A stretch of 63,729 bases of DNA from a virus (taxonomy: Duplodnaviria > Caudoviricetes), in IMG/VR virus record IMGVR_UViG_3300032316_001298, positions 1 through 63,729 of that record; one strand, given 5' to 3'. Under the pieces are notes generated by a model. It saw nothing but the letters and a program-made list of their open reading frames with translations, was not told the origin of the DNA and did no database searches. This document shows positions 1 through 63,729 of this stretch, piece after piece; within the stretch, counting starts at the first letter, position 1, and each line of letters opens with the position of its first letter. A program made the position numbers and the translations under genes.

Positions 1-769
1 GGAGGCACAAAAAAGCCGCCCACCATTTGCGTTGGTGACGCGCAAATACGCTGAACAACTGGAACGCGAACTCAACGCCGCAAACGCAGAATTGGAACGT
101 GAACGCATGAGGTTAGCCGCCTGTGGCGTAGTAGCTGACGCTAATACTCCAGAATCCGCAAAGAAGTGGCGCAACATGCGCGACGAATATCGCAGCGCAT
201 CCTGTGACGGTGTAGCGAGGGCAGTCGATAGGGAAATGCGTTTGAGAAGGGCACTTCAAAAAATCGGAAACGATTGGTGCGTCCCGCCAATGATTGCAGA
301 TGAGGCGCTCACGGCGATTGAGGATGTGCGCGAGAACGCCGAAGCAGAGTGCGTTCAAATTGTGGACGGAATTGTCAGACCTGTTCCGTGGGACAATTGG
401 CGGAATTGCGCGAACCAACTTCTGGAGTCTTTGAAATACATCCACAGCATTTGCGAGGACAAGACCATCGAGCTTCCTGACGACGATTACGCGAAAGTAA
501 CCATCGACGAATGCATCATGGAAGCGGAGAGAGCTATGCAAAAATGCAAAAAGATGGAAGGAGAAGCGAATGTTCCGTTGGAAGAAAACGAAGGGCTTCA
601 CGAAGATATAATATTTTGGCTAACAAGGGCGGCAAATTGGACCGCCATTGCGGTGAGGATGGCGGAAGAGTTGCGTGGCTATGAGTCGTTGGCGCTCACG
701 CATCCGCATCTCTACCAAGGAAAAGGCGCGCTGCTGGAATTTGATAGGCTAAAGGAGAAGATGAAATGA
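1..769 (+). CDS. hypothetical coiled-coil phage protein (3' part)
   Basis: Frame open from base 2. Contains an 'AEQLERELNAA' motif shared with the next two genes. ATGA coupling to 766. Confidence 0.75.
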   Translation, partial: EAQKSRPPFALVTRKYAEQLERELNAANAELERERMRLAACGVVADANTPESAKKWRNMRDEYRSASCDGVARAVDREMRLRRALQKIGNDWCVPPMIADEALTAIEDVRENAEAECVQIVDGIVRPVPWDNWRNCANQLLESLKYIHSICEDKTIELPDDDYAKVTIDECIMEAERAMQKCKKMEGEANVPLEENEGLHEDIIFWLTRAANWTAIAVRMAEELRGYESLALTHPHLYQGKGALLEFDRLKEKMK

Positions 770-1047
770 GCGACACACCGATAACAGACAAGGCATTCCG
801 CGCGTTTTCTGGGGCCAACTTAGAGCGTGTTTATACCATTCGCGGTCTCCGAGAGCTTGAGGAAACAGTCCGCCGTCTGGAGCGCAGGCTTAACGCAGCT
901 AAACAGCGATGCGCCGAGATCGCTACAAGCGATGGCGTGGCGTGGATAGAGTTAAACCTTGAAAGAGATTACTTCCAAAAACGAGCAAACGAACTTCAAC
1001 GCGAAGTCAACCAACTCAAGCATGAATCAAAAGGAGCAACAAAATGA
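766..1047 (+). CDS. hypothetical protein (MSDTP.. / LERRLN type)
   Basis: ATGA-coupled ORF, N-terminus similar to the next gene. Confidence 0.75.
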   Translation: MSDTPITDKAFRAFSGANLERVYTIRGLRELEETVRRLERRLNAAKQRCAEIATSDGVAWIELNLERDYFQKRANELQREVNQLKHESKGATK

Positions 1048-1706
1048 GCGACACCCCCGAAATCGACGCTGCAGAGCTTTACTACGATGAGCTGGCTGTT
1101 GATGTAATTAGACCAACTGGCTTCGTGCCGATTGAGGTTGCGCGGAAGGTTGAAAGTAAGCTCAACGATGCGTTGAAAGAAAATGCGCGGCTAAGACCAG
1201 CCCTCATGGGTTTCAGCCAAGCCGAGGAGCTAATGGAACTGCGGGAGGACTTGCGAAAGGAGCAACGATGCTCCCTTGATTTGGCGAGACAGAACAACAT
1301 CCTGCAGGACTATAACAAAATCCTCGGCCAAGAGCTGCAGGATACCAAGCGAGAGCGCGATGAGTTAGTTTGCCAGAAGGAATGCTACCGAAGCCTGCGG
1401 AACGCCAACGCTGGGCTTGCGGAGGATTTGCGAAAAGCAAAGCTCGAACGTGGCGAGGCTTTGGCAGCACTCAAACAAACCTGCGCGACCAACACCGAAA
1501 TCAGGAGGGAGCTTGAGGAGGCGCGCCGAGAGATCGCCAAGCTCAAGGCCAGTTCCAACGAGAACTATTGGGAGCTATCGCGCCAGCGGGGCAATATGCT
1601 CTATGCGCTGCATGAGATCAGCGCGGCGGTGAAGCGGGGGATGAGGCAGGGGGGGGTCAGTATCGGGGAGACTGAGGCGCTTGAGCGCATGGAGGGGGGC
1701 AAATGA
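1044..1706 (+). CDS. hypothetical coiled-coil protein (MSDTP.. type)
   Basis: ATGA-coupled ORF, heptad-rich. Confidence 0.75.
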   Translation: MSDTPEIDAAELYYDELAVDVIRPTGFVPIEVARKVESKLNDALKENARLRPALMGFSQAEELMELREDLRKEQRCSLDLARQNNILQDYNKILGQELQDTKRERDELVCQKECYRSLRNANAGLAEDLRKAKLERGEALAALKQTCATNTEIRRELEEARREIAKLKASSNENYWELSRQRGNMLYALHEISAAVKRGMRQGGVSIGETEALERMEGGK

Positions 1707-1813
1707 GCGACGAATTTGAGCTTCTTCTCGGCTTTGGCGTGTTCGTGTTTCTGGCGCTGGCCGGGCTTGCGCTGTGCATTTGGGCGGTTGGCTACATGGA
1801 CGGGCGGAAATGA
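1703..1813 (+). CDS. small single-TM membrane protein (36 aa)
   Basis: Manually translated MSDEFELLLGFGVFVFLALAGLALCIWAVGYMDGRK, with ATGA overlaps at both ends. Confidence 0.65.
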   Translation: MSDEFELLLGFGVFVFLALAGLALCIWAVGYMDGRK

Positions 1814-1994
1814 TCTGTATGAGCCAAGCGAACCATGAGAAAGCGGTGTATCCGACTTTGGCGCAGGCCATTCACGCGCGCGGGGGTATGTGCGCCGTCA
1901 CCGGGGCAAACGGTTCCGGCACTTGCGGATCTACCGCGTCGAGACGGGCTGGTGCCTGACGGAGATGACAAAGGGACAGATGAAACAACCATGA
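1810..1994 (+). pseudogene. small basic protein interrupted by a -1 frameshift at G5 (1882-1886)
   Basis: MICMSQANHEKAVYPTLAQAIHARG continues in the -1 frame as YVRRHRGKRFRHLRIYRVETGWCLTEM...; that frame's stop overlaps the next ATG (1991). Confidence 0.55.
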
Positions 1995-2266
1995 AATTTT
2001 TAGCGAAAAGACCCAAGCGGTTCGGGTGGAAATCGGTGAAGACACCCGCAACACCCGCAACTCCCGCAAGACGCACGGGATGGAAAGTGCCGATGATGCA
2101 CAGGCTGGAATTGGAGCCGTTGCGGGAGTTGCGGGTCAGAGATGGGGGCTATCTGTTGGCGCCTTGTCTGGTGCTGTGGGCGGCGGCGTGGGGAACGCGG
2201 GAGGCTTACGAGTATGCTATGGCCAATATGGCGGCGGCGCGGGCCTGTGATTTTAGGAGGGTATGA
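1991..2266 (+). CDS. hypothetical protein
   Basis: ATG 1991 (MKFLAKRP), ATGA-coupled to 2263. Confidence 0.55.
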   Translation: MKFLAKRPKRFGWKSVKTPATPATPARRTGWKVPMMHRLELEPLRELRVRDGGYLLAPCLVLWAAAWGTREAYEYAMANMAAARACDFRRV

Positions 2267-2835
2267 TAACACGCAACATAGACCACGAAATCGGCGACAT
2301 CGTAATTGGCGAGACGCATCGCTGGACGCCTGCACATGACACCATAAGGCTGATTCATTTGGTGAGAGAAGTTCCCGGAGACATCCTGGAGATTGGCTGC
2401 AACACAGGAATCACGATCAAGGAGTTGGCAGAAGCCTTTCCCGATCGGACAGTGTATGGCGTTGATTTTGTGCTGGCCAAAGAGTCCATGACGGAGAAGC
2501 AAAAGTGGGAAGCGCCTGCGGCAGTGGGCATCATCGCCCGGCACCTTCATAATGTGAGGATTTTTGAGGAATCCTCGTTTACGTTTGACTACCGGAAGGC
2601 AGGTTCACCGAAAATTATTTTTATCGACGGCGATCATTCGTATGAAGGCGTCCGGCGGGACACTGAGAAGGCGATGGATCATCTCAGAGCCACGGGTGGC
2701 GGCAGAATCATCTGGCATGATTACCATGACAGGGAATCCGAATGGTGCGCCGTGAAGAGATACCTCAATGACAGTGTGCCGGAACACACGTTTATAGAAA
2801 ATAGCTGGTTGGCAATGTTAGATATAGGAGGCTGA
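2263..2835 (+). CDS. class I SAM-dependent methyltransferase (Methyltransf_24-like)
   Basis: Motifs ILEIGCNTG, IFIDGDHSYEGV, GGRIIWHDY. Confidence 0.85.
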   Translation: MITRNIDHEIGDIVIGETHRWTPAHDTIRLIHLVREVPGDILEIGCNTGITIKELAEAFPDRTVYGVDFVLAKESMTEKQKWEAPAAVGIIARHLHNVRIFEESSFTFDYRKAGSPKIIFIDGDHSYEGVRRDTEKAMDHLRATGGGRIIWHDYHDRESEWCAVKRYLNDSVPEHTFIENSWLAMLDIGG

Positions 2836-2836
2836 T

Positions 2837-3598
2837 TTGGACTATTACTTCCACAACAAAAACAACCGGATAGGCGATGAAATCCAGATGACCGCCTTTC
2901 TGCAATACATCAAACAGATGTATCCAGAAAAAACGATCTTTTATCGGGACGAGAATCCGTATTTTTCCGCCCGCGAATACTTTCCGGAGGGTCTGGTCAC
3001 ATTTTGCGAAGACCAGCCATCCGGCACAGAATGGCTTCATACGGGAAACCTTTGGACGAGCAGGAACATATTCGTGCGCCGTGGTATTTACACGCGCGTG
3101 AACAGACAACACTGCCCAGCAGAGGAGGAGCGTGCAGTGTTTTTTCCGCTTCTGTCGCCAGATTACAATCTTTCACGGCGAATGGACATCGAGGTGGTCA
3201 AAATGGTGCTGGCCGAGTATGGCAACTTGACCGTCTATGTTGATCCGCACAAGCCGCAGGACAAGGAGTTGTTGGATGCTCATGGTGTCCCATATTCTTG
3301 CGTGAGTCTGGGAGAGGCGATTGAAGCAATTTGTTCCTCTACTTGCTACATAGGAGGGGACACGGGGTTCACGCATATTGCCGGAGCGGCGGGTCATGCC
3401 AACGTCGTGGCTATTTACGGGAACAGCGACCACGACAAGACTGCGTTTCGGCATGACCAACAATGGTTTAGCGACCACTACAAAGAAGAAGACTCACTGG
3501 CCGAGTGGAACTACTGGTGCTCGTTGCCATGTTGTCCCCCCAAGCATCTGAGGACGATGATTATGGAAAACAACCGCCTATGCCCCCTTCCGAATTGA
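2837..3598 (+). CDS. glycosyltransferase family 9 (heptosyltransferase)-like protein
   Basis: N-terminal RIGDEI and C-terminal YIGGDTGFTHIAGAAG..VVAIYG. Confidence 0.75.
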   Translation: MDYYFHNKNNRIGDEIQMTAFLQYIKQMYPEKTIFYRDENPYFSAREYFPEGLVTFCEDQPSGTEWLHTGNLWTSRNIFVRRGIYTRVNRQHCPAEEERAVFFPLLSPDYNLSRRMDIEVVKMVLAEYGNLTVYVDPHKPQDKELLDAHGVPYSCVSLGEAIEAICSSTCYIGGDTGFTHIAGAAGHANVVAIYGNSDHDKTAFRHDQQWFSDHYKEEDSLAEWNYWCSLPCCPPKHLRTMIMENNRLCPLPN

Positions 3599-3617
3599 CA
3601 GGCGCGGAGGGGGCATG
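3595..3617 (+). promoter_or_regulatory. first copy of the TTGAC(A)-N13-16-start element (putative late promoter)
   Basis: TTGACA 3595-3600, ATG 3615. Same geometry at 6597, 9862, 11566, 14315, 15216, 16655, 17114, 18047, 23416, 33532, 45646, 48944. Confidence 0.75.
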
Positions 3618-3860
3618 GCAGCGAGCGACTGGGTAGAAATCTATGCGACCTACAGCGCGGGGGAGTTGGCGGCCGAGATTGATGCTTTGAAGAAGCTGGC
3701 GACGCCGCTTTCGTCGCAACAGATCGGGAGCAAGAGCTATACCAAGGACTTGAGAGAGGTGCGGGACCGGCTGCAGGCGGCGAACCGGGTGCTGCGGACG
3801 CGGAATGCGAGCGCGGCGGATTACACGGCGGTGGCGGACTTTTCGAGGATTGAGTTCTGA
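3615..3860 (+). CDS. lambda gpW-like head completion protein
   Basis: 81 aa immediately before the portal, helix-hairpin (QIGSKSYTK)-helix pattern. Confidence 0.6.
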   Translation: MAASDWVEIYATYSAGELAAEIDALKKLATPLSSQQIGSKSYTKDLREVRDRLQAANRVLRTRNASAADYTAVADFSRIEF

Positions 3861-5617
3861 TGGATCCCAAAATCACATTTCTGGACAAGGCGATTGCCGC
3901 CGTCTCGCCGGAGGCGGGGCTGCGGAGAATGGTGTCGAAACACTGGCTGCAAGAGTTTGAGCGGGGGGACTGGAACAAGGAGCAGCGCGGGTTTTCGGGC
4001 GGCAAGACGCGGCAGGGATCGCCGGAAACGCAGCGCAAGCAACGTCAGCGGATCAATCGGATCTGGGAAGCGCGGGACATGGAGGAGAAGTTCTGCTTCA
4101 TCCGTGGGGTGCTGGAGAAGCTGACGCAATACACGTGCGGGGCGATCACGTATCAGAGTCGCACGGGGGATTCGGACATCGACCAAGAATACCAGGACTA
4201 TTTCCATGATTGGTGCGGGCGGGCGGATTTGACGGGTCGATTCCGGCTGGCCGAGCTGGTGCAGTTGGGCTTTCGGGCCACGGCGCGGGATGGAGAATAC
4301 GGGTGGATCGTGATTCCCGATGGGGATGAGATCCGCTTGCAGCCGATCGAGGCCGACCGGATCGGCGGGCCGGATCAGGTGAGGGCGGAGGAGCGCAACG
4401 TAAACGGCATCCTCTTGGATGACTTGGGCCGCGTGGCGGGCTACGAGATTTACAAGCGGTCGCGCATGGCGCAATACACCAAAGAGACGTTCGATTTCGG
4501 GCTGGGCGCGGGCGTGGTGCCGCCGGAGATGTTTTTGCATTTGTTCCGGCCGACGCGGGCGGATCAATACCACGGGGATAGCTGGCTTTCGCCGCTGTTG
4601 CCGCACGCGCGGGACATTCATGAGTTGTTCGGCTTCGAGAAAATGGCCATGAAGTTTGCGGCGGCGTTTGCGGGCTTCATCCGGCGCAAAGATAGCGCCC
4701 CGACCGGCAGCGGGTTGGATTGGATGACCAAGACCGGCTCAACGAGCGGGCCGAATGCTTTCGAGGTGCAGGCGGGAATGGTCAAAAGGTTGCAAGAGGG
4801 CGAAGAAATCACCTTCCCCGGCAGCACGGGCCGCCCCTCCGGAAACCTGATTCAGTTTGTGGAAATCCTGATCCGCGAGATGGCCTTGGGGCTGAATTTG
4901 CCCTTTGGGTTTTGCTACAATATGGCGCTTTTGGGCGGGGTGACGGCCAGAATCGAGGTGATGCAGGCATGGCGGACGATCCAGCAATACCAGCATTTGC
5001 TCGTGGACAAGGTGTTGAACAAAGTGCGCGATCTGGTGCTGGAGCGGGCCATTGCCATGGGCAAGATCACGCCGCATCCGCTCTGGCAGGCGGGAGCATG
5101 GAATTTCGGCGCGCGGCTGACGGGCGACACCGGCAACTATGTGCAGGAGCAGATGCTTTTGCTGCAGAACGGCATTATTCCGCGCGGCAAGGTGATCGAG
5201 GAGATCGACGGATCGAGCAATATGGAGGTGGCGCGGACGCTGGCCCGCGAGGTCAAGCAGTTGCAGGAAGTCGCGGCGGAATCGGTCGTGCCGATCGAAC
5301 TAATCGTGCCGAGCATGGCCAACGCTACGCAAATGTTGGCGGCGATCAATATGCCTCCGGAAATGCCGCCGCCTCCGGTCAAGGGCTTGGTTGGCAAGGT
5401 CGGGGAAAAGACCGCCGCGCAACTGATCGACGTTTTGACGGCTTATGCCGAGGGCAAGTTGGAGCGGGAGAGCGCCATCGCAAGCCTTGTCTATGTCTAT
5501 GGGGTGCCACGGGCCAAGGCGGAGTCGCTGGTTCCGGAGAAGCGCCCGCAAGTGGAGCAAAGCAATGGAAGCGGAAATTCAAACAGCGGAAACGTCCGAG
5601 CAGACGGCGATGAATGA
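3860..5617 (+). CDS. portal protein, lambda family, with C-terminal extension
   Basis: LDKAIAAVSP N-terminus, RDGE, LQPIEADRI, NGILLDDLGRVAGYEI, HLFRPTRADQYHG motifs. Confidence 0.92.
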   Translation: MDPKITFLDKAIAAVSPEAGLRRMVSKHWLQEFERGDWNKEQRGFSGGKTRQGSPETQRKQRQRINRIWEARDMEEKFCFIRGVLEKLTQYTCGAITYQSRTGDSDIDQEYQDYFHDWCGRADLTGRFRLAELVQLGFRATARDGEYGWIVIPDGDEIRLQPIEADRIGGPDQVRAEERNVNGILLDDLGRVAGYEIYKRSRMAQYTKETFDFGLGAGVVPPEMFLHLFRPTRADQYHGDSWLSPLLPHARDIHELFGFEKMAMKFAAAFAGFIRRKDSAPTGSGLDWMTKTGSTSGPNAFEVQAGMVKRLQEGEEITFPGSTGRPSGNLIQFVEILIREMALGLNLPFGFCYNMALLGGVTARIEVMQAWRTIQQYQHLLVDKVLNKVRDLVLERAIAMGKITPHPLWQAGAWNFGARLTGDTGNYVQEQMLLLQNGIIPRGKVIEEIDGSSNMEVARTLAREVKQLQEVAAESVVPIELIVPSMANATQMLAAINMPPEMPPPPVKGLVGKVGEKTAAQLIDVLTAYAEGKLERESAIASLVYVYGVPRAKAESLVPEKRPQVEQSNGSGNSNSGNVRADGDE

Positions 5618-5741
5618 GTTGCAGTCCCTTGTGGACCGCGCCGACCGCCTGACGATGGATCTGGCCATTGCGCGTCGTGATTTGCAGCAGCTTCGCAATG
5701 GGATGCAGATGTTTATTCACAGGTGGGGGCAAGCGGTATGA
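5610..5741 (+). CDS. 43 aa ORF, possibly the frameshifted N-terminal leader of the next gene
   Basis: MNELQSLVDRADRLTMDLAIARR...; one extra G in G5 (5725-5729) would fuse it to 5738. Confidence 0.5.
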   Translation: MNELQSLVDRADRLTMDLAIARRDLQQLRNGMQMFIHRWGQAV

Positions 5742-8700
5742 ACGAACTAACTCCATTAGCAAAATCGGTCTGGCGCCATTACTATGGGAAGCTGAAGAAG
5801 CAGACGCGGGGTGGGAAATTGGGCAACCAGTTAGACGGCTATCTTCCGGGAGACAAGAATGCGTCGAAGCTGGGGGTGCTGTATCGCGGGACGAACCATC
5901 AGGAGGTGGAGAAGTTGGCGCAGGGGCGGTTCAAGTCATCGTGGACGAGTCCTGGCATTTTTCGAGGATCGCCTGACCGCAAGGCAACATGGGTAGCATC
6001 TAGTCCGCAATATGCGGCAACTTATGCGGTGACGGCCGCCCAATCGCGCATTGTCGCGTTAACGCCCGCAGTCTTAAAGCGTCGGGACAAAGGCGTGAGT
6101 GCGAGGATGGGGGAAACAACCATGACCGCTCCGATTCGAGGCGGTATCGGCCAAAAAGAAGTGCGTGGGCTACTCAAGGGGGAGGCTTTTTCACCGCAAC
6201 GGTGGAATACGCGCGGCATCAAAAAATGGAAGCCAGTTCCCTTGGGCGAGATTCAGAAGAAGCAGTTTTCCATGCACGAGTTCGGCAGCACGGGAATCAA
6301 GCGGTTGTTGCGGCGGAAGTTGGGGATGTTGAAAAGAGGAATCTACATTGAAACGCCCAAAGGGTCGCCATCCCTTCGCTTAGATCCGGGATCAACGATG
6401 ATGATGGTCTCAAAAAATGACCGCGCTCCTTGGCGGGTTGCACGCCAAAAGATTGATTACAAGACTAATAGGGCGTCGGAACAGATTTTCAAAAAGAGCG
6501 GGCGGAAAGATGGCGATCCGTATTTTCGGCCGCAAGAAATCTTCGATGGCAAAGAGTATGCGATCGAAAAACGAATGAAAAGAGGGTTCAGCCGAATTGA
6601 CAGGTCGGTTGTGGCGATGAACCGCCGTGATGCGACTCCGATTGGCTATGAGGGAGGGATTCCACTGACAGGGCGGGTTCCGCGTGATCGGTATATCAAG
6701 AAGATCCGCGATGAGGACTTGGATCGGCGCGATGCAAATCTGTTTCGAGCGGGTGTGAGCGGTGCGGCAGCGGGGGCTCTGCTTGGTCGCGGCCGGATGC
6801 CGTTGAAGGCAAGGGTGGCAATCGGCGCCGGATCAGGCTTGGCGGGTGTTCTCGGAATCCGGCAAGTGACCAAGCAGCGGCGTGACCCTTACGGCGAACG
6901 TCAGCGCGGCGACAAGAAGGCGGAGAGCATTCCGGCGCTGGCCGGGTTGGGTGCTGCGGGTTATGGCGCCTACAAGATTTTGCGGAAGAAGTTCAAGATG
7001 TCGGATGGTCGGAAGGTGACGGAACTGGCCGAGATGTCGGCTGCCCAATGGAAAAAAGCTACTGCGCGTATGCCCGACGATCCGCGTCAAAAAGCGGCGG
7101 CGAAGTGGCTAAAAAAACAAGGTCACAACTCTTATGTGAATTGGGGCTGGACTGATGGAGTCCACAAAACTTACAGCAAAAACTATAAAACCGAAGGAGA
7201 TCGCCTGCTTATTCATGAGGAAGATGGCAAACTGAACGTGCGCCGTGCGGGGGACGACAAGCTGGTCGCTTCATTTTCGTCCATCGAGTTTGCCGAGAAG
7301 AAGCGGCAGATGAACCCTTACGTGATGGCGGGTTTGTCGGGTGCGGCATCCGGTGCGGCATTGGGAATTTTGCCTTTGCTCCGTCGCGGTGTCGGATTCA
7401 AGACGGCTTTGCGCACGGCGGCGGGAGGTGCGGCGGCGGGCGGAACGATTGTCGGCGGTGGGTCTTTGCTCGGCAGCGCGATTTTGGGCGATCCTGACAA
7501 GAAGGAAGGGGCGGCTTTTACCAAGCGCGCGGCCGTGGGCGGCGCGATTGTCGGCGGGACGCTGGGAGTGGCCGGTGGCCTTGTGGCGCGGCGGGTTCCG
7601 GTGGTTCGTAAACAGGTTGGCAAATTGGCTAAAGAATGGCGTCCGGCCCAGTGGATCAAGAATTCGGGGCCGGTCAAAGCCGCAGCTATCGGCGGTGTGG
7701 CGGGTGGTGCTTATGGAGCCGGGACCGGCGCGGATGAAGGCCAGCAGGTCGATAGTATCCGAAATATCCGCAAGGATCTGAAGCGGATGCATGGGCTTTC
7801 GAGCCGGATCAAAGATTTCACATTCGAGATGTCGAAGGATTGGCGGGACATGCGGCGGGAGTCGCGCAGTGAGGCGGCGAAAGATGTTCTTTCGGGATCG
7901 GGGGTTTTGGCGGCGGGAGCCGGAGTTGGCGCGGGGGTTGGCTATGCCGGTTGGCGCGCGGGCAAGGCGCTGAATCAGGTCGGTGCCGTGGCAGACGATG
8001 CGCGCAAGGCGACTCGCGGGGCGCGGGTGGCAAGTGCGCGAATTACACGCGCTTCGCGCTGGATCAAGCGGCAACTGACCACGTTCCCGACGTTCCGCAA
8101 ATTCCGGGCCTTCCATGCTTCTGGGCAGCTCGTGGAGTTGGAGAAACCATTTCACGGCTACAACAAGAAGCGACACGCCAAGAGCGGCGGTCTGAATGAC
8201 AGCTTTCGCGCGAAATACAACCGCGAGCACGGGAGCAATCTGAAAAGGCCAGTGACCAAAGATCCGAGCAAGCTCAAGCCGGGAAGCAAAGCGGCCAAGC
8301 GCCGTGCATCTTTCTGTGCGCGCATGAGCGGGATGCAGGGGCCGACGAGCAAGGATGGCAAGCTGACGCCGAAGGGCGCGGCGCTCAAGCGGTGGAATTG
8401 TTCGGCCAAACAGGAACTTATCGAGATGAACGACAAAACCTATCGACCTGGCTCCACGGCGGAGATGCGGAGTATGAAAATGACTCCGGCAATCAAAGAA
8501 GTTCTGAAGAAGGAAAACTCGCGTGGTGCGATGGCGCAGAAGTTGCGGACGCTGATGAAGGTGCTGCCTTTTGAGGCGCGGTATGAATTTCAGACCATGG
8601 CGCCGATGAATCCGGTTTATGATGAGCGCGAGCGGCTGAAGCAGCAGTTGCTTGTCACCGGCGCGGTGGCGACACCGGTGGCCGGTGTAGGCTATGCAGG

Positions 8701-9859
8701 CTGGCGGTCCTTGCGGAAGTCGGCCAAGGCGATGCAGACGGAAGAGGCGCGGATGAAGCTGGGCCAGCAGTTACGAGCCGAGCGCCGTGCTTCGATGTCG
8801 GTGGGCGGCAAGGTGAACAACGCGCGGTTTGGTCCGAAGGGGCCGATTGCGCGTGAGCCGTTGCCGATCCGTAAATCCATGCAGCCGGATACGCTGGAGA
8901 GGAATCAGGCGACGAACAAGGCGATGGCCATGGGCAAGCGGTATGAGTCGGAGATCAAGAGTCGCTACCGAGCGGGCAGTAAGATGAAGATGGTGCACAG
9001 TCGCGGCGAGCGTAAGGCGATGAGGGCAACCTTGGCCATGTTGCGGACGAAATACAAATTTGCCCGCAAGGGTGCGGTGCATCAGTTCGCCATCTATGCG
9101 CGCGATGAGGAGACGGGGCGCGCGGCGGGGTTCTATGATTACGTGCAGGGGCGTTCGCTGACGCGGAAGAATCCGGTAACGGGCCGCGTCGAGGCGGCAC
9201 CGATCACCACGGGGGCATTCATCAGTGCGGCTCGTCGCAAGGCGGAGGAATACAACCGGACGCGCAAGCGCGGCATGGGGTTGGTGCGCGATGTCTCGGA
9301 AGTGTCGCAAGGTAAGAAAACCAAGAAGCGCGAGTGGGAGAAGAGTTGGTTCCAGAACAAGCTGCAGACGGCAGCGGGCGCAGCGGCTTTACTGGGCGCG
9401 GGTGTGGTCTATCGCAAGGGCGGGCTGCGTTCGGCTCCGAATTGGGCCAAGTCGTTCCGGCGCGGGACGGACGCGACGATCTCCCGTGCGCAAAATCTAC
9501 GGGCCACGGCGGAGGACCGCTTGGGCAAGATCATGGGTCTATCGGCCCGACTGAAGAACTCGGTGCAGATGTTCGATATGTATCAGGATTACTACAGCGC
9601 GCCGGGTTGGGATTTGCGCGATGCGCGTGGCAACAGCGCGCGGGTGTTTTCACCGAAGGCGAGGAAGCGGATGCGGCGCTCGGCGGAGTGGTATGAGAAG
9701 AAGGAGGGTCAGCGGAACATTTTGGGCGGACTGGCTGTGGCCGGAACGGTGGCGGGCACGGCGGGCGGATTGCTGGTCGGGCGCCGAATCTGGAAGCCGA
9801 AGGCGAAAGTCAAAATTGCCGAAAACGTGCTGAAAGGGCCGTGGAAAAAGAGGGCGTAG
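5738..9859 (+). CDS. giant basic modular protein (putative internal head polyprotein: ART-like, Gly-rich membrane hairpins, DUF6321-like modules)
   Basis: ~1370 aa, K/R-rich, between portal and protease. LYRG..WVASSPQYAATYA module; GGLN..NLKRPV..RRASFCARM..LKRWNC module; repeated linkers. Confidence 0.7.
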   Translation: MNELTPLAKSVWRHYYGKLKKQTRGGKLGNQLDGYLPGDKNASKLGVLYRGTNHQEVEKLAQGRFKSSWTSPGIFRGSPDRKATWVASSPQYAATYAVTAAQSRIVALTPAVLKRRDKGVSARMGETTMTAPIRGGIGQKEVRGLLKGEAFSPQRWNTRGIKKWKPVPLGEIQKKQFSMHEFGSTGIKRLLRRKLGMLKRGIYIETPKGSPSLRLDPGSTMMMVSKNDRAPWRVARQKIDYKTNRASEQIFKKSGRKDGDPYFRPQEIFDGKEYAIEKRMKRGFSRIDRSVVAMNRRDATPIGYEGGIPLTGRVPRDRYIKKIRDEDLDRRDANLFRAGVSGAAAGALLGRGRMPLKARVAIGAGSGLAGVLGIRQVTKQRRDPYGERQRGDKKAESIPALAGLGAAGYGAYKILRKKFKMSDGRKVTELAEMSAAQWKKATARMPDDPRQKAAAKWLKKQGHNSYVNWGWTDGVHKTYSKNYKTEGDRLLIHEEDGKLNVRRAGDDKLVASFSSIEFAEKKRQMNPYVMAGLSGAASGAALGILPLLRRGVGFKTALRTAAGGAAAGGTIVGGGSLLGSAILGDPDKKEGAAFTKRAAVGGAIVGGTLGVAGGLVARRVPVVRKQVGKLAKEWRPAQWIKNSGPVKAAAIGGVAGGAYGAGTGADEGQQVDSIRNIRKDLKRMHGLSSRIKDFTFEMSKDWRDMRRESRSEAAKDVLSGSGVLAAGAGVGAGVGYAGWRAGKALNQVGAVADDARKATRGARVASARITRASRWIKRQLTTFPTFRKFRAFHASGQLVELEKPFHGYNKKRHAKSGGLNDSFRAKYNREHGSNLKRPVTKDPSKLKPGSKAAKRRASFCARMSGMQGPTSKDGKLTPKGAALKRWNCSAKQELIEMNDKTYRPGSTAEMRSMKMTPAIKEVLKKENSRGAMAQKLRTLMKVLPFEARYEFQTMAPMNPVYDERERLKQQLLVTGAVATPVAGVGYAGWRSLRKSAKAMQTEEARMKLGQQLRAERRASMSVGGKVNNARFGPKGPIAREPLPIRKSMQPDTLERNQATNKAMAMGKRYESEIKSRYRAGSKMKMVHSRGERKAMRATLAMLRTKYKFARKGAVHQFAIYARDEETGRAAGFYDYVQGRSLTRKNPVTGRVEAAPITTGAFISAARRKAEEYNRTRKRGMGLVRDVSEVSQGKKTKKREWEKSWFQNKLQTAAGAAALLGAGVVYRKGGLRSAPNWAKSFRRGTDATISRAQNLRATAEDRLGKIMGLSARLKNSVQMFDMYQDYYSAPGWDLRDARGNSARVFSPKARKRMRRSAEWYEKKEGQRNILGGLAVAGTVAGTAGGLLVGRRIWKPKAKVKIAENVLKGPWKKRA

Positions 9860-9881
9860 AATTGACTGAACCAACACACTT

Positions 9882-10565
9882 ATGAACGAGATCAAGAAGA
9901 AGCTGGTGGCTTTGGAGGCCAAAGTGGATGCGAAACTTTTCAATGTGATGCGCGGTCCGGATGGCAAGTGGTATCGAGAAGATGGCACGGAGGCCAACTC
10001 GGTGGGTGACTTTAAGTCGGCGAAGGGCGCGGCCGTGGCAGTCGGTGCGGCTGGTGCTGGTTTGGGTGCTTTGGCGGGCGATCGCGCGCTCATGAACCGC
10101 TACGGCGGCGGCGGAAGCGGGATGCAAACTCGTATGGCCGCTTTGCGCAGCGCGGGTCGTGATGCGATGGAGACAGGCCGTTTTTACGGTGGCAAAGCGA
10201 TTGATGCCGGAAATGATGGGTTCCGTGCTGGTCAGCGTTCGTTTCGGGCGACCAAGCCGGGAGCAATCGGCAACAAGTCGGGCAGCATGGGGCTTTTTGG
10301 GCGTTTGCGTAAAGCCTTGGGAACCGGAGCGCGCATTGCGACCGGAGGTCGCTTGAGGTTCGGGGCGGAGATCAAGCAGCGGTTGGTGGAAATGTCCTCG
10401 CAGGTTCAAAAAGCCGACGCGCGCAAAATGAACGAGTACAAGGCTATGTATTTGAAGAATCAGAATGCGGAGAAAGCCGCCAAAGCAGGCAAAAAAGCGG
10501 CGAAGATTACTCCCGAATTTCAGAGGGCGGTCTTCCGTGCGGTCTTTGGCAAAGCAAGGCTATGA
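9882..10565 (+). CDS. basic Gly-rich putative internal virion protein
   Basis: Own TTGACT element, Gly-rich hydrophobic segment, linker FGAEIKQRLVEM. Confidence 0.6.
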   Translation: MNEIKKKLVALEAKVDAKLFNVMRGPDGKWYREDGTEANSVGDFKSAKGAAVAVGAAGAGLGALAGDRALMNRYGGGGSGMQTRMAALRSAGRDAMETGRFYGGKAIDAGNDGFRAGQRSFRATKPGAIGNKSGSMGLFGRLRKALGTGARIATGGRLRFGAEIKQRLVEMSSQVQKADARKMNEYKAMYLKNQNAEKAAKAGKKAAKITPEFQRAVFRAVFGKARL

Positions 10566-11221
10566 AAAAGCGCAAAAAAGGCCGGTGCTGGCGGGGGTGT
10601 AAGCCGGTTCCCGGCAAGAAGGCTTACAGCGAGGGGAGCTGCACGTGCAATATGTCCGCGCTTCCCGGCACGGTTGAGCTTATGCGCGGGGACTTTGCCA
10701 TTCCGGCATTGAAGCGGGCGCTAAAGCGCGGGGTTGGCAATGCGGGAGAGCCAGTTTCGATCCACGAGATCGGCGTGTCGGGCACGATGATTCCTTCGCT
10801 GCGAAAGAATCCGGCCAATGTGCAGCGCGCGACCAAGAAGTATTGGGGCGAGGACGAGGGGCTGGGTCAAGCCACGGCGGCGATGCGCTACAATCGGGAC
10901 TGGGCGGCGAAGACAATCAGGGAGAGTCGAAAAAATGACCGCTATCGGCGTGATGTGAGAGATAACTTACCGGACTTGGAGTATTTGACCCGCGGACTGC
11001 GACTGGCGGCGCTGGCGCCAGGCATGATCGAGTTTGCCGATTCGCGGCCGCGTAATGATATGGGCCAGTATATGGCCAATGAGACGGGTGGGGCCGATCC
11101 GAATTCGATGGCGGCGGCCTATGGGAATGTGGAGCAGGAAAAAATCATTCGTCGCCGCAGTTTGGTGCAGCGGATGAAGGCGATGATGGGACGTAACGAT
11201 CAGCAGCCTGTGATGCAATGA
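10562..11221 (+). CDS. basic modular putative internal virion protein
   Basis: CWRGCKPVPGKKAYSEGSC module, linkers MSALPGTVEL and LAALAPGMIEF, RPRNDMGQY motif. Confidence 0.6.
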   Translation: MKKRKKGRCWRGCKPVPGKKAYSEGSCTCNMSALPGTVELMRGDFAIPALKRALKRGVGNAGEPVSIHEIGVSGTMIPSLRKNPANVQRATKKYWGEDEGLGQATAAMRYNRDWAAKTIRESRKNDRYRRDVRDNLPDLEYLTRGLRLAALAPGMIEFADSRPRNDMGQYMANETGGADPNSMAAAYGNVEQEKIIRRRSLVQRMKAMMGRNDQQPVMQ

Positions 11222-11550
11222 ATGTGACGGATGATCAAGCTCACCAAATCGCGCATCATGTGGCCCATCACGACAAGGAGTTGGAGCGCCACAGTCAGTC
11301 TTTGCGGCGGATTGGGGATTCACTGGAAAGCCTGCAACGGGAGTGCCACGAGATACGTGTGACCTTGCGGGAGCGCGACCAGACGACGAAGTTCCTCAAG
11401 GCGACTTTCAATTCGATTCTTGTTGCGGTGGTCATTCAGTTGGCCGCAACGGTGTGGTGGGCAGCCAAGATGGATGCGGCGGTGCAGGCGATGACGCATA
11501 CGGTGTCGGACCATGAGGAGCGGTTGCGGTCGCAAGAGCGGGTGCCATAA
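11218..11550 (+). CDS. coiled-coil protein with one TM segment
   Basis: Hydrophobic stretch FNSILVAVVIQLAATVWWAA flanked by coiled coils. Confidence 0.65.
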   Translation: MNVTDDQAHQIAHHVAHHDKELERHSQSLRRIGDSLESLQRECHEIRVTLRERDQTTKFLKATFNSILVAVVIQLAATVWWAAKMDAAVQAMTHTVSDHEERLRSQERVP

Positions 11551-11586
11551 GTAGCGCCCGCGCCTTTGACAAGGCCGCCGAGTTGT

Positions 11587-12873
11587 ATGAACAACTCGGT
11601 TTTTTCTTTTGCCACCCGCGGCCTTTCGGGGCGGGTGGATCGTGAGGCAGGCATTATTCGTGGCGCGGCGGTGATCACGGGCGGGGTGACGGCGCGCGGT
11701 CATGACCTGGAGGTGGATGACAAGACGCTCGAGCAGATTGTGACCTGTGGCAATGCCAAGGGGAGGGTGCAGGTAAAGCTCAATCACAAGGATCCGCAGG
11801 CGTTGCAGAGCATTTGCGGATACTTGGAGGGTTTTAGAAGGGAGGGCGACAAGGTGGTGGCGGATTGGCACCTCTTAAAGTCGCACGAGGAATACGACAA
11901 GTTGATGGAGAGAGCGGAGCGTATGCCGGATTGCTTCGGGCTATCGGCGGCTTTCGCCGGTCCTCCGCAGGGCGAGAAAGTGAAAGGCGGGAAGAAAGCG
12001 GCGCGGTGCGAAGAACTCCTAGCCGTCGACTGCGTGGCAATGCCCGCAGCGAACCCGCAGGGGCTTTTTGAGGACAAGCGAGTGGTTGACACACCGCACG
12101 AGGAAAATTCTATGGATAAGAACCAGCAGAACCAGCAGGAGCCGACGATCGCTGATGTGCTCGCCGCGCTGAATGAACTCAAGGAGACCGTTACCGATGT
12201 CTCCAATCGTCAGGCCGAGATCGACGCTTTGATCGAGGCTAACACCCCGATCACCGCCGAGGAGCTGCAAGAGCTGGCTTCGATGAGCGATGCAGAATTG
12301 GCTGATCAGGGCATCAGCCGCGACGAGGTCAACGAAGCCATCGAGGCTTACAATGCCGCGATCGAAGCCGAAGCCGGTGAAGGCGCCGTCGAAGGCGAAG
12401 GTCAAGAGGCTGGTGAAGGTGAGACTGCTGCTGCTCCGGCCGGTGCCGCGAGCGGCGAGGGCGCTTCTTTCAGCGAACTGCGCAAGCGCGTGGTCGAACT
12501 GGAAAGCCAACTCAGCCAGAAAGCGGAGGACACGGAGAAGGCCGAGGTCATGCACGCTTTCGACGTTCTCGAAGCGAAGATGACCGCGCTGACCGCGCAG
12601 AATGACGCTTTGCAGCGCACGATCCGCCTGCAGGGGATCAAGGCCGCAACTCCGGGGACCGAGAGCCTTCGCATGTTCAACGCGCCGGAAGGCGACGAGA
12701 AGGTGACTGAATTTGACCGGCTGGTCAGCACGAAAGCGACCGAGCTGGAGGGAAAGGGGCAGAGCAAGACGGTGGCCCGTGCCAACGCGATCCGTTTTGC
12801 GATGAAGGACAACCCGCGCGCTTACGCCGAGCACAACGCCGCTCGCGGAATCGTGAAACTCGCTGACGCCTAA
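11587..12873 (+). CDS. prohead protease-scaffold fusion (likely internal scaffold start at 12112)
   Basis: Protease-like N-half (ARGHD, VKLNH, FGLSAAF, VDCVAMPAANPQGLF), acidic coiled-coil C-half; TTGACA at 12086 and GAGG precede an in-frame ATG at 12112. Confidence 0.8.
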   Translation: MNNSVFSFATRGLSGRVDREAGIIRGAAVITGGVTARGHDLEVDDKTLEQIVTCGNAKGRVQVKLNHKDPQALQSICGYLEGFRREGDKVVADWHLLKSHEEYDKLMERAERMPDCFGLSAAFAGPPQGEKVKGGKKAARCEELLAVDCVAMPAANPQGLFEDKRVVDTPHEENSMDKNQQNQQEPTIADVLAALNELKETVTDVSNRQAEIDALIEANTPITAEELQELASMSDAELADQGISRDEVNEAIEAYNAAIEAEAGEGAVEGEGQEAGEGETAAAPAGAASGEGASFSELRKRVVELESQLSQKAEDTEKAEVMHAFDVLEAKMTALTAQNDALQRTIRLQGIKAATPGTESLRMFNAPEGDEKVTEFDRLVSTKATELEGKGQSKTVARANAIRFAMKDNPRAYAEHNAARGIVKLADA

Positions 12874-12893
12874 ACCCAAGGAGGAACAAGATT

Positions 12894-13250
12894 ATGGCAA
12901 ACATCAGAGACAATTCAGACAGCTTCGTGGCGGCGAGTTCGTCTGGGATCGCGGGTGACATCCGCGTGAAACTCAACAGCAGCCGCAAACTGGAAGTGGC
13001 CGGTGCCTCCGACATCGAAATCGGTGTGACCGACTACGCAACAAAGGATGCAACCACCCCGGTCAAAGTCAATCTGACCAACGGTGGCGGCAGCTTCGAT
13101 GTGGTGGCGGGTGATGCGGTGGCCATCGGTGCCATCGTGAAGCGCGCCGCCAACGGCAAAGTCACAACCGGCGGAGCCGGTGCGAACTTCGGCATTGCGC
13201 TGGGTTCGGCCGCAGCAGACGGCGATGTGATCGAGGTTTACCCGCTCTAA
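12894..13250 (+). CDS. head decoration / capsid cement protein (DUF2190-like)
   Basis: 118 aa Ala/Gly-rich, GIALGSAAADGDVIEV, between scaffold and capsid, strong RBS. Confidence 0.8.
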   Translation: MANIRDNSDSFVAASSSGIAGDIRVKLNSSRKLEVAGASDIEIGVTDYATKDATTPVKVNLTNGGGSFDVVAGDAVAIGAIVKRAANGKVTTGGAGANFGIALGSAAADGDVIEVYPL

Positions 13251-13268
13251 TTCAAGGAGGAGACTACT

Positions 13269-14249
13269 ATGTATACAAACACAGACGCAGTAATTCGCCC
13301 CGAACTCCAAACGGTGGTGCAAGAGGCTTTGGAAGCTGAAAAGTTTTTCATCGCTGACAAAATTTTCACGCCCTTCGGCGTGTCGACCAACACGGGCGAG
13401 TATCGCAAGATCCTCAAGGGGACCGGCAATATCCTTGCCACGACCTCGAGCGACATCACGCTGCGCGCTCCGCGCACGGCTTACAAAGAAGTCGATCGCA
13501 CCTACTCCAAGGCTTCGTTTGCCTGCCAAGACCGCGGCTTGACCGAAGTTGTCGATGACAGCACTCAGGCCGATCTGCAGCGTTTCTTCGACGCGGAAAG
13601 CGTCTCGACCCGCTTGTTGCTGGCCAACATCCTCCGCGCGCAAGAAAAGCGTGTGGCGGCCAAGGTGATGAACGAGTCGATCTGGGGCAAAGCTGACGCT
13701 GCGGTGGCCTACACCGACGCGAACTTGGCCACGATCGACGTTGCCACCGACGTTGAGGAAGCCATCGCCCGCGTTCACAAGCGCCAGGAATCGGTCAACA
13801 CCATCGTGATGAGCCGTAACATTTGGAAGCGTGTTCGTCGCAGCACCAAGCTCCGCGAATACATCTTCGGTGGAGACAGCGGCGGCAAGATCGTGACGAA
13901 GGACATCTTCCTGTCGATCTTCCAAGACAGCGCTCCGATCACTCAGCTTTTCATCGCGGAAGCGACGGAGAGCACAGCGGCAAAGAACACGACAGTGGCG
14001 GACAACAAGTTGTCCTACCTCTGGGGCGACGATTACATCTGGCTGGGCAACGTGCAAGCGGGTGCCCCAGAGATGGGCGGCGCCGGCCGTATCTTCTACT
14101 GGCAAGAGGACGCCGAGTTCATGTATGTCGTCGAAAGCTATCGTGACGAACCCCGCCGCAGCAATGTGGTCCGTGTTCGCCAGAACAACGACGAGCATGT
14201 GGTTAACGAGTGCGCAGGCACTTTGATCAAGACGGGCTACACGGCCTAA
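13269..14249 (+). CDS. major capsid protein
   Basis: 326 aa, position, AGGAGG RBS, followed by a terminator. Confidence 0.88.
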   Translation: MYTNTDAVIRPELQTVVQEALEAEKFFIADKIFTPFGVSTNTGEYRKILKGTGNILATTSSDITLRAPRTAYKEVDRTYSKASFACQDRGLTEVVDDSTQADLQRFFDAESVSTRLLLANILRAQEKRVAAKVMNESIWGKADAAVAYTDANLATIDVATDVEEAIARVHKRQESVNTIVMSRNIWKRVRRSTKLREYIFGGDSGGKIVTKDIFLSIFQDSAPITQLFIAEATESTAAKNTTVADNKLSYLWGDDYIWLGNVQAGAPEMGGAGRIFYWQEDAEFMYVVESYRDEPRRSNVVRVRQNNDEHVVNECAGTLIKTGYTA

Positions 14250-14268
14250 GAAGTTTCACCATCCTGCA

Positions 14269-14309
14269 ACAGACCCCCGGCAGCGCAAGTTGCCGGGGGT
14301 TTCTGTTTG
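14269..14309 (+). terminator. intrinsic terminator after capsid gene
   Basis: acccccggca-gcgcaagt-tgccgggggt hairpin followed by ttctgtttg. Confidence 0.8.
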
Positions 14310-14333
14310 TGGGGTTGACGGCGGGGCGGCGGT

Positions 14334-14705
14334 ATGTTGTTCGACGATGCGATGGCGGCGGCGGATGAGGCGGCGTTTGCAATGCTGAGTTCGGCGCGTG
14401 CGTCCGTGTGGAAATCGGGGCAAGAGTCGCGGACGCGTGAGGTGCGGGCGATCGAGATGCCGCGTGATTTGGGCGGAGATTACCGTCCTGGTGGACGCGT
14501 GGAGGAAGTAAACTTCGCGCTGGAGTGCGAGGCGGCGCCTTTGCGGGAGGAAACGACCGGACTGGTGTTTGGCAGTCCGGAAGTGAAGGACGGGTGGCTA
14601 GTAAAGTGGAAGAATGTGACTTATCGGATTTCCAGTGTGACGTGGCAGGGGGCGACGGTGACGCTGAATCTGGCGTCGAGGAATGACAGTAGTGGCGGTT
14701 GGTAA
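14334..14705 (+). CDS. head-tail joining protein (FII-like)
   Basis: Size, position, beta-rich C-terminus (TYRISSV..VTLNL). Confidence 0.6.
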   Translation: MLFDDAMAAADEAAFAMLSSARASVWKSGQESRTREVRAIEMPRDLGGDYRPGGRVEEVNFALECEAAPLREETTGLVFGSPEVKDGWLVKWKNVTYRISSVTWQGATVTLNLASRNDSSGGW

Positions 14706-14706
14706 G

Positions 14707-15129
14707 ATGAGCGCGCGTTACGAGATCGAGGCGATGGTGGTGGGGGCTTTGAAACCCTTGGAGCACGAGCTGGGGGTGCCGGTGCTGGCGGGTCGGACCA
14801 CGGGTGAGCGACCGGGATCGTTCATTGTGGTGCGAGCGGAAGAGGAAAAGTTTGTGATTCCGAATGCACGGGCAGGTTTTGTCGAGGTCGATGTGGTGAG
14901 TGTGTCGCAGTTGGATGATGCGGGTGAGTTAGCGGCGAGCAAGGCCAGGATTGAGCGGATCGGGTTGTATTTTGGCACGGCAGAGGTGATGGAGGATATG
15001 CGGGAGGCCGGGACGGCGGAGATGACAACGTGGCCGAGTTTTGCGCTGATGCGCGGAACGAGCACGTTGCGCAAGGATCGTTCAGTGGGGGATGTGCTGC
15101 GCGTATCGTTCGGTGTGCAGCGTATGTGA
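14707..15129 (+). CDS. putative tail completion/terminator protein
   Basis: Position and size only. Confidence 0.5.
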   Translation: MSARYEIEAMVVGALKPLEHELGVPVLAGRTTGERPGSFIVVRAEEEKFVIPNARAGFVEVDVVSVSQLDDAGELAASKARIERIGLYFGTAEVMEDMREAGTAEMTTWPSFALMRGTSTLRKDRSVGDVLRVSFGVQRM

Positions 15130-15234
15130 GGCTGTCGCCGTGCGTTTCAGATTGGAAATTGCAAAGCGCAGCGCGCTTTATCTGGGACTTCTTTATGTCA
15201 GGGGGGCGTGGGGGGTTGACACTGTAAGTGGGTC

Positions 15235-16239
15235 ATGCCCAAAGAGAACTGGGGAGCGATTGCGCGGGAGAGCGCAGAGCACGCACATCGTAGCGTGGTG
15301 TCGGATTACAAGCGGCAAATCACGGCCGGGTTGGAACGGATCAAAGAACTGGAGGAGCAGCTAGGGGTGGTAGACGCGCTGAATGCGGCCAAGCCCTCGC
15401 AGAAGCCGTTGGCGGTTAAAAAGACGGCGAAGTGTCAGGCGGTGGCGGTGGCTTTGGCGAGTGACTGGCACGTGGAGGAGCCGGTGACGGCGGATTCGAC
15501 CAATGGACTGAATCATTTTGACCTGCGCGTGGCGGAGGCCCGGATCGAGAAGTTTTTTAACAGTGTGGTGCGGCTCACGGAGATCGAGCGCAACGGTGCG
15601 GAGATCGACACGTGCCTGTTGTTTTTGGGCGGCGACCTGATGAGTGGATATATCCATGAAGAGCTGGCGGAGACGAATGCGCTGAGTCCGACGGAGACGA
15701 TTTTGTGGGTGATGGAGCGGGTCTCGCGGGGGATCGCCTTGTTGCGGCAGAATTTTTCGCGGGTCTTGATTCCGTGTTGCTACGGCAACCATGGGCGGAC
15801 CACGAAGAAGCCGAGGCATGCCACGGGGTTTCGCAACAGCTACGAATGGTTGCTCTACAAGGTGATGTCGCAGCGGGTGCAGGACGGGGTGGAGTGGCAG
15901 GTGGCGGATTCGTATTTCAATTACGTGGATCTGTTTGGCAAGACGTTGCGGTTTCACCACGGGGACGGGTTGAAGTATCAGGGCGGCATCGGCGGGCTGA
16001 CCATCCCGACGGAGAAGGCGATTGCCTCGTGGAACAAGGCACGCGTGGCGGATCTGGATTGTTTCGGGCACTGGCACACGCAACAGCAGAATCCGAAGTG
16101 GGTGAGCAATGGCTCGCTGATCGGCTACAATGCTTACGCGATCAGCATCAAGGCGTCCTATGAGCCGCCGCAGCAGACATATTTTCTCTTCGACTCGAAG
16201 AGAGGGCGCACGATCACAGCGCCGATTGTTTTAGCATGA
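15235..16239 (+). CDS. calcineurin-like metallophosphoesterase
   Basis: SDWH, GGDLMSG, GNHG, HHGD, GHWH motifs. Confidence 0.88.
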   Translation: MPKENWGAIARESAEHAHRSVVSDYKRQITAGLERIKELEEQLGVVDALNAAKPSQKPLAVKKTAKCQAVAVALASDWHVEEPVTADSTNGLNHFDLRVAEARIEKFFNSVVRLTEIERNGAEIDTCLLFLGGDLMSGYIHEELAETNALSPTETILWVMERVSRGIALLRQNFSRVLIPCCYGNHGRTTKKPRHATGFRNSYEWLLYKVMSQRVQDGVEWQVADSYFNYVDLFGKTLRFHHGDGLKYQGGIGGLTIPTEKAIASWNKARVADLDCFGHWHTQQQNPKWVSNGSLIGYNAYAISIKASYEPPQQTYFLFDSKRGRTITAPIVLA

Positions 16240-16658
16240 ACTGGAAAGCCGAAGTAAACCGGATGAATGTTTCGGCTTATGCCTGGCCGAAGGGTTGGAG
16301 CACGCGAGACGAGATCGCGGAGCAGGTGGAATGCTCGCCGGAGCGGGTGCGCGAGGTGCTCAATCCTGGCATCAAGGCGGGAACCATCGAGTTCCGGGAT
16401 TTCAAGGTTTGGGAAGATGGTCGCTTTGTTCGCCGCACGGGCTACCGGAAGGTGAGCCAAGCAGCGGCCAGCGCACCGAAGGTGGCGCCGCAGGCAATGG
16501 AGCCTAAAGCGGGAATGCCGGTGGTGTCGCGCAAGCGGGGGACCAAAGGCAAGATCGTGTCGGTCAAGGGCGATCGGATGGTGATTGAGTGGGAGACAAC
16601 GGGGCGGAAGGAGTGCAGCATGTCGGCGTTTCGCAAGAAGGACATCCGGCTGGCTTGA
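16236..16658 (+). CDS. hypothetical protein with HTH-like N-terminus and small beta-barrel C-terminus
   Basis: TRDEIAEQVECSPERVREVL; ATGA-coupled. Confidence 0.6.
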   Translation: MNWKAEVNRMNVSAYAWPKGWSTRDEIAEQVECSPERVREVLNPGIKAGTIEFRDFKVWEDGRFVRRTGYRKVSQAAASAPKVAPQAMEPKAGMPVVSRKRGTKGKIVSVKGDRMVIEWETTGRKECSMSAFRKKDIRLA

Positions 16659-16673
16659 CATCGGTGGGCAGGC

Positions 16674-17117
16674 ATGGCCCTTCGAATGGTAGCGCGACCG
16701 GAGAAATGCCCGCCTTGGGTGGCGGATCTCATTGTTGATCTGGATACGAGGTGTTTTCCGGAGGATTACCGCGTGAAGCCGGAGGGGGCTTACTGGTGGA
16801 TCGAAGAGGAGCGGGGCGAGCCGGTGGCGTTTGCCGGAATGAAGGTGTGCGCTGCGGAATACAATCGCGGGCTAGGCTATCTATCGCGGGCGGGGGTGCT
16901 GCCGAAGTATCGGGGGCAGGGACGGCAGCGGCGGCTGATCCGCGCGCGGATAGCTTTGGCGCGACGGCTGAACTTACTGGAGGTCGTGACGTATGTGGTG
17001 GCGGCGAATCTGGCGAGTGCGAACAGTCTGATCGGCGTGGGCTTTCGGCTTTACAGTCCGGCAGAGCGCTGGGGCGGGAAGGATGCGTTGTATTTCCGGC
17101 GGCGGCTGGGAGGTTGA
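16674..17117 (+). CDS. GNAT family acetyltransferase
   Basis: VLPKYRGQGRQRRLI and NLASANSLIGVGF motifs. Confidence 0.88.
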   Translation: MALRMVARPEKCPPWVADLIVDLDTRCFPEDYRVKPEGAYWWIEEERGEPVAFAGMKVCAAEYNRGLGYLSRAGVLPKYRGQGRQRRLIRARIALARRLNLLEVVTYVVAANLASANSLIGVGFRLYSPAERWGGKDALYFRRRLGG

Positions 17118-17135
17118 CATGGCGCTGTTGGCATT

Positions 17136-17495
17136 ATGCCTCTTTCGACAGCCGGACTAAACAGCGCGGGGATCACATTGTCCACAGCCATTCCTGCCGG
17201 AACGGTGATCACGAACATCAACGAGATCATTTCGATCACGGTTCGCCGGATCAATTCGACTCAGATCGAAGCCAAAAAGAGCAACGGAGACATCGCGGCG
17301 ATTGCCTATGGCGGGGAGAAATACGAGATGGAGGCCGAGGGTTACACAACCCAGAGTCAAGTTCCGGCCCTGACCAACGCGAATTGGACTGCCTTCGGAC
17401 TGTCGGGGCGCGTGATGAGCTATGAAATCCTCGGATCGAACGAGGACTTCGTGAAGCTGCGCGTGAGCGGCATAGGATTTGCCGGAGCCTCCTAA
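17136..17495 (+). CDS. putative major tail (tube) protein
   Basis: 119 aa beta-rich, upstream of chaperone and tape measure genes. Confidence 0.55.
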   Translation: MPLSTAGLNSAGITLSTAIPAGTVITNINEIISITVRRINSTQIEAKKSNGDIAAIAYGGEKYEMEAEGYTTQSQVPALTNANWTAFGLSGRVMSYEILGSNEDFVKLRVSGIGFAGAS

Positions 17496-18064
17496 TGGAT
17501 GAAGTCCGCTTTGTCTTTGACGAGCGGTTCATCGAAGCGTTTGTCAGCAAGCCTGGATTGCATCGGGTGATGGGACGGCGTTTGCGGCCGTTCAGCACAT
17601 GGCACTTGTTGCAGTTGCAATATGTGCAGAATCCTTTGGTGACAGGTGGCGCGGTTGCGGCGGGAGATATGGATTTGGCGACGAGGATTTGCCAGACGCA
17701 GTTTCCGGAAGCGGTGCGACCGAAGCGGCGGTGGTGGACGTGGCGGGCAATACGTGTGCAATCGGCGGTGGCGGCGTTTGAGGCATACGTGGCAGATTAT
17801 GCCAGCGGTCCGGACATCCAAGCCGAGCAGACTAAGACGCAATCGGCACGGTTGCCCGATATGGACAGTCTACTGCAGGAGTTGGCGCTTTACCGCAAGA
17901 TGAGTGGCTGTTCGCGTGAGGAGGCGTGGAACGTGCCGATCGGGGAGATGGCGTGGATGAATGCGGCGTGGGCGCGGATGGAGGGGGCTAAGTTTTCTAT
18001 TATGACGGAGTTGGAGCGGTCGGCGCTACGGAGAGCGAAAGCAAAATTGACAGAGGCGAAATGA
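17495..18064 (+). CDS. putative tail assembly chaperone
   Basis: Position before tape measure; SREEAWNVPIG motif. Confidence 0.55.
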   Translation: MDEVRFVFDERFIEAFVSKPGLHRVMGRRLRPFSTWHLLQLQYVQNPLVTGGAVAAGDMDLATRICQTQFPEAVRPKRRWWTWRAIRVQSAVAAFEAYVADYASGPDIQAEQTKTQSARLPDMDSLLQELALYRKMSGCSREEAWNVPIGEMAWMNAAWARMEGAKFSIMTELERSALRRAKAKLTEAK

Positions 18065-18065
18065 A

Positions 18066-20363
18066 ATGCCTCCGCTTCTGCAAAATCTCGGGGCCGGGGC
18101 GCGCAATTTGGCCAATGCGGCGGTGGGCGCCCAGAATGTGAACAAGGCGCTGGGGGCGGCGGCAAAGGCAGGGACGGCGCTGAAGGTGGCGTTTGCCGAT
18201 ATGCTGAGTCCTCTGGGGTTGGCGGCGGGGTTTGCCCTCACCTTCAGCGTGGGTCTTTACAAAGCGGTGATGAACTCCCGCTTGCTGCAGGCGGCTTTGG
18301 AGCGGGTCGCGCAAGTGCAGGTATATTCGGTGCAGTTCGAGAAGTTGCTCGGCGGGCTGCGTCAGGCAAAGCAGCGGCTCAATGAGCTGGCTTCGATGGC
18401 GGCGAGCGGGCCGTTCAAGTTTGATGATTTGGTGCAAGCGAACGAGCGTTTACAAAGGCTGTCGCGCGGCGGGTTTGCTGGGAAGAAGGCCATGGAGATG
18501 GTCGCGGATGCGGCAGCGGCGACAGGGGTAAGCACGGCGCAGATGGCTGGTATGGTAGGCGGTGCGTTTGACGATGCTTTCAGCGGCCGCTCGATCGAGG
18601 GAGCGGTGAATCAGTTGCGAGATGTGGGAGCGATCAGCATGTCGGCGGCGGACAAGCTGATAAATCTCGAGCGAGCGGGAGTGCGCGGCAAAAAGCTTTT
18701 CGATGAACTGACACGTTCTTTAGCGGCAAACAAGGGGGCGGCGGCCGCGTTGCGCAACACGATTGCGGGGTTGAACAATGAGCTGGAGCAGGCAAAAGGG
18801 CAGCAGTTGGGGTCTATCGGGGAGATGTTTGCCCAGGGGCAGATGGATGGGTTGCGGGCTTCGATCAAGTTGGTAAAGGAATTCGGGCCGGTGCTCAAGG
18901 AGTTGCTGATGCCGTTTGCGGTGGTGGCCAATGCGATCGGCAAGATTACGCTGGGTGTAAGCAAGTTGGTATCGAACATTCCGGGGCTCAAAAGCGCGCT
19001 GGTCGGCGTGGCGCAAGCAGCGGGGACGGCAGCGGTGGCATTGGCGGCCTTGGGATTGTTTCAGTTGGCGGTGGCGATCCGGGCTTTGGTCTTGCCGTTG
19101 CTGGCGAAGTTGGTGACAGGATTGGTAGCTTCTGCAGCGGCGGGTGGTATTGTTGGTCGTGCATTAGGTTTTGTGGCGGGTGGCTTATTGCGTTTTTTGG
19201 GTCCGATTGGGCTGGTCTTGGCGGCATTGGATTTGATGGGTGTAAAATTTGAGAATGTGGCAAGGTCGGCAGGTTTGTTGCCGGATTCTGTGACGGAAGC
19301 GGCGGAGGCTTCGCGCAAGGCGAGCCAAGATATTCGGGAAGCGTTGGATGGGTTGCGCGCGGGGGGAGGCGGAACGGCAGGCGAGGGGATAGAAATTTTG
19401 GGCGCGGCGGAGGAGAATTTCCGTCGCGCGGAGAAGGCCCGCAAGGAGGCTGCGGGACAAAGGCCGTCGGAGACTCGAGAGGCGGTAGGAGGCATGGCGG
19501 CGACGGTGCTGGGCGCGCCAGTGGATGCTCTGGCGGGCATCGTGAATGCGGGAGCGCAAATGATGGGGATGGCTTCGCCCTTCAAGACTTCGGTGGATCA
19601 AAGCGGAACGATAGATCCGATTGGAGGATCGGAAATGTTGCGGGAGTTTTTTACTGGAAGCCAGGGTCAGGCGCAGCGCGAGCAGGAGGCGGCGGCAGCA
19701 GCCGAAGAGGCCAAGAGGTTGCGGGATGAAGCGCGTGCTCAACTGGATCAGACTCCGGCACAGTTTTTGAATGATCCGGATTTTGCGGCGGCGAAGTCGG
19801 AGGCATTGGAGATTATGGATCGGGCCAACGCGGCGCAGGACAGGCTCAATGAGGCGGAGATGCCCGATGAGCAGAGGGCTCAAGAACAAGAGAAGATCGA
19901 CGCGATGCGTTCTGAGGCGGAAGCCAAGATGGCACCGGAGGCCATGGAGGAGCGGTTCAACCGGCGGATGGCGCGGGACGATGTGAAGGCGTCAATCACG
20001 CGGGCAATGGCCGATGGCACAGGCAACGAGCAGCTGCGCGTCCAAGCCAACGAGTTAGAAGATCGAGTGAAAACGGAGCGCCGGGCCAAGGAATTTCAGT
20101 CCATGGGGATAGAAAGACCGGAGGCGATGGAGATGGCCCGCGCGCAAACGGTGAGCGAAAGGCTGCAGAGCGAGCAAGAGCGGGCCCAAGCCATGACGTT
20201 TTCCTCGGGTTTGGCCAAGGTGGGTGGAGCAGCGGGTGAAATGGGCGGTGGCAAAAGCGAGGAGGCCCGACTGTTGACTGAAATCCGCAATTTGATGGAG
20301 CGTGACACGAACGGCAAGCCGCCGCCGCCAATGCCGGAAACCATGAAGAAGATGCAGCGCTAA
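18066..20363 (+). CDS. tape measure protein
   Basis: Ala-rich helical, FEKLLG..AKQRLNEL..PFKFDDLVQA tape-measure domain, hydrophobic middle. Confidence 0.85.
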   Translation: MPPLLQNLGAGARNLANAAVGAQNVNKALGAAAKAGTALKVAFADMLSPLGLAAGFALTFSVGLYKAVMNSRLLQAALERVAQVQVYSVQFEKLLGGLRQAKQRLNELASMAASGPFKFDDLVQANERLQRLSRGGFAGKKAMEMVADAAAATGVSTAQMAGMVGGAFDDAFSGRSIEGAVNQLRDVGAISMSAADKLINLERAGVRGKKLFDELTRSLAANKGAAAALRNTIAGLNNELEQAKGQQLGSIGEMFAQGQMDGLRASIKLVKEFGPVLKELLMPFAVVANAIGKITLGVSKLVSNIPGLKSALVGVAQAAGTAAVALAALGLFQLAVAIRALVLPLLAKLVTGLVASAAAGGIVGRALGFVAGGLLRFLGPIGLVLAALDLMGVKFENVARSAGLLPDSVTEAAEASRKASQDIREALDGLRAGGGGTAGEGIEILGAAEENFRRAEKARKEAAGQRPSETREAVGGMAATVLGAPVDALAGIVNAGAQMMGMASPFKTSVDQSGTIDPIGGSEMLREFFTGSQGQAQREQEAAAAAEEAKRLRDEARAQLDQTPAQFLNDPDFAAAKSEALEIMDRANAAQDRLNEAEMPDEQRAQEQEKIDAMRSEAEAKMAPEAMEERFNRRMARDDVKASITRAMADGTGNEQLRVQANELEDRVKTERRAKEFQSMGIERPEAMEMARAQTVSERLQSEQERAQAMTFSSGLAKVGGAAGEMGGGKSEEARLLTEIRNLMERDTNGKPPPPMPETMKKMQR

Positions 20364-20367
20364 AGAT

Positions 20368-21174
20368 ATGCCAATCCAAGTCACAGGATTATTCAACCCG
20401 CAGTTTGAAAAAGAGCGGCAAACAGTAGACCGCGTCGGCTTTATGCAAACGGTTTGGGTAAGACGCATGAAGACGGAGGACTTGCTTACCAGCAAAATCG
20501 AAAAGCTGCTTTACAGGGAGGATATACGCTTCATGCGCGAGGAAGTGGAGTTGGTTGATGGTGTGTCGGTCATCCGACATTTTTATGATGGCCTGCCCGC
20601 TGGCGCAGCGGATTCCAGTGGTAGGGCGGGCATCAATACGCTGTATGAATTTGATCCGTCCTTTGATGAAGTGCCGATACAAGCGCACCACAACTTCGGT
20701 GGGCCCGATGGTTCGGATGACAGCCTTTTCAAGAAATATGGGGGATACTATGACGGCAATGGCAATTTAAGATGGCGACCAGCGGAGAGCAAATCAGGTA
20801 AGAGTTCATCAAGGGGCTTCGCTAAACTTGGGAGCCCTGCCGTGTCGGTCGGAGGACCGGGTGATGTGAAAAGTCTGCAGGGTGTAGAGTCTTACCTTCG
20901 GATGGGCGGAGTGTTTCGTATCGTTTACGCGCATCGAGGCGAAGCGATGCCGCCAAATTTGTTTTTCGGGGTAGGAACAATCCAAACACCGCCAGACTCG
21001 AAGTATTTGCCAACTTTGCCCTCGACGCGCAACTGGCTGAAGGGGCCGCCTAGTGCGCGATGGCGTGGCAATGCGTGGGAGATCACGGAGGAATACATAC
21101 TTTCCGGAGTGGGTGGATGGATCAAGGACATCTACGATGGAAAGACCGAGAGCAAAGCAGGGCAAAGCACGTGA
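20368..21174 (+). CDS. tail tip protein (hypothetical)
   Basis: Follows tape measure; EVPIQAHHNF, NWLK, W..DIY pattern. Confidence 0.6.
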   Translation: MPIQVTGLFNPQFEKERQTVDRVGFMQTVWVRRMKTEDLLTSKIEKLLYREDIRFMREEVELVDGVSVIRHFYDGLPAGAADSSGRAGINTLYEFDPSFDEVPIQAHHNFGGPDGSDDSLFKKYGGYYDGNGNLRWRPAESKSGKSSSRGFAKLGSPAVSVGGPGDVKSLQGVESYLRMGGVFRIVYAHRGEAMPPNLFFGVGTIQTPPDSKYLPTLPSTRNWLKGPPSARWRGNAWEITEEYILSGVGGWIKDIYDGKTESKAGQST

Positions 21175-21674
21175 TTTATCCTGGTCACAATATTCGCACG
21201 AGGAGCTTTGGCCAAGACGGACGCCACGTGATCGTGTCGCGCGGATCGAATCCTTCGATCTGGTCGGGGGCGTTTTCGTTGGCTTTGGGCGCGGATTATG
21301 TGACGGTGAATTTCGGGCTCGTCAACGACGTTGAGCCGGAAATCAACGGAGTGCCGATCAGCGGCGTGACCGCGAAAGGGGATCGGGTGCAACAACCGCA
21401 GTTGATCTTGGAAGACGGTTTTGATGCGGAGGGGCGGCAGTGGGTGGCGTTGCAGGTGGAGGTGGACGACGAGGGGCGGTTTGCAAAAAAACCGACAGTT
21501 GTCGTGACCAAGGACATACGATCATCGGGAGAAAAGATCGGCCTGCATCCTCTGGGGGTGTTCACCATTACTCGGGAGCTGCATCAAGTAACGCATTTCC
21601 ATCTAAAACACGCTTGGATCAAAAGCATACGGCGCGATAGCGGGCCTGCGCGTCATTTTTTTTGGAGTGCATGA
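21171..21674 (+). CDS. tail-region hypothetical protein
   Basis: GTGA-coupled ORF. Confidence 0.6.
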   Translation: MIYPGHNIRTRSFGQDGRHVIVSRGSNPSIWSGAFSLALGADYVTVNFGLVNDVEPEINGVPISGVTAKGDRVQQPQLILEDGFDAEGRQWVALQVEVDDEGRFAKKPTVVVTKDIRSSGEKIGLHPLGVFTITRELHQVTHFHLKHAWIKSIRRDSGPARHFFWSA

Positions 21675-22918
21675 AAAGGCTGTCGCAAGTGGTGGCGCAA
21701 AATTCACCGACGGACTCGTCACCGGCAAAGCCGGTGGTAAGCAGCGGGGTGGGCATTTTGCAATCGCAGGTCGGAGAGGCCACGACTCTCTCGGCGCTGC
21801 CGACGGCAACCTTCATGCATCCTTGGGAGGTGCATGCGATCAACTACATAGAGTGGCAGCAGGAGGGTGATCCTCGTCAGGGTTGGACGTTTCGGATGGT
21901 GCCGGGTTTTGTCAACGGGATTGATCCGTTATGTTTTGGGGTATTTGCCACGGGCGAGACGGCGAGTGCACGAGACATTTCTCGGGGTAGGGGCAGCGGG
22001 TTAAACCGGGTGGGCGGCGCGGCGCGCGAGTTTGGCGGCGGGTCGCGGGGATATGGTGACACCAAGTTGGGCGGTGGGGGAGAGCCAGCGTATTATCCGT
22101 TGCTGCAGGGTCCAGTGATTCCGGTGACGAGCTATCTGAAATCGTTCACCAGGATACCGCCGTTTTTCAAGGAGCAGGGAGTCAAGGAAGTGGCGCAGGA
22201 TTTTGCTGCGGCGGGTTTATCGGTCAATGCGGCTGGAGGGATCACGATGAACCTGACGCCGAGCGCTGAAGAGGCGCAAAATCAGATTCCGTCGAGATTG
22301 CTGATCGGGCAGGATTTTTGGATTTCGATTGCCCGGGCCGCTTACAAATCGGATGTGACGCTGGTGGGCAACCTGATCACGGGGCAGATCATGGATTATT
22401 CGGTGGGTTTTGACGGGTCAGAGGTGGAGCGCGTAGGCGTGCGCCCTAGACTGAATCAGGGTGATTTTCAGCGAATGGCCTTTGAGCGGGAGTCGCGCCG
22501 CGCTGAGGTGCGGCTGCGCCTGCAGACGGGCGGACCGGTGGATGATCCGTATGACTACCAATTTCTTTTCACCTTTTGGCTGTTGAGTCCGGAGATAATA
22601 CCGCAGTTGGATGCCGGTCAGCCGGGAGCACCCGCCACGACCTCTCCGCCGCTGTCGCAGTGGGAGCCTTATGTCGAGTATGGCATTGGGCCTAATACCA
22701 CGGGAAACTCGGGCGGCGGGTGGTGGAATTTTTACCATGCGGCCAAGAACGAGCCGCCGTTCAACGCCAAGCAGCTCAGTTTATCGTCAATCGGCGCGTT
22801 GGTGGGGCGCTATACGTTTGTGCCGCAGGCCACGCAGGGATTGCTGGAGGCCGAGCAGCAGAGAATTTTGAACGCAATGCTCAACAGCACCTCAAACGAG
22901 GGTCAATTCTGGAACTAA
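21671..22918 (+). CDS. tail-region hypothetical protein
   Basis: ATGA-coupled long ORF. Confidence 0.65.
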   Translation: MKRLSQVVAQNSPTDSSPAKPVVSSGVGILQSQVGEATTLSALPTATFMHPWEVHAINYIEWQQEGDPRQGWTFRMVPGFVNGIDPLCFGVFATGETASARDISRGRGSGLNRVGGAAREFGGGSRGYGDTKLGGGGEPAYYPLLQGPVIPVTSYLKSFTRIPPFFKEQGVKEVAQDFAAAGLSVNAAGGITMNLTPSAEEAQNQIPSRLLIGQDFWISIARAAYKSDVTLVGNLITGQIMDYSVGFDGSEVERVGVRPRLNQGDFQRMAFERESRRAEVRLRLQTGGPVDDPYDYQFLFTFWLLSPEIIPQLDAGQPGAPATTSPPLSQWEPYVEYGIGPNTTGNSGGGWWNFYHAAKNEPPFNAKQLSLSSIGALVGRYTFVPQATQGLLEAEQQRILNAMLNSTSNEGQFWN

Positions 22919-22919
22919 T

Positions 22920-23102
22920 ATGGGAGACGAATTCGGATTGGACAAGGCGGCGCGGAGGACGGCGGCGAATGATTTGCAGCAGCAAGAACGTCGATTGCCT
23001 GTGAATCTGAACTGGGCGTTGCCCGGGGCGTTGACTCCCTTTAACTGGAAGTTTTTCGGGGTTCGTCCTCCGGAATCGGGGATGCCGAAGAAATCATCAT
23101 GA
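22920..23102 (+). CDS. small hypothetical protein
   Basis: Tightly packed ORF. Confidence 0.5.
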   Translation: MGDEFGLDKAARRTAANDLQQQERRLPVNLNWALPGALTPFNWKFFGVRPPESGMPKKSS

Positions 23103-23419
23103 TTACGGTGGAGTTTGATTTGGTGGATGATGGGCAGGAGGACGAGCGGCGGCGTCTGGTAGGGGAAATTGCGCGGCTTCAAGCCCAGCTGGAGGCTTTG
23201 CCGCTTGACGATCCCGGAATGGTGCGGGCGAGCCTGCAGGCGACCATCAATGGGCTGCAGGAGCAACTGATCGCCATGTCCGCCTTTAATGAGGATGAGG
23301 GCGATGATCTAGCATTCGGCTCATCTAACGCCTCCTCCTTATCTATCTTCAAAACAAACATTCTCAGAGCTGGTGTCGGCGTTAGAACCTTTTTCCCCGC
23401 ACGAAATGGTCGGAATTGA
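23099..23419 (+). CDS. hypothetical protein
   Basis: ATGA-coupled ORF. Confidence 0.55.
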   Translation: MITVEFDLVDDGQEDERRRLVGEIARLQAQLEALPLDDPGMVRASLQATINGLQEQLIAMSAFNEDEGDDLAFGSSNASSLSIFKTNILRAGVGVRTFFPARNGRN

Positions 23420-23435
23420 CAGGTGTGGGCGGTAA

Positions 23436-26174
23436 GTGCGCTCCTTGTATTATGCCAATTTGCAGACCCGGCGCCCGGCCAGCAGTATAGGGGGTGGCGA
23501 AGTCACCATTCCTAGTCTGCTGGCCGGACAACAGTGGCAGATTGCGCTTCGCTTTACCGATGCTGCGGATGGGCAGTTCGGAGAGATCCGTCCCCCGGTG
23601 CGAAGTTTGCGGGCCTCGCTTGGACCGCTGGATGCGCGCCCGGCAGCGGGTAGTTTTCGGTTGCAGGTAGGTTTGGGGAATTCGACAAGTGCTAATACGA
23701 CAGCAGCCTTGGCTGCCAATGCCACGGCAGTGCAGGTGGCGGCGGCGCTGAATGGTTTGGCGGGCGCGGGCGGAGACTATTCCGTGGATTTCGATGCTGG
23801 ATCTTACCTGATCCGGCGCGCTGGCGGGCAGATGGTGACTTTGACCTCGAGGCAGAATGTCTTGAGTCCGATCAGCGCGGTGCGAGTGAGGCCTTATCAA
23901 GTGGATGGCGCCTGGGTGCACGAGGTGCGCTTAATCCAAGCGCCTTATGCTTTTGCCGACAATGCGGCGCAAGCATTACCGACACCACCTTTCGTGCAGA
24001 CGCTGGTGGATGGCTACACTTCGCCGGACAATACGTGGAAGATCAACGAGGTGCAGCAGTTGATCTTACCAGCGGAGTTCCGGTCTACTTACCGGCTGAC
24101 TTTCAATTATGCAGGCGGCGTGGCCAACACGGGGTTGCCGCGCAAAACGCGGGTGCTGGGGATCGAGGATGGCGCCGCGGAGTTGCAGGCGGCGATCAAT
24201 GACATTCTCAAGGATTTGGGGGGCTACGACGGCGAGGTGGCGGTGGCCAACCCAACCAGCAATGTGGCGCGCATCACTTTTGGCGGCAGAGCTTTGGACG
24301 GTGTCGATGTGCCGCCTTTGGGGGTGGAGGCGTTTCCGTTGCCGGGCGACGAGGGGGATTGGGTATTCACGTTAGACTTAAATCGCTCCGAGATGTGGGT
24401 GGCGCTGCGCGGGGCAGAATCGGTGACTGTGCCTTTCGAGGTGGAGGCGGATGTCTATATCGACCGGAACGATTTGAGTCAGGGGTGGACGACGATCAAG
24501 CTCTGGAGCGTGCCTGTGACAGTGACGCGGCCGTTGCTTTATGAGGGCCTAGCGGCGGCCCAGTCCATTGATTGGCTAAGGCCGATTTCGCCTCGCTCGT
24601 ATGTGCCGTTCAACCCCGACCAGATCATAACCGGTCAGCAGCATTGGGTGGGGACGATCGGGTTTGGCACGGCCAACAGTCCGGCTTATGGCACTGCGGT
24701 GAGCGTTGGTTTTGGCACGGCAGGTGGGGAGCAGATTTTCACGATCGACCATGATCTCAATACCGAGGCAGTGCATGTGACGGTGCGAGAAAATGAAGCG
24801 CCTGGAGACATCGTTTCGCCGAAACGGGTGAGCGTGGATGGACCGAATAGTGTCTCTGTGGCCTTCGGCAGCGCCTTATCGAGCGGTGATGTTTACGGGG
24901 TGGTGATCACGAGCGCGGGCCCGCGGAGTGTGTTCTTGGGGCACACGCACACGACGGCGCAAGTGACGGGGTTGGAGGAAATCATCGGGGCATTGGCCGA
25001 GCGCGTGCTGGCACTGGAGCGGCTGTTGCCGAGGAGTGGTGCAACGGAGAGCGGGATAAGTGATAAACCGGCTGAGACGTTGCTTCCGTGCGTTGGGGAA
25101 GTGTTGCCCGATTTAAGCGCGTTGGATTTCCGATTGCCCACCGTGGCAAGCCAAACCTTTGCCAGTCCAAATCAGGGAAGCCCGGCATCGGAACAGCTAA
25201 ACCTAATTCCCAAAGCGCCGGAGGGAACGTCCGCGGCGCAACAGGAGAAGCAGGCGGAGGACGAAAAGGCCAAGCAAAAGGAGGATCCGGATGCGATGCC
25301 GCCGAATTTGTTGCTGCGCGCGTTGATTCCGGGCGTGGGAAGCACTGGCAAGCCCGCTCGCCCAGGGGGCAAAAACAATGAGGGAGAGGTTGTTCCAGAG
25401 GTGCCCGAAGCGCCCGCCACCCCGGCGCTTTTCCCGCCCCGCCGTGGATCAAAAATGCCGGTCTTGCTGCAAGCAGTGCAGAGTTCGGCGCCGGTCAATA
25501 CGTCAGTGTTGCCCACGGGCACGGCGTTGGTCGATGGCAGGGTGTATCGCTACACGGGCAGCGAGGAGTTTTTCGTGCCGGGCGATCTGGGGAGGCCGAC
25601 TCTGAAGCTGCCGTCGCAGGGCGTGTTCGCCTACAAGCAGGGGCAGTTTTACCGAGTGCGAAGTGAGGGTGGCAGTGTGTATTATCCGGTGGAGTTCGAG
25701 CGCGAGCTGTGGCGCGTGCATCTTTCGGCACAGCAGATGCCAGAGGGGGCAACGCTGACGATCGGGGGGGAACTGAGGTATCGCCTCTTGGGAGAGTTTT
25801 TCGATGCGGTGCTGTCCAAGCAAGCGCCGCTGGATTTGGCCGCGCAATACATGCTCTACGTCGAGGCGTTGGAGTTGGAGGAGGGTGGGGCGCTAGGTGC
25901 GGTGAAGCGCACAACTACTCTGGCGGCAACACAGGTGATCGTTTCGCCCGTGCTGGAATCCTTCCGCTGGAGGCTGGCGGTAACACGGGACGCGTCGGGG
26001 CTGGCTTCGAGTTTCACGGCCTTTTCGACGACCACTTCGGCAAGTGGATTCTCCGCGCCGTTCATTTTGCGGATGCGTTTGGGCGGCTTTGACATCGACG
26101 ACATGGCGTCGGATGTGGTGAGGGGCCAAGTGGCTCTGATTATGCCCCCGACCCGGGCAGAGGTAGCACTATGA
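23436..26174 (+). CDS. large tail/baseplate structural protein
   Basis: 912 aa, beta-rich, NATAVQVAAALN repeats, preceded by a TTGACA element. Confidence 0.7.
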   Translation: MRSLYYANLQTRRPASSIGGGEVTIPSLLAGQQWQIALRFTDAADGQFGEIRPPVRSLRASLGPLDARPAAGSFRLQVGLGNSTSANTTAALAANATAVQVAAALNGLAGAGGDYSVDFDAGSYLIRRAGGQMVTLTSRQNVLSPISAVRVRPYQVDGAWVHEVRLIQAPYAFADNAAQALPTPPFVQTLVDGYTSPDNTWKINEVQQLILPAEFRSTYRLTFNYAGGVANTGLPRKTRVLGIEDGAAELQAAINDILKDLGGYDGEVAVANPTSNVARITFGGRALDGVDVPPLGVEAFPLPGDEGDWVFTLDLNRSEMWVALRGAESVTVPFEVEADVYIDRNDLSQGWTTIKLWSVPVTVTRPLLYEGLAAAQSIDWLRPISPRSYVPFNPDQIITGQQHWVGTIGFGTANSPAYGTAVSVGFGTAGGEQIFTIDHDLNTEAVHVTVRENEAPGDIVSPKRVSVDGPNSVSVAFGSALSSGDVYGVVITSAGPRSVFLGHTHTTAQVTGLEEIIGALAERVLALERLLPRSGATESGISDKPAETLLPCVGEVLPDLSALDFRLPTVASQTFASPNQGSPASEQLNLIPKAPEGTSAAQQEKQAEDEKAKQKEDPDAMPPNLLLRALIPGVGSTGKPARPGGKNNEGEVVPEVPEAPATPALFPPRRGSKMPVLLQAVQSSAPVNTSVLPTGTALVDGRVYRYTGSEEFFVPGDLGRPTLKLPSQGVFAYKQGQFYRVRSEGGSVYYPVEFERELWRVHLSAQQMPEGATLTIGGELRYRLLGEFFDAVLSKQAPLDLAAQYMLYVEALELEEGGALGAVKRTTTLAATQVIVSPVLESFRWRLAVTRDASGLASSFTAFSTTTSASGFSAPFILRMRLGGFDIDDMASDVVRGQVALIMPPTRAEVAL

Positions 26175-26971
26175 TTATTTCAGCGATCGAGAAGATTGAA
26201 GCATTGCCGGTGCCGCCGCTGGGCTTGCTCCCGGCATTGCACGATGCGACGTTGACGACGTTTGTCGGAACCACGCTGGTCACAGGAACAGCCGTTGCCT
26301 CCACATTGCCCAGCGCGGACCAGCATGCCAATCAAGTGTTTTTAGTCACGGTCGCGGACATTACGGCGCCGAGTTATGAGTCTTGGCCAGCGCAGACGAT
26401 TGCCAAGACCACGCATGTGGGGTCGGACGGAAGATTTTGGTATCCGGTGGTGCCTTACGGAACGACAAACACTTATTACCCGAAGGCCTTCGAGCGGACT
26501 CTTTACACGATTGCTTTTACTCCGGCGTCTTTGCCTTTGAGGCTACAATGGGAGCTACTGCGGGAATACAGCTTCCGACTTTTCAACAACAACACGGATG
26601 TGGTGTGGAATATCGTGTGGGAGTTTGGTGACAGGATTGCGGAGACATCCCCAGCCCCGGTTGGCCCGAACATCAAGGCTTACTCGTGGCGGCGGCCTCT
26701 CTTGGACGAGCAAATTCCGATCACCGATGTGCTAACCAAGAATATTTTCGGCATCAGCTTGCGTAAGATCGAATACACGCAAGCGGGAGCACCGGTGTAT
26801 GAGTCGACTATCGAGCGGTATGGGAGGCGATTGGCAGCGTCGAGCGCGCAGTTGCCTTTGACGGAAAACTTTGTCCTGCGGCTGCGCTTATCGTCGTTCG
26901 ACACCCTGGACTATGTGACGAGTCCGCGGGGTTACGTGGCCTATTTGGTCGATGCCGTTAAAGCAAAATAA
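26171..26971 (+). CDS. tail protein paralogous to the C-terminal domain of 23436..26174
   Basis: YYPKAFERTL vs YYPVEFEREL; LRLRLSSFD..RGYVA vs LRMRLGGFD..RGQVA. Confidence 0.65.
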   Translation: MIISAIEKIEALPVPPLGLLPALHDATLTTFVGTTLVTGTAVASTLPSADQHANQVFLVTVADITAPSYESWPAQTIAKTTHVGSDGRFWYPVVPYGTTNTYYPKAFERTLYTIAFTPASLPLRLQWELLREYSFRLFNNNTDVVWNIVWEFGDRIAETSPAPVGPNIKAYSWRRPLLDEQIPITDVLTKNIFGISLRKIEYTQAGAPVYESTIERYGRRLAASSAQLPLTENFVLRLRLSSFDTLDYVTSPRGYVAYLVDAVKAK

Positions 26972-26977
26972 TAAGTT

Positions 26978-28960
26978 ATGCCACTTGCCGCACCAACTAA
27001 TCTAACGCTTGTAAACCTGATGCGGGGGCTGGGGCAGCGGGCGAGTATGAACAATGTGTATAATCAGCGGATTGATGCGGCTGGCCCCTCTCAAATTACT
27101 TTGATGGGCATTCTGCGATGGAACAACACGGAGACTCAGGCGCATACAGTTGAGGTAGTCGTAAATGGTAAGACGGCTTATGCTGCCAGAGGATCGAGGA
27201 GTATGTTGGTCGAGCTTGGCCTCCGTAACGCGCCGGATTTAAGTGATATTGCGGTGAATGCGAGCGTTAAGTTGAAAGGCGTCACGGAGTCATCTTCACC
27301 CGCACTCCTGACAACGAGCTTGGATATCAAGCAGCCCGTGGCTAACTTTATCACTCCATTGGCTATTGCGGACAATGGGGACAATCGGTTGAAGCTCCCA
27401 GATTGGTCGGGATGGATCAATGGGTTTTGGGACTATTATTCTTACTCCCGCTCTGTCCCTCTCCGCCGCTTTGGCCGTCTGTCATATTCGGCAGACGCGC
27501 TGCAGATTTCTAATCGAGAGATCGCGGTGTTATACAACAACACTTTTAGCAGCTTGATGGGGTATCAGCAGGTATTGTCGAATTCAGCCGTTACTCCTGA
27601 TGCGCGGCAAACCGTGCTGGGCGACTCTCAATATGTCGATACGTCGCTTGACCTGCCCTCCGCGCTGCAGCAAGGCGTTATTCACCGCGCCGCCTTTTCT
27701 GTCAGTGGAGGGACTCTCAGCATAGGCGCGACTCCGGTCTTAATAAGGGAGGCGACGGTGGTTACAGATCCCATCGCTTACTTGGGGCAATCATTCAAAC
27801 AGCGCAATGTCCCCGCACAGTATATTCAGTTGAGCCACTACGTTGTTCCAGACGAGTCGATCGCGGCGAGCGCGCGCACAGAAACGCTGTTTTTCGCGGC
27901 TCCTGCGCCGGTGGGGCCATTTGAAGCGGAGAATGTGGTTGCGAAGGTTCTGAGAAATGCCGCAGTCCGTTTTGAACTGAAGGCTTCTTACCGAGCTACG
28001 TGGTCGTTGTCGGGGACAACAGCTTTAGGGATCGAATATGACCCCCCGGTGTTTGGAACGGCTGGCCCTGATCGGGCGTATCTGGCTGGGACTCTGCCGA
28101 CCGCTGGCACCTTTGTAATATCCCTGACGGCGACCAAAGTGGGCTCTACGCTAACCGCAACGTCGAAGGCCACAATTACAGTGGTGGACAGTTTGCCCCG
28201 CACGACGATTGCGACCAACTCGACGATCGCGCGGGAAGGGATTGATGCCCGGGTGGGGGAGTCGGTGAATCTTTCCTTGGCGGCAACGCCCTCGGTGGCC
28301 ACGTGGCGCTCGGAGGGATTGCCGCCGGGAGTGACGATAGACGCATTTGGAATGATTGGGGGCATCCCGACCCGTGCCGGGGTGTATTTTGCCTCAATCA
28401 CCGCACAAGCGGACGAGTATGATGTGTCGTTGCCATTGACGATCAGATTTGTGGTGGGAGTAGGAACGATGCCGCTCGGCTCGGCGGCGTCGCAACGGAT
28501 ACCATGGCTGCTCACGGAATGGAAATTGACGGATCTGCAGGTGTTGGCGCGGTCTCGGGAGGTGGAGAGCACGTTTCTGGAAGGGGCGGGCGGGCTGCGG
28601 ATCAAGCTGGGGGATGACGTGAGTTTTGTGGTGTTTTTCGTGGGGCCGAATGATGATGTCTTCGCCATGTCGCCGGAGACGTTGCGGTTGACCGTCCGGA
28701 CGGAGAAGAATCTGGATGATGTGCTGGTGTTTAAGTCGGCAACTCCTCCGGTGGCAGTCGTAAGGGAGGGAATGACGTATTACGAGATGAACGTGCGGAC
28801 GGGCAATCGAGAGCGTGAGTTGGCCCTGGAGTGGGTGGAGGAGAAGGATGCCAATACGGCTTTGCCGTGCGTGGCGGATCTGGATTGGACGAAGGATGGC
28901 AAGGTGTATAGCTCGCGTAGCTTTCCGATGCTACTCGAGTTGGACGTGACGCGCCCCTAA
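26978..28960 (+). CDS. tail protein with putative Ig-like (He_PIG) domains
   Basis: GLPPGVTIDAFGMIGGIPTRAGVY, and a second GTLPTAGTF repeat. Confidence 0.7.
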   Translation: MPLAAPTNLTLVNLMRGLGQRASMNNVYNQRIDAAGPSQITLMGILRWNNTETQAHTVEVVVNGKTAYAARGSRSMLVELGLRNAPDLSDIAVNASVKLKGVTESSSPALLTTSLDIKQPVANFITPLAIADNGDNRLKLPDWSGWINGFWDYYSYSRSVPLRRFGRLSYSADALQISNREIAVLYNNTFSSLMGYQQVLSNSAVTPDARQTVLGDSQYVDTSLDLPSALQQGVIHRAAFSVSGGTLSIGATPVLIREATVVTDPIAYLGQSFKQRNVPAQYIQLSHYVVPDESIAASARTETLFFAAPAPVGPFEAENVVAKVLRNAAVRFELKASYRATWSLSGTTALGIEYDPPVFGTAGPDRAYLAGTLPTAGTFVISLTATKVGSTLTATSKATITVVDSLPRTTIATNSTIAREGIDARVGESVNLSLAATPSVATWRSEGLPPGVTIDAFGMIGGIPTRAGVYFASITAQADEYDVSLPLTIRFVVGVGTMPLGSAASQRIPWLLTEWKLTDLQVLARSREVESTFLEGAGGLRIKLGDDVSFVVFFVGPNDDVFAMSPETLRLTVRTEKNLDDVLVFKSATPPVAVVREGMTYYEMNVRTGNRERELALEWVEEKDANTALPCVADLDWTKDGKVYSSRSFPMLLELDVTRP

Positions 28961-28966
28961 AAGCCT

Positions 28967-29758
28967 ATGGACTTGACTGCGCTCAGTCGCGTGCCATGGG
29001 TGGCGGACCAGTGGGATCTGGTCGATCTGCAGATTGATCTGCGAGGCGGCGGGGTCTCGGGCTCTTTGCTGGAAAACGGGACGCTGCCGCTGCGGGTCAA
29101 CGATCACTTCCGCGTGGCGGTGGTGTTTTTCGATCCGGTGGGCGTGGCGGTGGATCCGTTGGCCACGCGGTTGCGTTGGAGCGTGCGCGATGAGAAGAAC
29201 GATGAGCCGCTGATGGCGATAACACTGGAACCGGCGGTGGCGGCGACGGATGAGAGCACACCGTATTTTTTGTTGGAACCGGACGCGCGGCGGTTCTCGG
29301 CTCTGGCCACGGAACGGGGTGAGGCGGGCTCGGTGCTGAGATGTGTGGCCGATGTAGATTGGCTGGTAGGGGGCAAGCTGTATTCGAGCCGGACTTTTAC
29401 GGTGGTCATTGAATTGGAGGGCGGAAGTTTCTCAGGAGCGGGAGGTGGTTCACCCCAGCCCGCGCCGACGACACCAACGCCAACGCCGCCGACGACACCA
29501 ACGCCAACGCCACCGACGACACCAACGCCAACGCCGCCGCCGACGACACCAACGCCGCCTACCACGCCGACGCCGCCTACGCCACCGAGTCTTGATGAGA
29601 CGGCAATCCGTGCGCTTTTCGACGTTTGGCTGCTGGGCAAGCTGCCGAGTGAGGCGGGGCTTTTATGGATCCGAAATAGTGGGGAAATTATCGCGGCTAA
29701 CCCTACTCCAGCCCAAAACTTCCGTGAGATGTATGACTTGCTGGCCGCTGGGTCGTGA
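28967..29758 (+). CDS. tail protein paralogous to the C-terminus of 26978..28960, with Pro/Thr linker
   Basis: RVPW..DLQ..CVADVDW..GKLYSSRTF vs RIPW..DLQ..CVADLDW..GKVYSSRSF. Confidence 0.65.
   Translation: MDLTALSRVPWVADQWDLVDLQIDLRGGGVSGSLLENGTLPLRVNDHFRVAVVFFDPVGVAVDPLATRLRWSVRDEKNDEPLMAITLEPAVAATDESTPYFLLEPDARRFSALATERGEAGSVLRCVADVDWLVGGKLYSSRTFTVVIELEGGSFSGAGGGSPQPAPTTPTPTPPTTPTPTPPTTPTPTPPPTTPTPPTTPTPPTPPSLDETAIRALFDVWLLGKLPSEAGLLWIRNSGEIIAANPTPAQNFREMYDLLAAGS
29458..29588 (+). repeat. ~24 bp tandem repeat encoding PTTPTPTP
   Basis: ccgacgacaccaacgccaacgcc(g/a) three times plus degenerate copies. Confidence 0.9.
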
Positions 29759-29808
29759 CGCTGGGGCTGCGGACCCGCTGATTGACAGATCGCTTCAGAT
29801 TAGAGGCC

Positions 29809-30141
29809 ATGATTATCCGCGATTTAAGCATAGCGCGCCGAAGTGACTTTCTTTTGGAGGCGCACTTCTCCCGGGGAACTACGCCAGTGAACATCTCTGG
29901 CTGGAAATTTTGGTTCACGGCGAAGCGGGATCTCAATGACCCGGATATTGGCGCGGTGTTTCAAAAAGTCCTCTCCCCGACTTTTGGCACTTCGGTCAGT
30001 TTTCAGCTCAACGAAAACGACACGGCGGTAGCAGGCGAGTTGTTTTACGACATCAAGGCGTTGAGTCCGGCTGGCTTTGGTGCGCCGATCATGGGCGGCG
30101 CGCTGGCGATCACGCCGGTTGCGACCCTTGCTGCAAGCTGA
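29809..30141 (+). CDS. baseplate/fiber adaptor-like protein
   Basis: PVNISGWKFWFTAK..LFYDI pattern preceding fiber genes. Confidence 0.55.
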   Translation: MIIRDLSIARRSDFLLEAHFSRGTTPVNISGWKFWFTAKRDLNDPDIGAVFQKVLSPTFGTSVSFQLNENDTAVAGELFYDIKALSPAGFGAPIMGGALAITPVATLAAS

Positions 30142-30142
30142 C

Positions 30143-30838
30143 ATGACGCATCTACGTATTGATTTTGACTTCGGGGCCGATGCCACGGTGGAGTCGGTGC
30201 AGTTGCTCGGGGCGACTTTGACCGCAGAGTTCGGCGTGCCTGTTGCTGGTCCTCCCGGAACGACGGACTATACGCAACTCATCAACAAGCCCGACATCCC
30301 TCAAGCGACTTCTCAGACGCCCGTGGCACTTGGCGGCTTTTTGGCACTCGTCGGAACCTCCAGCGAGTATGCTAGAGCAGACCATAAGCATTCCATCGAC
30401 GCTACGGAGCTTAGGTCGCACCTAAACGTGGCGGACGGCGCGGAGCGCAACGTCAACGCTGATTGGACAGCTACAAGTGGCGACGCGCAGATCCTAAACA
30501 AGCCCAGCATCCCCATTGCCTCCTCGACCACCCCCGCCGCGCTAGGAACAGCGGCTGTCGGAACCGGAACTACCTTTGCCAGAGCGGATCACGTTCATGC
30601 GCTGCCTACAGCCTCGGCCATTGGAGCTGCCGCGACATCTCACACCCAAGAGGCATCAACGATTAGTGACTCGACTCCAGTGGGTCGCTCCGTGTTGACC
30701 GCCGCCACCCAAGCAGCGGCTCGCGCGGCGATAGGGGCCGCAAGCGACGCGTCTGCTGGGTTCGTTCAACTTACACAGGCCCAGTTCAATGCGTTGACGG
30801 CCCCCAACGCATCAACGCTTTACGTCATTATCGGCTGA
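30143..30838 (+). CDS. tail fiber protein
   Basis: VGTS..ARADHKH / ARADHVH repeats, NVNADW..GDAQILNKP, C-terminal TLYVII. Confidence 0.75.
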   Translation: MTHLRIDFDFGADATVESVQLLGATLTAEFGVPVAGPPGTTDYTQLINKPDIPQATSQTPVALGGFLALVGTSSEYARADHKHSIDATELRSHLNVADGAERNVNADWTATSGDAQILNKPSIPIASSTTPAALGTAAVGTGTTFARADHVHALPTASAIGAAATSHTQEASTISDSTPVGRSVLTAATQAAARAAIGAASDASAGFVQLTQAQFNALTAPNASTLYVIIG

Positions 30839-33225
30839 TGTCTCTTCTCGGCGCAGCATCTCGTTTGGTGGTTACGGCCCCTCCGGCGGGTCCGGGCTAT
30901 CCCGGCTACGTGGGTGATTACGATAACGGCGCGGACTATGGGATCGGCGACGTGGTGAGCACTCCGGCAGGAAGTCCCTACGGAAGCGCAGGTCAACTTT
31001 TCATCCGTGTTTCTAACCCAAACAACCCAGGCTATCCTCCCGGCACTTCGTCGTGGTCGAGCGTCCCCGGGCCCAATGTTTTTGTTTCTGGCGCGGGGGT
31101 GAGTGGAGCCAACGGTCTTTACGTTGAGGCTGGAGTCTTAAATAGTAAAAAGTTTTATAATTTGCAATCCGGTGGTTATGTCATTGCTTGGGAAAGTCCA
31201 AATTGGGTAATCCGAACCATAAGCAGCGTAACACTTTATACATCAAATAATAATGTTGAGTTTCCTTGGCAGGTGACGACCTGGAGTAGAGCCAGTGGCA
31301 TCGCACCAGTTCCTGCGGCGGTATCGAGCGTCACCCCGACAGTGGATGCAACGGCCATGTATCGCGGCTCGACCAAAATCTGGCCCGTTGTCGATTTGGA
31401 CGCACAGGATTACATCAACCGAGTCGAAGCTGCGGATTCGGCTGCCCTCGGGGGAACGCAGACCCTTGAACAAGGAGTAAAGGACGCGATCAACGCCTTT
31501 GTCATTGGCTGCAAAAGGGACGGTATCTGGGGAAAAATTTCTAATGCCGCTATCCTGTGTGGGGCAAGGTCTTTGCAAGGAGCGCTTTGTAAGTTGACGG
31601 GATATTCACCATCTGCGCCCGTGTCCTATGGCTTTGTTCAGTCAGACTACAGCCGAACTCTTGGTTTGCTTGGAGCGAGTAGTTCAACTGCTGGCAAATA
31701 TATCGACACCCGAGAGCCTGTTAGCTTCACAAATTATGAGCAGTTTCCCGATAGTTCGGTCCATGCTGCTGCTTTTGTAGGGAATACTCATAACGGGGTA
31801 ATCATGGGCAGCGCGGACGCGCCCACCATCGCTCAAATCGGACTACGACCTTTTTCAACGAGTTTTGCGTTTTTCAGAGCCCGTGACAGCCGAGCCGTTT
31901 TTGCCGCATCTGGAACATTTAGCGCGGGATTCGTCATGGCCGAAAGACAGTTTGCCAACGATGCCGTTTGGTCACACCACAGTGGTGCGACAACTCTGAC
32001 CGAGAGCACTGCCGTTAATCTGGCTCCCTACTCAACAACCATTCCGAATAACACTGTTTGGTTGTTTCGACGGAATCAAGGTGGCCAAACTACGACGGCT
32101 GCACAATTTTCCGGACGCATCCTTTACTACAGCCTTGGAAGAAGTATTACGGACGTTCCCTCAACACCAGCTTACTATTTTGGCGGCTCGGGAAGATCGG
32201 ACATGGACGGCTTTGCCTTCACAGGCGTTTACAAACAAAACGGACCAAATTCGTTTATTCTTCAAGATCCCGATGCCCCTGACATAACTCTCGCACTTCG
32301 GGAATATGACGATTTAACAAACCGCCAGAGGTATGTGTTGACTGCCCTCATGGAGGCGGGGGCCGAATTTCCTTGGCCGAAGACAGAGGTATATGTGGGC
32401 ATGGCTAGCGAACCTCCCCAGAGTGCCGTTGATCCATTTCTAAATAGCGTGTCACTGCTTCTTCCAATGAACGCTTCTTTTGCGGATTTTTCCAGTAATA
32501 ATGTTGCATTAACAGTTAATGGAAACGCCGCAATTAGAACAGACCAAACGCGATTTGGTGGCGGTGCTGGCTATTTCGGTTTTAGTAACAGTTATCTTAC
32601 AGCCTCTAGCAGTTCATTATTTGGTTTTGGCACTGGCGACTTTACGATTGAGATGTGGATTTATCCACAAGGAACAACCTCATTTCAAGGAGCTTTCAAT
32701 GTCGGTACTTATGCTAACGGTATTTTAATCAGATGGCACGCAAATAGTGTTGTAGATTCGTTATATATTAACGGCACTTATTATGATTGGCAACCAGCCA
32801 CATATGCACCAAGAAATACATGGTCACATATTGCCCTCGTTAGATATGGCGGCACTGTAAAAATGTTTGTCAATGGCGTAAATAGAATTGGTAGCGTAAC
32901 GAATACTGCAAATATTGGAGCGAGCGGAGTTCCAGTTATCGGAGCTAGTGCGCACGATTTGGGCCAAGGTTTCAATGGATATATTGACGATTTAAGAGTC
33001 ACAAAAGGGGTCGCTAGATATACCGCCGATTTTACACCAAACAGTGTATCTGGAAGTAGCTTCGTGGACCCTAGCGGCCCTTATCAGCGTATTGCGGGAG
33101 CCGTTTCGGCCACTGAGAGCGTTTACGTCACGAACGATCAGCGGACCCTACTCGGTAGCACCGAGTCCATCTACAAGGCCCGTGTGGACGCACTCATTGC
33201 GGGCATCCAAGGATCAATCGTATGA
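30838..33225 (+). CDS. mosaic tail fiber/receptor-binding protein with LamG (ConA-like) domain
   Basis: FGTGDFTIEMWIY, TWSHIALVR, FNGYIDDLRVTKGVARY. Confidence 0.8.
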   Translation: MSLLGAASRLVVTAPPAGPGYPGYVGDYDNGADYGIGDVVSTPAGSPYGSAGQLFIRVSNPNNPGYPPGTSSWSSVPGPNVFVSGAGVSGANGLYVEAGVLNSKKFYNLQSGGYVIAWESPNWVIRTISSVTLYTSNNNVEFPWQVTTWSRASGIAPVPAAVSSVTPTVDATAMYRGSTKIWPVVDLDAQDYINRVEAADSAALGGTQTLEQGVKDAINAFVIGCKRDGIWGKISNAAILCGARSLQGALCKLTGYSPSAPVSYGFVQSDYSRTLGLLGASSSTAGKYIDTREPVSFTNYEQFPDSSVHAAAFVGNTHNGVIMGSADAPTIAQIGLRPFSTSFAFFRARDSRAVFAASGTFSAGFVMAERQFANDAVWSHHSGATTLTESTAVNLAPYSTTIPNNTVWLFRRNQGGQTTTAAQFSGRILYYSLGRSITDVPSTPAYYFGGSGRSDMDGFAFTGVYKQNGPNSFILQDPDAPDITLALREYDDLTNRQRYVLTALMEAGAEFPWPKTEVYVGMASEPPQSAVDPFLNSVSLLLPMNASFADFSSNNVALTVNGNAAIRTDQTRFGGGAGYFGFSNSYLTASSSSLFGFGTGDFTIEMWIYPQGTTSFQGAFNVGTYANGILIRWHANSVVDSLYINGTYYDWQPATYAPRNTWSHIALVRYGGTVKMFVNGVNRIGSVTNTANIGASGVPVIGASAHDLGQGFNGYIDDLRVTKGVARYTADFTPNSVSGSSFVDPSGPYQRIAGAVSATESVYVTNDQRTLLGSTESIYKARVDALIAGIQGSIV

Positions 33226-33530
33226 CCCTCGCCGAACATTTTATAGACCCGCAGCCGCTTGAAGGGCGGGTCTTGGTTTTTTCCGAGGAGCTGAAGAATA
33301 CCCTCTTATCAATCCAAGAGGCGAACCCTCTGCCGTATCGAGTTTCGCCGCAGCCGATCACGGATGGCCGCTATGTGTTGTCCGCAGACGTTCTTTCGGA
33401 GATCGGTGAGCGCGGGATGTTTCGAGAGAATTTCCAGCGCCTGCCGCAAGAGTTGTTTGCACAGGTGGAGATGGTGCTCATGAGCGAGATCGAAGCTCTG
33501 CTGCCCGAAGACCATGAGGGCGGCGGCTGA
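33222..33530 (+). CDS. hypothetical (fiber-associated) protein
   Basis: ATGA-coupled to fiber gene. Confidence 0.6.
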   Translation: MTLAEHFIDPQPLEGRVLVFSEELKNTLLSIQEANPLPYRVSPQPITDGRYVLSADVLSEIGERGMFRENFQRLPQELFAQVEMVLMSEIEALLPEDHEGGG

Positions 33531-33550
33531 ATTGACACTCGGCGGGAGGT

Positions 33551-33712
33551 ATGAACTACCTACTCGACCGGTTGCGTGAGGATTCGACATGGCGGGGCAT
33601 TCTCATGCTCCTGACCGCCGCTGGAGTGAGTTTGGATCCCTCGCAGGCCAATGCCATCATTGCGGTGGGGTTGTCTCTCGTCGGCCTGATCAATGTGCTG
33701 CGCAAAGGTTGA
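33551..33712 (+). CDS. holin (two TM segments)
   Basis: Manually translated MNYLLDRLREDSTWRGILMLLTAAGVSLDPSQANAIIAVGLSLVGLINVLRKG, upstream of endolysin. Confidence 0.75.
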   Translation: MNYLLDRLREDSTWRGILMLLTAAGVSLDPSQANAIIAVGLSLVGLINVLRKG

Positions 33713-33718
33713 GCTGCC

Positions 33719-33859
33719 ATGCGTCTCGCCGTGGCGGTTTTGTTTTTGTTCCCTCTCGCGGGCTGCGAGGGGGTGAAGGTTGGCACGGGCTATAAGTTCG
33801 ATTCGCGGGAGTTCTTCCTGCAAATCGAGCGGCCCTTGGAGCCGGGACTTAAAAAGTGA
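33719..33859 (+). CDS. small lipoprotein in lysis cassette
   Basis: Manually translated MRLAVAVLFLFPLAGC.. with LAGC lipobox; stop overlaps the endolysin GTG. Confidence 0.7.
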   Translation: MRLAVAVLFLFPLAGCEGVKVGTGYKFDSREFFLQIERPLEPGLKK

Positions 33860-34461
33860 ACGTGCTCTCATGGTTGAGGAACTTATTCGCGGGCTACGCG
33901 GCTGGCCCGAATCCGACCGCCGCGCTGTCGCTCTCGCCCTCGTCGAGCGTCTTAACCTCGGCGATCTCGCGGAAGTCTTTGCCGCTGCACACCAGCGGAT
34001 CCGGGCGGAAGCCGAGCGGCGAAGAATGGCGGGCGGACGAGAGGAGTGAGCGGAATATCGCAACCTTGGAGCCGGTGACGGCGAAGCTGGCGCGGGAGCA
34101 TTTGCGGCGTCTGGCGGATAAGGGGTTAAATTTCAAAGTGACGAGCGCCCGCCGGACATTCCAGGAGCAGGCGCGGCTATATGCAAAGGGGCGCACGGCG
34201 CCAGGACCGCGGGTGACGAATGCCCGCGCGGGGTATTCTTGGCACAATTTTGGGACGGCCTATGATTTGACGCTTTTCAGCGGTAAAAATCCTGTGTGGG
34301 ATTCCAAACACTACGATACGGCGGGGCGGATCGGGGAGGAGCTGGGCTTGGAGTGGGGGGGGCGCTGGACGAAGCTGGTGGATCGGCCCCATTTCCAGCG
34401 CAGGCTGGGGCTGACGCTGGCTGCGGCGCGCGCTAGGTATCCGCAGGGACAGGTGGGTTGA
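33856..34461 (+). CDS. endolysin, M15 family L-Ala-D-Glu-type peptidase
   Basis: R..QEQARLY..GRT, SWHNFGTAYD, LEWGGRW, DRPHFQ. Confidence 0.92.
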   Translation: MNVLSWLRNLFAGYAAGPNPTAALSLSPSSSVLTSAISRKSLPLHTSGSGRKPSGEEWRADERSERNIATLEPVTAKLAREHLRRLADKGLNFKVTSARRTFQEQARLYAKGRTAPGPRVTNARAGYSWHNFGTAYDLTLFSGKNPVWDSKHYDTAGRIGEELGLEWGGRWTKLVDRPHFQRRLGLTLAAARARYPQGQVG

Positions 34462-34660
34462 GGTTTGGAAGTTGAAAACTCTCGAGGCCGTAAGTGATTT
34501 TAAGGCGATTCTCGGCTGCTATTCTCAGAATATCGCGGATGTATTCGGAACGCTTCAGTCCGTTGGCACCGGCCAGGGCCTCGATGCGCTGCAGGGTGCG
34601 CTGGTCGATGCGGATGGTCAGGGTCTCCGTGCAGAGGTCTTCACTGGTGTGATTTCTCAT
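34433..34660 (-). CDS. ribbon-helix-helix (CopG-like) regulator
   Basis: TLTIRID..IEALA..KRSEYIRDIL. Confidence 0.75.
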   Translation of the reverse strand: MRNHTSEDLCTETLTIRIDQRTLQRIEALAGANGLKRSEYIRDILRIAAENRLKITYGLESFQLPNLNPPVPADT

Positions 34661-34771
34661 TACAAGAACTGTCGCTCAGTTCTGTCGGCGGGTCAAAGTT
34701 TTTTTGCATTTTTCCGCTTGCGTTGGCACGAATGCGGATTTATCACAAAACTATCACGAAACAACGATGCT

Positions 34772-34927
34772 ATGAATAGCGATCTAGCAACAATAGTCAT
34801 TGGGGACTTTCCCTCAGATGCCGCAGATTTTCTGCGGGCGGAGGCGGAAGCGGCCGGAACAAGTCTCTCGGATGTGTGTGAAGGAATTTTGCTGGCGCAT
34901 GTGGAGCGGAAGGAGCAGGAATCATGA
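34772..34927 (+). CDS. small RHH/Arc-like regulator, divergent from 34433..34660
   Basis: IVIGDFP..LRAEAEAAGTSLSDVCEGIL. Confidence 0.55.
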   Translation: MNSDLATIVIGDFPSDAADFLRAEAEAAGTSLSDVCEGILLAHVERKEQES

Positions 34928-35307
34928 GCAAGCTGTGCAAAAAATTAGCACCGCAAGATGCGGTGCAGGCGATTTCGCGGTGGGGAGAAAACAAGCCGGT
35001 GCGATTAGCGGGATTTGCCGCGGCAATAGGTTTGTCTTACGACGCGGCGCGGACGATCACGCTGCAGCCGGGGTTCCCGAAAGTCGGGCAGTGGATCTTC
35101 CGCGAGGATTTCGAGGCTTGGCGGCGCGAGCAGGTGAAGGCGGCGGCGCGGATCGCGGCGGCTGATGTGCCGCATCCATCTGCGAAGACCAGACGCGCAA
35201 GTCGTCCACGTTCACGCGCTGGTAAATCCTATGAATCGTCAGGCTCGCATGATTCACCAGACGCATGGCCACCGAGAGCGGCACGTTTGCTCGAGCGAGC
35301 CGGGTGA
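34924..35307 (+). CDS. excisionase-like HTH protein
   Basis: LAGFAAAIGLSYD..PGFP..IFREDFEAW; converges on integrase. Confidence 0.6.
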   Translation: MSKLCKKLAPQDAVQAISRWGENKPVRLAGFAAAIGLSYDAARTITLQPGFPKVGQWIFREDFEAWRREQVKAAARIAAADVPHPSAKTRRASRPRSRAGKSYESSGSHDSPDAWPPRAARLLERAG

Positions 35308-36196
35308 TAAAGGTGACGCGGCAACAATGAAAACAATGATGCGGCAAATCCAAGGAATTGAAAAAGAATCGCCAGTCTTTCGAGGGACACTCGGGGAAGT
35401 CGACTGTGTAGCGCGTGCCCGCTTGCAGAAGCTCCTCGAAGAGCGCGCGCAGGCTTTGAGGCAGAGGGATGCTGTAGGCGCGGCGGCGCCCGCCTTTGGG
35501 CGCAGGAAAGTGGAGAGTAGCACGCTCCAAGTCGACTTGGGTGCGGAGGTCAATGCGGGTCTCCCGCAGGCGGCAGCCCGTGGCCATACTTATGCGGAAG
35601 GCGCGGCGCATCCAAACGGGCTGAGTGAGGAGCGCGGTTTCAATAAGGCGTTGCTCGGCCTCGTTGATCTCGGGTTTCTCAGCGATGGCGTCGTAGCATG
35701 CTCGGAAGGAATCGAAGACGTTGCGATCAACCAAGCTTCGGACTTTGGCCTCGTTGAGCAAGGTCTTGAGCATTTTGACCTCGCCAGTGGCGGTGTTGTG
35801 GGCGATGTGCTTGCCAGCGGGCCTTTTGTGCGCCGTGCGCCAACGGAGATACGCCTGAGCATGCTCATGGCGAAGGGCGCGCGGATGCGCGAGCTTTTGC
35901 TCGCGGAGATAGAGCGAAAGGTTCCGCCAGCGCAACTCGTAGGCCTCAAGCGTTCGTGGAGCGCGCGCGATGGATTCCAGGAAGGAGGGGACCCAATCCC
36001 ATCCGCTGGCGAGAGCGTGGCGTCCGGCAGGGGCAGACTTTTCGGCGTAGGTGTATTTGGCGAGCAGGGCGGAGGCTCGGCGGCGGTCGTCGGGGTCGTC
36101 AGCGCGCAAGCCGGTGCTGATGTGCCGCCGCTGACCGGACTCGAAAAACGAGAGGTAGTAATAGGGCGAGCGAGGTCGTCGGTAGAGCGAGGCCAT
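35057..36196 (-). CDS. int: tyrosine integrase
   Basis: N-terminal arm-binding domain (SLYRRPRSPYY..STG), TGCR, HCCR, LVNH, IYQR catalytic motifs. Confidence 0.92.
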   Translation of the reverse strand: MASLYRRPRSPYYYLSFFESGQRRHISTGLRADDPDDRRRASALLAKYTYAEKSAPAGRHALASGWDWVPSFLESIARAPRTLEAYELRWRNLSLYLREQKLAHPRALRHEHAQAYLRWRTAHKRPAGKHIAHNTATGEVKMLKTLLNEAKVRSLVDRNVFDSFRACYDAIAEKPEINEAEQRLIETALLTQPVWMRRAFRISMATGCRLRETRIDLRTQVDLERATLHFPAPKGGRRRAYSIPLPQSLRALFEELLQAGTRYTVDFPECPSKDWRFFFNSLDLPHHCFHCCRVTFITRLARANVPLSVAMRLVNHASLTIHRIYQRVNVDDLRVWSSQMDAAHQPPRSAPPPSPARAAKPRNPRGRSTARLSGTPAAA

Positions 36197-36220
36197 GGGG
36201 AGTCTAAAACTGCGTTAGCA

Positions 36221-36389
36221 GTGCAGCGCTGTGCAGCAAACATAGACTCAGATACCCCCGCAAACAACTAAATCCACAGAGAAAAATGCAAATGTTATCT
36301 CGTATAAAAATGATGCCCCCCGTTGCGTCGGTTCGATTCCGTCCCCCGCCTTCTTCTGTTAGTGCAGCGCAAAAAAGGAAAAGTGCAGC
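36221..36389. other. attP: tRNA 3'-end-like core flanked by GTGCAGC arm-type repeats
   Basis: gcgtcggttcgattccgtcccccgcct (36325-36351) with T-loop; GTGCAGC at 36221, 36231, 36362, 36383. Confidence 0.7.
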
Positions 36390-36437
36390 ACTTCGGCCCT
36401 TCGGACCTCTAAACCGAATTCCTCGGAGGAGGCGGCC

Positions 36438-36599
36438 GTGAGCGAGTATTTCGCGGTTGTTTTGATCGCCTTGGCCATCGGCGCGGCAGGGGCATTGTGC
36501 ATTTTTTCGGCTTATGACATAGGCGTTCATCGAGGTCGCCATCAGGGCATTGAGCAGGAGCGGCGGCGGCGCTGGTTTTCTCCGGAGGATCGGCCATGA
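36438..36599 (+). CDS. small membrane protein
   Basis: GGAGGAGG RBS; manually translated MSEYFAVVLIALAIGAAGALCIF.. Confidence 0.6.
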   Translation: MSEYFAVVLIALAIGAAGALCIFSAYDIGVHRGRHQGIEQERRRRWFSPEDRP

Positions 36600-36772
36600 G
36601 GGATGTGCGCAGGCATTGGCTGTCGGCGGTGCAGGAGATGATGCGGCAAACGCGTCTGCCTTTCCGTGAGTGTTGTAAGCGTATCGGATCCCGTGGTGGG
36701 CAGGCGGCGGCGGCGCAACAACGGGGGATGGCCAAGCGCCGGATGCGTGAGGAGGCGCAGGGCTTGCGATGA
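36596..36772 (+). CDS. small basic protein
   Basis: ATGA overlaps at both ends. Confidence 0.55.
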   Translation: MRDVRRHWLSAVQEMMRQTRLPFRECCKRIGSRGGQAAAAQQRGMAKRRMREEAQGLR

Positions 36773-37518
36773 ATATGGTGTCATCGGATTTGCCTTATGA
36801 GGCTCGAGCGGAGGGGATGCGGCGTATCGCGGAGGCGCGGATGCTGGAGTGGCTGGATGAGTTGCCCCGCGAGGAGCGGGATCTTGTCTTGCTCAGTCCT
36901 GCTTATGGCAAGGTGGCGGATCGGTGGTATGAGCTGACGGCGGCGGAGAAGTTGGCTTTGGTGCATGGGGAATTGGCGTCGCGGTCGGATGCGGGCCTGG
37001 ATGAGGATGTCGCGAATTCATCGAGGGCTTCTTACGTGGTGGATATGGCAGCTGCGCTGGATTCGCTGGCCGATGAGTTGCAGGAACAGTTCGGCTTTGA
37101 TCGGGAGACGGCAGTGGCGCTCGCGAAATGGGATGAGCAGGAGGCTCGCCCTCGTGGATTGGCCTACTCGGATTGGCTTCTTAACAAGGTGCTGCAGCGG
37201 CTTGCGGCAGCAACGAATGCCAAGGTGGCGTCGGTGGCGGTGGCCTTTGCGCTGTCGGTGCCTGAGGTCTGGATCATGCGGCATGTCACGGACGAGAATG
37301 GTTCTCGGCGGATGCGTCGGGTGCCTTGTCGAACGCAGATGTCGGCGGCGCAGGCGCTTGCGACGACGCGGCAAAATCTCTCCAAGGAGGTGCGTAAGGC
37401 GGCAGAGTTTTTAGGAATCAGTGAGGGTCTGCACATGAAGACGCCGGGGGCGGTGGAGTCGTTCCGGCGCGCGCAGACAGGCAATCATTGGCGGCATCGA
37501 GTGTTTGGGTGGAACTGA
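36769..37518 (+). CDS. putative transcription factor with C-terminal HTH
   Basis: TQMSAAQALATTRQNLSKEVRKA. Confidence 0.6.
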   Translation: MNMVSSDLPYEARAEGMRRIAEARMLEWLDELPREERDLVLLSPAYGKVADRWYELTAAEKLALVHGELASRSDAGLDEDVANSSRASYVVDMAAALDSLADELQEQFGFDRETAVALAKWDEQEARPRGLAYSDWLLNKVLQRLAAATNAKVASVAVAFALSVPEVWIMRHVTDENGSRRMRRVPCRTQMSAAQALATTRQNLSKEVRKAAEFLGISEGLHMKTPGAVESFRRAQTGNHWRHRVFGWN

Positions 37519-37519
37519 T

Positions 37520-37876
37520 ATGGATATCATCGACCCACAGGATCATCAACGGAAGGTCGCGGATTTGCGCGAGCGATTCGGTTTCCGGCAGGACTTGGCG
37601 GAGCGCGTGGTCGAGATGCATGAGCGTCGGCTGCGCGCGGAGGCGCGCAATTACAACGCGTGGCTGATGAATAAGCTGATCGTGCGGTTGTCGGGCGCGC
37701 GGGAGCCGCGGCTGGCGGCTTTCTCGGTAGCTCTGGCGCTGCGTGTGTGGGTCTTTATGCGGAGGTCGCTGCTGAAAACGACACAACAGACAGCGGAGTA
37801 TCTGGGCGTGGATGAGCATTTGTTGGCCGAGGAAGTGCGCCGCTCAACGGATTGGATGGAAATGCGCCGGGACTAA
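37520..37876 (+). CDS. truncated paralog of 36769..37518
   Basis: LRERFGF..WLMNKLIVRL..ALALRV vs LQEQFGF..WLLNKVLQRL..AFALSV. Confidence 0.65.
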   Translation: MDIIDPQDHQRKVADLRERFGFRQDLAERVVEMHERRLRAEARNYNAWLMNKLIVRLSGAREPRLAAFSVALALRVWVFMRRSLLKTTQQTAEYLGVDEHLLAEEVRRSTDWMEMRRD

Positions 37877-37881
37877 TTTTT

Positions 37882-38574
37882 ATGGATACCAAACAAAACA
37901 ATGCAGGCGGATTGGAGCTGTTGCTTCCTAGTCCGGATGGTCAAAGGAAATTTGAATTGACGCCGCGTGGGTTGCGTTTTTTTGAGCCGATGGGCACGGA
38001 GGAGTGCGCTCAGTTGTTGCGCTCGTTGAAGATGCTGGGGGATCATTTTGAGCTGTGTTTCGGCAGCGCGGTAAAGGCGACGATGGCGTGGCATGGTGAG
38101 GCGAGCACGAAGGAGATCCTGGCTCAGTTGGAGTTGCCTCTGGCGGAGGCGCGGCGGGCGTTGGCGTTGGCGCAGGCGGAGTTGCCGTTCGATACGTGGA
38201 CGGGGCTGACGGCGGAGCATTTGGTGATTTTGTCAGTGGAATTTAAGGGTCATGAGTTGCAGGAGAGATGGGCGCAGCGTGTCGTGGATCATGAACTGTC
38301 TCCGCGGGCGTTGAAGCGTTCGATCGAGCGTGGGGAGGTGGTGACGGATTCCGAGATGGATGAGGATTCGGGCAAGAAAAGTGGCGGTTTGGGCTTCCTC
38401 GATGAGTTGGATTGGGCTTTCGAGTCATGGGCGCGCCGGATCGGGGGACGGACTGCTGTGCTGGATCTTCCGGTGGAGGATCAGGAGCATTGGATGAGGG
38501 GTGTTAAGAAGATCGTGGATCTCTATCATGAAGTGGAGACGCGAGTGGCATCGGTGAAAGGAGTGGACGTATGA
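37882..38574 (+). CDS. LmbU-like DNA-binding protein
   Basis: LTPRGLRF, LTAEH, QERW..ELSPRALKRSI resemble the LmbU-family pattern. Confidence 0.45.
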   Translation: MDTKQNNAGGLELLLPSPDGQRKFELTPRGLRFFEPMGTEECAQLLRSLKMLGDHFELCFGSAVKATMAWHGEASTKEILAQLELPLAEARRALALAQAELPFDTWTGLTAEHLVILSVEFKGHELQERWAQRVVDHELSPRALKRSIERGEVVTDSEMDEDSGKKSGGLGFLDELDWAFESWARRIGGRTAVLDLPVEDQEHWMRGVKKIVDLYHEVETRVASVKGVDV

Positions 38575-38789
38575 GCGAGCAGGAGATCGTGCGAGTGTCG
38601 AAGCGTTTGGACGCCGTTCGGCGCGTGCGGCAGGCATTTGCTGAGATGGGCGCATTGCTCGTGGAGGAGTTGAGCGCAGATGATGCCGAACGCGTGGTGC
38701 AAGCAGGCAGGACGGCAGCTGCCAATGAACTTTCGCGGGTCTTCGATGAGGCGCGCGCTGACATGGATGGGGTGCTCAATGCCCGCTGA
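38571..38789 (+). CDS. hypothetical protein
   Basis: ATGA-coupled. Confidence 0.6.
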   Translation: MSEQEIVRVSKRLDAVRRVRQAFAEMGALLVEELSADDAERVVQAGRTAAANELSRVFDEARADMDGVLNAR

Positions 38790-39390
38790 ACTCACGGCCA
38801 TAAATTACAAGGTGGATGGCGTGGCGGAATTTACGCTGCGCGGACGTTGCGTGATGGTGGGGCGGGTGGATGCGGCTGATGCAGAGTTGGTCGCGGCGCG
38901 GCGTTGGTATTGGAACATCGCCCGGGGAATTTATTGCGCTTCCGAGAAGGTCATGCTGACCAAGCTCTTGTGCCCCAAGGCTTGCGGGAGAGTGGTCTTT
39001 GCGAACGGGGACAAAACCGATTGCCGCCGCCGTAATCTGGTGGAGGGTTGCTATTCACGTAGCGGCATCTGGTTTGACTCATCGCGCGGCAAATACAATG
39101 TGCGGGTGGCGAAGGGGAAAATGCGGTGGCGCGTGCGCTGTGGATCCTTTGAGGAGGCGCAGGCCATCAGGTCGCAACTGGCTGCCATGACAATGCGGGA
39201 ATTGGTGTGCTGGAGGGCGCGGCAGGACGAGGCGTTGCCCGAGGAGTTGTCGTGGTTGGGAGATGACATAGTTCCCATGATCGCGACGCGTTGCGCACAT
39301 GATGCGGCGCTGGCGGCGCGCAAGGGTTACGAGGCCGGTCTGATGGCCTCAAGAATCGTGCAAACAAGAAACATGGAAGTGTTCCACTAA
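38779..39390 (+). CDS. degenerate HNH endonuclease with AP2-like domain
   Basis: VVFANGDKTDCRRRNL followed by GIWFD..GKYNVRV..SFEEAQAIR. Confidence 0.65.
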   Translation: MPAELTAINYKVDGVAEFTLRGRCVMVGRVDAADAELVAARRWYWNIARGIYCASEKVMLTKLLCPKACGRVVFANGDKTDCRRRNLVEGCYSRSGIWFDSSRGKYNVRVAKGKMRWRVRCGSFEEAQAIRSQLAAMTMRELVCWRARQDEALPEELSWLGDDIVPMIATRCAHDAALAARKGYEAGLMASRIVQTRNMEVFH

Positions 39391-39411
39391 CCACAGTCTA
39401 TCCCCACAAGA

Positions 39412-40476
39412 ATGGAATTATCCGAGCTTAAGCGCAGGGTCTCGCTGCGAGACATTTTAACCCGTGATGGCGTCAAGATCCGTCGATCCGGGGGATCAAG
39501 GTTTGCGGCTTTGTGCCCATTCCACAGCGAGCGAACGCCCTCATTCTATATCACAGCAAGCCACGCTGGTGATCGTTTCAAGTGCTTTGGGTGCGATGCA
39601 GCGGGGGATGTTTTTGACTACTGGATGAGGACGCGGAATGTGACGCTGGCGGAGGCGAAAAAGTCGCTTTGCTCATCCGAGGGCATTGTCTGGCTTGAGC
39701 CGGAGAAGCGTCCGCTTCCGCAACCGGAAACCGAAGTCACGCCACTCAGCGGAGGGGGACTGGCGATATGGGAGGACGGTGTGAAGCGTTTGCTTAATTC
39801 CGAGGCGGAGCAAAAGAGAATTGCCGAATGGCGTGGTTTTGAATCTGCCACTATTCGTGACATGGCCGAGCGCGGATTGATGGGCCTGCCGGTTTATCAT
39901 GGCAAGCGCTGCGAGGCTTTCGCCGTAGAAATACCAGATAGCGGAACCACGGGCCGTTTTCTTGCGGGTTATCATGTCCATACTCCAAAGCTCAAGGGGC
40001 GCTATCGTTTCGAGCCGCAGGGGATTGGTTCGTGGCCATTCGTCATCGGTGACATCATTCACTGTCACGCATTGGTTGTTTTGGAGGGGCAATGGGACGC
40101 TATTGCATTTTATGATGCTGTCGCTGCCTACAAGACGCCGCTTAAAGGTGTGGCGATTGTTGGCATACGAGGGGCAACCGCTTGGCGCCGTATTTTGGAC
40201 TATGAGTGGTCCCCTGAGACGCAGGCATTCATTTTTGCCGATGCAGATGAGGCCGGATTGGCGTGGCAGCGTTCGGATTCGTTGAGTGGAGCATTGGCGC
40301 TGCGTTGCCGAGCGATCCACTTCTTCTGTTTCAAGGTGGGCTCAGACGCAGTGAAAGATTTCAACGATTGGATGAAACACGACTGGGGGATCACCTCGGC
40401 GGATTTGCGTGAATTTTTGCGGCACCATTATCTCAATGGCCAAAAAGCAAGGAGGCGAAAATGGCAAACAAAATAA
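39412..40476 (+). CDS. DNA primase (CHC2 zinc finger + Toprim)
   Basis: CPFHSERTPSF, FKCFGC..GDVF, VLEGQWDA, DADEAG, KDFND. Confidence 0.9.
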   Translation: MELSELKRRVSLRDILTRDGVKIRRSGGSRFAALCPFHSERTPSFYITASHAGDRFKCFGCDAAGDVFDYWMRTRNVTLAEAKKSLCSSEGIVWLEPEKRPLPQPETEVTPLSGGGLAIWEDGVKRLLNSEAEQKRIAEWRGFESATIRDMAERGLMGLPVYHGKRCEAFAVEIPDSGTTGRFLAGYHVHTPKLKGRYRFEPQGIGSWPFVIGDIIHCHALVVLEGQWDAIAFYDAVAAYKTPLKGVAIVGIRGATAWRRILDYEWSPETQAFIFADADEAGLAWQRSDSLSGALALRCRAIHFFCFKVGSDAVKDFNDWMKHDWGITSADLREFLRHHYLNGQKARRRKWQTK

Positions 40477-41810
40477 AGCCGCGCGGCGAGAATCCGCTAA
40501 TCCAGATCACGGGGGCAGGTAAGGACCGATTTGATGAGCATCAGATTTATCAGAGTCTCATGCTCAAGATCCCACCGATCATGGTGTATGAGGACGATTG
40601 GTTTGAGTATGACGGTAAGGCTTGGCGCCCCTCTCGCCGCAAGCAGTATGTCAGCACGGTCTACGATATTTTGCCACTCGCACATCGAAGTGCGAGGTTG
40701 GCCTCCAATGTGCTGAATGCCGTTGAAGCAGCCCGGCAGGTGAAGAATGAAAAGTTGCGTGGAGCGATCATCTTTGACGACGACGGCAGGGTTCTTGTGA
40801 ATGTGAATAATGGGGTGCTGCGTGTTTCCCCCGAGGGGGTCGAGTTGCTTCCTCATGATCCCAGCTATCTATTTACGGGTTGTCTGCCCTCGAATTATCA
40901 CTCAAGTGCGGAATCACCAATTTTTGAGGACGCCCTCAATGCGACTCTTCATAACGTGAAGGATAAATCGCTTTTGCAGTGGTTTGCAGGCTATTGTCTC
41001 TTCCCAGACTGCAAGCAGCATGAGGTGTTCCTCATTTGCTACGGGCCGGGTGGCACGGGTAAAAGCACTCTGGCAGAGGCGATAGTCTCTGCATTCGACG
41101 ACGATGTGCTTGTGCGAAAGCTCTCTTTGTCGCAGATATGCAGCTCCGGCCCTGGCTCTTATTCACTTCCGACTCTGGAAAGGGCCATGGTTAATCTCGG
41201 GACTGAACTGGACACCGTAGAAGTCGATGAGTCTGGGACTTTCAAACAGCTTATCTCAGGCGAAAGCATTGTGGCGCGCAGCATCTACGGCAAGCCGTTC
41301 ACGATGAATAGCACGTGCAAGCATCTGTTCCTCTCAAATGTCATGCCTCGATTCAAGCACGGCACAGACGCAGAACTGCGCCGCGCGCGGTTCTTGGCCT
41401 TTGGCAAGAAGCCGGAGGCAATAGATCGAACCCTCAAGGATAAGCTGGTTGCCCAGAAGGACTACATCCTCTATTGGGCTGTTGAGGGCCTTCGCGCCAT
41501 TCTGGAGGGTGTTTCAGCACCTTATGGGGGGGAAGAAAGTAACAACGCTATTCGCAGATTCCAGCTATCCAATGATCCAGTTCAGTGTTTTGTGAGTGAA
41601 AATCTGGACTTAGATCCTGACGCTGAGACGAGCAAAGACGATGTCATGGAGGCATTTAGCCAATTTCTTGATGCACATCAATTTGCTCACAGAACTCGGG
41701 AGTATTTCTTCCGCGCCTTGTATGAACGCAACCCTCAAATCAGGGTGGTGAAATACTACAACAAGGCGCCTATGTATTGGCTGCGCGGCGTGCGTCTTCG
41801 CCAGAGCTAA
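40461..41810 (+). CDS. D5/P4-family superfamily 3 helicase
   Basis: VNVNNGVL..LLPHDP, GPGGTGKST, FKQLISGE..ARSIY, SNVMP. Confidence 0.9.
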   Translation: MANKIKPRGENPLIQITGAGKDRFDEHQIYQSLMLKIPPIMVYEDDWFEYDGKAWRPSRRKQYVSTVYDILPLAHRSARLASNVLNAVEAARQVKNEKLRGAIIFDDDGRVLVNVNNGVLRVSPEGVELLPHDPSYLFTGCLPSNYHSSAESPIFEDALNATLHNVKDKSLLQWFAGYCLFPDCKQHEVFLICYGPGGTGKSTLAEAIVSAFDDDVLVRKLSLSQICSSGPGSYSLPTLERAMVNLGTELDTVEVDESGTFKQLISGESIVARSIYGKPFTMNSTCKHLFLSNVMPRFKHGTDAELRRARFLAFGKKPEAIDRTLKDKLVAQKDYILYWAVEGLRAILEGVSAPYGGEESNNAIRRFQLSNDPVQCFVSENLDLDPDAETSKDDVMEAFSQFLDAHQFAHRTREYFFRALYERNPQIRVVKYYNKAPMYWLRGVRLRQS

Positions 41811-41879
41811 CTGGCTCTAGCTCGCTCTCCAGCTCTCCTTGTGATCCTCTGAAGCTATTTGCTTCAAGAATACGATCTA

Positions 41880-42015
41880 GTATTGTCATGTTACGACAAC
41901 CTTTACAACCTTTTCCTGTATGTTTTCTGAAAAAGACGAGTGAAATAGTATATAGAGGGACTTGTTGGTTTGGCTTGTAAAGGTTGTCCACCACCATGGT
42001 AAAGGAATCTATTAA
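41880..42015. other. candidate replication origin (AT-rich, inverted repeat)
   Basis: gacaacctttacaa (41895-41908) and ttgtaaaggttgtc (41975-41988) form a perfect 14 bp IR, directly after the helicase. Confidence 0.5.
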
Positions 42016-42104
42016 CCTGCAAAACGGTCAGGTTTGAGCGAAGCGACCCTTACATTAACCTGTGACCAGTGAACTGGTTGACAAGTTAAGTTGAGGAGCG
42101 AGGT

Positions 42105-42764
42105 GTGGCGGTTATGGAGAAGGAGTCTACAGAAGGGGGAAGGGTCACTTTGGCAGAGATTGCGGCCGATTGGGGGACCAGTGTGGCTTACGTTTCGAGG
42201 ATGAAGAATCAAAAAGGTTGTCCGGTGGACAGCTTGGATGCGGCCCGGGATTGGAGGTTGGCGAACGCGAGGGGTGGCGTGGGTTTTCGAAGCAAACAGT
42301 CTGAAGGGGAAGCAAGCGTTCCTTCTGAGGCTGTGCACACGCCTCACCCGCCTCGGAGGCCACGGCGGCGGAGCCTGACGCAGATGGAGGCTTCGTTGAA
42401 GGCGTCCATCGAGATCGAGGAGCAGGCCAAGTATCTTGTGGAAAGCGCGATTGCGGCTGATGCGGTGGAGAAGCTGCCACTTTTGATCCAGACCTACAAC
42501 AAAGCCAAAGAAGGCCGCATGGCTTCGGAGAAGATGGTCTTGGAGATTAAGGAGAAGGCGCGGGTGCTGATTCCCTTTGATGTGGCCCGTGAGATGTTTG
42601 GGAAGGGCTGGGGGGCGCTGCTGGCGCGTTTGCGTGGTCTACCGGCGGTGATCGCGCCCAAGGTTGCTCCGGCCGATGATGTGACGGCGGCGGAGATCAT
42701 CAGGCAGGACATCGAGCGGGCGATTAGTGACGGGCAGAAGGTTTATGAGCAGGTCCTGGCATAA
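42105..42764 (+). CDS. terS: terminase small subunit
   Basis: N-terminal HTH (LAEIAADWGTSVAYVSRM..GCP), helical C-terminus, overlaps terL. Confidence 0.75.
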   Translation: MAVMEKESTEGGRVTLAEIAADWGTSVAYVSRMKNQKGCPVDSLDAARDWRLANARGGVGFRSKQSEGEASVPSEAVHTPHPPRRPRRRSLTQMEASLKASIEIEEQAKYLVESAIAADAVEKLPLLIQTYNKAKEGRMASEKMVLEIKEKARVLIPFDVAREMFGKGWGALLARLRGLPAVIAPKVAPADDVTAAEIIRQDIERAISDGQKVYEQVLA

Positions 42765-44556
42765 CGAGTCGATTGACCGGCTGGAGCAGTTTTGCCGTGA
42801 CACGCTGGCTCCGGCGCCGGATGAGCCGGTATGGAAGTGGGCGGAGCGGAATTGCTATGTGCGGGGAGACAATGAAGGGGCTTACTCGACAACGCTGACG
42901 CCCTATGCGCGCGAGCCTTTGGAGGGGTTCAGGGACAAGCAGATTGAGGATTTGACTCTGTGCTTTGCGGCACAGGTGGCCAAGACAACCATTGTCATGG
43001 CGGGGACGAGTTGGTTGTTGGTCAACGATCCGCGAGACACGCTTTGGGTGATGCCAGACAAGGAGCTGGGAGGCAGCTTTTCGAGGAATCGGTGGATGCC
43101 GTGGGTGGATGATTGCCGTCCTTTGGCGGATCTGAAGCCGAGCAACCGGATTCTGTGGACAACGCGTGAGCAGAGATTTGCCCGCTCGGCCTTATTTTTC
43201 GTGGGTTCGAACTCGGCCAGCCAGATTTCTTCCCGTCCTTGCGGCTGCGTTCTGATGGACGAGTGCGATAAATTTGGTCTGCGCAACGACAGGGAGGCCG
43301 GTGCCCTCAAAAACGCCGAGGAGCGCACGAAGTCGTTTACGTTTCCCAAAAGGGTCAAGACCTCGACCCCGACGATTTTCTACGGGGAAATTTGGCAGGA
43401 GTTTATCAAGGGGGATGCGAGGTATTACTGGGTGCCGTGCCCGCACTGCAAAGCCATGATCCGGTTGCAGTGGAATCAGGTGAGATGGTGGGACAAAGAG
43501 CCGGAGGAGGCCAAAACTGGCGGTGATTGGGATATGGAGAAAGTGCGCCGCAACACGCACTACGTGTGCCAAGAGTGCGAGCAGAAGATCACTGATGTCT
43601 ATAAGCCAGGAATGCTTTTAGGAGGTGAGTGGCGCGCGAGTAATCCGCAGGCCGAGAAAAGTCGCCGCAGTTACCATTTGAGCGCGCTTTACGCGCCGTG
43701 GAAGCAGACAAGGTGGGGGAATTTGGCGGTGCGGTGGCTGCAGAGCAAGGCGACCTTGGATGGTCGCCAGAACTTTGTGAACTCGACGCTGGCCGAACCT
43801 TGGGATGGCGAGAATGCCTACGATGAAGATCCGGTGCCAACGGAGGCTTACGTGCCCGCCGACATGCAGCGGGACCGGGTGGCCCTGATGACCATCGACG
43901 TGCAGCGTCCGGGTTTTTGGGTGGTTGTCCGTTCGTGGAGCAAGACCGGCGAGAGCTGGCTCTTGTATGCGGGCTACGTGGAAACCATTGAGGAGTGCGA
44001 CCAGGTGCAGACGAAGTATGAGGTGAATCCGAATCTGGTCATGATCGACTGTGCGGATCAGACGAATCTCGTGTGCAAATGGATTACGGATCGCGATTGG
44101 CGTGGGGCGTGGGGCAGCAGCAAGCAGGGATTTGTCCACAGTTTACCCAATGGGAACCGGGTGCAGCGGTTGGTTTCGCCGGTCCAGTGGCGCGATCCAT
44201 TTCTCGGCACGGTCCAGCAGAGCGAGCGCAACAATCGCGCGCGGTATGTCTATTGGGCTAATGACCCCGTGAAGGACATTCTGGCGGTCATGCGTCATGC
44301 CGAGCCGCGGAGGTGGCATGTGCACGGCGACATCCCCCAGGAATACACGAAGCATCTGAATGCAGAGATTAAGATCATGAAGCAGAATCCGCGCACCGGC
44401 CGGTATCAGGTGATTTGGAAGCAGGTGCGGAAAGACAACCACTTGCTCGACTGTGAGGCGATGCAGGTGGTGGATGCGTTGTGCGCAGGGGTGATCGTAG
44501 AAGATCACGAGAAGTATGCCAACGCACAGGGCGCGCTGAAGCTGCAGGCCGTGTGA
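42745..44556 (+). CDS. terL: terminase large subunit, lambda GpA family
   Basis: PYAREP, AAQVAKT, DECDK, STPT, VPCPHC, IDVQ, NHLLDC. Confidence 0.95.
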   Translation: MSRSWHNESIDRLEQFCRDTLAPAPDEPVWKWAERNCYVRGDNEGAYSTTLTPYAREPLEGFRDKQIEDLTLCFAAQVAKTTIVMAGTSWLLVNDPRDTLWVMPDKELGGSFSRNRWMPWVDDCRPLADLKPSNRILWTTREQRFARSALFFVGSNSASQISSRPCGCVLMDECDKFGLRNDREAGALKNAEERTKSFTFPKRVKTSTPTIFYGEIWQEFIKGDARYYWVPCPHCKAMIRLQWNQVRWWDKEPEEAKTGGDWDMEKVRRNTHYVCQECEQKITDVYKPGMLLGGEWRASNPQAEKSRRSYHLSALYAPWKQTRWGNLAVRWLQSKATLDGRQNFVNSTLAEPWDGENAYDEDPVPTEAYVPADMQRDRVALMTIDVQRPGFWVVVRSWSKTGESWLLYAGYVETIEECDQVQTKYEVNPNLVMIDCADQTNLVCKWITDRDWRGAWGSSKQGFVHSLPNGNRVQRLVSPVQWRDPFLGTVQQSERNNRARYVYWANDPVKDILAVMRHAEPRRWHVHGDIPQEYTKHLNAEIKIMKQNPRTGRYQVIWKQVRKDNHLLDCEAMQVVDALCAGVIVEDHEKYANAQGALKLQAV

Positions 44557-44616
44557 GGTAGCGGATAACCGAGAGCAGTGTAAAAAAAGCGGATAACCAG
44601 CAAAATGGCATAAAAG

Positions 44617-44650
44617 CAAAAAACCCCCGACCCTTTCGGATCGGGGGCTG
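44617..44650 (-). terminator. intrinsic terminator ending the leftward early operon
   Basis: Minus strand cccccgatcc-gaaa-gggtcggggg followed by T6. Confidence 0.8.
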
Positions 44651-44682
44651 CTATGGCAACAGCACGTGCACTCGCGCGCGTG

Positions 44683-44901
44683 TTAGCCAAAGTTTGGCGG
44701 TGGCAATTTGTCTATTTGTTGGGCCTCCCATCGGTCAAGCTCGCCGTGCATATACAGAGCCATGGACACGATGAGTTCGGTATCCGAAGGCCGCGCGGCA
44801 CGGTTTTGGACGATGCGGAGTAGAGCATCGCGGTGCTTGGAGAAGCCTCGCATGAAGTTGTCGGTCAGCTCTTGGTAGCGTTGTTGTTGTCTGTCAGTCA
44901 T
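44683..44901 (-). CDS. hypothetical protein
   Basis: ORF packed after clamp-like gene. Confidence 0.55.
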   Translation of the reverse strand: MTDRQQQRYQELTDNFMRGFSKHRDALLRIVQNRAARPSDTELIVSMALYMHGELDRWEAQQIDKLPPPNFG

Positions 44902-44902
44902 A

Positions 44903-45637
44903 TTATGCGCCTGGCTTGAGCGGCATTTGAACATACTTTGTCTCAGCCTTGACGAGCAAGATGGGACTTTCGGCGTCTTTGAGGTAGGCGGTGTCGAACC
45001 CCTGCTTGACGGCTGCGGTGAACCACTCCCGGTTGAGCAGGATGGTGAGTTCGCCGTTGGAGCGAGCGAAGAACGACTCGGTGTAGGTTTTGGCCTTACC
45101 CTTTTCGTTCGGCGACACGGCAGAAACGCCGCTTAGTCCATTACGGACAGTCAGCGTCACGGAGGCGCCTTTGGGTGTTTTGGGCAATGCCTTGAGCGCA
45201 CGGAGTAGTGCTTCGGCCTCGTAGGACAGGTAGACGCACGTGTTTATGTCGGGCATCACCTGTTTGTAGTTCGGGAAGTTCCCCTCGATGGCTTTGACGA
45301 CTTTCTCACCGATGGTATTGGTTAGGCGGAAGTGCCGCTTGTCTTTGCTGGTTTCGATGCGCACGTAATCGTGGGCGCGGAGGAAGCCGCGAACGTCTTG
45401 TTCGGCAGGCAGGATGCTATCGGCCACCGGCTCCAGCTTGAGGCCGGTGCGGTGGTAGAGTTTGCGTCCGTCGGTCGCGACAATACTGTCTTTGTCGAAG
45501 TAGACGCCTTGGAGGACGTAGCGGGTTTGATCCTTGGAGCTAAACGTCATGGCTTCGAGGATGGGACCAGACGGCACGGTGACGCTCTTGCGCCACTCCA
45601 ACGCGTCGCTGGTTGGTAGTATGGTTATGGGTTTCAT
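44903..45637 (-). CDS. DNA polymerase III beta-clamp-like protein (shortened)
   Basis: DQTRYVLQGVYF, VATDGRKL, IEGNFPNYKQVMP, C-terminal VQMPL. Confidence 0.8.
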   Translation of the reverse strand: MKPITILPTSDALEWRKSVTVPSGPILEAMTFSSKDQTRYVLQGVYFDKDSIVATDGRKLYHRTGLKLEPVADSILPAEQDVRGFLRAHDYVRIETSKDKRHFRLTNTIGEKVVKAIEGNFPNYKQVMPDINTCVYLSYEAEALLRALKALPKTPKGASVTLTVRNGLSGVSAVSPNEKGKAKTYTESFFARSNGELTILLNREWFTAAVKQGFDTAYLKDAESPILLVKAETKYVQMPLKPGA

Positions 45638-45664
45638 GAGAAAAATTGACACTGGTAAAGCGGT

Positions 45665-46423
45665 GTGAGTTTGAACGAGTTAGTAAAGCGAAGGCTTGCG
45701 GTTTTGGAGTTTGCCATTGCCCGCTACATGGGCAATTTCGGCAGCGAGCGCGCGCCGAACACGAAGCTACAGGGCGATAGCTCTGGCCCAAAAGCGGAGC
45801 GGTATCGGAGATTGATCGGAAAAATGCGCGATCGTGATGCCCGCTTGCGCGCTACGGGAAGTTCATCCTCGCAGTTGCAAGATAGCTGGATCGTTGGCAA
45901 AGGTGATCGGGTCAGCCCCGCTTCACCCAGCGTTTCAACGCGCACTGTTAATCCTGCACCGAAAGGATTTCAAATGATACCCCGCCCATCGTCGCGGGAC
46001 GCAAACTACACGAGAATTTACAGGGGCGTCATGTCACCTCAGTCCAAGTTGTATCGCAGTCGAACCGCAGACACGGATGGAACCGCTTATGCAAATCCGC
46101 GCCGGATTGAAGTGGTCGGGCGTGGAGGGCAGACAAGTGCGATTGTTACCAAATACGGTCCGCGTAATGCGGTGTGGGACTTGCTAGATTCCGACAATGA
46201 CATGATCGGTAAACCCAAAGGCGCCAGAAACATCAGATCGTTGATGAAGCACTTCAAGAAGAACAAGGTGTCGGTGGATTTCCATCCTCATGCCATGGCC
46301 GATAGCGGCAACAAGGGTGCTGTGACGCAGACCGGAAAATTGCTCAAGAGCTACACGCGCATCGCCAAGAAGATGGGATTTAAGCGCGGCGGCACGGCAC
46401 TACTTCCGAGATTTGTGCCTTGA
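45665..46423 (+). CDS. plus-strand moron: basic protein with cargo-type leader and degenerate GNAT-like C-terminus
   Basis: TTGACA-N13-GTG; leader NELVKRRLAVLEFAIAR; GKPKG..SLMKH..KLLKSY..KMGF. Confidence 0.6.
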   Translation: MSLNELVKRRLAVLEFAIARYMGNFGSERAPNTKLQGDSSGPKAERYRRLIGKMRDRDARLRATGSSSSQLQDSWIVGKGDRVSPASPSVSTRTVNPAPKGFQMIPRPSSRDANYTRIYRGVMSPQSKLYRSRTADTDGTAYANPRRIEVVGRGGQTSAIVTKYGPRNAVWDLLDSDNDMIGKPKGARNIRSLMKHFKKNKVSVDFHPHAMADSGNKGAVTQTGKLLKSYTRIAKKMGFKRGGTALLPRFVP

Positions 46424-46819
46424 GTGTCGCCTGACGATGGCGGCGTGAATGCGCTTTGGTGCTTTGTCGAAGTATTTCAACAAGGCCGGGCATAGCCACA
46501 TATTGTCCGCCATGAAGTGCACTGCGCCATCGTGGCTGACTTCAGCGGAATAAGTGGATCCGGTGGCATCAGTTTCGATGAGCTTGGCTTCGACGGACAC
46601 GCTATCATAGTGCTGATGCACGGGATCAACACCCATGTCGGATCGGAAAAACACGACGAGCTTACCTTTTCCGCCCAGTTGCTCGTCGGCGTAGTCGAGT
46701 AACTGATTTGCTTCGCCGATAAACGGCTCGCGCACGAGGTCGCGCGCTTCATCGTCGAACACCCAGATGTCGGGTGAATCAGGGTGCCGATACGGCATGA
46801 TGATGTTCATGATGTTCAT
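46400..46819 (-). CDS. DUF6717-like protein
   Basis: WVFDD..LVREPF and WLCPALLKYFDKAPKRI. Confidence 0.7.
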   Translation of the reverse strand: MNIMNIIMPYRHPDSPDIWVFDDEARDLVREPFIGEANQLLDYADEQLGGKGKLVVFFRSDMGVDPVHQHYDSVSVEAKLIETDATGSTYSAEVSHDGAVHFMADNMWLCPALLKYFDKAPKRIHAAIVRRHSRHKSRK

Positions 46820-46828
46820 GGTTGTAAG

Positions 46829-47140
46829 TTAGGCGCGGCCTACGGCTCTGCAATACTTTGCGCCGAGGATGGCGTGGAGGTCATTGATGGCGTCGGCGAC
46901 TTCTTCGGCATCGTCTGCCTGTCCGTTGGGATCTTGGCTGGCCAGAATGCCGCAAGAGATCTTGTCCGAGATTTCGTAGCAGTGGTCGGCGAGCACAGCG
47001 AAGTCGTTGACGAGGAAATGGAAATCGGAATGTTTGTCCGAGATCCAAGCGAGGAATCCCACGAGGAAGTCGAGTTGATCGACATTCTCGCAGCGTTTTT
47101 CCAGATTGTCGGCGAGCGAGGAGAGGTCAGCGGGTGTCAT
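46829..47140 (-). CDS. acidic hypothetical protein
   Basis: ORF within leftward operon. Confidence 0.6.
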   Translation of the reverse strand: MTPADLSSLADNLEKRCENVDQLDFLVGFLAWISDKHSDFHFLVNDFAVLADHCYEISDKISCGILASQDPNGQADDAEEVADAINDLHAILGAKYCRAVGRA

Positions 47141-47150
47141 TTGGAATCAG

Positions 47151-47756
47151 TTAGAATGCCCAGCGGTGCTTGACCCAGAAGGTGGTTTCTTCGGAGGACG
47201 AGCGTTGCTGGACGGGGTAGGGTGAGTTGGTGCGCTTGGCGACGAGTCCTTCGTAGAGGTCGGCGTCAAGGGCTTGGTTTTCGGATTTGAGGTTGAGGTA
47301 GAGTTCGTCGATGACTTCTGGGATGTAGCCTTCGATTGTGTAGATGGCGCATTGCACCGGAGGGCCGAATTGCCATGGGTGCCAGTTGGGCACGGTTTTC
47401 ATGGCGGCTTCCAGTTTGGCCTTGCGCTTGTCGTAGGGGGTGATCCGATCCGTCCCGGACGGGATGTAGTCGAACACTACGAGGCTGCCGCGCCCGAGGT
47501 TGAGGCGCCGTTCCAAGGCTTCGCAGTCGAGCCATTCGGGAACGTCGGCTGTGGCGAGCGTGTCCAGCACCGGCTTGAAGCAGTCTTCGATAGACAGCCT
47601 CTCGCCGTGCCGGTTCCACATACGCCCGGTCGGGGCATGGACTAACGCGCGCCAGCCGTTCAGCTTGGGTTCGTAAGTCCAATGCCCCGATTTGGGGCGC
47701 GCCCGCTCCAACGGCCCGCCATTGATCGGGCGGGCCGGATAGGAGGGGAGGGTCAT
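47151..47756 (-). CDS. ATP-dependent ligase-like nucleotidyltransferase domain protein
   Basis: YEPKLNGWR, LDCE, VVFD, EGLVAKR, WVK. Confidence 0.8.
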   Translation of the reverse strand: MTLPSYPARPINGGPLERARPKSGHWTYEPKLNGWRALVHAPTGRMWNRHGERLSIEDCFKPVLDTLATADVPEWLDCEALERRLNLGRGSLVVFDYIPSGTDRITPYDKRKAKLEAAMKTVPNWHPWQFGPPVQCAIYTIEGYIPEVIDELYLNLKSENQALDADLYEGLVAKRTNSPYPVQQRSSSEETTFWVKHRWAF

Positions 47757-47759
47757 GGA

Positions 47760-48425
47760 TCAGTCTTTCTTGCGACCCTTGGTTTTGACCGAGGCGATGA
47801 TCGGGCAGATCAGATCCACGGCGCGGTTTTCGTCCACGGACAGCGCGGTGTGGCGCGCGGTGTGGAATTCCGCCGTAGGCTTGATCACCGATTTGGCGGT
47901 CAGGGCATCACCGGCATTGAATCGGGCGAACAGGGCGCTCAACTCTTCGATGAGGGTTTCCGCCTCGCTTTCGGGGATCTTGTCGCCGTCCACCTTGAGT
48001 TCGAACGACTGCCGGAAGAAGCGCGCGGTGCGATCTTCTCCGATGGTGTCGATGAGCGATTCCTCGCTGGCGATGGTTTTGTAGCGACTGGTGAACGACA
48101 CGAGCACGGATTCACCGCTCGGATCGTAGGCCTCGACGGACGAGGCGATGTCGTGTTTGCCGGAGTAGTGGTCGAAGTAATACTCCTGCGCGGTGCCCCG
48201 CAGCTCGGCTTTCTTGATGTCCAGGCTGCCTTCGAGGGCTTCCATTTCGGCGGTTTCGCGGCGGATGTCGGCCACGAGTTTGGCGACATCTCCGTTGGGG
48301 TCAGGGAGGACGGGGTAAGCCGTCTTGGTTTTGCTGGCCGTCTTGGTGGCGATGCCGCCGAGGTTCACTTTTTTCAAGCCTGCGGCTTTGGCCGGGGCTT
48401 TGCGTTCTGCTGTTGTTGTTGGCAT
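47760..48425 (-). CDS. hypothetical protein
   Basis: Long ORF with strong codon bias. Confidence 0.7.
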   Translation of the reverse strand: MPTTTAERKAPAKAAGLKKVNLGGIATKTASKTKTAYPVLPDPNGDVAKLVADIRRETAEMEALEGSLDIKKAELRGTAQEYYFDHYSGKHDIASSVEAYDPSGESVLVSFTSRYKTIASEESLIDTIGEDRTARFFRQSFELKVDGDKIPESEAETLIEELSALFARFNAGDALTAKSVIKPTAEFHTARHTALSVDENRAVDLICPIIASVKTKGRKKD

Positions 48426-48731
48426 AGTTGGTTCCACCAGAAAATGAAGGCTGCCACTCGGCAGTCTTCAAGGTGGCGAAAAGCGTAGAAATTGCCGTGG
48501 ATCACTCTGGTTCCATCGGGCAAGTAGGCATACCAAGGGCGGAGAGCGGTGGGATGCCCGCAATGCAGGACTTCGATGCCGGTGCAGTGCTTGTATTTGC
48601 AGAAAAGAGTCGGGTAGAGCGGATGCCCTTTTTCCCGTCGCCACTGACTTTTCCAGCGTTTGCGAAAACGCGCGTTGGTTTCTAACTCGTCGCGGAACTC
48701 GCTGAAGGTCAGCGCCCCATGGCGGCGGCAT
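48374..48731 (-). pseudogene. hypothetical protein frameshifted at a G4 run near its start
   Basis: MPPPW + ALTFSEFRDEL..HCGHPTALRPWY.. reads through if one G is removed at 48715-48718. Confidence 0.5.
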
Positions 48732-48940
48732 CAGAGAGTAGTTCCGCTGGAGGGTTGATCACCGACATGGCGGCGGCAGGCTTGCCGGATCACGGATTCC
48801 AGCTTGTCGAGGGTGGCCGCGCTGACGCGGGTGAACTTGTGGTGGCGGGACTTCTTGGCGTGATCCAAGAGGTAGGCTTTCACCTTGGAGCGGCAAAGCA
48901 GGCTACTGTTGATTTTGGCGGCGGTTTGGGTGGTTTCCAT
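48731..48940 (-). CDS. histone-fold-like small basic protein
   Basis: LLCRSKVKAYL..RVSAATLDKLESVIRQAC..GTTL. Confidence 0.55.
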   Translation of the reverse strand: METTQTAAKINSSLLCRSKVKAYLLDHAKKSRHHKFTRVSAATLDKLESVIRQACRRHVGDQPSSGTTL

Positions 48941-48965
48941 AGGTTGACAAAAGGGATGAGATATT

Positions 48966-49286
48966 ATGCCTTGGTCTTCTACTCCTTCACTGATGCTGGG
49001 AACGGCTTACGCCGCGAGTTCTACAAATGTCACTTTGGCTATTGCCGACTTCTCGGAATTGACCAGCGGGGAAGCCAACGCGACAACGGGAGACAGCCGT
49101 AAAATCCTCTTCGCTTTGCTGGAAGGCGTATACAACCGTTACAGGGCTTTGGCTGATACCGACGAATCCAACAAGATGAAGGTGAATCGCAGCCGGAATC
49201 TGAATGCAGACGACACGATTACTTCGACCTACACATTCACATTCACACTGTCGGCGACAGGCTTGGATGTAGTGACCCCCGACTAA
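48966..49286 (+). CDS. plus-strand moron: Thr/Ser-rich putative structural protein
   Basis: TTGACA-N16-ATG and own terminator. Confidence 0.65.
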   Translation: MPWSSTPSLMLGTAYAASSTNVTLAIADFSELTSGEANATTGDSRKILFALLEGVYNRYRALADTDESNKMKVNRSRNLNADDTITSTYTFTFTLSATGLDVVTPD

Positions 49287-49312
49287 CGACTCTTGTGGGG
49301 ACGAGAGGTGCG

Positions 49313-49341
49313 GCGGGCGCTTCGGCGCCCGCTTCACTTTT
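49313..49341 (+). terminator. terminator of the 48966 moron
   Basis: gcgggcgc-ttcg-gcgcccgc then ttcactttt. Confidence 0.7.
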
Positions 49342-49771
49342 GGAAGTTGGACTTGAGGAGCGCTGCGGCGTAGCCGCTCAAGCCGATACGTGTGGATCGC
49401 AAATAGGTGCGCCCTTGAACCGGACGAAAGTAGATTTGTCTTTTTGCAATGCTTACGGCATCTGCTTCGTCACGAGCTAACACGTTGGCTACGAATTCGT
49501 GCATTGTTTTGCCGATGCGATATACGGCAAAGTAATCGCGATCCTCATACAAGCGCCGCCGCCGTTCGGCAGCAAGCCATGCAAAATCAAGCTGATTCAC
49601 GGCGTTTGCGTTTGGGTTTGGTGGCCGGTGTTGCTTCGACGGCATCGGCGAAGGGGTTGATGGCGAGCAGGCCGCGGACGACGCGGAGGGAGAGCACGGC
49701 ATCCATGGCAAGAGTCAGGGTTTGCCAGATGAGGCGGTCGGAATCTTCGGGATCCCAAGGGTTTTCGAATT

Positions 49772-50287
49772 TCATGCGGAGAATTCCATGTTGAAGGCCC
49801 GGTAGATTTGTCCGGTGCGTTCGTAGATGGCGAATTCGCGCTTGGCGGGGTCGGGGTAGGCCAGCGCAAAAAGACAATTCATGAACGGCCAGTGCCGGTG
49901 AATCCAGTGGACGAGTTCCGGCCGGTTGTAGTCGATCATGGTCGCCATGGAGCCGGGGCGTTTGTAGGAGTTGAGGTTGTTGTGGCAGCACCAAGCGACC
50001 ATCTGCGGCATCTCGGCCAGCACGCTGCCGAAGAAGAAAATGTAGGGCCAGCGCCGGTCGAGTTCCTGCCAGTAGGCGCGGATCTCGGGGATGGTGTAGA
50101 TTTCATCGTCTACGTCGTTATAGCCGTCGATAAGCACGGCAAAGGTGTCCACGAGGTCGGGTTCGGGATTGAGCACGTAGGGGGTCATCCGTTCGATGAA
50201 GGGTTGCACGTTGCAGTCGAGGACTTCTTGCTTCGGCACGTTGTAGAGGCGCAGGGTTCGCCCATGCGGGAGAGGTGGTGTGGTCAT
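49772..50287 (-). CDS. CRR6/DUF1817-like protein
   Basis: IDGYND..EIYTIPEIRAYWQELDRRWPY. Confidence 0.65.
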   Translation of the reverse strand: MTTPPLPHGRTLRLYNVPKQEVLDCNVQPFIERMTPYVLNPEPDLVDTFAVLIDGYNDVDDEIYTIPEIRAYWQELDRRWPYIFFFGSVLAEMPQMVAWCCHNNLNSYKRPGSMATMIDYNRPELVHWIHRHWPFMNCLFALAYPDPAKREFAIYERTGQIYRAFNMEFSA

Positions 50288-52538
50288 GGATTGGTCAAAG
50301 ATGGTGCCGATGGACGGGAGAAGATGGTCTGCCACCTGATTCGCTTGCCTTGGTAGATGTGCCGTTCTTCGGCATAGCGAAGATCGTAGATATACTTGTA
50401 GTTGTTGGGCCAAGCATTGCGGATGCCGCTTTCCACGATTTCGCGCACTTTGGCATCGGAATGCTTGGCATCCACGGTCACGGAAACGTCAAGTTGGACG
50501 CGGATTTCTTGTTGCATAGAGGTAGTTGGAGTTGTGTGGAATGGGAAAGCTGATGTTGCCGTTCGAGCCATTGCCGAAGATGCATGGCTCGCCAATGGGC
50601 ATCGCAAGAGCGCCGTTCTCGGCGTAGAATCCGATGTCCACATCCTCATTCCCTTCCGGTGCGGAGGGATCTTCCGATTGCGTCATCATGATGTAGGCAT
50701 CGGGGCAGTCCTCAAAGACACACAGAGGGTCGCAGCCAGCGTTTTTGTCGTTGAACATCCGGATAAACGCATCGCATCCGCCGCCTGTGCCGGTGCGGTG
50801 AAAGCCGCATTCGTTGAGGGCGATGTGAAGTTCGGTGGTGGTCATTTGTCAAGCACCACTTCGGGATATTTGCTCATGTCGAGCTTTTGCAGTGTTCCCC
50901 ATGCGACCACTTGGCACCAACTGCCGATGAACGGCGGAATGTAGTCGCCGTCCTCGTAGCCATTGAGTGTGATGTGAGCGCGCTTGGCGTCTTCGGCAAT
51001 GTGCTGGTATTGGCAGTCTTCGGTCTGGTGGTTGATCCAGCCCGAGACGATGAGGGGCTTGTCATACATGGTTTTCTTGAGCCTGCGACCTTTGTAGGTG
51101 CTGGCTCTTGCGTTGCTGGCCGCTTCCATAAGGTCGGCGCCGTGCCCGTAGTAACCGGCACTGGTGGCGACAAGATAGAATATGCGGGTGATTGGTTTGT
51201 TGGTTGGTTTTTTCATCGTGAAAGTAATGCGCTTTGACGTTGCATCCATCCATCCGGCGCGGGATCAATCCAAGTGATGATTGTTTGCCCTTTAACTCGC
51301 CGCATGATGCCACGTCTACCATCGCTTTCGTGGTTCCACCTAATCCGCTTGGGCTTCGGCCGGTGTGCCATTTGCAGCTTTACGTAGTCAGCGTTGGTAA
51401 GAATCCCCGCCGAGACGTATGCGCTGGCTCGGTAGAGATTCGGGTTGGACTTGAAGTGCTCAAGTGCTTCTTTTCTGTTCATTAAAGAGGGGTCATTCCT
51501 CCGGCTCAATAGGCTCGTCGCAGTAGTAGCCGGGATCGGTCAGGACATCGCTGCGGTAGCGCGACAGTTTTTCTTTGCGACATTTGGGGCAGACGTAGGC
51601 GAGAAAGATGCCTCTAGCGTCAAACTCGGCATCGGCTTCTTGTCCGCTGCCGCATGGACAATCTTCGAGGTAGGTCTTCATGGGTGAGTGTCGAGTGTCT
51701 GGACCAAGTATTTGATCGCGTAGGTAAACTCGTCGTAGTCGAGATACAGTTGGTGCAGGAATGCGTTCGGCGGAGACTCCAGCGCATCCAGATGATGCGC
51801 GTATCGCTCGGACGCCTTTAAGTGCAGTTCCTCGATGCGATCAAGGATTGCTTGTCTTGTGTAGTGGCGGTGTGTTCCCCGCTCCTTGTGCTGTTGGATA
51901 ATCGTCGGGATGTCTTTGTAGGTGTCGGTCATGATGGCAAAGTTACGTCGATGTGAATCCACTCGTCGCAAGCATCCAACGAGCACTTGGCGTTGGGCCA
52001 GCGTTCGCGGATCTCTTTGCGGATTTCTTTGGCGGCGGCGACCACGGCGGGATCGGGTATGCAGTCGGTTCCGTTGCCGCACCCGCGTTCGCTGACGCTT
52101 ACGCTGGTTGCGGTGGAGTCGTCTGTGGACCAGCCCTTGCGGTTGAGGTAGGTTTCGATTTCTTGGATGTTCATGCGCGGGCCAGTTCGTTGTTGATGGC
52201 GTCGAGGATGACTTGTTCAATAGCCTCATCCGAAAGGCTGTCATGCGAGCCATCGGTGAGTTGTGCAACGCGCTGGGCGTTGTAGCGGCGGAGGATCAAA
52301 AGCAATCCTTCGAACGCGCTGCGGTCTTTTATTGGGATCATGGTGTGACGAGTTCGGTGTGGTTGGGGTAGCGTTTCTGGTGGAGATCAACGAGGTGGTT
52401 GATCATCGAGCTGGTGACTTGACCGCGGCCTTCGTAGTTGCCGAGGTCTTCCAGCACCATTTCGAATTCCTCTTTGGCGCGTTGGTGCAGCGCGCCGATG
52501 AGTGACAGCGTGAGCGGGTCGAGTTGGGTTTTTGGCAT
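50284..52538 (-). other. array of small hypothetical early genes (50284-50517, 50489-50845, 50842-51216, 51213-51482, 51493-51681 Cys-rich, 51678-51932, 51929-52174, 52338-52538)
   Basis: Tightly coupled minus-strand ORFs; CPCGSG..DARGIF..CPKC in 51493-51681. Confidence 0.6.
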
Positions 52539-52542
52539 AAAG

Positions 52543-54165
52543 CTATGCGGCGAGTTTGCGGATGTTGTTGGTTTTGGTGTTGACGGTGGGGGTGGAGGCG
52601 TTAGTCGCTTTACCGGCGAGGCGGCGGCGGCGCGCTTCGATCTGTTCGATCATGGTGACGCTGGTCGGGGTGAAGCCGGAGAGCGCGTCAACGCAATCCA
52701 CCATGCCGGGGGCGCGGCCTGCGTTGAAGGCGAGTTCGATGGCTTTGCGCCATGCGTCCTCGATTTGGCGACCGGAGAATCCCTCGGTGGCAGCGGCGAG
52801 CGTGGGCAGATCGAACTTGTTGATGTCCCACGGCTCGGTTTGCTCCTCGCGCAGCTTGGGAATGTGGATGCGCCAGATGGCTTCGCGTTCGGCGGCGTTG
52901 GGAAGTTCGACAGACCAGACTTTGAGTCGGTCGATCAGCGGGTCGGGGATGGCGTCGATGTCGTTCGCGGTAAAGACGAAGAAGATCCCGTGCGAGTTGT
53001 ATTGCATATCCTGCAGGATGGATTTGAAGACGCGGTTGGTCGTGCCGCCGTCTGTCTTGCCGCTGGAAGCGGCACCGGAGGTGAGGCCGTCAACCTCGTC
53101 GATCCAGAACACGCAGGGAGCGATGGCTTTGGCGGTGGCGAAGGCGGTGCGCCAGTTGCGTTCGGATTCGCCGACGAGGGAGGCGAAGATGTTACCGGCA
53201 TCGAGGCGCAAGGTCGGGATGCCGAAGTTGCTGCCGCAGACTTGGCTGGTGAGGGATTTGCCGGTGCCCGCTTGGCCGACGAATAGAAAGCCGCGCGGCG
53301 GTTCCACACCGGCACGCCGCGCTTCCGGCGTGAAGAGTTTGCGTTTGGAGAGGAGGTCGGCTTTGAGGACATCGAGGCCGCCGACATCATCAAGGGTCAG
53401 CTTGGGTTCGATGATTTCGAGGAGGCCATTCTTCTTCACGGCGGCAGCTTTCTCGCGGGTGATGATCTTGGTGTCGAAGGTTCCGGTTTCGATGATGGTG
53501 AGGGCGAGGGCATCCTCGGCTTCGTTGGTGGTGAGGCCGGAGAGTGCATCGAGCACCTTGCCCAGCGTTTGCTCATCGGGCATCGGGATCACGCGCGTCA
53601 CATTCCCCTCGGCATCCTTGCGGTCGTTCGACTTACATAAGGTGTCGATCACGCTGGTCAGCTCGTCCCTGGTGGGTAGCTCGAAGTCGAGCAACACGAT
53701 GAGTTTTTCGAGGTCGGGCGGCAGCTTGATGGTCGGACCGAGCAGGATAATACACTTTTGCGATGCTTTGGCGTGCCACAAGACTTCCTTGAACTTCCGG
53801 TAGATGACCGGATTTGGCTGGTCGAGGAAGTGGTGGTAGTCGTTGAGCAGCACAATGGTTTTGTCTGGTGCGGCAATGATGCCATCGAAGACTTCGATGG
53901 GATTGCCGTCCTCGCCGAATCCGGCGCCGGTGTTCACATCGGTGCGTCCGGTCGTGATGCTCCATGAATGGAGATTGTATAGTTGGACGGCAATTTCCGG
54001 TGCGTCGGGAGTCAGTGCGCGCTGTGCTTCTGCTTTCGCCACTTCTTGGTCGTTGAGGTCGGTGATGGCGTGGCGGATCATGGCTTGGCAGCGGTGCTCT
54101 TCGTGCGATTGCAAGGCAAGGCCGGGGTATCCGGCTTTGAGGTAGTTAATAATGCGGGATTTCAT
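52543..54165 (-). CDS. Ycf46-like AAA+ ATPase
   Basis: AGYP..SHEEHR, LLNDYHHFL, DVGGLDVLK, GQAGTGKSL, VGESERN, WIDEVD, GFSGRQIE. Confidence 0.88.
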   Translation of the reverse strand: MKSRIINYLKAGYPGLALQSHEEHRCQAMIRHAITDLNDQEVAKAEAQRALTPDAPEIAVQLYNLHSWSITTGRTDVNTGAGFGEDGNPIEVFDGIIAAPDKTIVLLNDYHHFLDQPNPVIYRKFKEVLWHAKASQKCIILLGPTIKLPPDLEKLIVLLDFELPTRDELTSVIDTLCKSNDRKDAEGNVTRVIPMPDEQTLGKVLDALSGLTTNEAEDALALTIIETGTFDTKIITREKAAAVKKNGLLEIIEPKLTLDDVGGLDVLKADLLSKRKLFTPEARRAGVEPPRGFLFVGQAGTGKSLTSQVCGSNFGIPTLRLDAGNIFASLVGESERNWRTAFATAKAIAPCVFWIDEVDGLTSGAASSGKTDGGTTNRVFKSILQDMQYNSHGIFFVFTANDIDAIPDPLIDRLKVWSVELPNAAEREAIWRIHIPKLREEQTEPWDINKFDLPTLAAATEGFSGRQIEDAWRKAIELAFNAGRAPGMVDCVDALSGFTPTSVTMIEQIEARRRRLAGKATNASTPTVNTKTNNIRKLAA

Positions 54166-54345
54166 CGTTGGTTGGTTTGGGAATGTGGCCAAGTTCGCGG
54201 TATTCGACTTCGGCAATTTCTGCGGCTTCAAACTCGTAGCATTGGTATTTGTGCATGAGTTCGTAGATGCGCTGGCGGTAGCGATGGGGGGATCGCACTG
54301 CCGGATGGTTGGGATCGGGCGGATACGGAGCAACAGCGTTGAGCG

Positions 54346-54579
54346 TCATAGTCTTTCAGTGAAATACTCACGTTCCCATGCAAGGCAGGTGGCGCGGTCG
54401 GGGTGGGTGAAGAGGGCTTCGCCCGTGTGGTCCGGCAGGGAGACTTCCCACTCTTGCGATGCGGCGTTGAACTCCACGTGGGAAGCGCGCCGCATGGTCA
54501 TGCGACCGAGATTCAACTTATGTAAGCGGTCATCGTAGAGAGTTACGATGTCCCCTTCGGTGGTGATGGTGAGGGTCAT
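54346..54579 (-). CDS. hypothetical protein associated with the AAA cluster
   Basis: G..VTLYDD, RRASHVEF, CLAWE. Confidence 0.6.
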   Translation of the reverse strand: MTLTITTEGDIVTLYDDRLHKLNLGRMTMRRASHVEFNAASQEWEVSLPDHTGEALFTHPDRATCLAWEREYFTERL

Positions 54580-54762
54580 GCTGGATGGATTGGAGATTTG
54601 AAATTGGAGATTTCAGAGAAGAAGCGACTAACGTGCTGGCTCCCGATCCACTCGGCGGCGTGGGAGTAGGAATCAAAGGTAGCGACCTGATCAGCAATCC
54701 GGTCGTGGACAACGTAGCGCCGTCGAGAAATGGAATACGGATTAAGCAGGACCAGTTCAAAT

Positions 54763-54945
54763 TCAGCCGATTTGCTGGACGGCTTTGGCTTGCTGGTAGT
54801 ATTCGGGTTTTTTGATGTCATGGGAGACGGCTCCGAGGGCTTGCTCGATGGCTTTGGTGGCATCGGTGCAGGACGATCCGGTGAAGCCGTTGGCTTCCAC
54901 GGTGGTCTTGCCCGATTCGTCGATGGTGATTTCGATGGTTTTCAT
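54763..54945 (-). CDS. DUF2997-like protein
   Basis: MKTIEITIDESGKTTVEANGFTGSSCTDATKAIEQALG..KPEYY. Confidence 0.8.
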   Translation of the reverse strand: MKTIEITIDESGKTTVEANGFTGSSCTDATKAIEQALGAVSHDIKKPEYYQQAKAVQQIG

Positions 54946-55274
54946 GGTTTTCTCCAAGGGAAGATCAGTTTCCAGCCGCCGGAATTGCGGAACCGGCGCA
55001 TAAAGTATTGGATCTGGTTGGCTTCGTGGTGTGGGAGATGCATGAACGGCTTCTCGTCCAGCATGTAGAGGGCGTTGTAGACGGCTTGCCCGCAATTCAG
55101 CGGCGCTGCGGACGGCGAGGGCAGCGGATCGTCCAAGGCGTGAAGATCGGCGGCGATCTCTTGGAGGAGATCGTCGCATAACGTAATCGGTCCGTTTGAG
55201 CTGTAGTCCGCCTCGTGCTTGAGAAACACATCAGCAACTTCGCGGATGGTGATGGCTTGGTCGCTATGGGACAT
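54942..55274 (-). CDS. hypothetical protein
   Basis: Coupled ORF between DUF1257-like and DUF2997-like genes. Confidence 0.55.
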   Translation of the reverse strand: MSHSDQAITIREVADVFLKHEADYSSNGPITLCDDLLQEIAADLHALDDPLPSPSAAPLNCGQAVYNALYMLDEKPFMHLPHHEANQIQYFMRRFRNSGGWKLIFPWRKP

Positions 55275-55701
55275 TGATGGTGAGTTTGGTTTTGCCGTTG
55301 AGGTCGCGGCGGGTGTAGGTCCAGCCTTGCTTCTTGGCTTGTTGGATGGCGGCGTGGGTGGCGTAGGCTCGTTTCAGCTTGGTGCCTTCGTTGCCGCCGA
55401 TGGCGTTGCTGATCGGTCGGCCTTGGGCGCCGTAGAAGTCGAAGAGCAGGGTGTAGTGGCTGTGACCACGGGCACGGGCCACGCCGATTTCCCAGGTGGT
55501 GCCGGGGACTTTGATGGCGTGTTGGCAATGGCCGAGGTCGTGCTGGGTGAAACCTTGCGGCAACGGGTAGTCGCCTACATGGGTGCCGAACCAGTTGTAG
55601 GATTTCTGGTCGCGGACGAGGGTGAGGCCGAGTTCGCGGCAAGCCGCGTCGAGGGCGTCAAGGTCGGTGATTTGCAGTTGGATTTTGGCAACGTGTGACA
55701 T
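55264..55701 (-). CDS. DUF1257 (Ycf35)-like protein
   Basis: MSHVAKIQLQITDLDALDAACRELG, WEIGV, LKRAYA..AKKQGW. Confidence 0.8.
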   Translation of the reverse strand: MSHVAKIQLQITDLDALDAACRELGLTLVRDQKSYNWFGTHVGDYPLPQGFTQHDLGHCQHAIKVPGTTWEIGVARARGHSHYTLLFDFYGAQGRPISNAIGGNEGTKLKRAYATHAAIQQAKKQGWTYTRRDLNGKTKLTINVP

Positions 55702-55848
55702 AAGCGGTTTGGTGAAGAAGGGCGCGCACTTGCGAGGCCCAGAGGTAAGTAGAATCGTCCTCCCCCCACTGGACGGCGAGAGAGTCAAGGCTCTCGCCGT
55801 CGGTGAGGAGAAGGTCGGCTTCCTGCAAGAGATGCCGGATGATGAAGT

Positions 55849-56724
55849 TCACGCGGCGAGCTTGCGGTTGCCGAGGCCGCCGAAGGTGTCGGCGATGATT
55901 TTGCCTTTGTTGGCGATGATGCTGCGGTTGACGGCGCTCTCGCGGAGGATGTCGGGTGCAACGAGCAGGTCGGATTGGCAGCGTTGGACGAGGCTGGCAA
56001 GGGTCGGATCGTTAGTGAGGTTGAAGGCCGGAACGAGCTTGAGCAGTTCCGCGAGGTTCTCGATGAGGCTGTCGTAGATTTTCGTGCTGGGACGAGTCAG
56101 GACATCGGTGATGTGGGCGACCTGTGTAAGCACGCGCTCCATGGCTTGTTTGACGCCGTTTTGGGCGGCGATTTCGACCTGACGGGCGAGGTTAGCCTGG
56201 ACGGCGGCGGTTTGCTCTTGGCCGAGGTATTTGACCAGCATGTCCGAGCTTCGGGGCAGCGGCGCGGTGGCCAAGGAGAAGCTAAAGCGTGAGCGGACGT
56301 TGTGCTCGCTTGGGTAGTTGCCGCGGTCGAAGGTGCCGTTGAGCACTCCGGCGCAGTCGGCGAGGATCTGCGGGAAGCGGACGGCAAAGTAGTCGGCTTC
56401 GTCGTCGAACTTGCGGCGGTAGTCCTCCATGCGGGAGTTGTAGTCGGAGTAGGCCACGGAGGGCAGCAAGTCGCCAAAGGAGGAGCGCAATGTCTGCATC
56501 CCGTGGAACTTGCGGGCTTGGGTGACGATACTTTGGATGGCGGCGAGGGGCGAAGGCTTGCCGTCTTTGGACGGGTAGAGCTTCTTTACCCAAGCGCCGC
56601 CGTCGCGTCCGATGCTGTGCTCGGACTGCACTTCGGTGGTGATATTCTCGTCAGTTACGGACTTGCCAACCATGGAAATGGTCGGCTTAACGACGAGCAC
56701 CTTTGAGGCGATGGTGTCGATCAT
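55849..56724 (-). CDS. DUF3150-like protein
   Basis: YPSEHNVRSRFSF, YDSLIENL..FNLTNDP.L. Confidence 0.55.
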   Translation of the reverse strand: MIDTIASKVLVVKPTISMVGKSVTDENITTEVQSEHSIGRDGGAWVKKLYPSKDGKPSPLAAIQSIVTQARKFHGMQTLRSSFGDLLPSVAYSDYNSRMEDYRRKFDDEADYFAVRFPQILADCAGVLNGTFDRGNYPSEHNVRSRFSFSLATAPLPRSSDMLVKYLGQEQTAAVQANLARQVEIAAQNGVKQAMERVLTQVAHITDVLTRPSTKIYDSLIENLAELLKLVPAFNLTNDPTLASLVQRCQSDLLVAPDILRESAVNRSIIANKGKIIADTFGGLGNRKLAA

Positions 56725-57034
56725 GTGTTTGTGGAAAGCGCGTTCGGAAAACAACGGGGTAAGTCCGCGAACGCGAGCGGACTTACAAAAGTCGGGGCTG
56801 GATCTGGAGGCGCTGTCTACTTACCGAAAATCCGCTCTTCCAAGCGCCAGCCAAGAAAGTGGCCGGAGGAGGAGCGGTTTGGGTAATAGCGGTAGCGGCA
56901 ACCGGCGTAATAACCTTGGTAGTCCAAGGCGAATTGCAGGCGCTTGATGGTGAAAAAGCGGGACGGCGCTCTGAGGGCGATCGGCTGATCGTCCACGATG
57001 GCGAGCAGGCTGTCGCGGATGGCGCGGGTGACTT

Positions 57035-57286
57035 TCATAAGGCCCGTCCGGCGGCGACCAGCACGTTGCGCAGGACGCTGGATTGTCCTTTTCGGTTGGT
57101 GAGCTTTTTGTAGCGGGAAAATTCGTCGGGCGACATGAGGCAGACGGCACCGGCAGTCTTGTGCCCGTAGATCATGGCGCCGCGATAGCGGGTGACGGGG
57201 CGCGTTTGGGCGCAGGAGAGGCACAGGGCCAAGCCGAGGTCGGCGCGGCCTTGCTCCATGCGGCGAGAGCAGGAAGGGCAGGTCAT
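57035..57286 (-). CDS. C4 zinc-finger protein (DksA/TraR-like finger)
   Basis: CPSC..M..GR..L..CLSCA. Confidence 0.55.
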   Translation of the reverse strand: MTCPSCSRRMEQGRADLGLALCLSCAQTRPVTRYRGAMIYGHKTAGAVCLMSPDEFSRYKKLTNRKGQSSVLRNVLVAAGRAL

Positions 57287-57973
57287 TGCAAGAGGGTCTG
57301 GACGGACTTTTTGGCGATGCGTCGAGCGCGCAGCCAGCGTTGCAGAATGCTGAGGCGTTGCGGGTTGCTGGGCTGCCAGAGCCTCATGTAAAGGTCGGCA
57401 GGCCAGATGTTGTCGCCGTAGGATTCGCGGACGGGTGGCGCTGGCGGGAGGGCGCGAGACTTCATATTCCGACCAGCAGGATGCGGAACGGCTGCCACGT
57501 GAGAGGGGTATAAGGGCGGCGCTTGGGATGGCGGTTCACGAGGTTGATGAAGGGACGGCGTGGTTTGGAGGCGCGGGACGCGGTGTAGGGACGGAATTTC
57601 ATAGTTAGCGGGTGATTTTAGGTTGTTTGCGGATGAATCAGGACAGTTGGCGGATGATTCCGACAAACTGGCGGATGGTTTCCCGGGCATAGTCGCGCTT
57701 GTTGCGGTCGCGGCTATGGCGCACGGGCCAGAGGTGGCAGATCCGCTCGTTCAACACGCGGCGAAGCGTGAAGACCGAGGGTGAGGGAATCCGGACGGGT
57801 ATGGCCGTCACGGGTGGAACTCGCGGTAAATGCCCGCGAGCTGGAATTTCCACGTGGACGGCTTGATCAGCAAGACGGCCACGTGCATGGCGATACGGAT
57901 GGGTTTCATAAAAAGGGAGGGGACGGGGCGTTGGTATTATTCGCGCTTCAGCGCGCCGCCCCGTCCCGCAAGA

Positions 57974-58174
57974 TCAGGCCGACCAATCCTTGCTGCCGAT
58001 GACAACGGCATTGCCGGAGACTTGCAGCCGGATGCCGTTGGGCAGAGTGATTTTGCCGTTGAGGTTGTAGCCGACAGAACCCGTGGAATACTGCATGGCT
58101 TTGGCCGACACGGGCTGGCCTTCGACAAGCACTTGGGGAGTGAGTGACGAAGTGAGGAACGAGTGTTTGCTCAT
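57974..58174 (-). CDS. small beta-rich hypothetical protein
   Basis: YSTGSVGYNLNGK..QVSGNAVVIGSK. Confidence 0.65.
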   Translation of the reverse strand: MSKHSFLTSSLTPQVLVEGQPVSAKAMQYSTGSVGYNLNGKITLPNGIRLQVSGNAVVIGSKDWSA

Positions 58175-58515
58175 AGTGTTGGATGGTTGCGTTCTCTACG
58201 TGGAGATAAGCCCGCGAGAACAACGGACTTACAAAAGTCGGGAAAGGGTCTGGTCAGCGTGACCAGAAAGGTGGGCCATCCCCCCCCACCGGAGGATGGC
58301 CCTGTGCAACGCGCCGATTGGCGCGGCCCATGCACATTTGTTCTGCGTAGATGGTGGAACGCAGGAATGTGGCCGGGGTTACGGCAAACCACGGCAGTCC
58401 TTTGACCCAGACCACGGGGATCTAAAAAATCACGGACGGCCCGTGAAAAAAAGTGGGAGGCACGGGGGTGGCGTTCCCCCCGTGCCTCGGGTCGCGGCGT
58501 AGTGGACGGCGCGGT

Positions 58516-59274
58516 TTAGGCAGCCTTTTTGGCCTTTTTGGAGCCGGTGCCTTCGACCATGGAGCGCAGGGCATCCATGACGGGCTTGGCATCCTGGAGT
58601 CGCGGCAGGATCTCTTGCAAGCCCTTGATGTGCGCCATCGCGGCGGAAACAAGGTCGGCTTGGGAGATTCCCTCGGCGGCGGGCATTTTGACCACGTTCG
58701 CGGGAACAGTGGCCTCGGCCTTGCTGGCTTTCTTGCCAGACTTTTTGCCGGACTCGGTTGGAGTCTCGGCGGTCGCGGTCTCGGTGGTCGACTCGGCGGA
58801 GTTGGCCTTGTCGATGAGCGCGGCCTTGTCGGCTTCGCGCTGCTTGTGCTCGGCGATCGTGCAACCATTGTCGGCCACGCACTCCAATTCCTCGCGGTAG
58901 TTTTTGGCCTTGAGGATTTGGCGGAGCGAGTCCGGCTTGAGTTTGCGGATGGCGCGGCACTCGGTGAACGTCAGCGTGTCGTAGCGCGCTTCCGAGATGG
59001 TTCCGTCTTCGACGAAGGCGAAAGCATCGGCGGCGAACCTCGCGTTGCTGATCGTGGAGCGGTGGACTCCGGCGGCGGACAAGACCTTTTCGACAGTCTC
59101 GCCTTTGGCAACGTGCCGGGCGATGAATGTCATGAGCTTGCCGAGTTCGGAGAACGCGCGGCGGACGATGTTGTCACGTTGGACAAAGAGTTCGACGCGC
59201 TGCTCCTGCTGCATGGATTGAATCTCCGAAGCCTGCAGAACGGCGGTCGGAGAGGTCTTGGTGGCTTTAGCCAT
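58516..59274 (-). CDS. hypothetical protein
   Basis: AGGAGG RBS, strong codon bias, downstream hairpin/U-tract (58446-58489). Confidence 0.75.
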   Translation of the reverse strand: MAKATKTSPTAVLQASEIQSMQQEQRVELFVQRDNIVRRAFSELGKLMTFIARHVAKGETVEKVLSAAGVHRSTISNARFAADAFAFVEDGTISEARYDTLTFTECRAIRKLKPDSLRQILKAKNYREELECVADNGCTIAEHKQREADKAALIDKANSAESTTETATAETPTESGKKSGKKASKAEATVPANVVKMPAAEGISQADLVSAAMAHIKGLQEILPRLQDAKPVMDALRSMVEGTGSKKAKKAA

Positions 59275-59512
59275 TGTGTTACCTCCTATTGCGCGCCGTG
59301 CTTACAAAAGCACGGGCGGCGCGGTTTTCGCGTGACCCCGCAACCCACATGGGTTGCGGACAGAACGCGGGAAAGGCGGGAACCAAGACCGCGACAGAGA
59401 CAAGGGAGCCATTACGCCGGAGACGATCCGGCGGACGGCTTTTGCCTCACCGGACGGCCCCACAGGGCAGTCCGGTGAAACAAAAAACCTCGGACGGTGA
59501 AAATTATTAAGC

Positions 59513-59545
59513 AAAAGGGCGCGCGGGAAAATCCCGCGCGCCCTC
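59513..59545 (-). terminator. terminator after 59552..60541
   Basis: agggcgcgcggga-aaa-tcccgcgcgccct with a minus-strand T tract. Confidence 0.7.
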
Positions 59546-59551
59546 TGTGAG

Positions 59552-60541
59552 TTAGGCGCGGAGCAAATCTGCCGCGACCAGTTCGGGAAGACTCAAGCGC
59601 ACCGCCGTAGCGCGGTAGTCGCGGAGCATGTTAGACCATGCGGCGCGCGCGCGGCGCGGCGCGCCTTTTCCGCCCTTGTCGCGGAGGCTCCAATCGCCAC
59701 GCACCTTCGCGCCGCTACCTTCCGGCGAAACGCCAGAGGCGATGCGAAGCGTGAACGCGATTCGGCCAGTAGGCGCGCCGGAGGTGATTACCGCGCGCTT
59801 GTAGGCGAAGGCACGGCGGACAAATCGCAAATCGCGGCGAAGCGCCGCGCGTTCTTTGCGAAGCGCGCCGCCTATCGCGCGCCCCTTGCGCGTCTCTTGA
59901 ATCGTGCGAACGTGACAGCCATGCACTAGGAACGCGCGCCGAATAAGCGCGCGTGCCTTGTCATAAGCGCCGCGAAGCGCGAACGCGCGCGCCGCTTCCG
60001 GCAGGTCGTCGCGGGATTCCGCGCCGTGCGCGTAATCTTCCGGCAGGGTGTCGCCATGCGACATTTTCCGCCCCATGCGATCCACGGCGCGCGCGGCCCC
60101 AAGGAATGCGGCGCCATGCGGCGCGGCCTCCGGCGAGACTTTGAAGCGCGCGAGCGTTTCGCGCGCCGCCTCCGTGACCTTTTCGTCACCTTCCGGCGCG
60201 CAAAGCGCCGCGACGATTTCCGCTGCCGCGCCGCGCGCCTCTTCTTTCGCCTCCGCAAAGGGAAGCGTGATGCGATTCGCCTCCGCGCGCGTTGTCGCGC
60301 GATGCGCGACCTTTCCGGCTATGTCATCCAAACCGATAAGGTGCGGCACCGCGCCGCCGTGCGTGAAATCGCGCGCGGCGCGCGGGGCGTTGTTGAGTTT
60401 TACTTTCCGCATGGCTCCGCGAATAAATGCGGCACGGTCGCGCGCGGATTCGCGCGTGATCAATTCCCATGCGTTGCCGGATTTACGTCCGGCACGTGCG
60501 CCATTAGCGGCGCGCTTCGTTGTCGTTTGCTTTGTTACCAT
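59552..60541 (-). CDS. Ala/Arg-rich hypothetical protein, first gene of leftward region
   Basis: 329 aa ORF, atypical GCG/CGC-dominated codon use. Confidence 0.6.
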   Translation of the reverse strand: MVTKQTTTKRAANGARAGRKSGNAWELITRESARDRAAFIRGAMRKVKLNNAPRAARDFTHGGAVPHLIGLDDIAGKVAHRATTRAEANRITLPFAEAKEEARGAAAEIVAALCAPEGDEKVTEAARETLARFKVSPEAAPHGAAFLGAARAVDRMGRKMSHGDTLPEDYAHGAESRDDLPEAARAFALRGAYDKARALIRRAFLVHGCHVRTIQETRKGRAIGGALRKERAALRRDLRFVRRAFAYKRAVITSGAPTGRIAFTLRIASGVSPEGSGAKVRGDWSLRDKGGKGAPRRARAAWSNMLRDYRATAVRLSLPELVAADLLRA

Positions 60542-60600
60542 AGCAAAGGAGAGACTACCGAAAAGCGTAGCAACGTGCAAGCGCAAATCCGCGCGCGCGT

Positions 60601-60722
60601 TGCTTCACCCTCTAGGGGATGCGCGCATCCCAAGCAACGCGCGCGCGCTTATGTAAGCGCGCTCACGCTCTGGTGATGCTTCACCCTCTAGGGGATGCGC
60701 GCATCCCAAGCAACGCGCGCGC
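60601..60722. repeat. 46 bp direct repeat containing a 16 bp palindrome
   Basis: tgcttcaccctctaggggatgcgcgcatcccaagcaacgcgcgcgc at 60601-60646 and 60677-60722. Confidence 0.95.
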
Positions 60723-60780
60723 AGGAATCTTACTTATGAATAAGTAAAAATAACTCCGTCCAACCAAAAAAAAACGGGGG

Positions 60781-60999
60781 TCAGGAGCGCCGTCCGTCCA
60801 TCCATTCGACGATGGCCAGGAGGGTTTCGCCGTTCGGGGTTTTGCGCCGTCCGACGTATTCGCAGATGCGAATGATGGCGGATCGGGGGTTGTCGGGCCG
60901 GAGGTAGCGGGCCAGTTGGGTGGTGAGGCCGCGTTCGGTCTTGAGGAGCCGGTCGAGCTTGCGCATGAGGGCGTCCGTCCGGGGGGTGGGTTTGGTCAT
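60781..60999 (-). CDS. HTH repressor-like protein
   Basis: TTQLARYL..ICEYVGRRKTPNGETLLAIVEW, at the divergence point. Confidence 0.65.
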   Translation of the reverse strand: MTKPTPRTDALMRKLDRLLKTERGLTTQLARYLRPDNPRSAIIRICEYVGRRKTPNGETLLAIVEWMDGRRS

Positions 61000-61047
61000 G
61001 TGGCAAATCTAACGCGCAAAGGTAGCAAGTCAAGGCGCCGTCCGGTA

Positions 61048-61322
61048 AAAAAGTCTACCGAAATGGCCCCAGCGCAAGGGTATGACGGTTCATAATTACG
61101 TGCAGGGGGTGTTGCGGGAAGTGCTGGCGGCGGTGGGTCAAACGGAGTCTGCGGTGGCGTGCCTGAGTATTCCCGAAGCGGTCACTCTCTCTGTAAGTCT
61201 GGATCAGGAAGGAGTGGTCTGCGCCCCGTCCAAGGAATCGGGGCGGATCTGTTTCACCGTGATGGTGGTTCCGAAAATCGAGTGCTGCGGGGTGAACTAA
61301 AAAGTCTACCGAAATGGCCCCA
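61048..61322 (+). repeat. 24 bp direct repeat upstream of two consecutive genes
   Basis: aaaaagtctaccgaaatggcccca at 61048-61071 and 61299-61322. Confidence 0.9.
61082..61300 (+). CDS. hypothetical protein
   Basis: Lies between the two 24 bp repeats. Confidence 0.55.
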   Translation: MTVHNYVQGVLREVLAAVGQTESAVACLSIPEAVTLSVSLDQEGVVCAPSKESGRICFTVMVVPKIECCGVN

Positions 61323-61333
61323 TTCCAAGGACG

Positions 61334-61591
61334 ATGACCACAAGAAAAAAGACAACCAAACGGGCCGCGCAAGCGGCAAGCGAGATTCCAGCGTCAGCGA
61401 ATTACCGTCCGTGGTGGCAAGGCCAGCGGCGTTCGCGGCGTCGAGCCACGGCGTTTGACACGTTTGCGGCGGCGGCTTTGACCGGGCTGTTGGTGCGGGA
61501 GAGCGCGGAGACAACGCTCTCGGAGTTGGTCGAGGGGGCGCTGCATCTGGCGACTTTGATGGAGGCGGCGAAGGAGGAGCGCGGCAAATGA
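61334..61591 (+). CDS. hypothetical protein
   Basis: FDTFAAAALTGLL..A..LM pattern common in phage small proteins. Confidence 0.65.
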   Translation: MTTRKKTTKRAAQAASEIPASANYRPWWQGQRRSRRRATAFDTFAAAALTGLLVRESAETTLSELVEGALHLATLMEAAKEERGK

Positions 61592-61701
61592 CACGGGCAT
61601 GGCAGAAACGGCTGATTCTGCTGGGCGCGCTGGCCTATCTGCTGGCGTTTTGGGGTGTGGTGGCGGCGATTGTTATGCTGGTGAGGGGGTGCGGATCGTG
61701 A
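61588..61701 (+). CDS. small membrane protein
   Basis: Manually translated MTRAWQKRLILLGALAYLLAFWGVVAAIVMLVRGCGS, coupled at both ends. Confidence 0.6.
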   Translation: MTRAWQKRLILLGALAYLLAFWGVVAAIVMLVRGCGS

Positions 61702-61982
61702 CCTACGGAGGCTATCCGCCGTTTGTCGCGGGAAGCGATACGAGTGCCGAAGCGGCTTTGCAGATCGCGCCCGACACCAACCGGCTCCGCCGTTTGGTGC
61801 TGGAGGCGATTGATGCGGGACGCGGCATGACTTGTTGCGAGGTGGAACGGAACTTGGGCTTGCGGCATCAGACGGCGAGTGCGCGCATTCGTGAGTTGGC
61901 ACTGAAAGGCAGCGTAGTGGACAGCGGTGAACGGAGACTCACGGCATCCGGACGAAAGGCCGTGGTGTGGAGAAAGATATGA
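61698..61982 (+). CDS. winged-HTH DNA-binding protein
   Basis: DTSAEAA, GMTCCEVE..LGLRHQTASARIREL..DSGERR.T.SGRKA.VW. Confidence 0.75.
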   Translation: MTYGGYPPFVAGSDTSAEAALQIAPDTNRLRRLVLEAIDAGRGMTCCEVERNLGLRHQTASARIRELALKGSVVDSGERRLTASGRKAVVWRKI

Positions 61983-62218
61983 CAACAAAAGAGCTATCAT
62001 TGCCGTCCGCCGACAAGCTGTGGACGCATTTGCGGGTGCAGGATCCGAAGGAACTGCGGCGGCAGGGTTACAGGATGCTGGCGGGGCCGTATGCCGAGCG
62101 AGAGGCGGAATTGTTGCGTTCGGTAGTCGGAGATGCCGACCGGAGTGGGCGGTATCTGGGTTATTCGGAGAACGCGGAGCGCCAGATTCATGTATGGCAG
62201 AGGAGCAAGCGTCTATGA
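61979..62218 (+). CDS. hypothetical protein
   Basis: ATGA-coupled at both ends. Confidence 0.6.
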   Translation: MTTKELSLPSADKLWTHLRVQDPKELRRQGYRMLAGPYAEREAELLRSVVGDADRSGRYLGYSENAERQIHVWQRSKRL

Positions 62219-63252
62219 ATGGTCGGATTGTTACAGTGCTGCGGGACTACGAGGGGCACGGGCTGAAGTTTCGGGGCGGGGATTCCTATGTGGTGGAGGA
62301 TCCGACCCTTGGGCATTTGCTCATGATGGGGTTGGTCGGGAGGGTGCGAGACAGAGATTTGGAATTTGAGAGGAACTTGAAAGAGGCGAAAACGGTCTTG
62401 GTGACTCGCAGTGGGGGGTTTGGAGATATTTTGTTTTTGACCCCGCTTTTGCGGACCTTGGTGGCGGCGGGAAAGAACGTGACGGTGTGCTGTCATGCGA
62501 AATACCGTGAGGCACTTTCGGGGGTGCCGGTGGAGTGGCGCGAGTATCCTATGCGGGTGGTGGAGGTCATGCCGTATGATCGGGAAATCTGGTTGGAGGC
62601 GGTCATCGAGTTTGCCGAGAGGCCGGAAATTCATGCGGTGGATTTGTTTGCCGAGGCGGCGAAGGTGGAATTGACGGAGGGCAAGGAGGTCAGCTTTGCC
62701 GTGCGGGACGAAGATCAGGCGTGGGCCGAGTTTCATTTCCCGAAGAAAGGCAAGCGTGTCGGCGTGCAGTTGATGGCGTCGAGTCCGACGCGGACGTATC
62801 CGAAGGATTTGATGGTGCAGGTGATCCGGCTATTGCTGGAGAAGGGAGATACGGAGATTGCGTTGTTCGGGGCGCCGGGGACGGTGCAGTTGGAGGCGAA
62901 CCATCCGTTGATTTTGAATGTGGCGTCGAAGGCCGATCTGTTCGGTCAATCGGCGGCGGTCTTGGAGCAGTGCGAGGTGGTGCTGGCGCCGGATAGCGCC
63001 ATCGCGCATCTGGCGGGGGCGTTGCGGTTGCCGACCATCGCTCTCTACGGGCCGTTCCCGTGGCAGGCGCGCACGGCGTATGCGCCGACAGTGCGGGCTT
63101 TGACGGGAGCGTTGCGTTGCGCGCCGTGCTACTGGCACGGGCGGGGCGGCCCGTATCCGCCGGATGGTCCGTGTTCGATCACCGGCAGGTGCGAGGCGTT
63201 GGGGCAGATCGAACCGGAGCGGATTGTGAGGGAGGTGCGGAAGTATCTATGA
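62215..63252 (+). CDS. glycosyltransferase family 9 (heptosyltransferase-like)
   Basis: RSGGFGDILFLTPLLRTL, APDSAIAHLAGALRLPTIALYGP, CAPC..C..C. Confidence 0.9.
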   Translation: MNGRIVTVLRDYEGHGLKFRGGDSYVVEDPTLGHLLMMGLVGRVRDRDLEFERNLKEAKTVLVTRSGGFGDILFLTPLLRTLVAAGKNVTVCCHAKYREALSGVPVEWREYPMRVVEVMPYDREIWLEAVIEFAERPEIHAVDLFAEAAKVELTEGKEVSFAVRDEDQAWAEFHFPKKGKRVGVQLMASSPTRTYPKDLMVQVIRLLLEKGDTEIALFGAPGTVQLEANHPLILNVASKADLFGQSAAVLEQCEVVLAPDSAIAHLAGALRLPTIALYGPFPWQARTAYAPTVRALTGALRCAPCYWHGRGGPYPPDGPCSITGRCEALGQIEPERIVREVRKYL

Positions 63253-63596
63253 GCAAGCAGGCCACGTGTCCGGAGTGCGATGGGATGGGCGTGATTCACG
63301 CCTCGTGGGGATTCTGGGACGGAGAGAATGACGAGAGCGGGGTTTATGTGCGCCCAGAGGAGGACTGCAAGCGTTGTGCGACGAAAGGAAGCGTCTTTGG
63401 CGAGGAGGCCGAGCGGGTATTGGCGGGACGCGAGGTGGAGCGTCTGCGGAAGGGGAAACATATCCCGGCGCGCAAGATCGCGCTGGCCAGCGGGCTGATG
63501 AAGCCGAGCGAGTGGTGCGACATGGAGAAGGGGCTGGCGCCGATCGAGATGATCGCCAAGGCCAAGGCGGCGGTGGAGGCGCAATCTGCCGAATGA
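63249..63596 (+). CDS. zinc-finger + Cro/CI-type HTH protein
   Basis: CPECDGMG..CKRCATKG then LRKGKHI..ALASG..WCDMEKG. Confidence 0.7.
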   Translation: MSKQATCPECDGMGVIHASWGFWDGENDESGVYVRPEEDCKRCATKGSVFGEEAERVLAGREVERLRKGKHIPARKIALASGLMKPSEWCDMEKGLAPIEMIAKAKAAVEAQSAE

Positions 63597-63729
63597 GCGC
63601 AGTTAATGACCAACTGGAATCGGAAGGAGGCCGCGTGAGCAGATTTATGAAGACCACAAAATACCTACTGCGATTCAAAGAGAACGCATCGCCAGATCAC
63701 ATCACTGAATATCTGACGAGCGATCTGCA
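63593..63729 (+). CDS. 5' part of a hypothetical protein continuing across the window junction into 1..769
   Basis: ATG at 63593 overlaps the upstream stop (ATGA). 45 open codons plus 'ca' join base 1 'g' to give CAG, in frame with the 32..769 ORF, with no stop. Confidence 0.7.
   Translation, partial: MSAVNDQLESEGGRVSRFMKTTKYLLRFKENASPDHITEYLTSDL

Follow-up and report, generated by a model that had tools for sequence, protein, structure and literature searches.

Short linkers delimit exchangeable modules of a putative head polyprotein encoded beside a predicted T4 gp21-like protease in a tailed phage

Introduction

The prohead protease gp21 of phage T4 cleaves after Glu within short motifs, following the rule Leu/Ile-x-Glu. 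In phages P2 and lambda a single gene (P2 gpO; the nested lambda C/Nu3), similar in size to the one analysed here, encodes an N-terminal protease and a C-terminal scaffold and is placed between the portal and the decoration/capsid genes; the lambda C protease is of the ClpP/S49 type. RNA-virus polyproteins and adenovirus core precursors, the latter cut inside the capsid, follow a comparable plan: a viral protease acts on a single translation product at a recurring short site, and what it releases is basic and associated with DNA. To our knowledge these systems are evolutionarily unrelated to the phage polyprotein described below, whose linker sites, unlike theirs, double as points of cassette exchange.

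The T4 internal proteins carry a capsid targeting sequence (CTS), as described in the available text of PMC3012670. For the phiKZ-like jumbo phages, with the proteases SPN3US gp245 and phiKZ gp175, the available sections of PMC10052503 give 14 cleavage sites in nine proteins, and Iyer et al. (2017; PMC5512222) proposed, in the part available, that zincin metallopeptidase domains process polyvalent proteins into units.

Here we analyse a 63,729-nucleotide stretch of DNA from a Caudoviricetes virus (the window), in which a large basic protein made of linker-joined modules is encoded between the portal and a protease-scaffold fusion (Table 1). The locus resembles the T4 IPI–III/Alt system in its predicted protease fold, its short Glu-containing motif and a diverse cargo that has only the tag in common, and the short N-terminal tags of T4 head contents find a parallel in ORFs made of one linker and one module. 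Each T4 internal protein, however, has its own gene and one N-terminal tag, whereas up to 11 modules share a chain here; the tag lies between modules, its two anchors stand at varying distances, its Glu is followed by a large hydrophobic residue, and the protease is fused to the scaffold. Relative to P2 and lambda, four extra genes separate portal and protease.

The phiKZ-like phages, as presented in the available sections of PMC10052503, offer a further likeness in that a gp21-like protease processes numerous head proteins at a short, Glu-terminated motif, with propeptides cleaved at several sites. Those phages are myoviruses of 240 kb whose heads contain about 50 proteins, their cleavages strip N-terminal propeptides (with one exception) rather than dividing chains of unrelated modules, and the same sections describe no cassette exchange at the sites. 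Polyvalent proteins, in the available text of PMC5512222, are likewise large multi-domain proteins encoded beside virion genes with extensive domain shuffling, and their InPase, ParB-like and NUDIX domains occur in relatives of the 5723..9859 protein, which itself places about 11 unrelated modules between portal and protease. By contrast, the polyprotein of this genome carries no zincin domain, and its modules are mostly small, basic and membrane-like rather than enzymes; in the same text the word 'linker' occurs 0 times and 'prohead' only in the reference list. We rate the system as a variation on protease-processed head proteins and polyvalent proteins. The literature searched yielded no description of such a linker-joined head polyprotein system, in line with an initial annotation of this DNA that had not recognised it as described for lambda-portal phages.

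Results

Table 1 Head genes, modules and linker copies in the window
Feature	Position	Strand	Residues	Remark
Portal protein, lambda family	3860..5617	+		Pfam PF05136, E 4.8e-40
Putative polyprotein	5723..9859	+		1378 aa, 151.5 kDa, pI 10.8, about 11 linker-joined modules
Possible N-terminal linker MGASGMNEL	5723..5749	+		uncertain
Linker FSMHEF	6266..6283	+	182-187	opens cassette slot aa 188-288
Linker FSRIDRSVVAM	6587..6619	+	289-299	
Linker MSDGRKVTEL	6998..7027	+	426-435	
Linker FSSIEF	7274..7291	+	518-523	
Linker LSSRIKDFTFEM	7796..7831	+	692-703	closes most conserved module
Linker FHASGQLVEL	8111..8140	+	797-806	directly precedes DUF6321
DUF6321 module	8177..8395	+	819-891	Pfam PF19846, E 1.1e-14
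Linker CSAKQELIEM	8399..8428	+	893-902	directly after DUF6321
Linker FEARYEF	8570..8590	+	950-956	
Linker FARKGAVHQF	9059..9088	+	1113-1122	
Linker LSARLKNSVQMF	9539..9574	+	1273-1284	
p227	9882..10565	+		basic, one hydrophobic segment
p227 linker LEAKVDAKLF	9912-9941	+	11-20	
p227 linker FGAEIKQRLVEM	10359-10394	+	160-171	
p219	10562..11221	+		Cys-rich knuckle, linker, module, linker, conserved C-terminal module
p219 linker MSALPGTVEL	10652-10681	+		
p219 linker LAALAPGMIEF	11003-11035	+		
p110	11218..11550	+		conserved coiled-coil, one transmembrane-like segment, no linker
Predicted prohead protease, acidic spacer and coiled-coil scaffold in one fusion	11566..12873	+		protease aa ~20-172, nt 11623-12081
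Scaffold linker FSELRKRVVEL	12469..12501	+	302-312	start of long helix
Scaffold linker MFNAPEGDEKVTEF	12673..12714	+	370-383	hinge loop before C-terminal helical domain
Head decoration (cement) protein	12894..13250	+		Pfam PF09956, E 1.1e-5
Major capsid protein	13269..14249	+		phrog_1005, E 2.2e-29

The adjacent 435-residue protease-scaffold supplies the only protease found in every locus examined. In a model of its protease with a mean pLDDT of 62, on which the fold matches rest, each of the nine best structural matches is a capsid maturation protease; they include T4 gp21 (5jbl_A; Z 8.4, rmsd 3.9 Å, 131 residues aligned, 165-residue chain), KSHV protease (Z ~6.2) and herpesvirus proteases (~6), with a Foldseek probability of 0.99 (E 4e-3). 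Residues H46, H74, H107 and S127 are invariant in 9/9 aligned homologs, H74 and S127 being the putative catalytic pair. As modelled, the gene encodes a T4 gp21-like capsid-maturation serine protease, and the comparison with T4 and phiKZ made in the initial annotation is apt because the nearest solved fold of this neighbour is T4 gp21. The accompanying description of a lambda-type head holds for the portal, which belongs to the lambda family, but not for the protease, with its predicted assemblin/gp21-like fold; no Pfam protease family was matched in any of nine protease homologs at E values up to 1, and the lambda C family is therefore unmatched too.

All nine linker copies previously reported in the 1378-aa protein were located where they had been placed. 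The consensus of the linker, about 10 residues long, is [FLMC]-[SEA]-[AS]-x(0-8)-hydrophobic-x-[EQ]-[FLM]. Two further copies can be added: FSRIDRSVVAM (6587), overlooked earlier because Ala replaces Glu, and MGASGMNEL (5723, if GTG is the start), whose status is uncertain since the database gene call begins at ATG 5738. The spacing between the two anchors varies, from 3 to 13 residues in all, as protease sites seldom do. Many copies have Ala, Gln, Met, Phe or Asp instead of the penultimate Glu, and a turn residue (G or PG) is frequent between the anchors.

Counting distinct ends of the originally proposed regular expression against 2000 shuffles per protein gave 13 in the 1378-aa protein (4.55 ± 2.10 expected, P=0.001). 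No excess was seen in p227 (1 versus 1.10), p219 (2 versus 0.75, P=0.17) or the protease-scaffold (4 versus 3.04, P=0.36), and p110 had 0 matches. By count, the motif is thus enriched in the large protein but not in the four smaller ones. The regular expression is unspecific as written, because 44 other ORFs contain 73 matches (6.0 per 1000 aa, versus 8.4 in the five proteins); the LAVLEF string in the 45665-46423 gene, once listed as a copy, is unsupported beyond being a match of this kind. A reduced-alphabet k-mer scan over the 1378-aa protein, p227 and p219 ranked [FLM][VIT][EQ][FLM] first among 1037 four-mers (4 observed versus 0.3 expected, z 5.3). When the flanks of 21 DUF6321 domains were turned into a position matrix, just 4 of its 7 top proteome matches fell in polyprotein genes, the others lying in 26978-28960, 1044-1706 and 26171-26971.

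For the four smaller proteins, copies can be argued only from sequence conservation, not from count. On that basis the reported recurrence of the linker in the adjacent small proteins and the scaffold is upheld. A p227 copy is kept in its homologs, which open with a conserved linker-like 20-mer; the p219 copies are conserved, with P153, M155 and F158 invariant in 7/7; and the second scaffold copy, MFNAPEGDEKVTEF, has M370, F371 and F383 invariant in 9/9. The first scaffold copy is weakly conserved, with L312 invariant. Near the portal N terminus, WLQEF|E (aa 29-33) is conserved, with E32 and F33 invariant in 7/7 homologs. It is conservation and position, including insertions that end in linkers, that raise the finding above chance.

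The modules of the 1378-aa protein are mutually unrelated, and most are very basic, many with Gly/Ala-rich membrane-like helices; the most conserved, ending at LSSRIKDFTFEM, is Gly-zipper-like with three hydrophobic 19-mers. DUF6321, the sole recognised domain in the polyprotein of this genome, is flanked by linkers on both sides in 21/21 non-redundant relatives. F or L occupies position -1 or -2 in all 21, and F, L or M follows 9–13 residues past the terminal Cys in all 21 (read from alignment rows); the literal regular expression ends at most 1 aa from the domain start in 9/21, where ~0.015 would be expected per site. Scanned with Pfam and PHROGs, the polyprotein returned DUF6321-type families only and no MuF domain, the mark of the SPP1 gp7-type minor head protein whose gene commonly follows the portal, and an ART-like N-terminal domain is a by-eye impression accompanied by one Atlas cluster (score 0.88, 16% of members with PARP). 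To call the modules 'effectors', as had been done, is too strong for this genome, where DUF6321 alone is recognisable and the modules are mostly basic, Gly/Ala-rich and membrane-like; enzymatic modules (InPase, NUDIX, ParB) are found in relatives. For L004, AlphaFold gave a model of the 1038-aa homolog with low confidence, in which 8/8 linkers fall where pLDDT is below 50, as do 564/1038 residues overall, and 7/8 are wholly coil, straight after helices.

The decisive evidence is the comparison across relatives. A set of 80 homologs of 764–2052 aa shows varying architectures. Across viral-metagenome relatives and more than 80 homologous polyproteins, linker copies are the points at which modules appear, disappear, are swapped or become ORFs of their own. 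Among 12 clean insertions of at least 25 aa between homologs, some of them one cassette seen in several genomes, 10 have at least one end within a regex match (null mean 2.52) and 5 have both (null mean 0.64), counts equalled in 0/5000 permutations. Linkers therefore do sit at module boundaries, and the module shuffling that had been proposed as a check is found, with cassettes exchanged, deleted, fused and split there. The 90-aa cassette between MSDGRKVTEL and FSSIEF is missing in L004 and L006, leaving a hybrid MSDGR-FEF; in P0008 the same pair of linkers encloses, instead of the aa 188-288 cassette, another module that bears HEAGH; L006 and L010 carry a 200–300 aa cassette after LSARLKNSVQMF that closes in a second copy; p219 of L012 precisely lacks the module between two copies; and L011_353 has an extra module fused to the normal p219 start via ...VVEL|G. 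InPase, like DUF6321, is bracketed by linkers, one following it in 8/8 proteins examined, and relatives carry InPase, NUDIX and ParB domains at equivalent positions.

Several ORFs begin or end at linkers. The large protein of L010 begins at the final residue of one, L006_185 consists of a linker (MDSALRPSMIEF) and a single module and nothing else, and two ORFs (L006_210; L021 7601-8482) end 3–6 residues past a linker, an arrangement that a docking handle fits better than a cut releasing a tripeptide. The linker might accordingly be an uncleaved docking or assembly handle, a short peptide resembling a hairpin with affinity for the scaffold, the portal, the inner capsid surface or other copies. 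Many weak contacts would then keep the intact polyprotein in the head, in the manner of encapsulin cargo peptides. Linkers at the extreme ends of ORFs (0 or 3–6 residues beyond), the G or PG turn often found between the anchors, and the conserved copies in the scaffold and near the portal N terminus all favour this. However, relatives encode the same modules as separate ORFs, so the modules evidently work as separate proteins; a 151-kDa chain with about eight hydrophobic, Gly/Ala-rich membrane-like segments would be hard to eject whole through the portal; and a protease of the fold that processes T4 head contents is encoded alongside. We consider an uncleaved handle unlikely.

Slightly less probable still is that another protease cuts the linkers, either the polyprotein's own zincin (HExxH) module or, once ejection has taken place, a protease of the host. 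HExxH strings occur in 22/97 proteins compared and in the polyprotein region of 3/12 loci (L006, L016, L018), and the available text of PMC5512222 proposes metallopeptidase autoprocessing of polyvalent proteins. Against this, the polyprotein regions of the other nine loci, this genome among them, contain no HExxH and keep their linkers, and the scaffold copy points to the head protease. In this genome the string is absent from the 1378-aa protein, p227 and p219, and among window ORFs of at least 80 aa it occurs once, in an unrelated minus-strand ORF (61402-61902).

The linkers could also have no biochemical role, being flexible spacers or scars of recombination, passed on through duplication, whose apparent conservation arose because cassettes spread along with their flanks. 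The PGMIEF copies of the p219 family have 17–18 identical nucleotides in common (CCCGGCATGATCGAGTT), enough for microhomology-driven rearrangement, and linkers lie in predicted coil. Yet the linkers of the 1378-aa protein share no DNA similarity and keep the peptide pattern, which is retained as TTEF, TTDL, TVDF, TTDF and LIEF in a lineage whose protease is 35% identical; together these argue for selection on the peptide. The pattern also flanks unrelated domains in 21/21 and 8/8 cases, and scars would hardly account for ORFs that consist of one linker and one module, so that we give this explanation a low probability. It is very improbable that the proteins stay outside the head and are instead late membrane proteins, acting for example in lysis timing, superinfection exclusion or assembly at the membrane. 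The about eight hydrophobic, Gly/Ala-rich segments of the 1378-aa protein, the single ones of p227 and p110, and a weak, sub-threshold match of p110 to XhlA (E 0.008) speak for it, but in all loci examined the polyprotein genes occupy the interval from portal to protease-scaffold, relatives carry the InPase, ParB and NUDIX domains that are typical of packaged polyvalent proteins in the available text of PMC5512222, and the endolysin gene sits elsewhere in the window (33856-34461).

Discussion

The sequences show a conserved linker that sits at module boundaries, cassette exchange at those boundaries and a protease fold with conserved His and Ser; from these we infer how the polyprotein would be packaged and cleaved, at which bond, and what would become of the products. 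Our main reading, to which we assign a probability of roughly 0.55, is that the linkers are recognition and cleavage sites of the phage's own prohead protease, freeing small internal head proteins; the linker is probably also a docking handle for the protease-scaffold. The genes at 5723-11221 (1378-aa protein, p227 and p219) would encode precursor polyproteins that co-assemble with the protease-scaffold within the procapsid, where the protease would cleave at or beside the Glu-[F/L/M] pair. About 11 + 2 + 3 small proteins, basic and partly membrane-active, would be released, remain with the DNA and exit alongside it at infection, and cleavage at the conserved scaffold copy (aa 370-383) would let the scaffold separate from the shell. 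Since the tag is common to all modules, recombination at the tags could exchange, duplicate or delete modules, or shift them from one ORF to another, with packaging and processing kept.

A broader proposal, which we advance tentatively and at somewhat less than even odds, is that the linker is a portable 'load-and-cut' tag with which the clade evolves its injected proteome by cassette exchange. Any module between two copies would enter the procapsid through the affinity of the tag for the protease-scaffold and then be cut free, in a tailed-phage counterpart of the RNA-virus polyprotein with modularity built in. The clade probably infects Verrucomicrobiota and Planctomycetota; a search of 50,697 phage records returned nothing matching the major capsid protein or the protease-scaffold, and no cultured relative was found.

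If cleavage at the linkers is correct, it predicts about 16 defined products from three genes and gives a sequence rule for the mature internal and ejection proteins of uncultured phages. It would also account for the processing of polyvalent proteins that have no metallopeptidase domain, and the tag would offer a natural template for placing chosen proteins inside capsids. Tailed phages would then use a genuine polyprotein strategy for head contents, in which a single short tag both delimits and mobilises cargo modules, and the finding suggests that small basic membrane-active proteins and enzymes (InPase, ParB, NUDIX, DUF6321) are delivered into poorly studied PVC bacteria.

Organization of the head module

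The window is a complete phage genome of 63,729 bp with nearly all genes on the plus strand. Its head module places a 1378-aa polyprotein (the big protein) and three smaller neighbours named by length (p227, p219 and p110) between the portal and a 435-aa protein, described below as a protease-scaffold.

Head-module features and the large terminase in the window
Feature	Position	Match or remark
Lambda-family portal	3860-5617	PF05136, E 4.8e-40
1378-aa big protein	5723-9859	
p227	9882-10565	
p219	10562-11221	
p110	11218-11550	
435-aa protein (protease-scaffold)	11566-12873	
Cement/decoration protein	12894-13250	PF09956
Major capsid protein	13269-14249	phrog_1005, E 2.2e-29
Large terminase	42727-44556	distant from head module

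The small and large terminase genes (42105-44556) occupy an unusual position, after the primase and helicase genes and about 23 kb from the portal gene via the genome ends. Amid the structural genes lie an exonuclease/phosphoesterase-like gene just past the capsid gene (15235-16239; phrog_284, E 2.3e-39) and, likewise after it, a GNAT-like acetyltransferase gene (16674-17117; phrog_1249, E 8e-6). p110, strongly conserved across all relatives, combines a His-rich N terminus with a coiled coil and a single transmembrane-like segment; its XhlA match is weak and sub-threshold (E 0.008).

The big protein is highly basic (pI 10.8, with 281 K+R versus 116 D+E; modules at pI 9.4-11.6) and contains around eight Gly/Ala-rich hydrophobic 19-mers. 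Searching each of its modules alone against Pfam with E up to 1 returned only sub-threshold noise. Queried with residues 1-185, the ESM Atlas gave only viral clusters without names (0.90) and a single PARP-tinged cluster (0.88), no more than a weak lead for the first module (178 aa, 5750-6265); a by-eye impression of an ADP-ribosyltransferase there was thus unsupported. We rejected a tape-measure protein on gene position, between portal and protease, and a MuF-type minor head protein for lack of a domain match.

No cultured phage is closely related by sequence: among 50,697 phage records, we found no near-identical DNA and no match to the major capsid protein or the protease-scaffold, the portal matched at 21-26% identity only, and matches to the big protein were confined to its DUF6321 stretch (35 records, marine podoviruses). 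All homologs are annotated as unnamed or 'hypothetical protein'. Contigs encoding relatives of the protease-scaffold were assigned to bins of Chthoniobacter, Verrucomicrobiaceae, Spartobacteria, another Verrucomicrobiota genome and a Planctomycetaceae genome, so that binning, the sole basis here, suggests hosts in the PVC group.

A short linker recurs between modules

All nine linker copies that the initial annotation had read in the big protein are present where it placed them, and its motif pattern is enriched there (13 distinct ends versus 4.55 +/- 2.10 in 2000 shuffles, P=0.001). By count, the motif was not enriched in p227, p219 or the 435-aa protein, where the initial annotation had also noted it, or in p110; the single copy reported in 45665-46423 was unsupported. 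Given this and 73 matches in 44 other ORFs (6.0 per 1000 aa, versus 8.4 in the five proteins), frequency alone argues only weakly for the linker. An unbiased reduced-alphabet scan of the big protein, p227 and p219 nevertheless ranked [FLM][VIT][EQ][FLM] first of 1037 four-mers, with 4 occurrences observed versus 0.3 expected. The DNA of the big-protein linkers is mutually unrelated and the constraint therefore acts on the peptide; the exception is the PGMIEF copies of p219, which have 17-18 nucleotides in common. That the linkers are neutral spacers or recombination scars is improbable in our estimate.

The N terminus of the portal (aa 29-33, window 3944-3958) reads WLQEF followed by E, resembling the C-terminal anchor of the linker, with E32 and F33 invariant in 7/7 portals down to 42% identity. 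This may be a site of N-terminal processing like that of the lambda portal.

Relatives exchange modules at the linkers

It is the comparison of related loci and homologous proteins that settles, at the level of sequence, whether the linker observation holds. We compared 17 related loci from viral metagenomes, 5 loci from genome bins and 80 homologous proteins ranging from 764 to 2052 aa, and obtained the consensus [FLMC]-[SEA]-[AS]-x(0-8)-hydrophobic-x-[EQ, sometimes A/M/D]-[FLM], mostly 10-11 residues long and often with a central G or PG. In line with the module shuffling that the initial annotation had suggested looking for, an alignment of seven big-protein homologs revealed cassettes gained or lost at linker copies. 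A 90-aa cassette located between MSDGRKVTEL and FSSIEF in the window is missing in two metagenomic loci (L004 and L006), where a hybrid MSDGR-FEF remains; L009 and L012 carry a 46-aa cassette flanked by ...LVEL and ...TEFS; and L006 and L010 carry cassettes of 200-300 aa after LSARL..F-type linkers, each ending in a second copy. Among 12 clean insertions of at least 25 aa, a few of which are one cassette in different genomes, 10 had at least one end in a match to the original pattern (null mean 2.52) and 5 had both (null mean 0.64), numbers reached in 0/5000 permutations in either case. One slot, between F[AS]xHEF and FSRIDRSVVAM, holds residues 188-288 in the window and a 190-aa HEAGH-bearing module in a homologous protein (P0008). 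The pattern is kept even in a distant bin-derived locus with a protease 35% identical, as TTEF, TTDL, TVDF, TTDF and LIEF. The position preceding the final F/L/M is Glu in the window's clade and Asp, Asn or Glu in the clade of another locus (L021).

Similar rearrangements were seen in the smaller proteins, with particular clarity in the p219 family. In the window, p219 consists of a Cys-rich knuckle, MSALPGTVEL, a module, LAALAPGMIEF and a C-module. Its 100-aa L012 homolog has just the knuckle, LSALRPGMIAF and the C-module; that of L004 has an extra cassette and three PGMIEF copies; that of L006 starts with MDSALRPSMIEF and passes directly into the C-module; and that of L011 has an additional upstream module fused via ...VVEL followed by G. 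Two p227 homologs terminate just upstream of the linker, and a conserved linker-like 20-mer forms the N-terminal start of all p227 homologs.

The knuckle opening p219 (GRCW.GCKPVPGKK.YS.GSC.C; aa 1-30, window 10562-10660), which may bind metal, recurs as KRCW.GY...PGKKPYS.GSC inside very distant DUF6321 polyproteins of another phage group (P0079 and P0081) and is thus a mobile module itself. The first module of the big protein also varies among relatives: that of L006 (2243-2700) contains GHEGRHR and looks ParB-like by eye, and L004 lacks the module. In L006, an additional ORF of 164 aa (7837-8331), SET-domain-like by eye, separates the p219 homolog from the protease.

Linkers mark domain boundaries

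DUF6321 and InPase provided recognizable boundaries. In 21/21 non-redundant family copies, DUF6321 has F or L at -1 or -2 and F, L or M 9-13 residues past its terminal Cys. The literal pattern ended within 1 aa of the DUF6321 start in 9/21 copies (~0.015 expected per site) and occurred downstream in 1/21, missing the downstream linkers only because their first anchor is Cys. A linker also follows InPase in 8/8 proteins examined. The L004 homolog of 1038 aa was modelled by AlphaFold with low confidence (27-row alignment, mean pLDDT 49); in this model, 8/8 linkers lie in segments with pLDDT <50, as do 564/1038 residues overall, and 7/8 are entirely coil, immediately after helices.

We derived a fixed-width position matrix from the flanks of DUF6321, but its specificity was only moderate because linker spacing varies. 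Its top matches outside the polyprotein genes, IAASARTETLFF followed by AAPAP (26978-28960, aa ~295-306), ENFVLRLRLSSF followed by D (26171-26971, aa ~232-243) and MGFSQAEELMEL followed by R (1044-1706, aa ~55-66), may be further substrates or chance.

Marine T7-like cyanophages and pelagiphages carry DUF6321 as a small gene of its own (phage-record matches H1-H30, 46-56% identity to aa 815-906). In distant DUF6321 proteins of a different phage lineage (P0076-P0083), the flanks are copies of x-L-E-K-[SGA], such as KCSKSEELEKG and NEDLEKAKSDKPF, with five LEK copies in P0081; this motif may be the linker's equivalent in that lineage.

The 435-aa protein is a predicted protease-scaffold fusion

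The 435-aa protein had no Pfam or PDB sequence match, and PDB sequence searches with its profile and its N-terminal 185 aa gave chance-level matches only. Across nine homologs there is almost no variation in the N-terminal 170 residues, including H46, H74, H107 and S127, and the protein's predicted structure (pLDDT 62) resembles capsid maturation proteases. Foldseek retrieved KSHV protease (E 3.9e-3) and T4 gp21 (E 4.7e-3), both with probability 0.99, and VIA-align gave T4 gp21 a Z of 8.4 (rmsd 3.9 A over 131 residues aligned with a chain of 165), ahead of eight herpesvirus protease entries (Z 6.0-6.2). The remainder is modelled as a disordered, acidic spacer, a helix of 60 residues and a small C-terminal domain that is also helical, so that the protein is predicted to be a protease-scaffold fusion. 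One of the motif copies previously noted in the scaffold, MFNAPEGDEKVTEF, held up: it occupies the loop preceding the C-terminal domain, and M370, F371 and F383 are invariant. The other, FSELRKRVVEL, where the long helix begins, is only weakly conserved. A predicted complex of protease aa 18-172 with the linker-bearing C-terminal part of p219 (aa 140-212) scored 0.02 against a mark of 0.32 and, run without controls, is uninformative either way.

Proposed processing of the polyprotein

Related modes of working are found in T4 internal proteins with a capsid targeting sequence (PMC3012670) and in Glu-motif processing of jumbo-phage head proteins, with 14 sites reported in nine head proteins of SPN3US (PMC10052503). 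Its architecture places the big protein among the polyvalent proteins described by Iyer et al. 2017 (PMC5512222), a paper in which 'linker' is never used and 'prohead' appears only in the reference list. Full-text literature, mostly outside subscription journals, yielded neither an account of any tailed-phage head polyprotein whose modules share a recurring tag nor a mention of DUF6321, which leaves absence unproven.

An uncleaved docking handle would suit the ORFs that end 3-6 residues past a linker, but seems rather unlikely to us. Another rival, also unlikely in our view, has the linkers cut by an HExxH module, the mechanism put forward for polyvalent proteins (PMC5512222); HExxH strings occur in 22/97 proteins examined, but in 0/3 of the window's big protein, p227 and p219, and are absent from the polyprotein region in 9/12 loci. 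That the polyprotein genes encode non-virion membrane proteins is very improbable.

We favour a reading in which the linkers serve the 435-aa prohead protease as recognition sites, and probably as docking sites too. The initial annotation had proposed such docking or cleavage in a lambda-type head; the linker it rested on is real, and its proposal is the best available account, in which packaging, cleavage and the scissile bond are inferred. The gp21-like fold and near-constant Glu suggest that the bond following Glu is cut; cleavage behind the final F/L/M would fit the relatives' ORF boundaries equally, for example in L010, which starts at the last linker residue. The precursors would enter the procapsid together with the protease-scaffold and be cleaved into about 11 (big protein), 2 (p227) and 3 (p219) products, about 16 in all, and the scaffold would be freed by a cut at its own linker copy.
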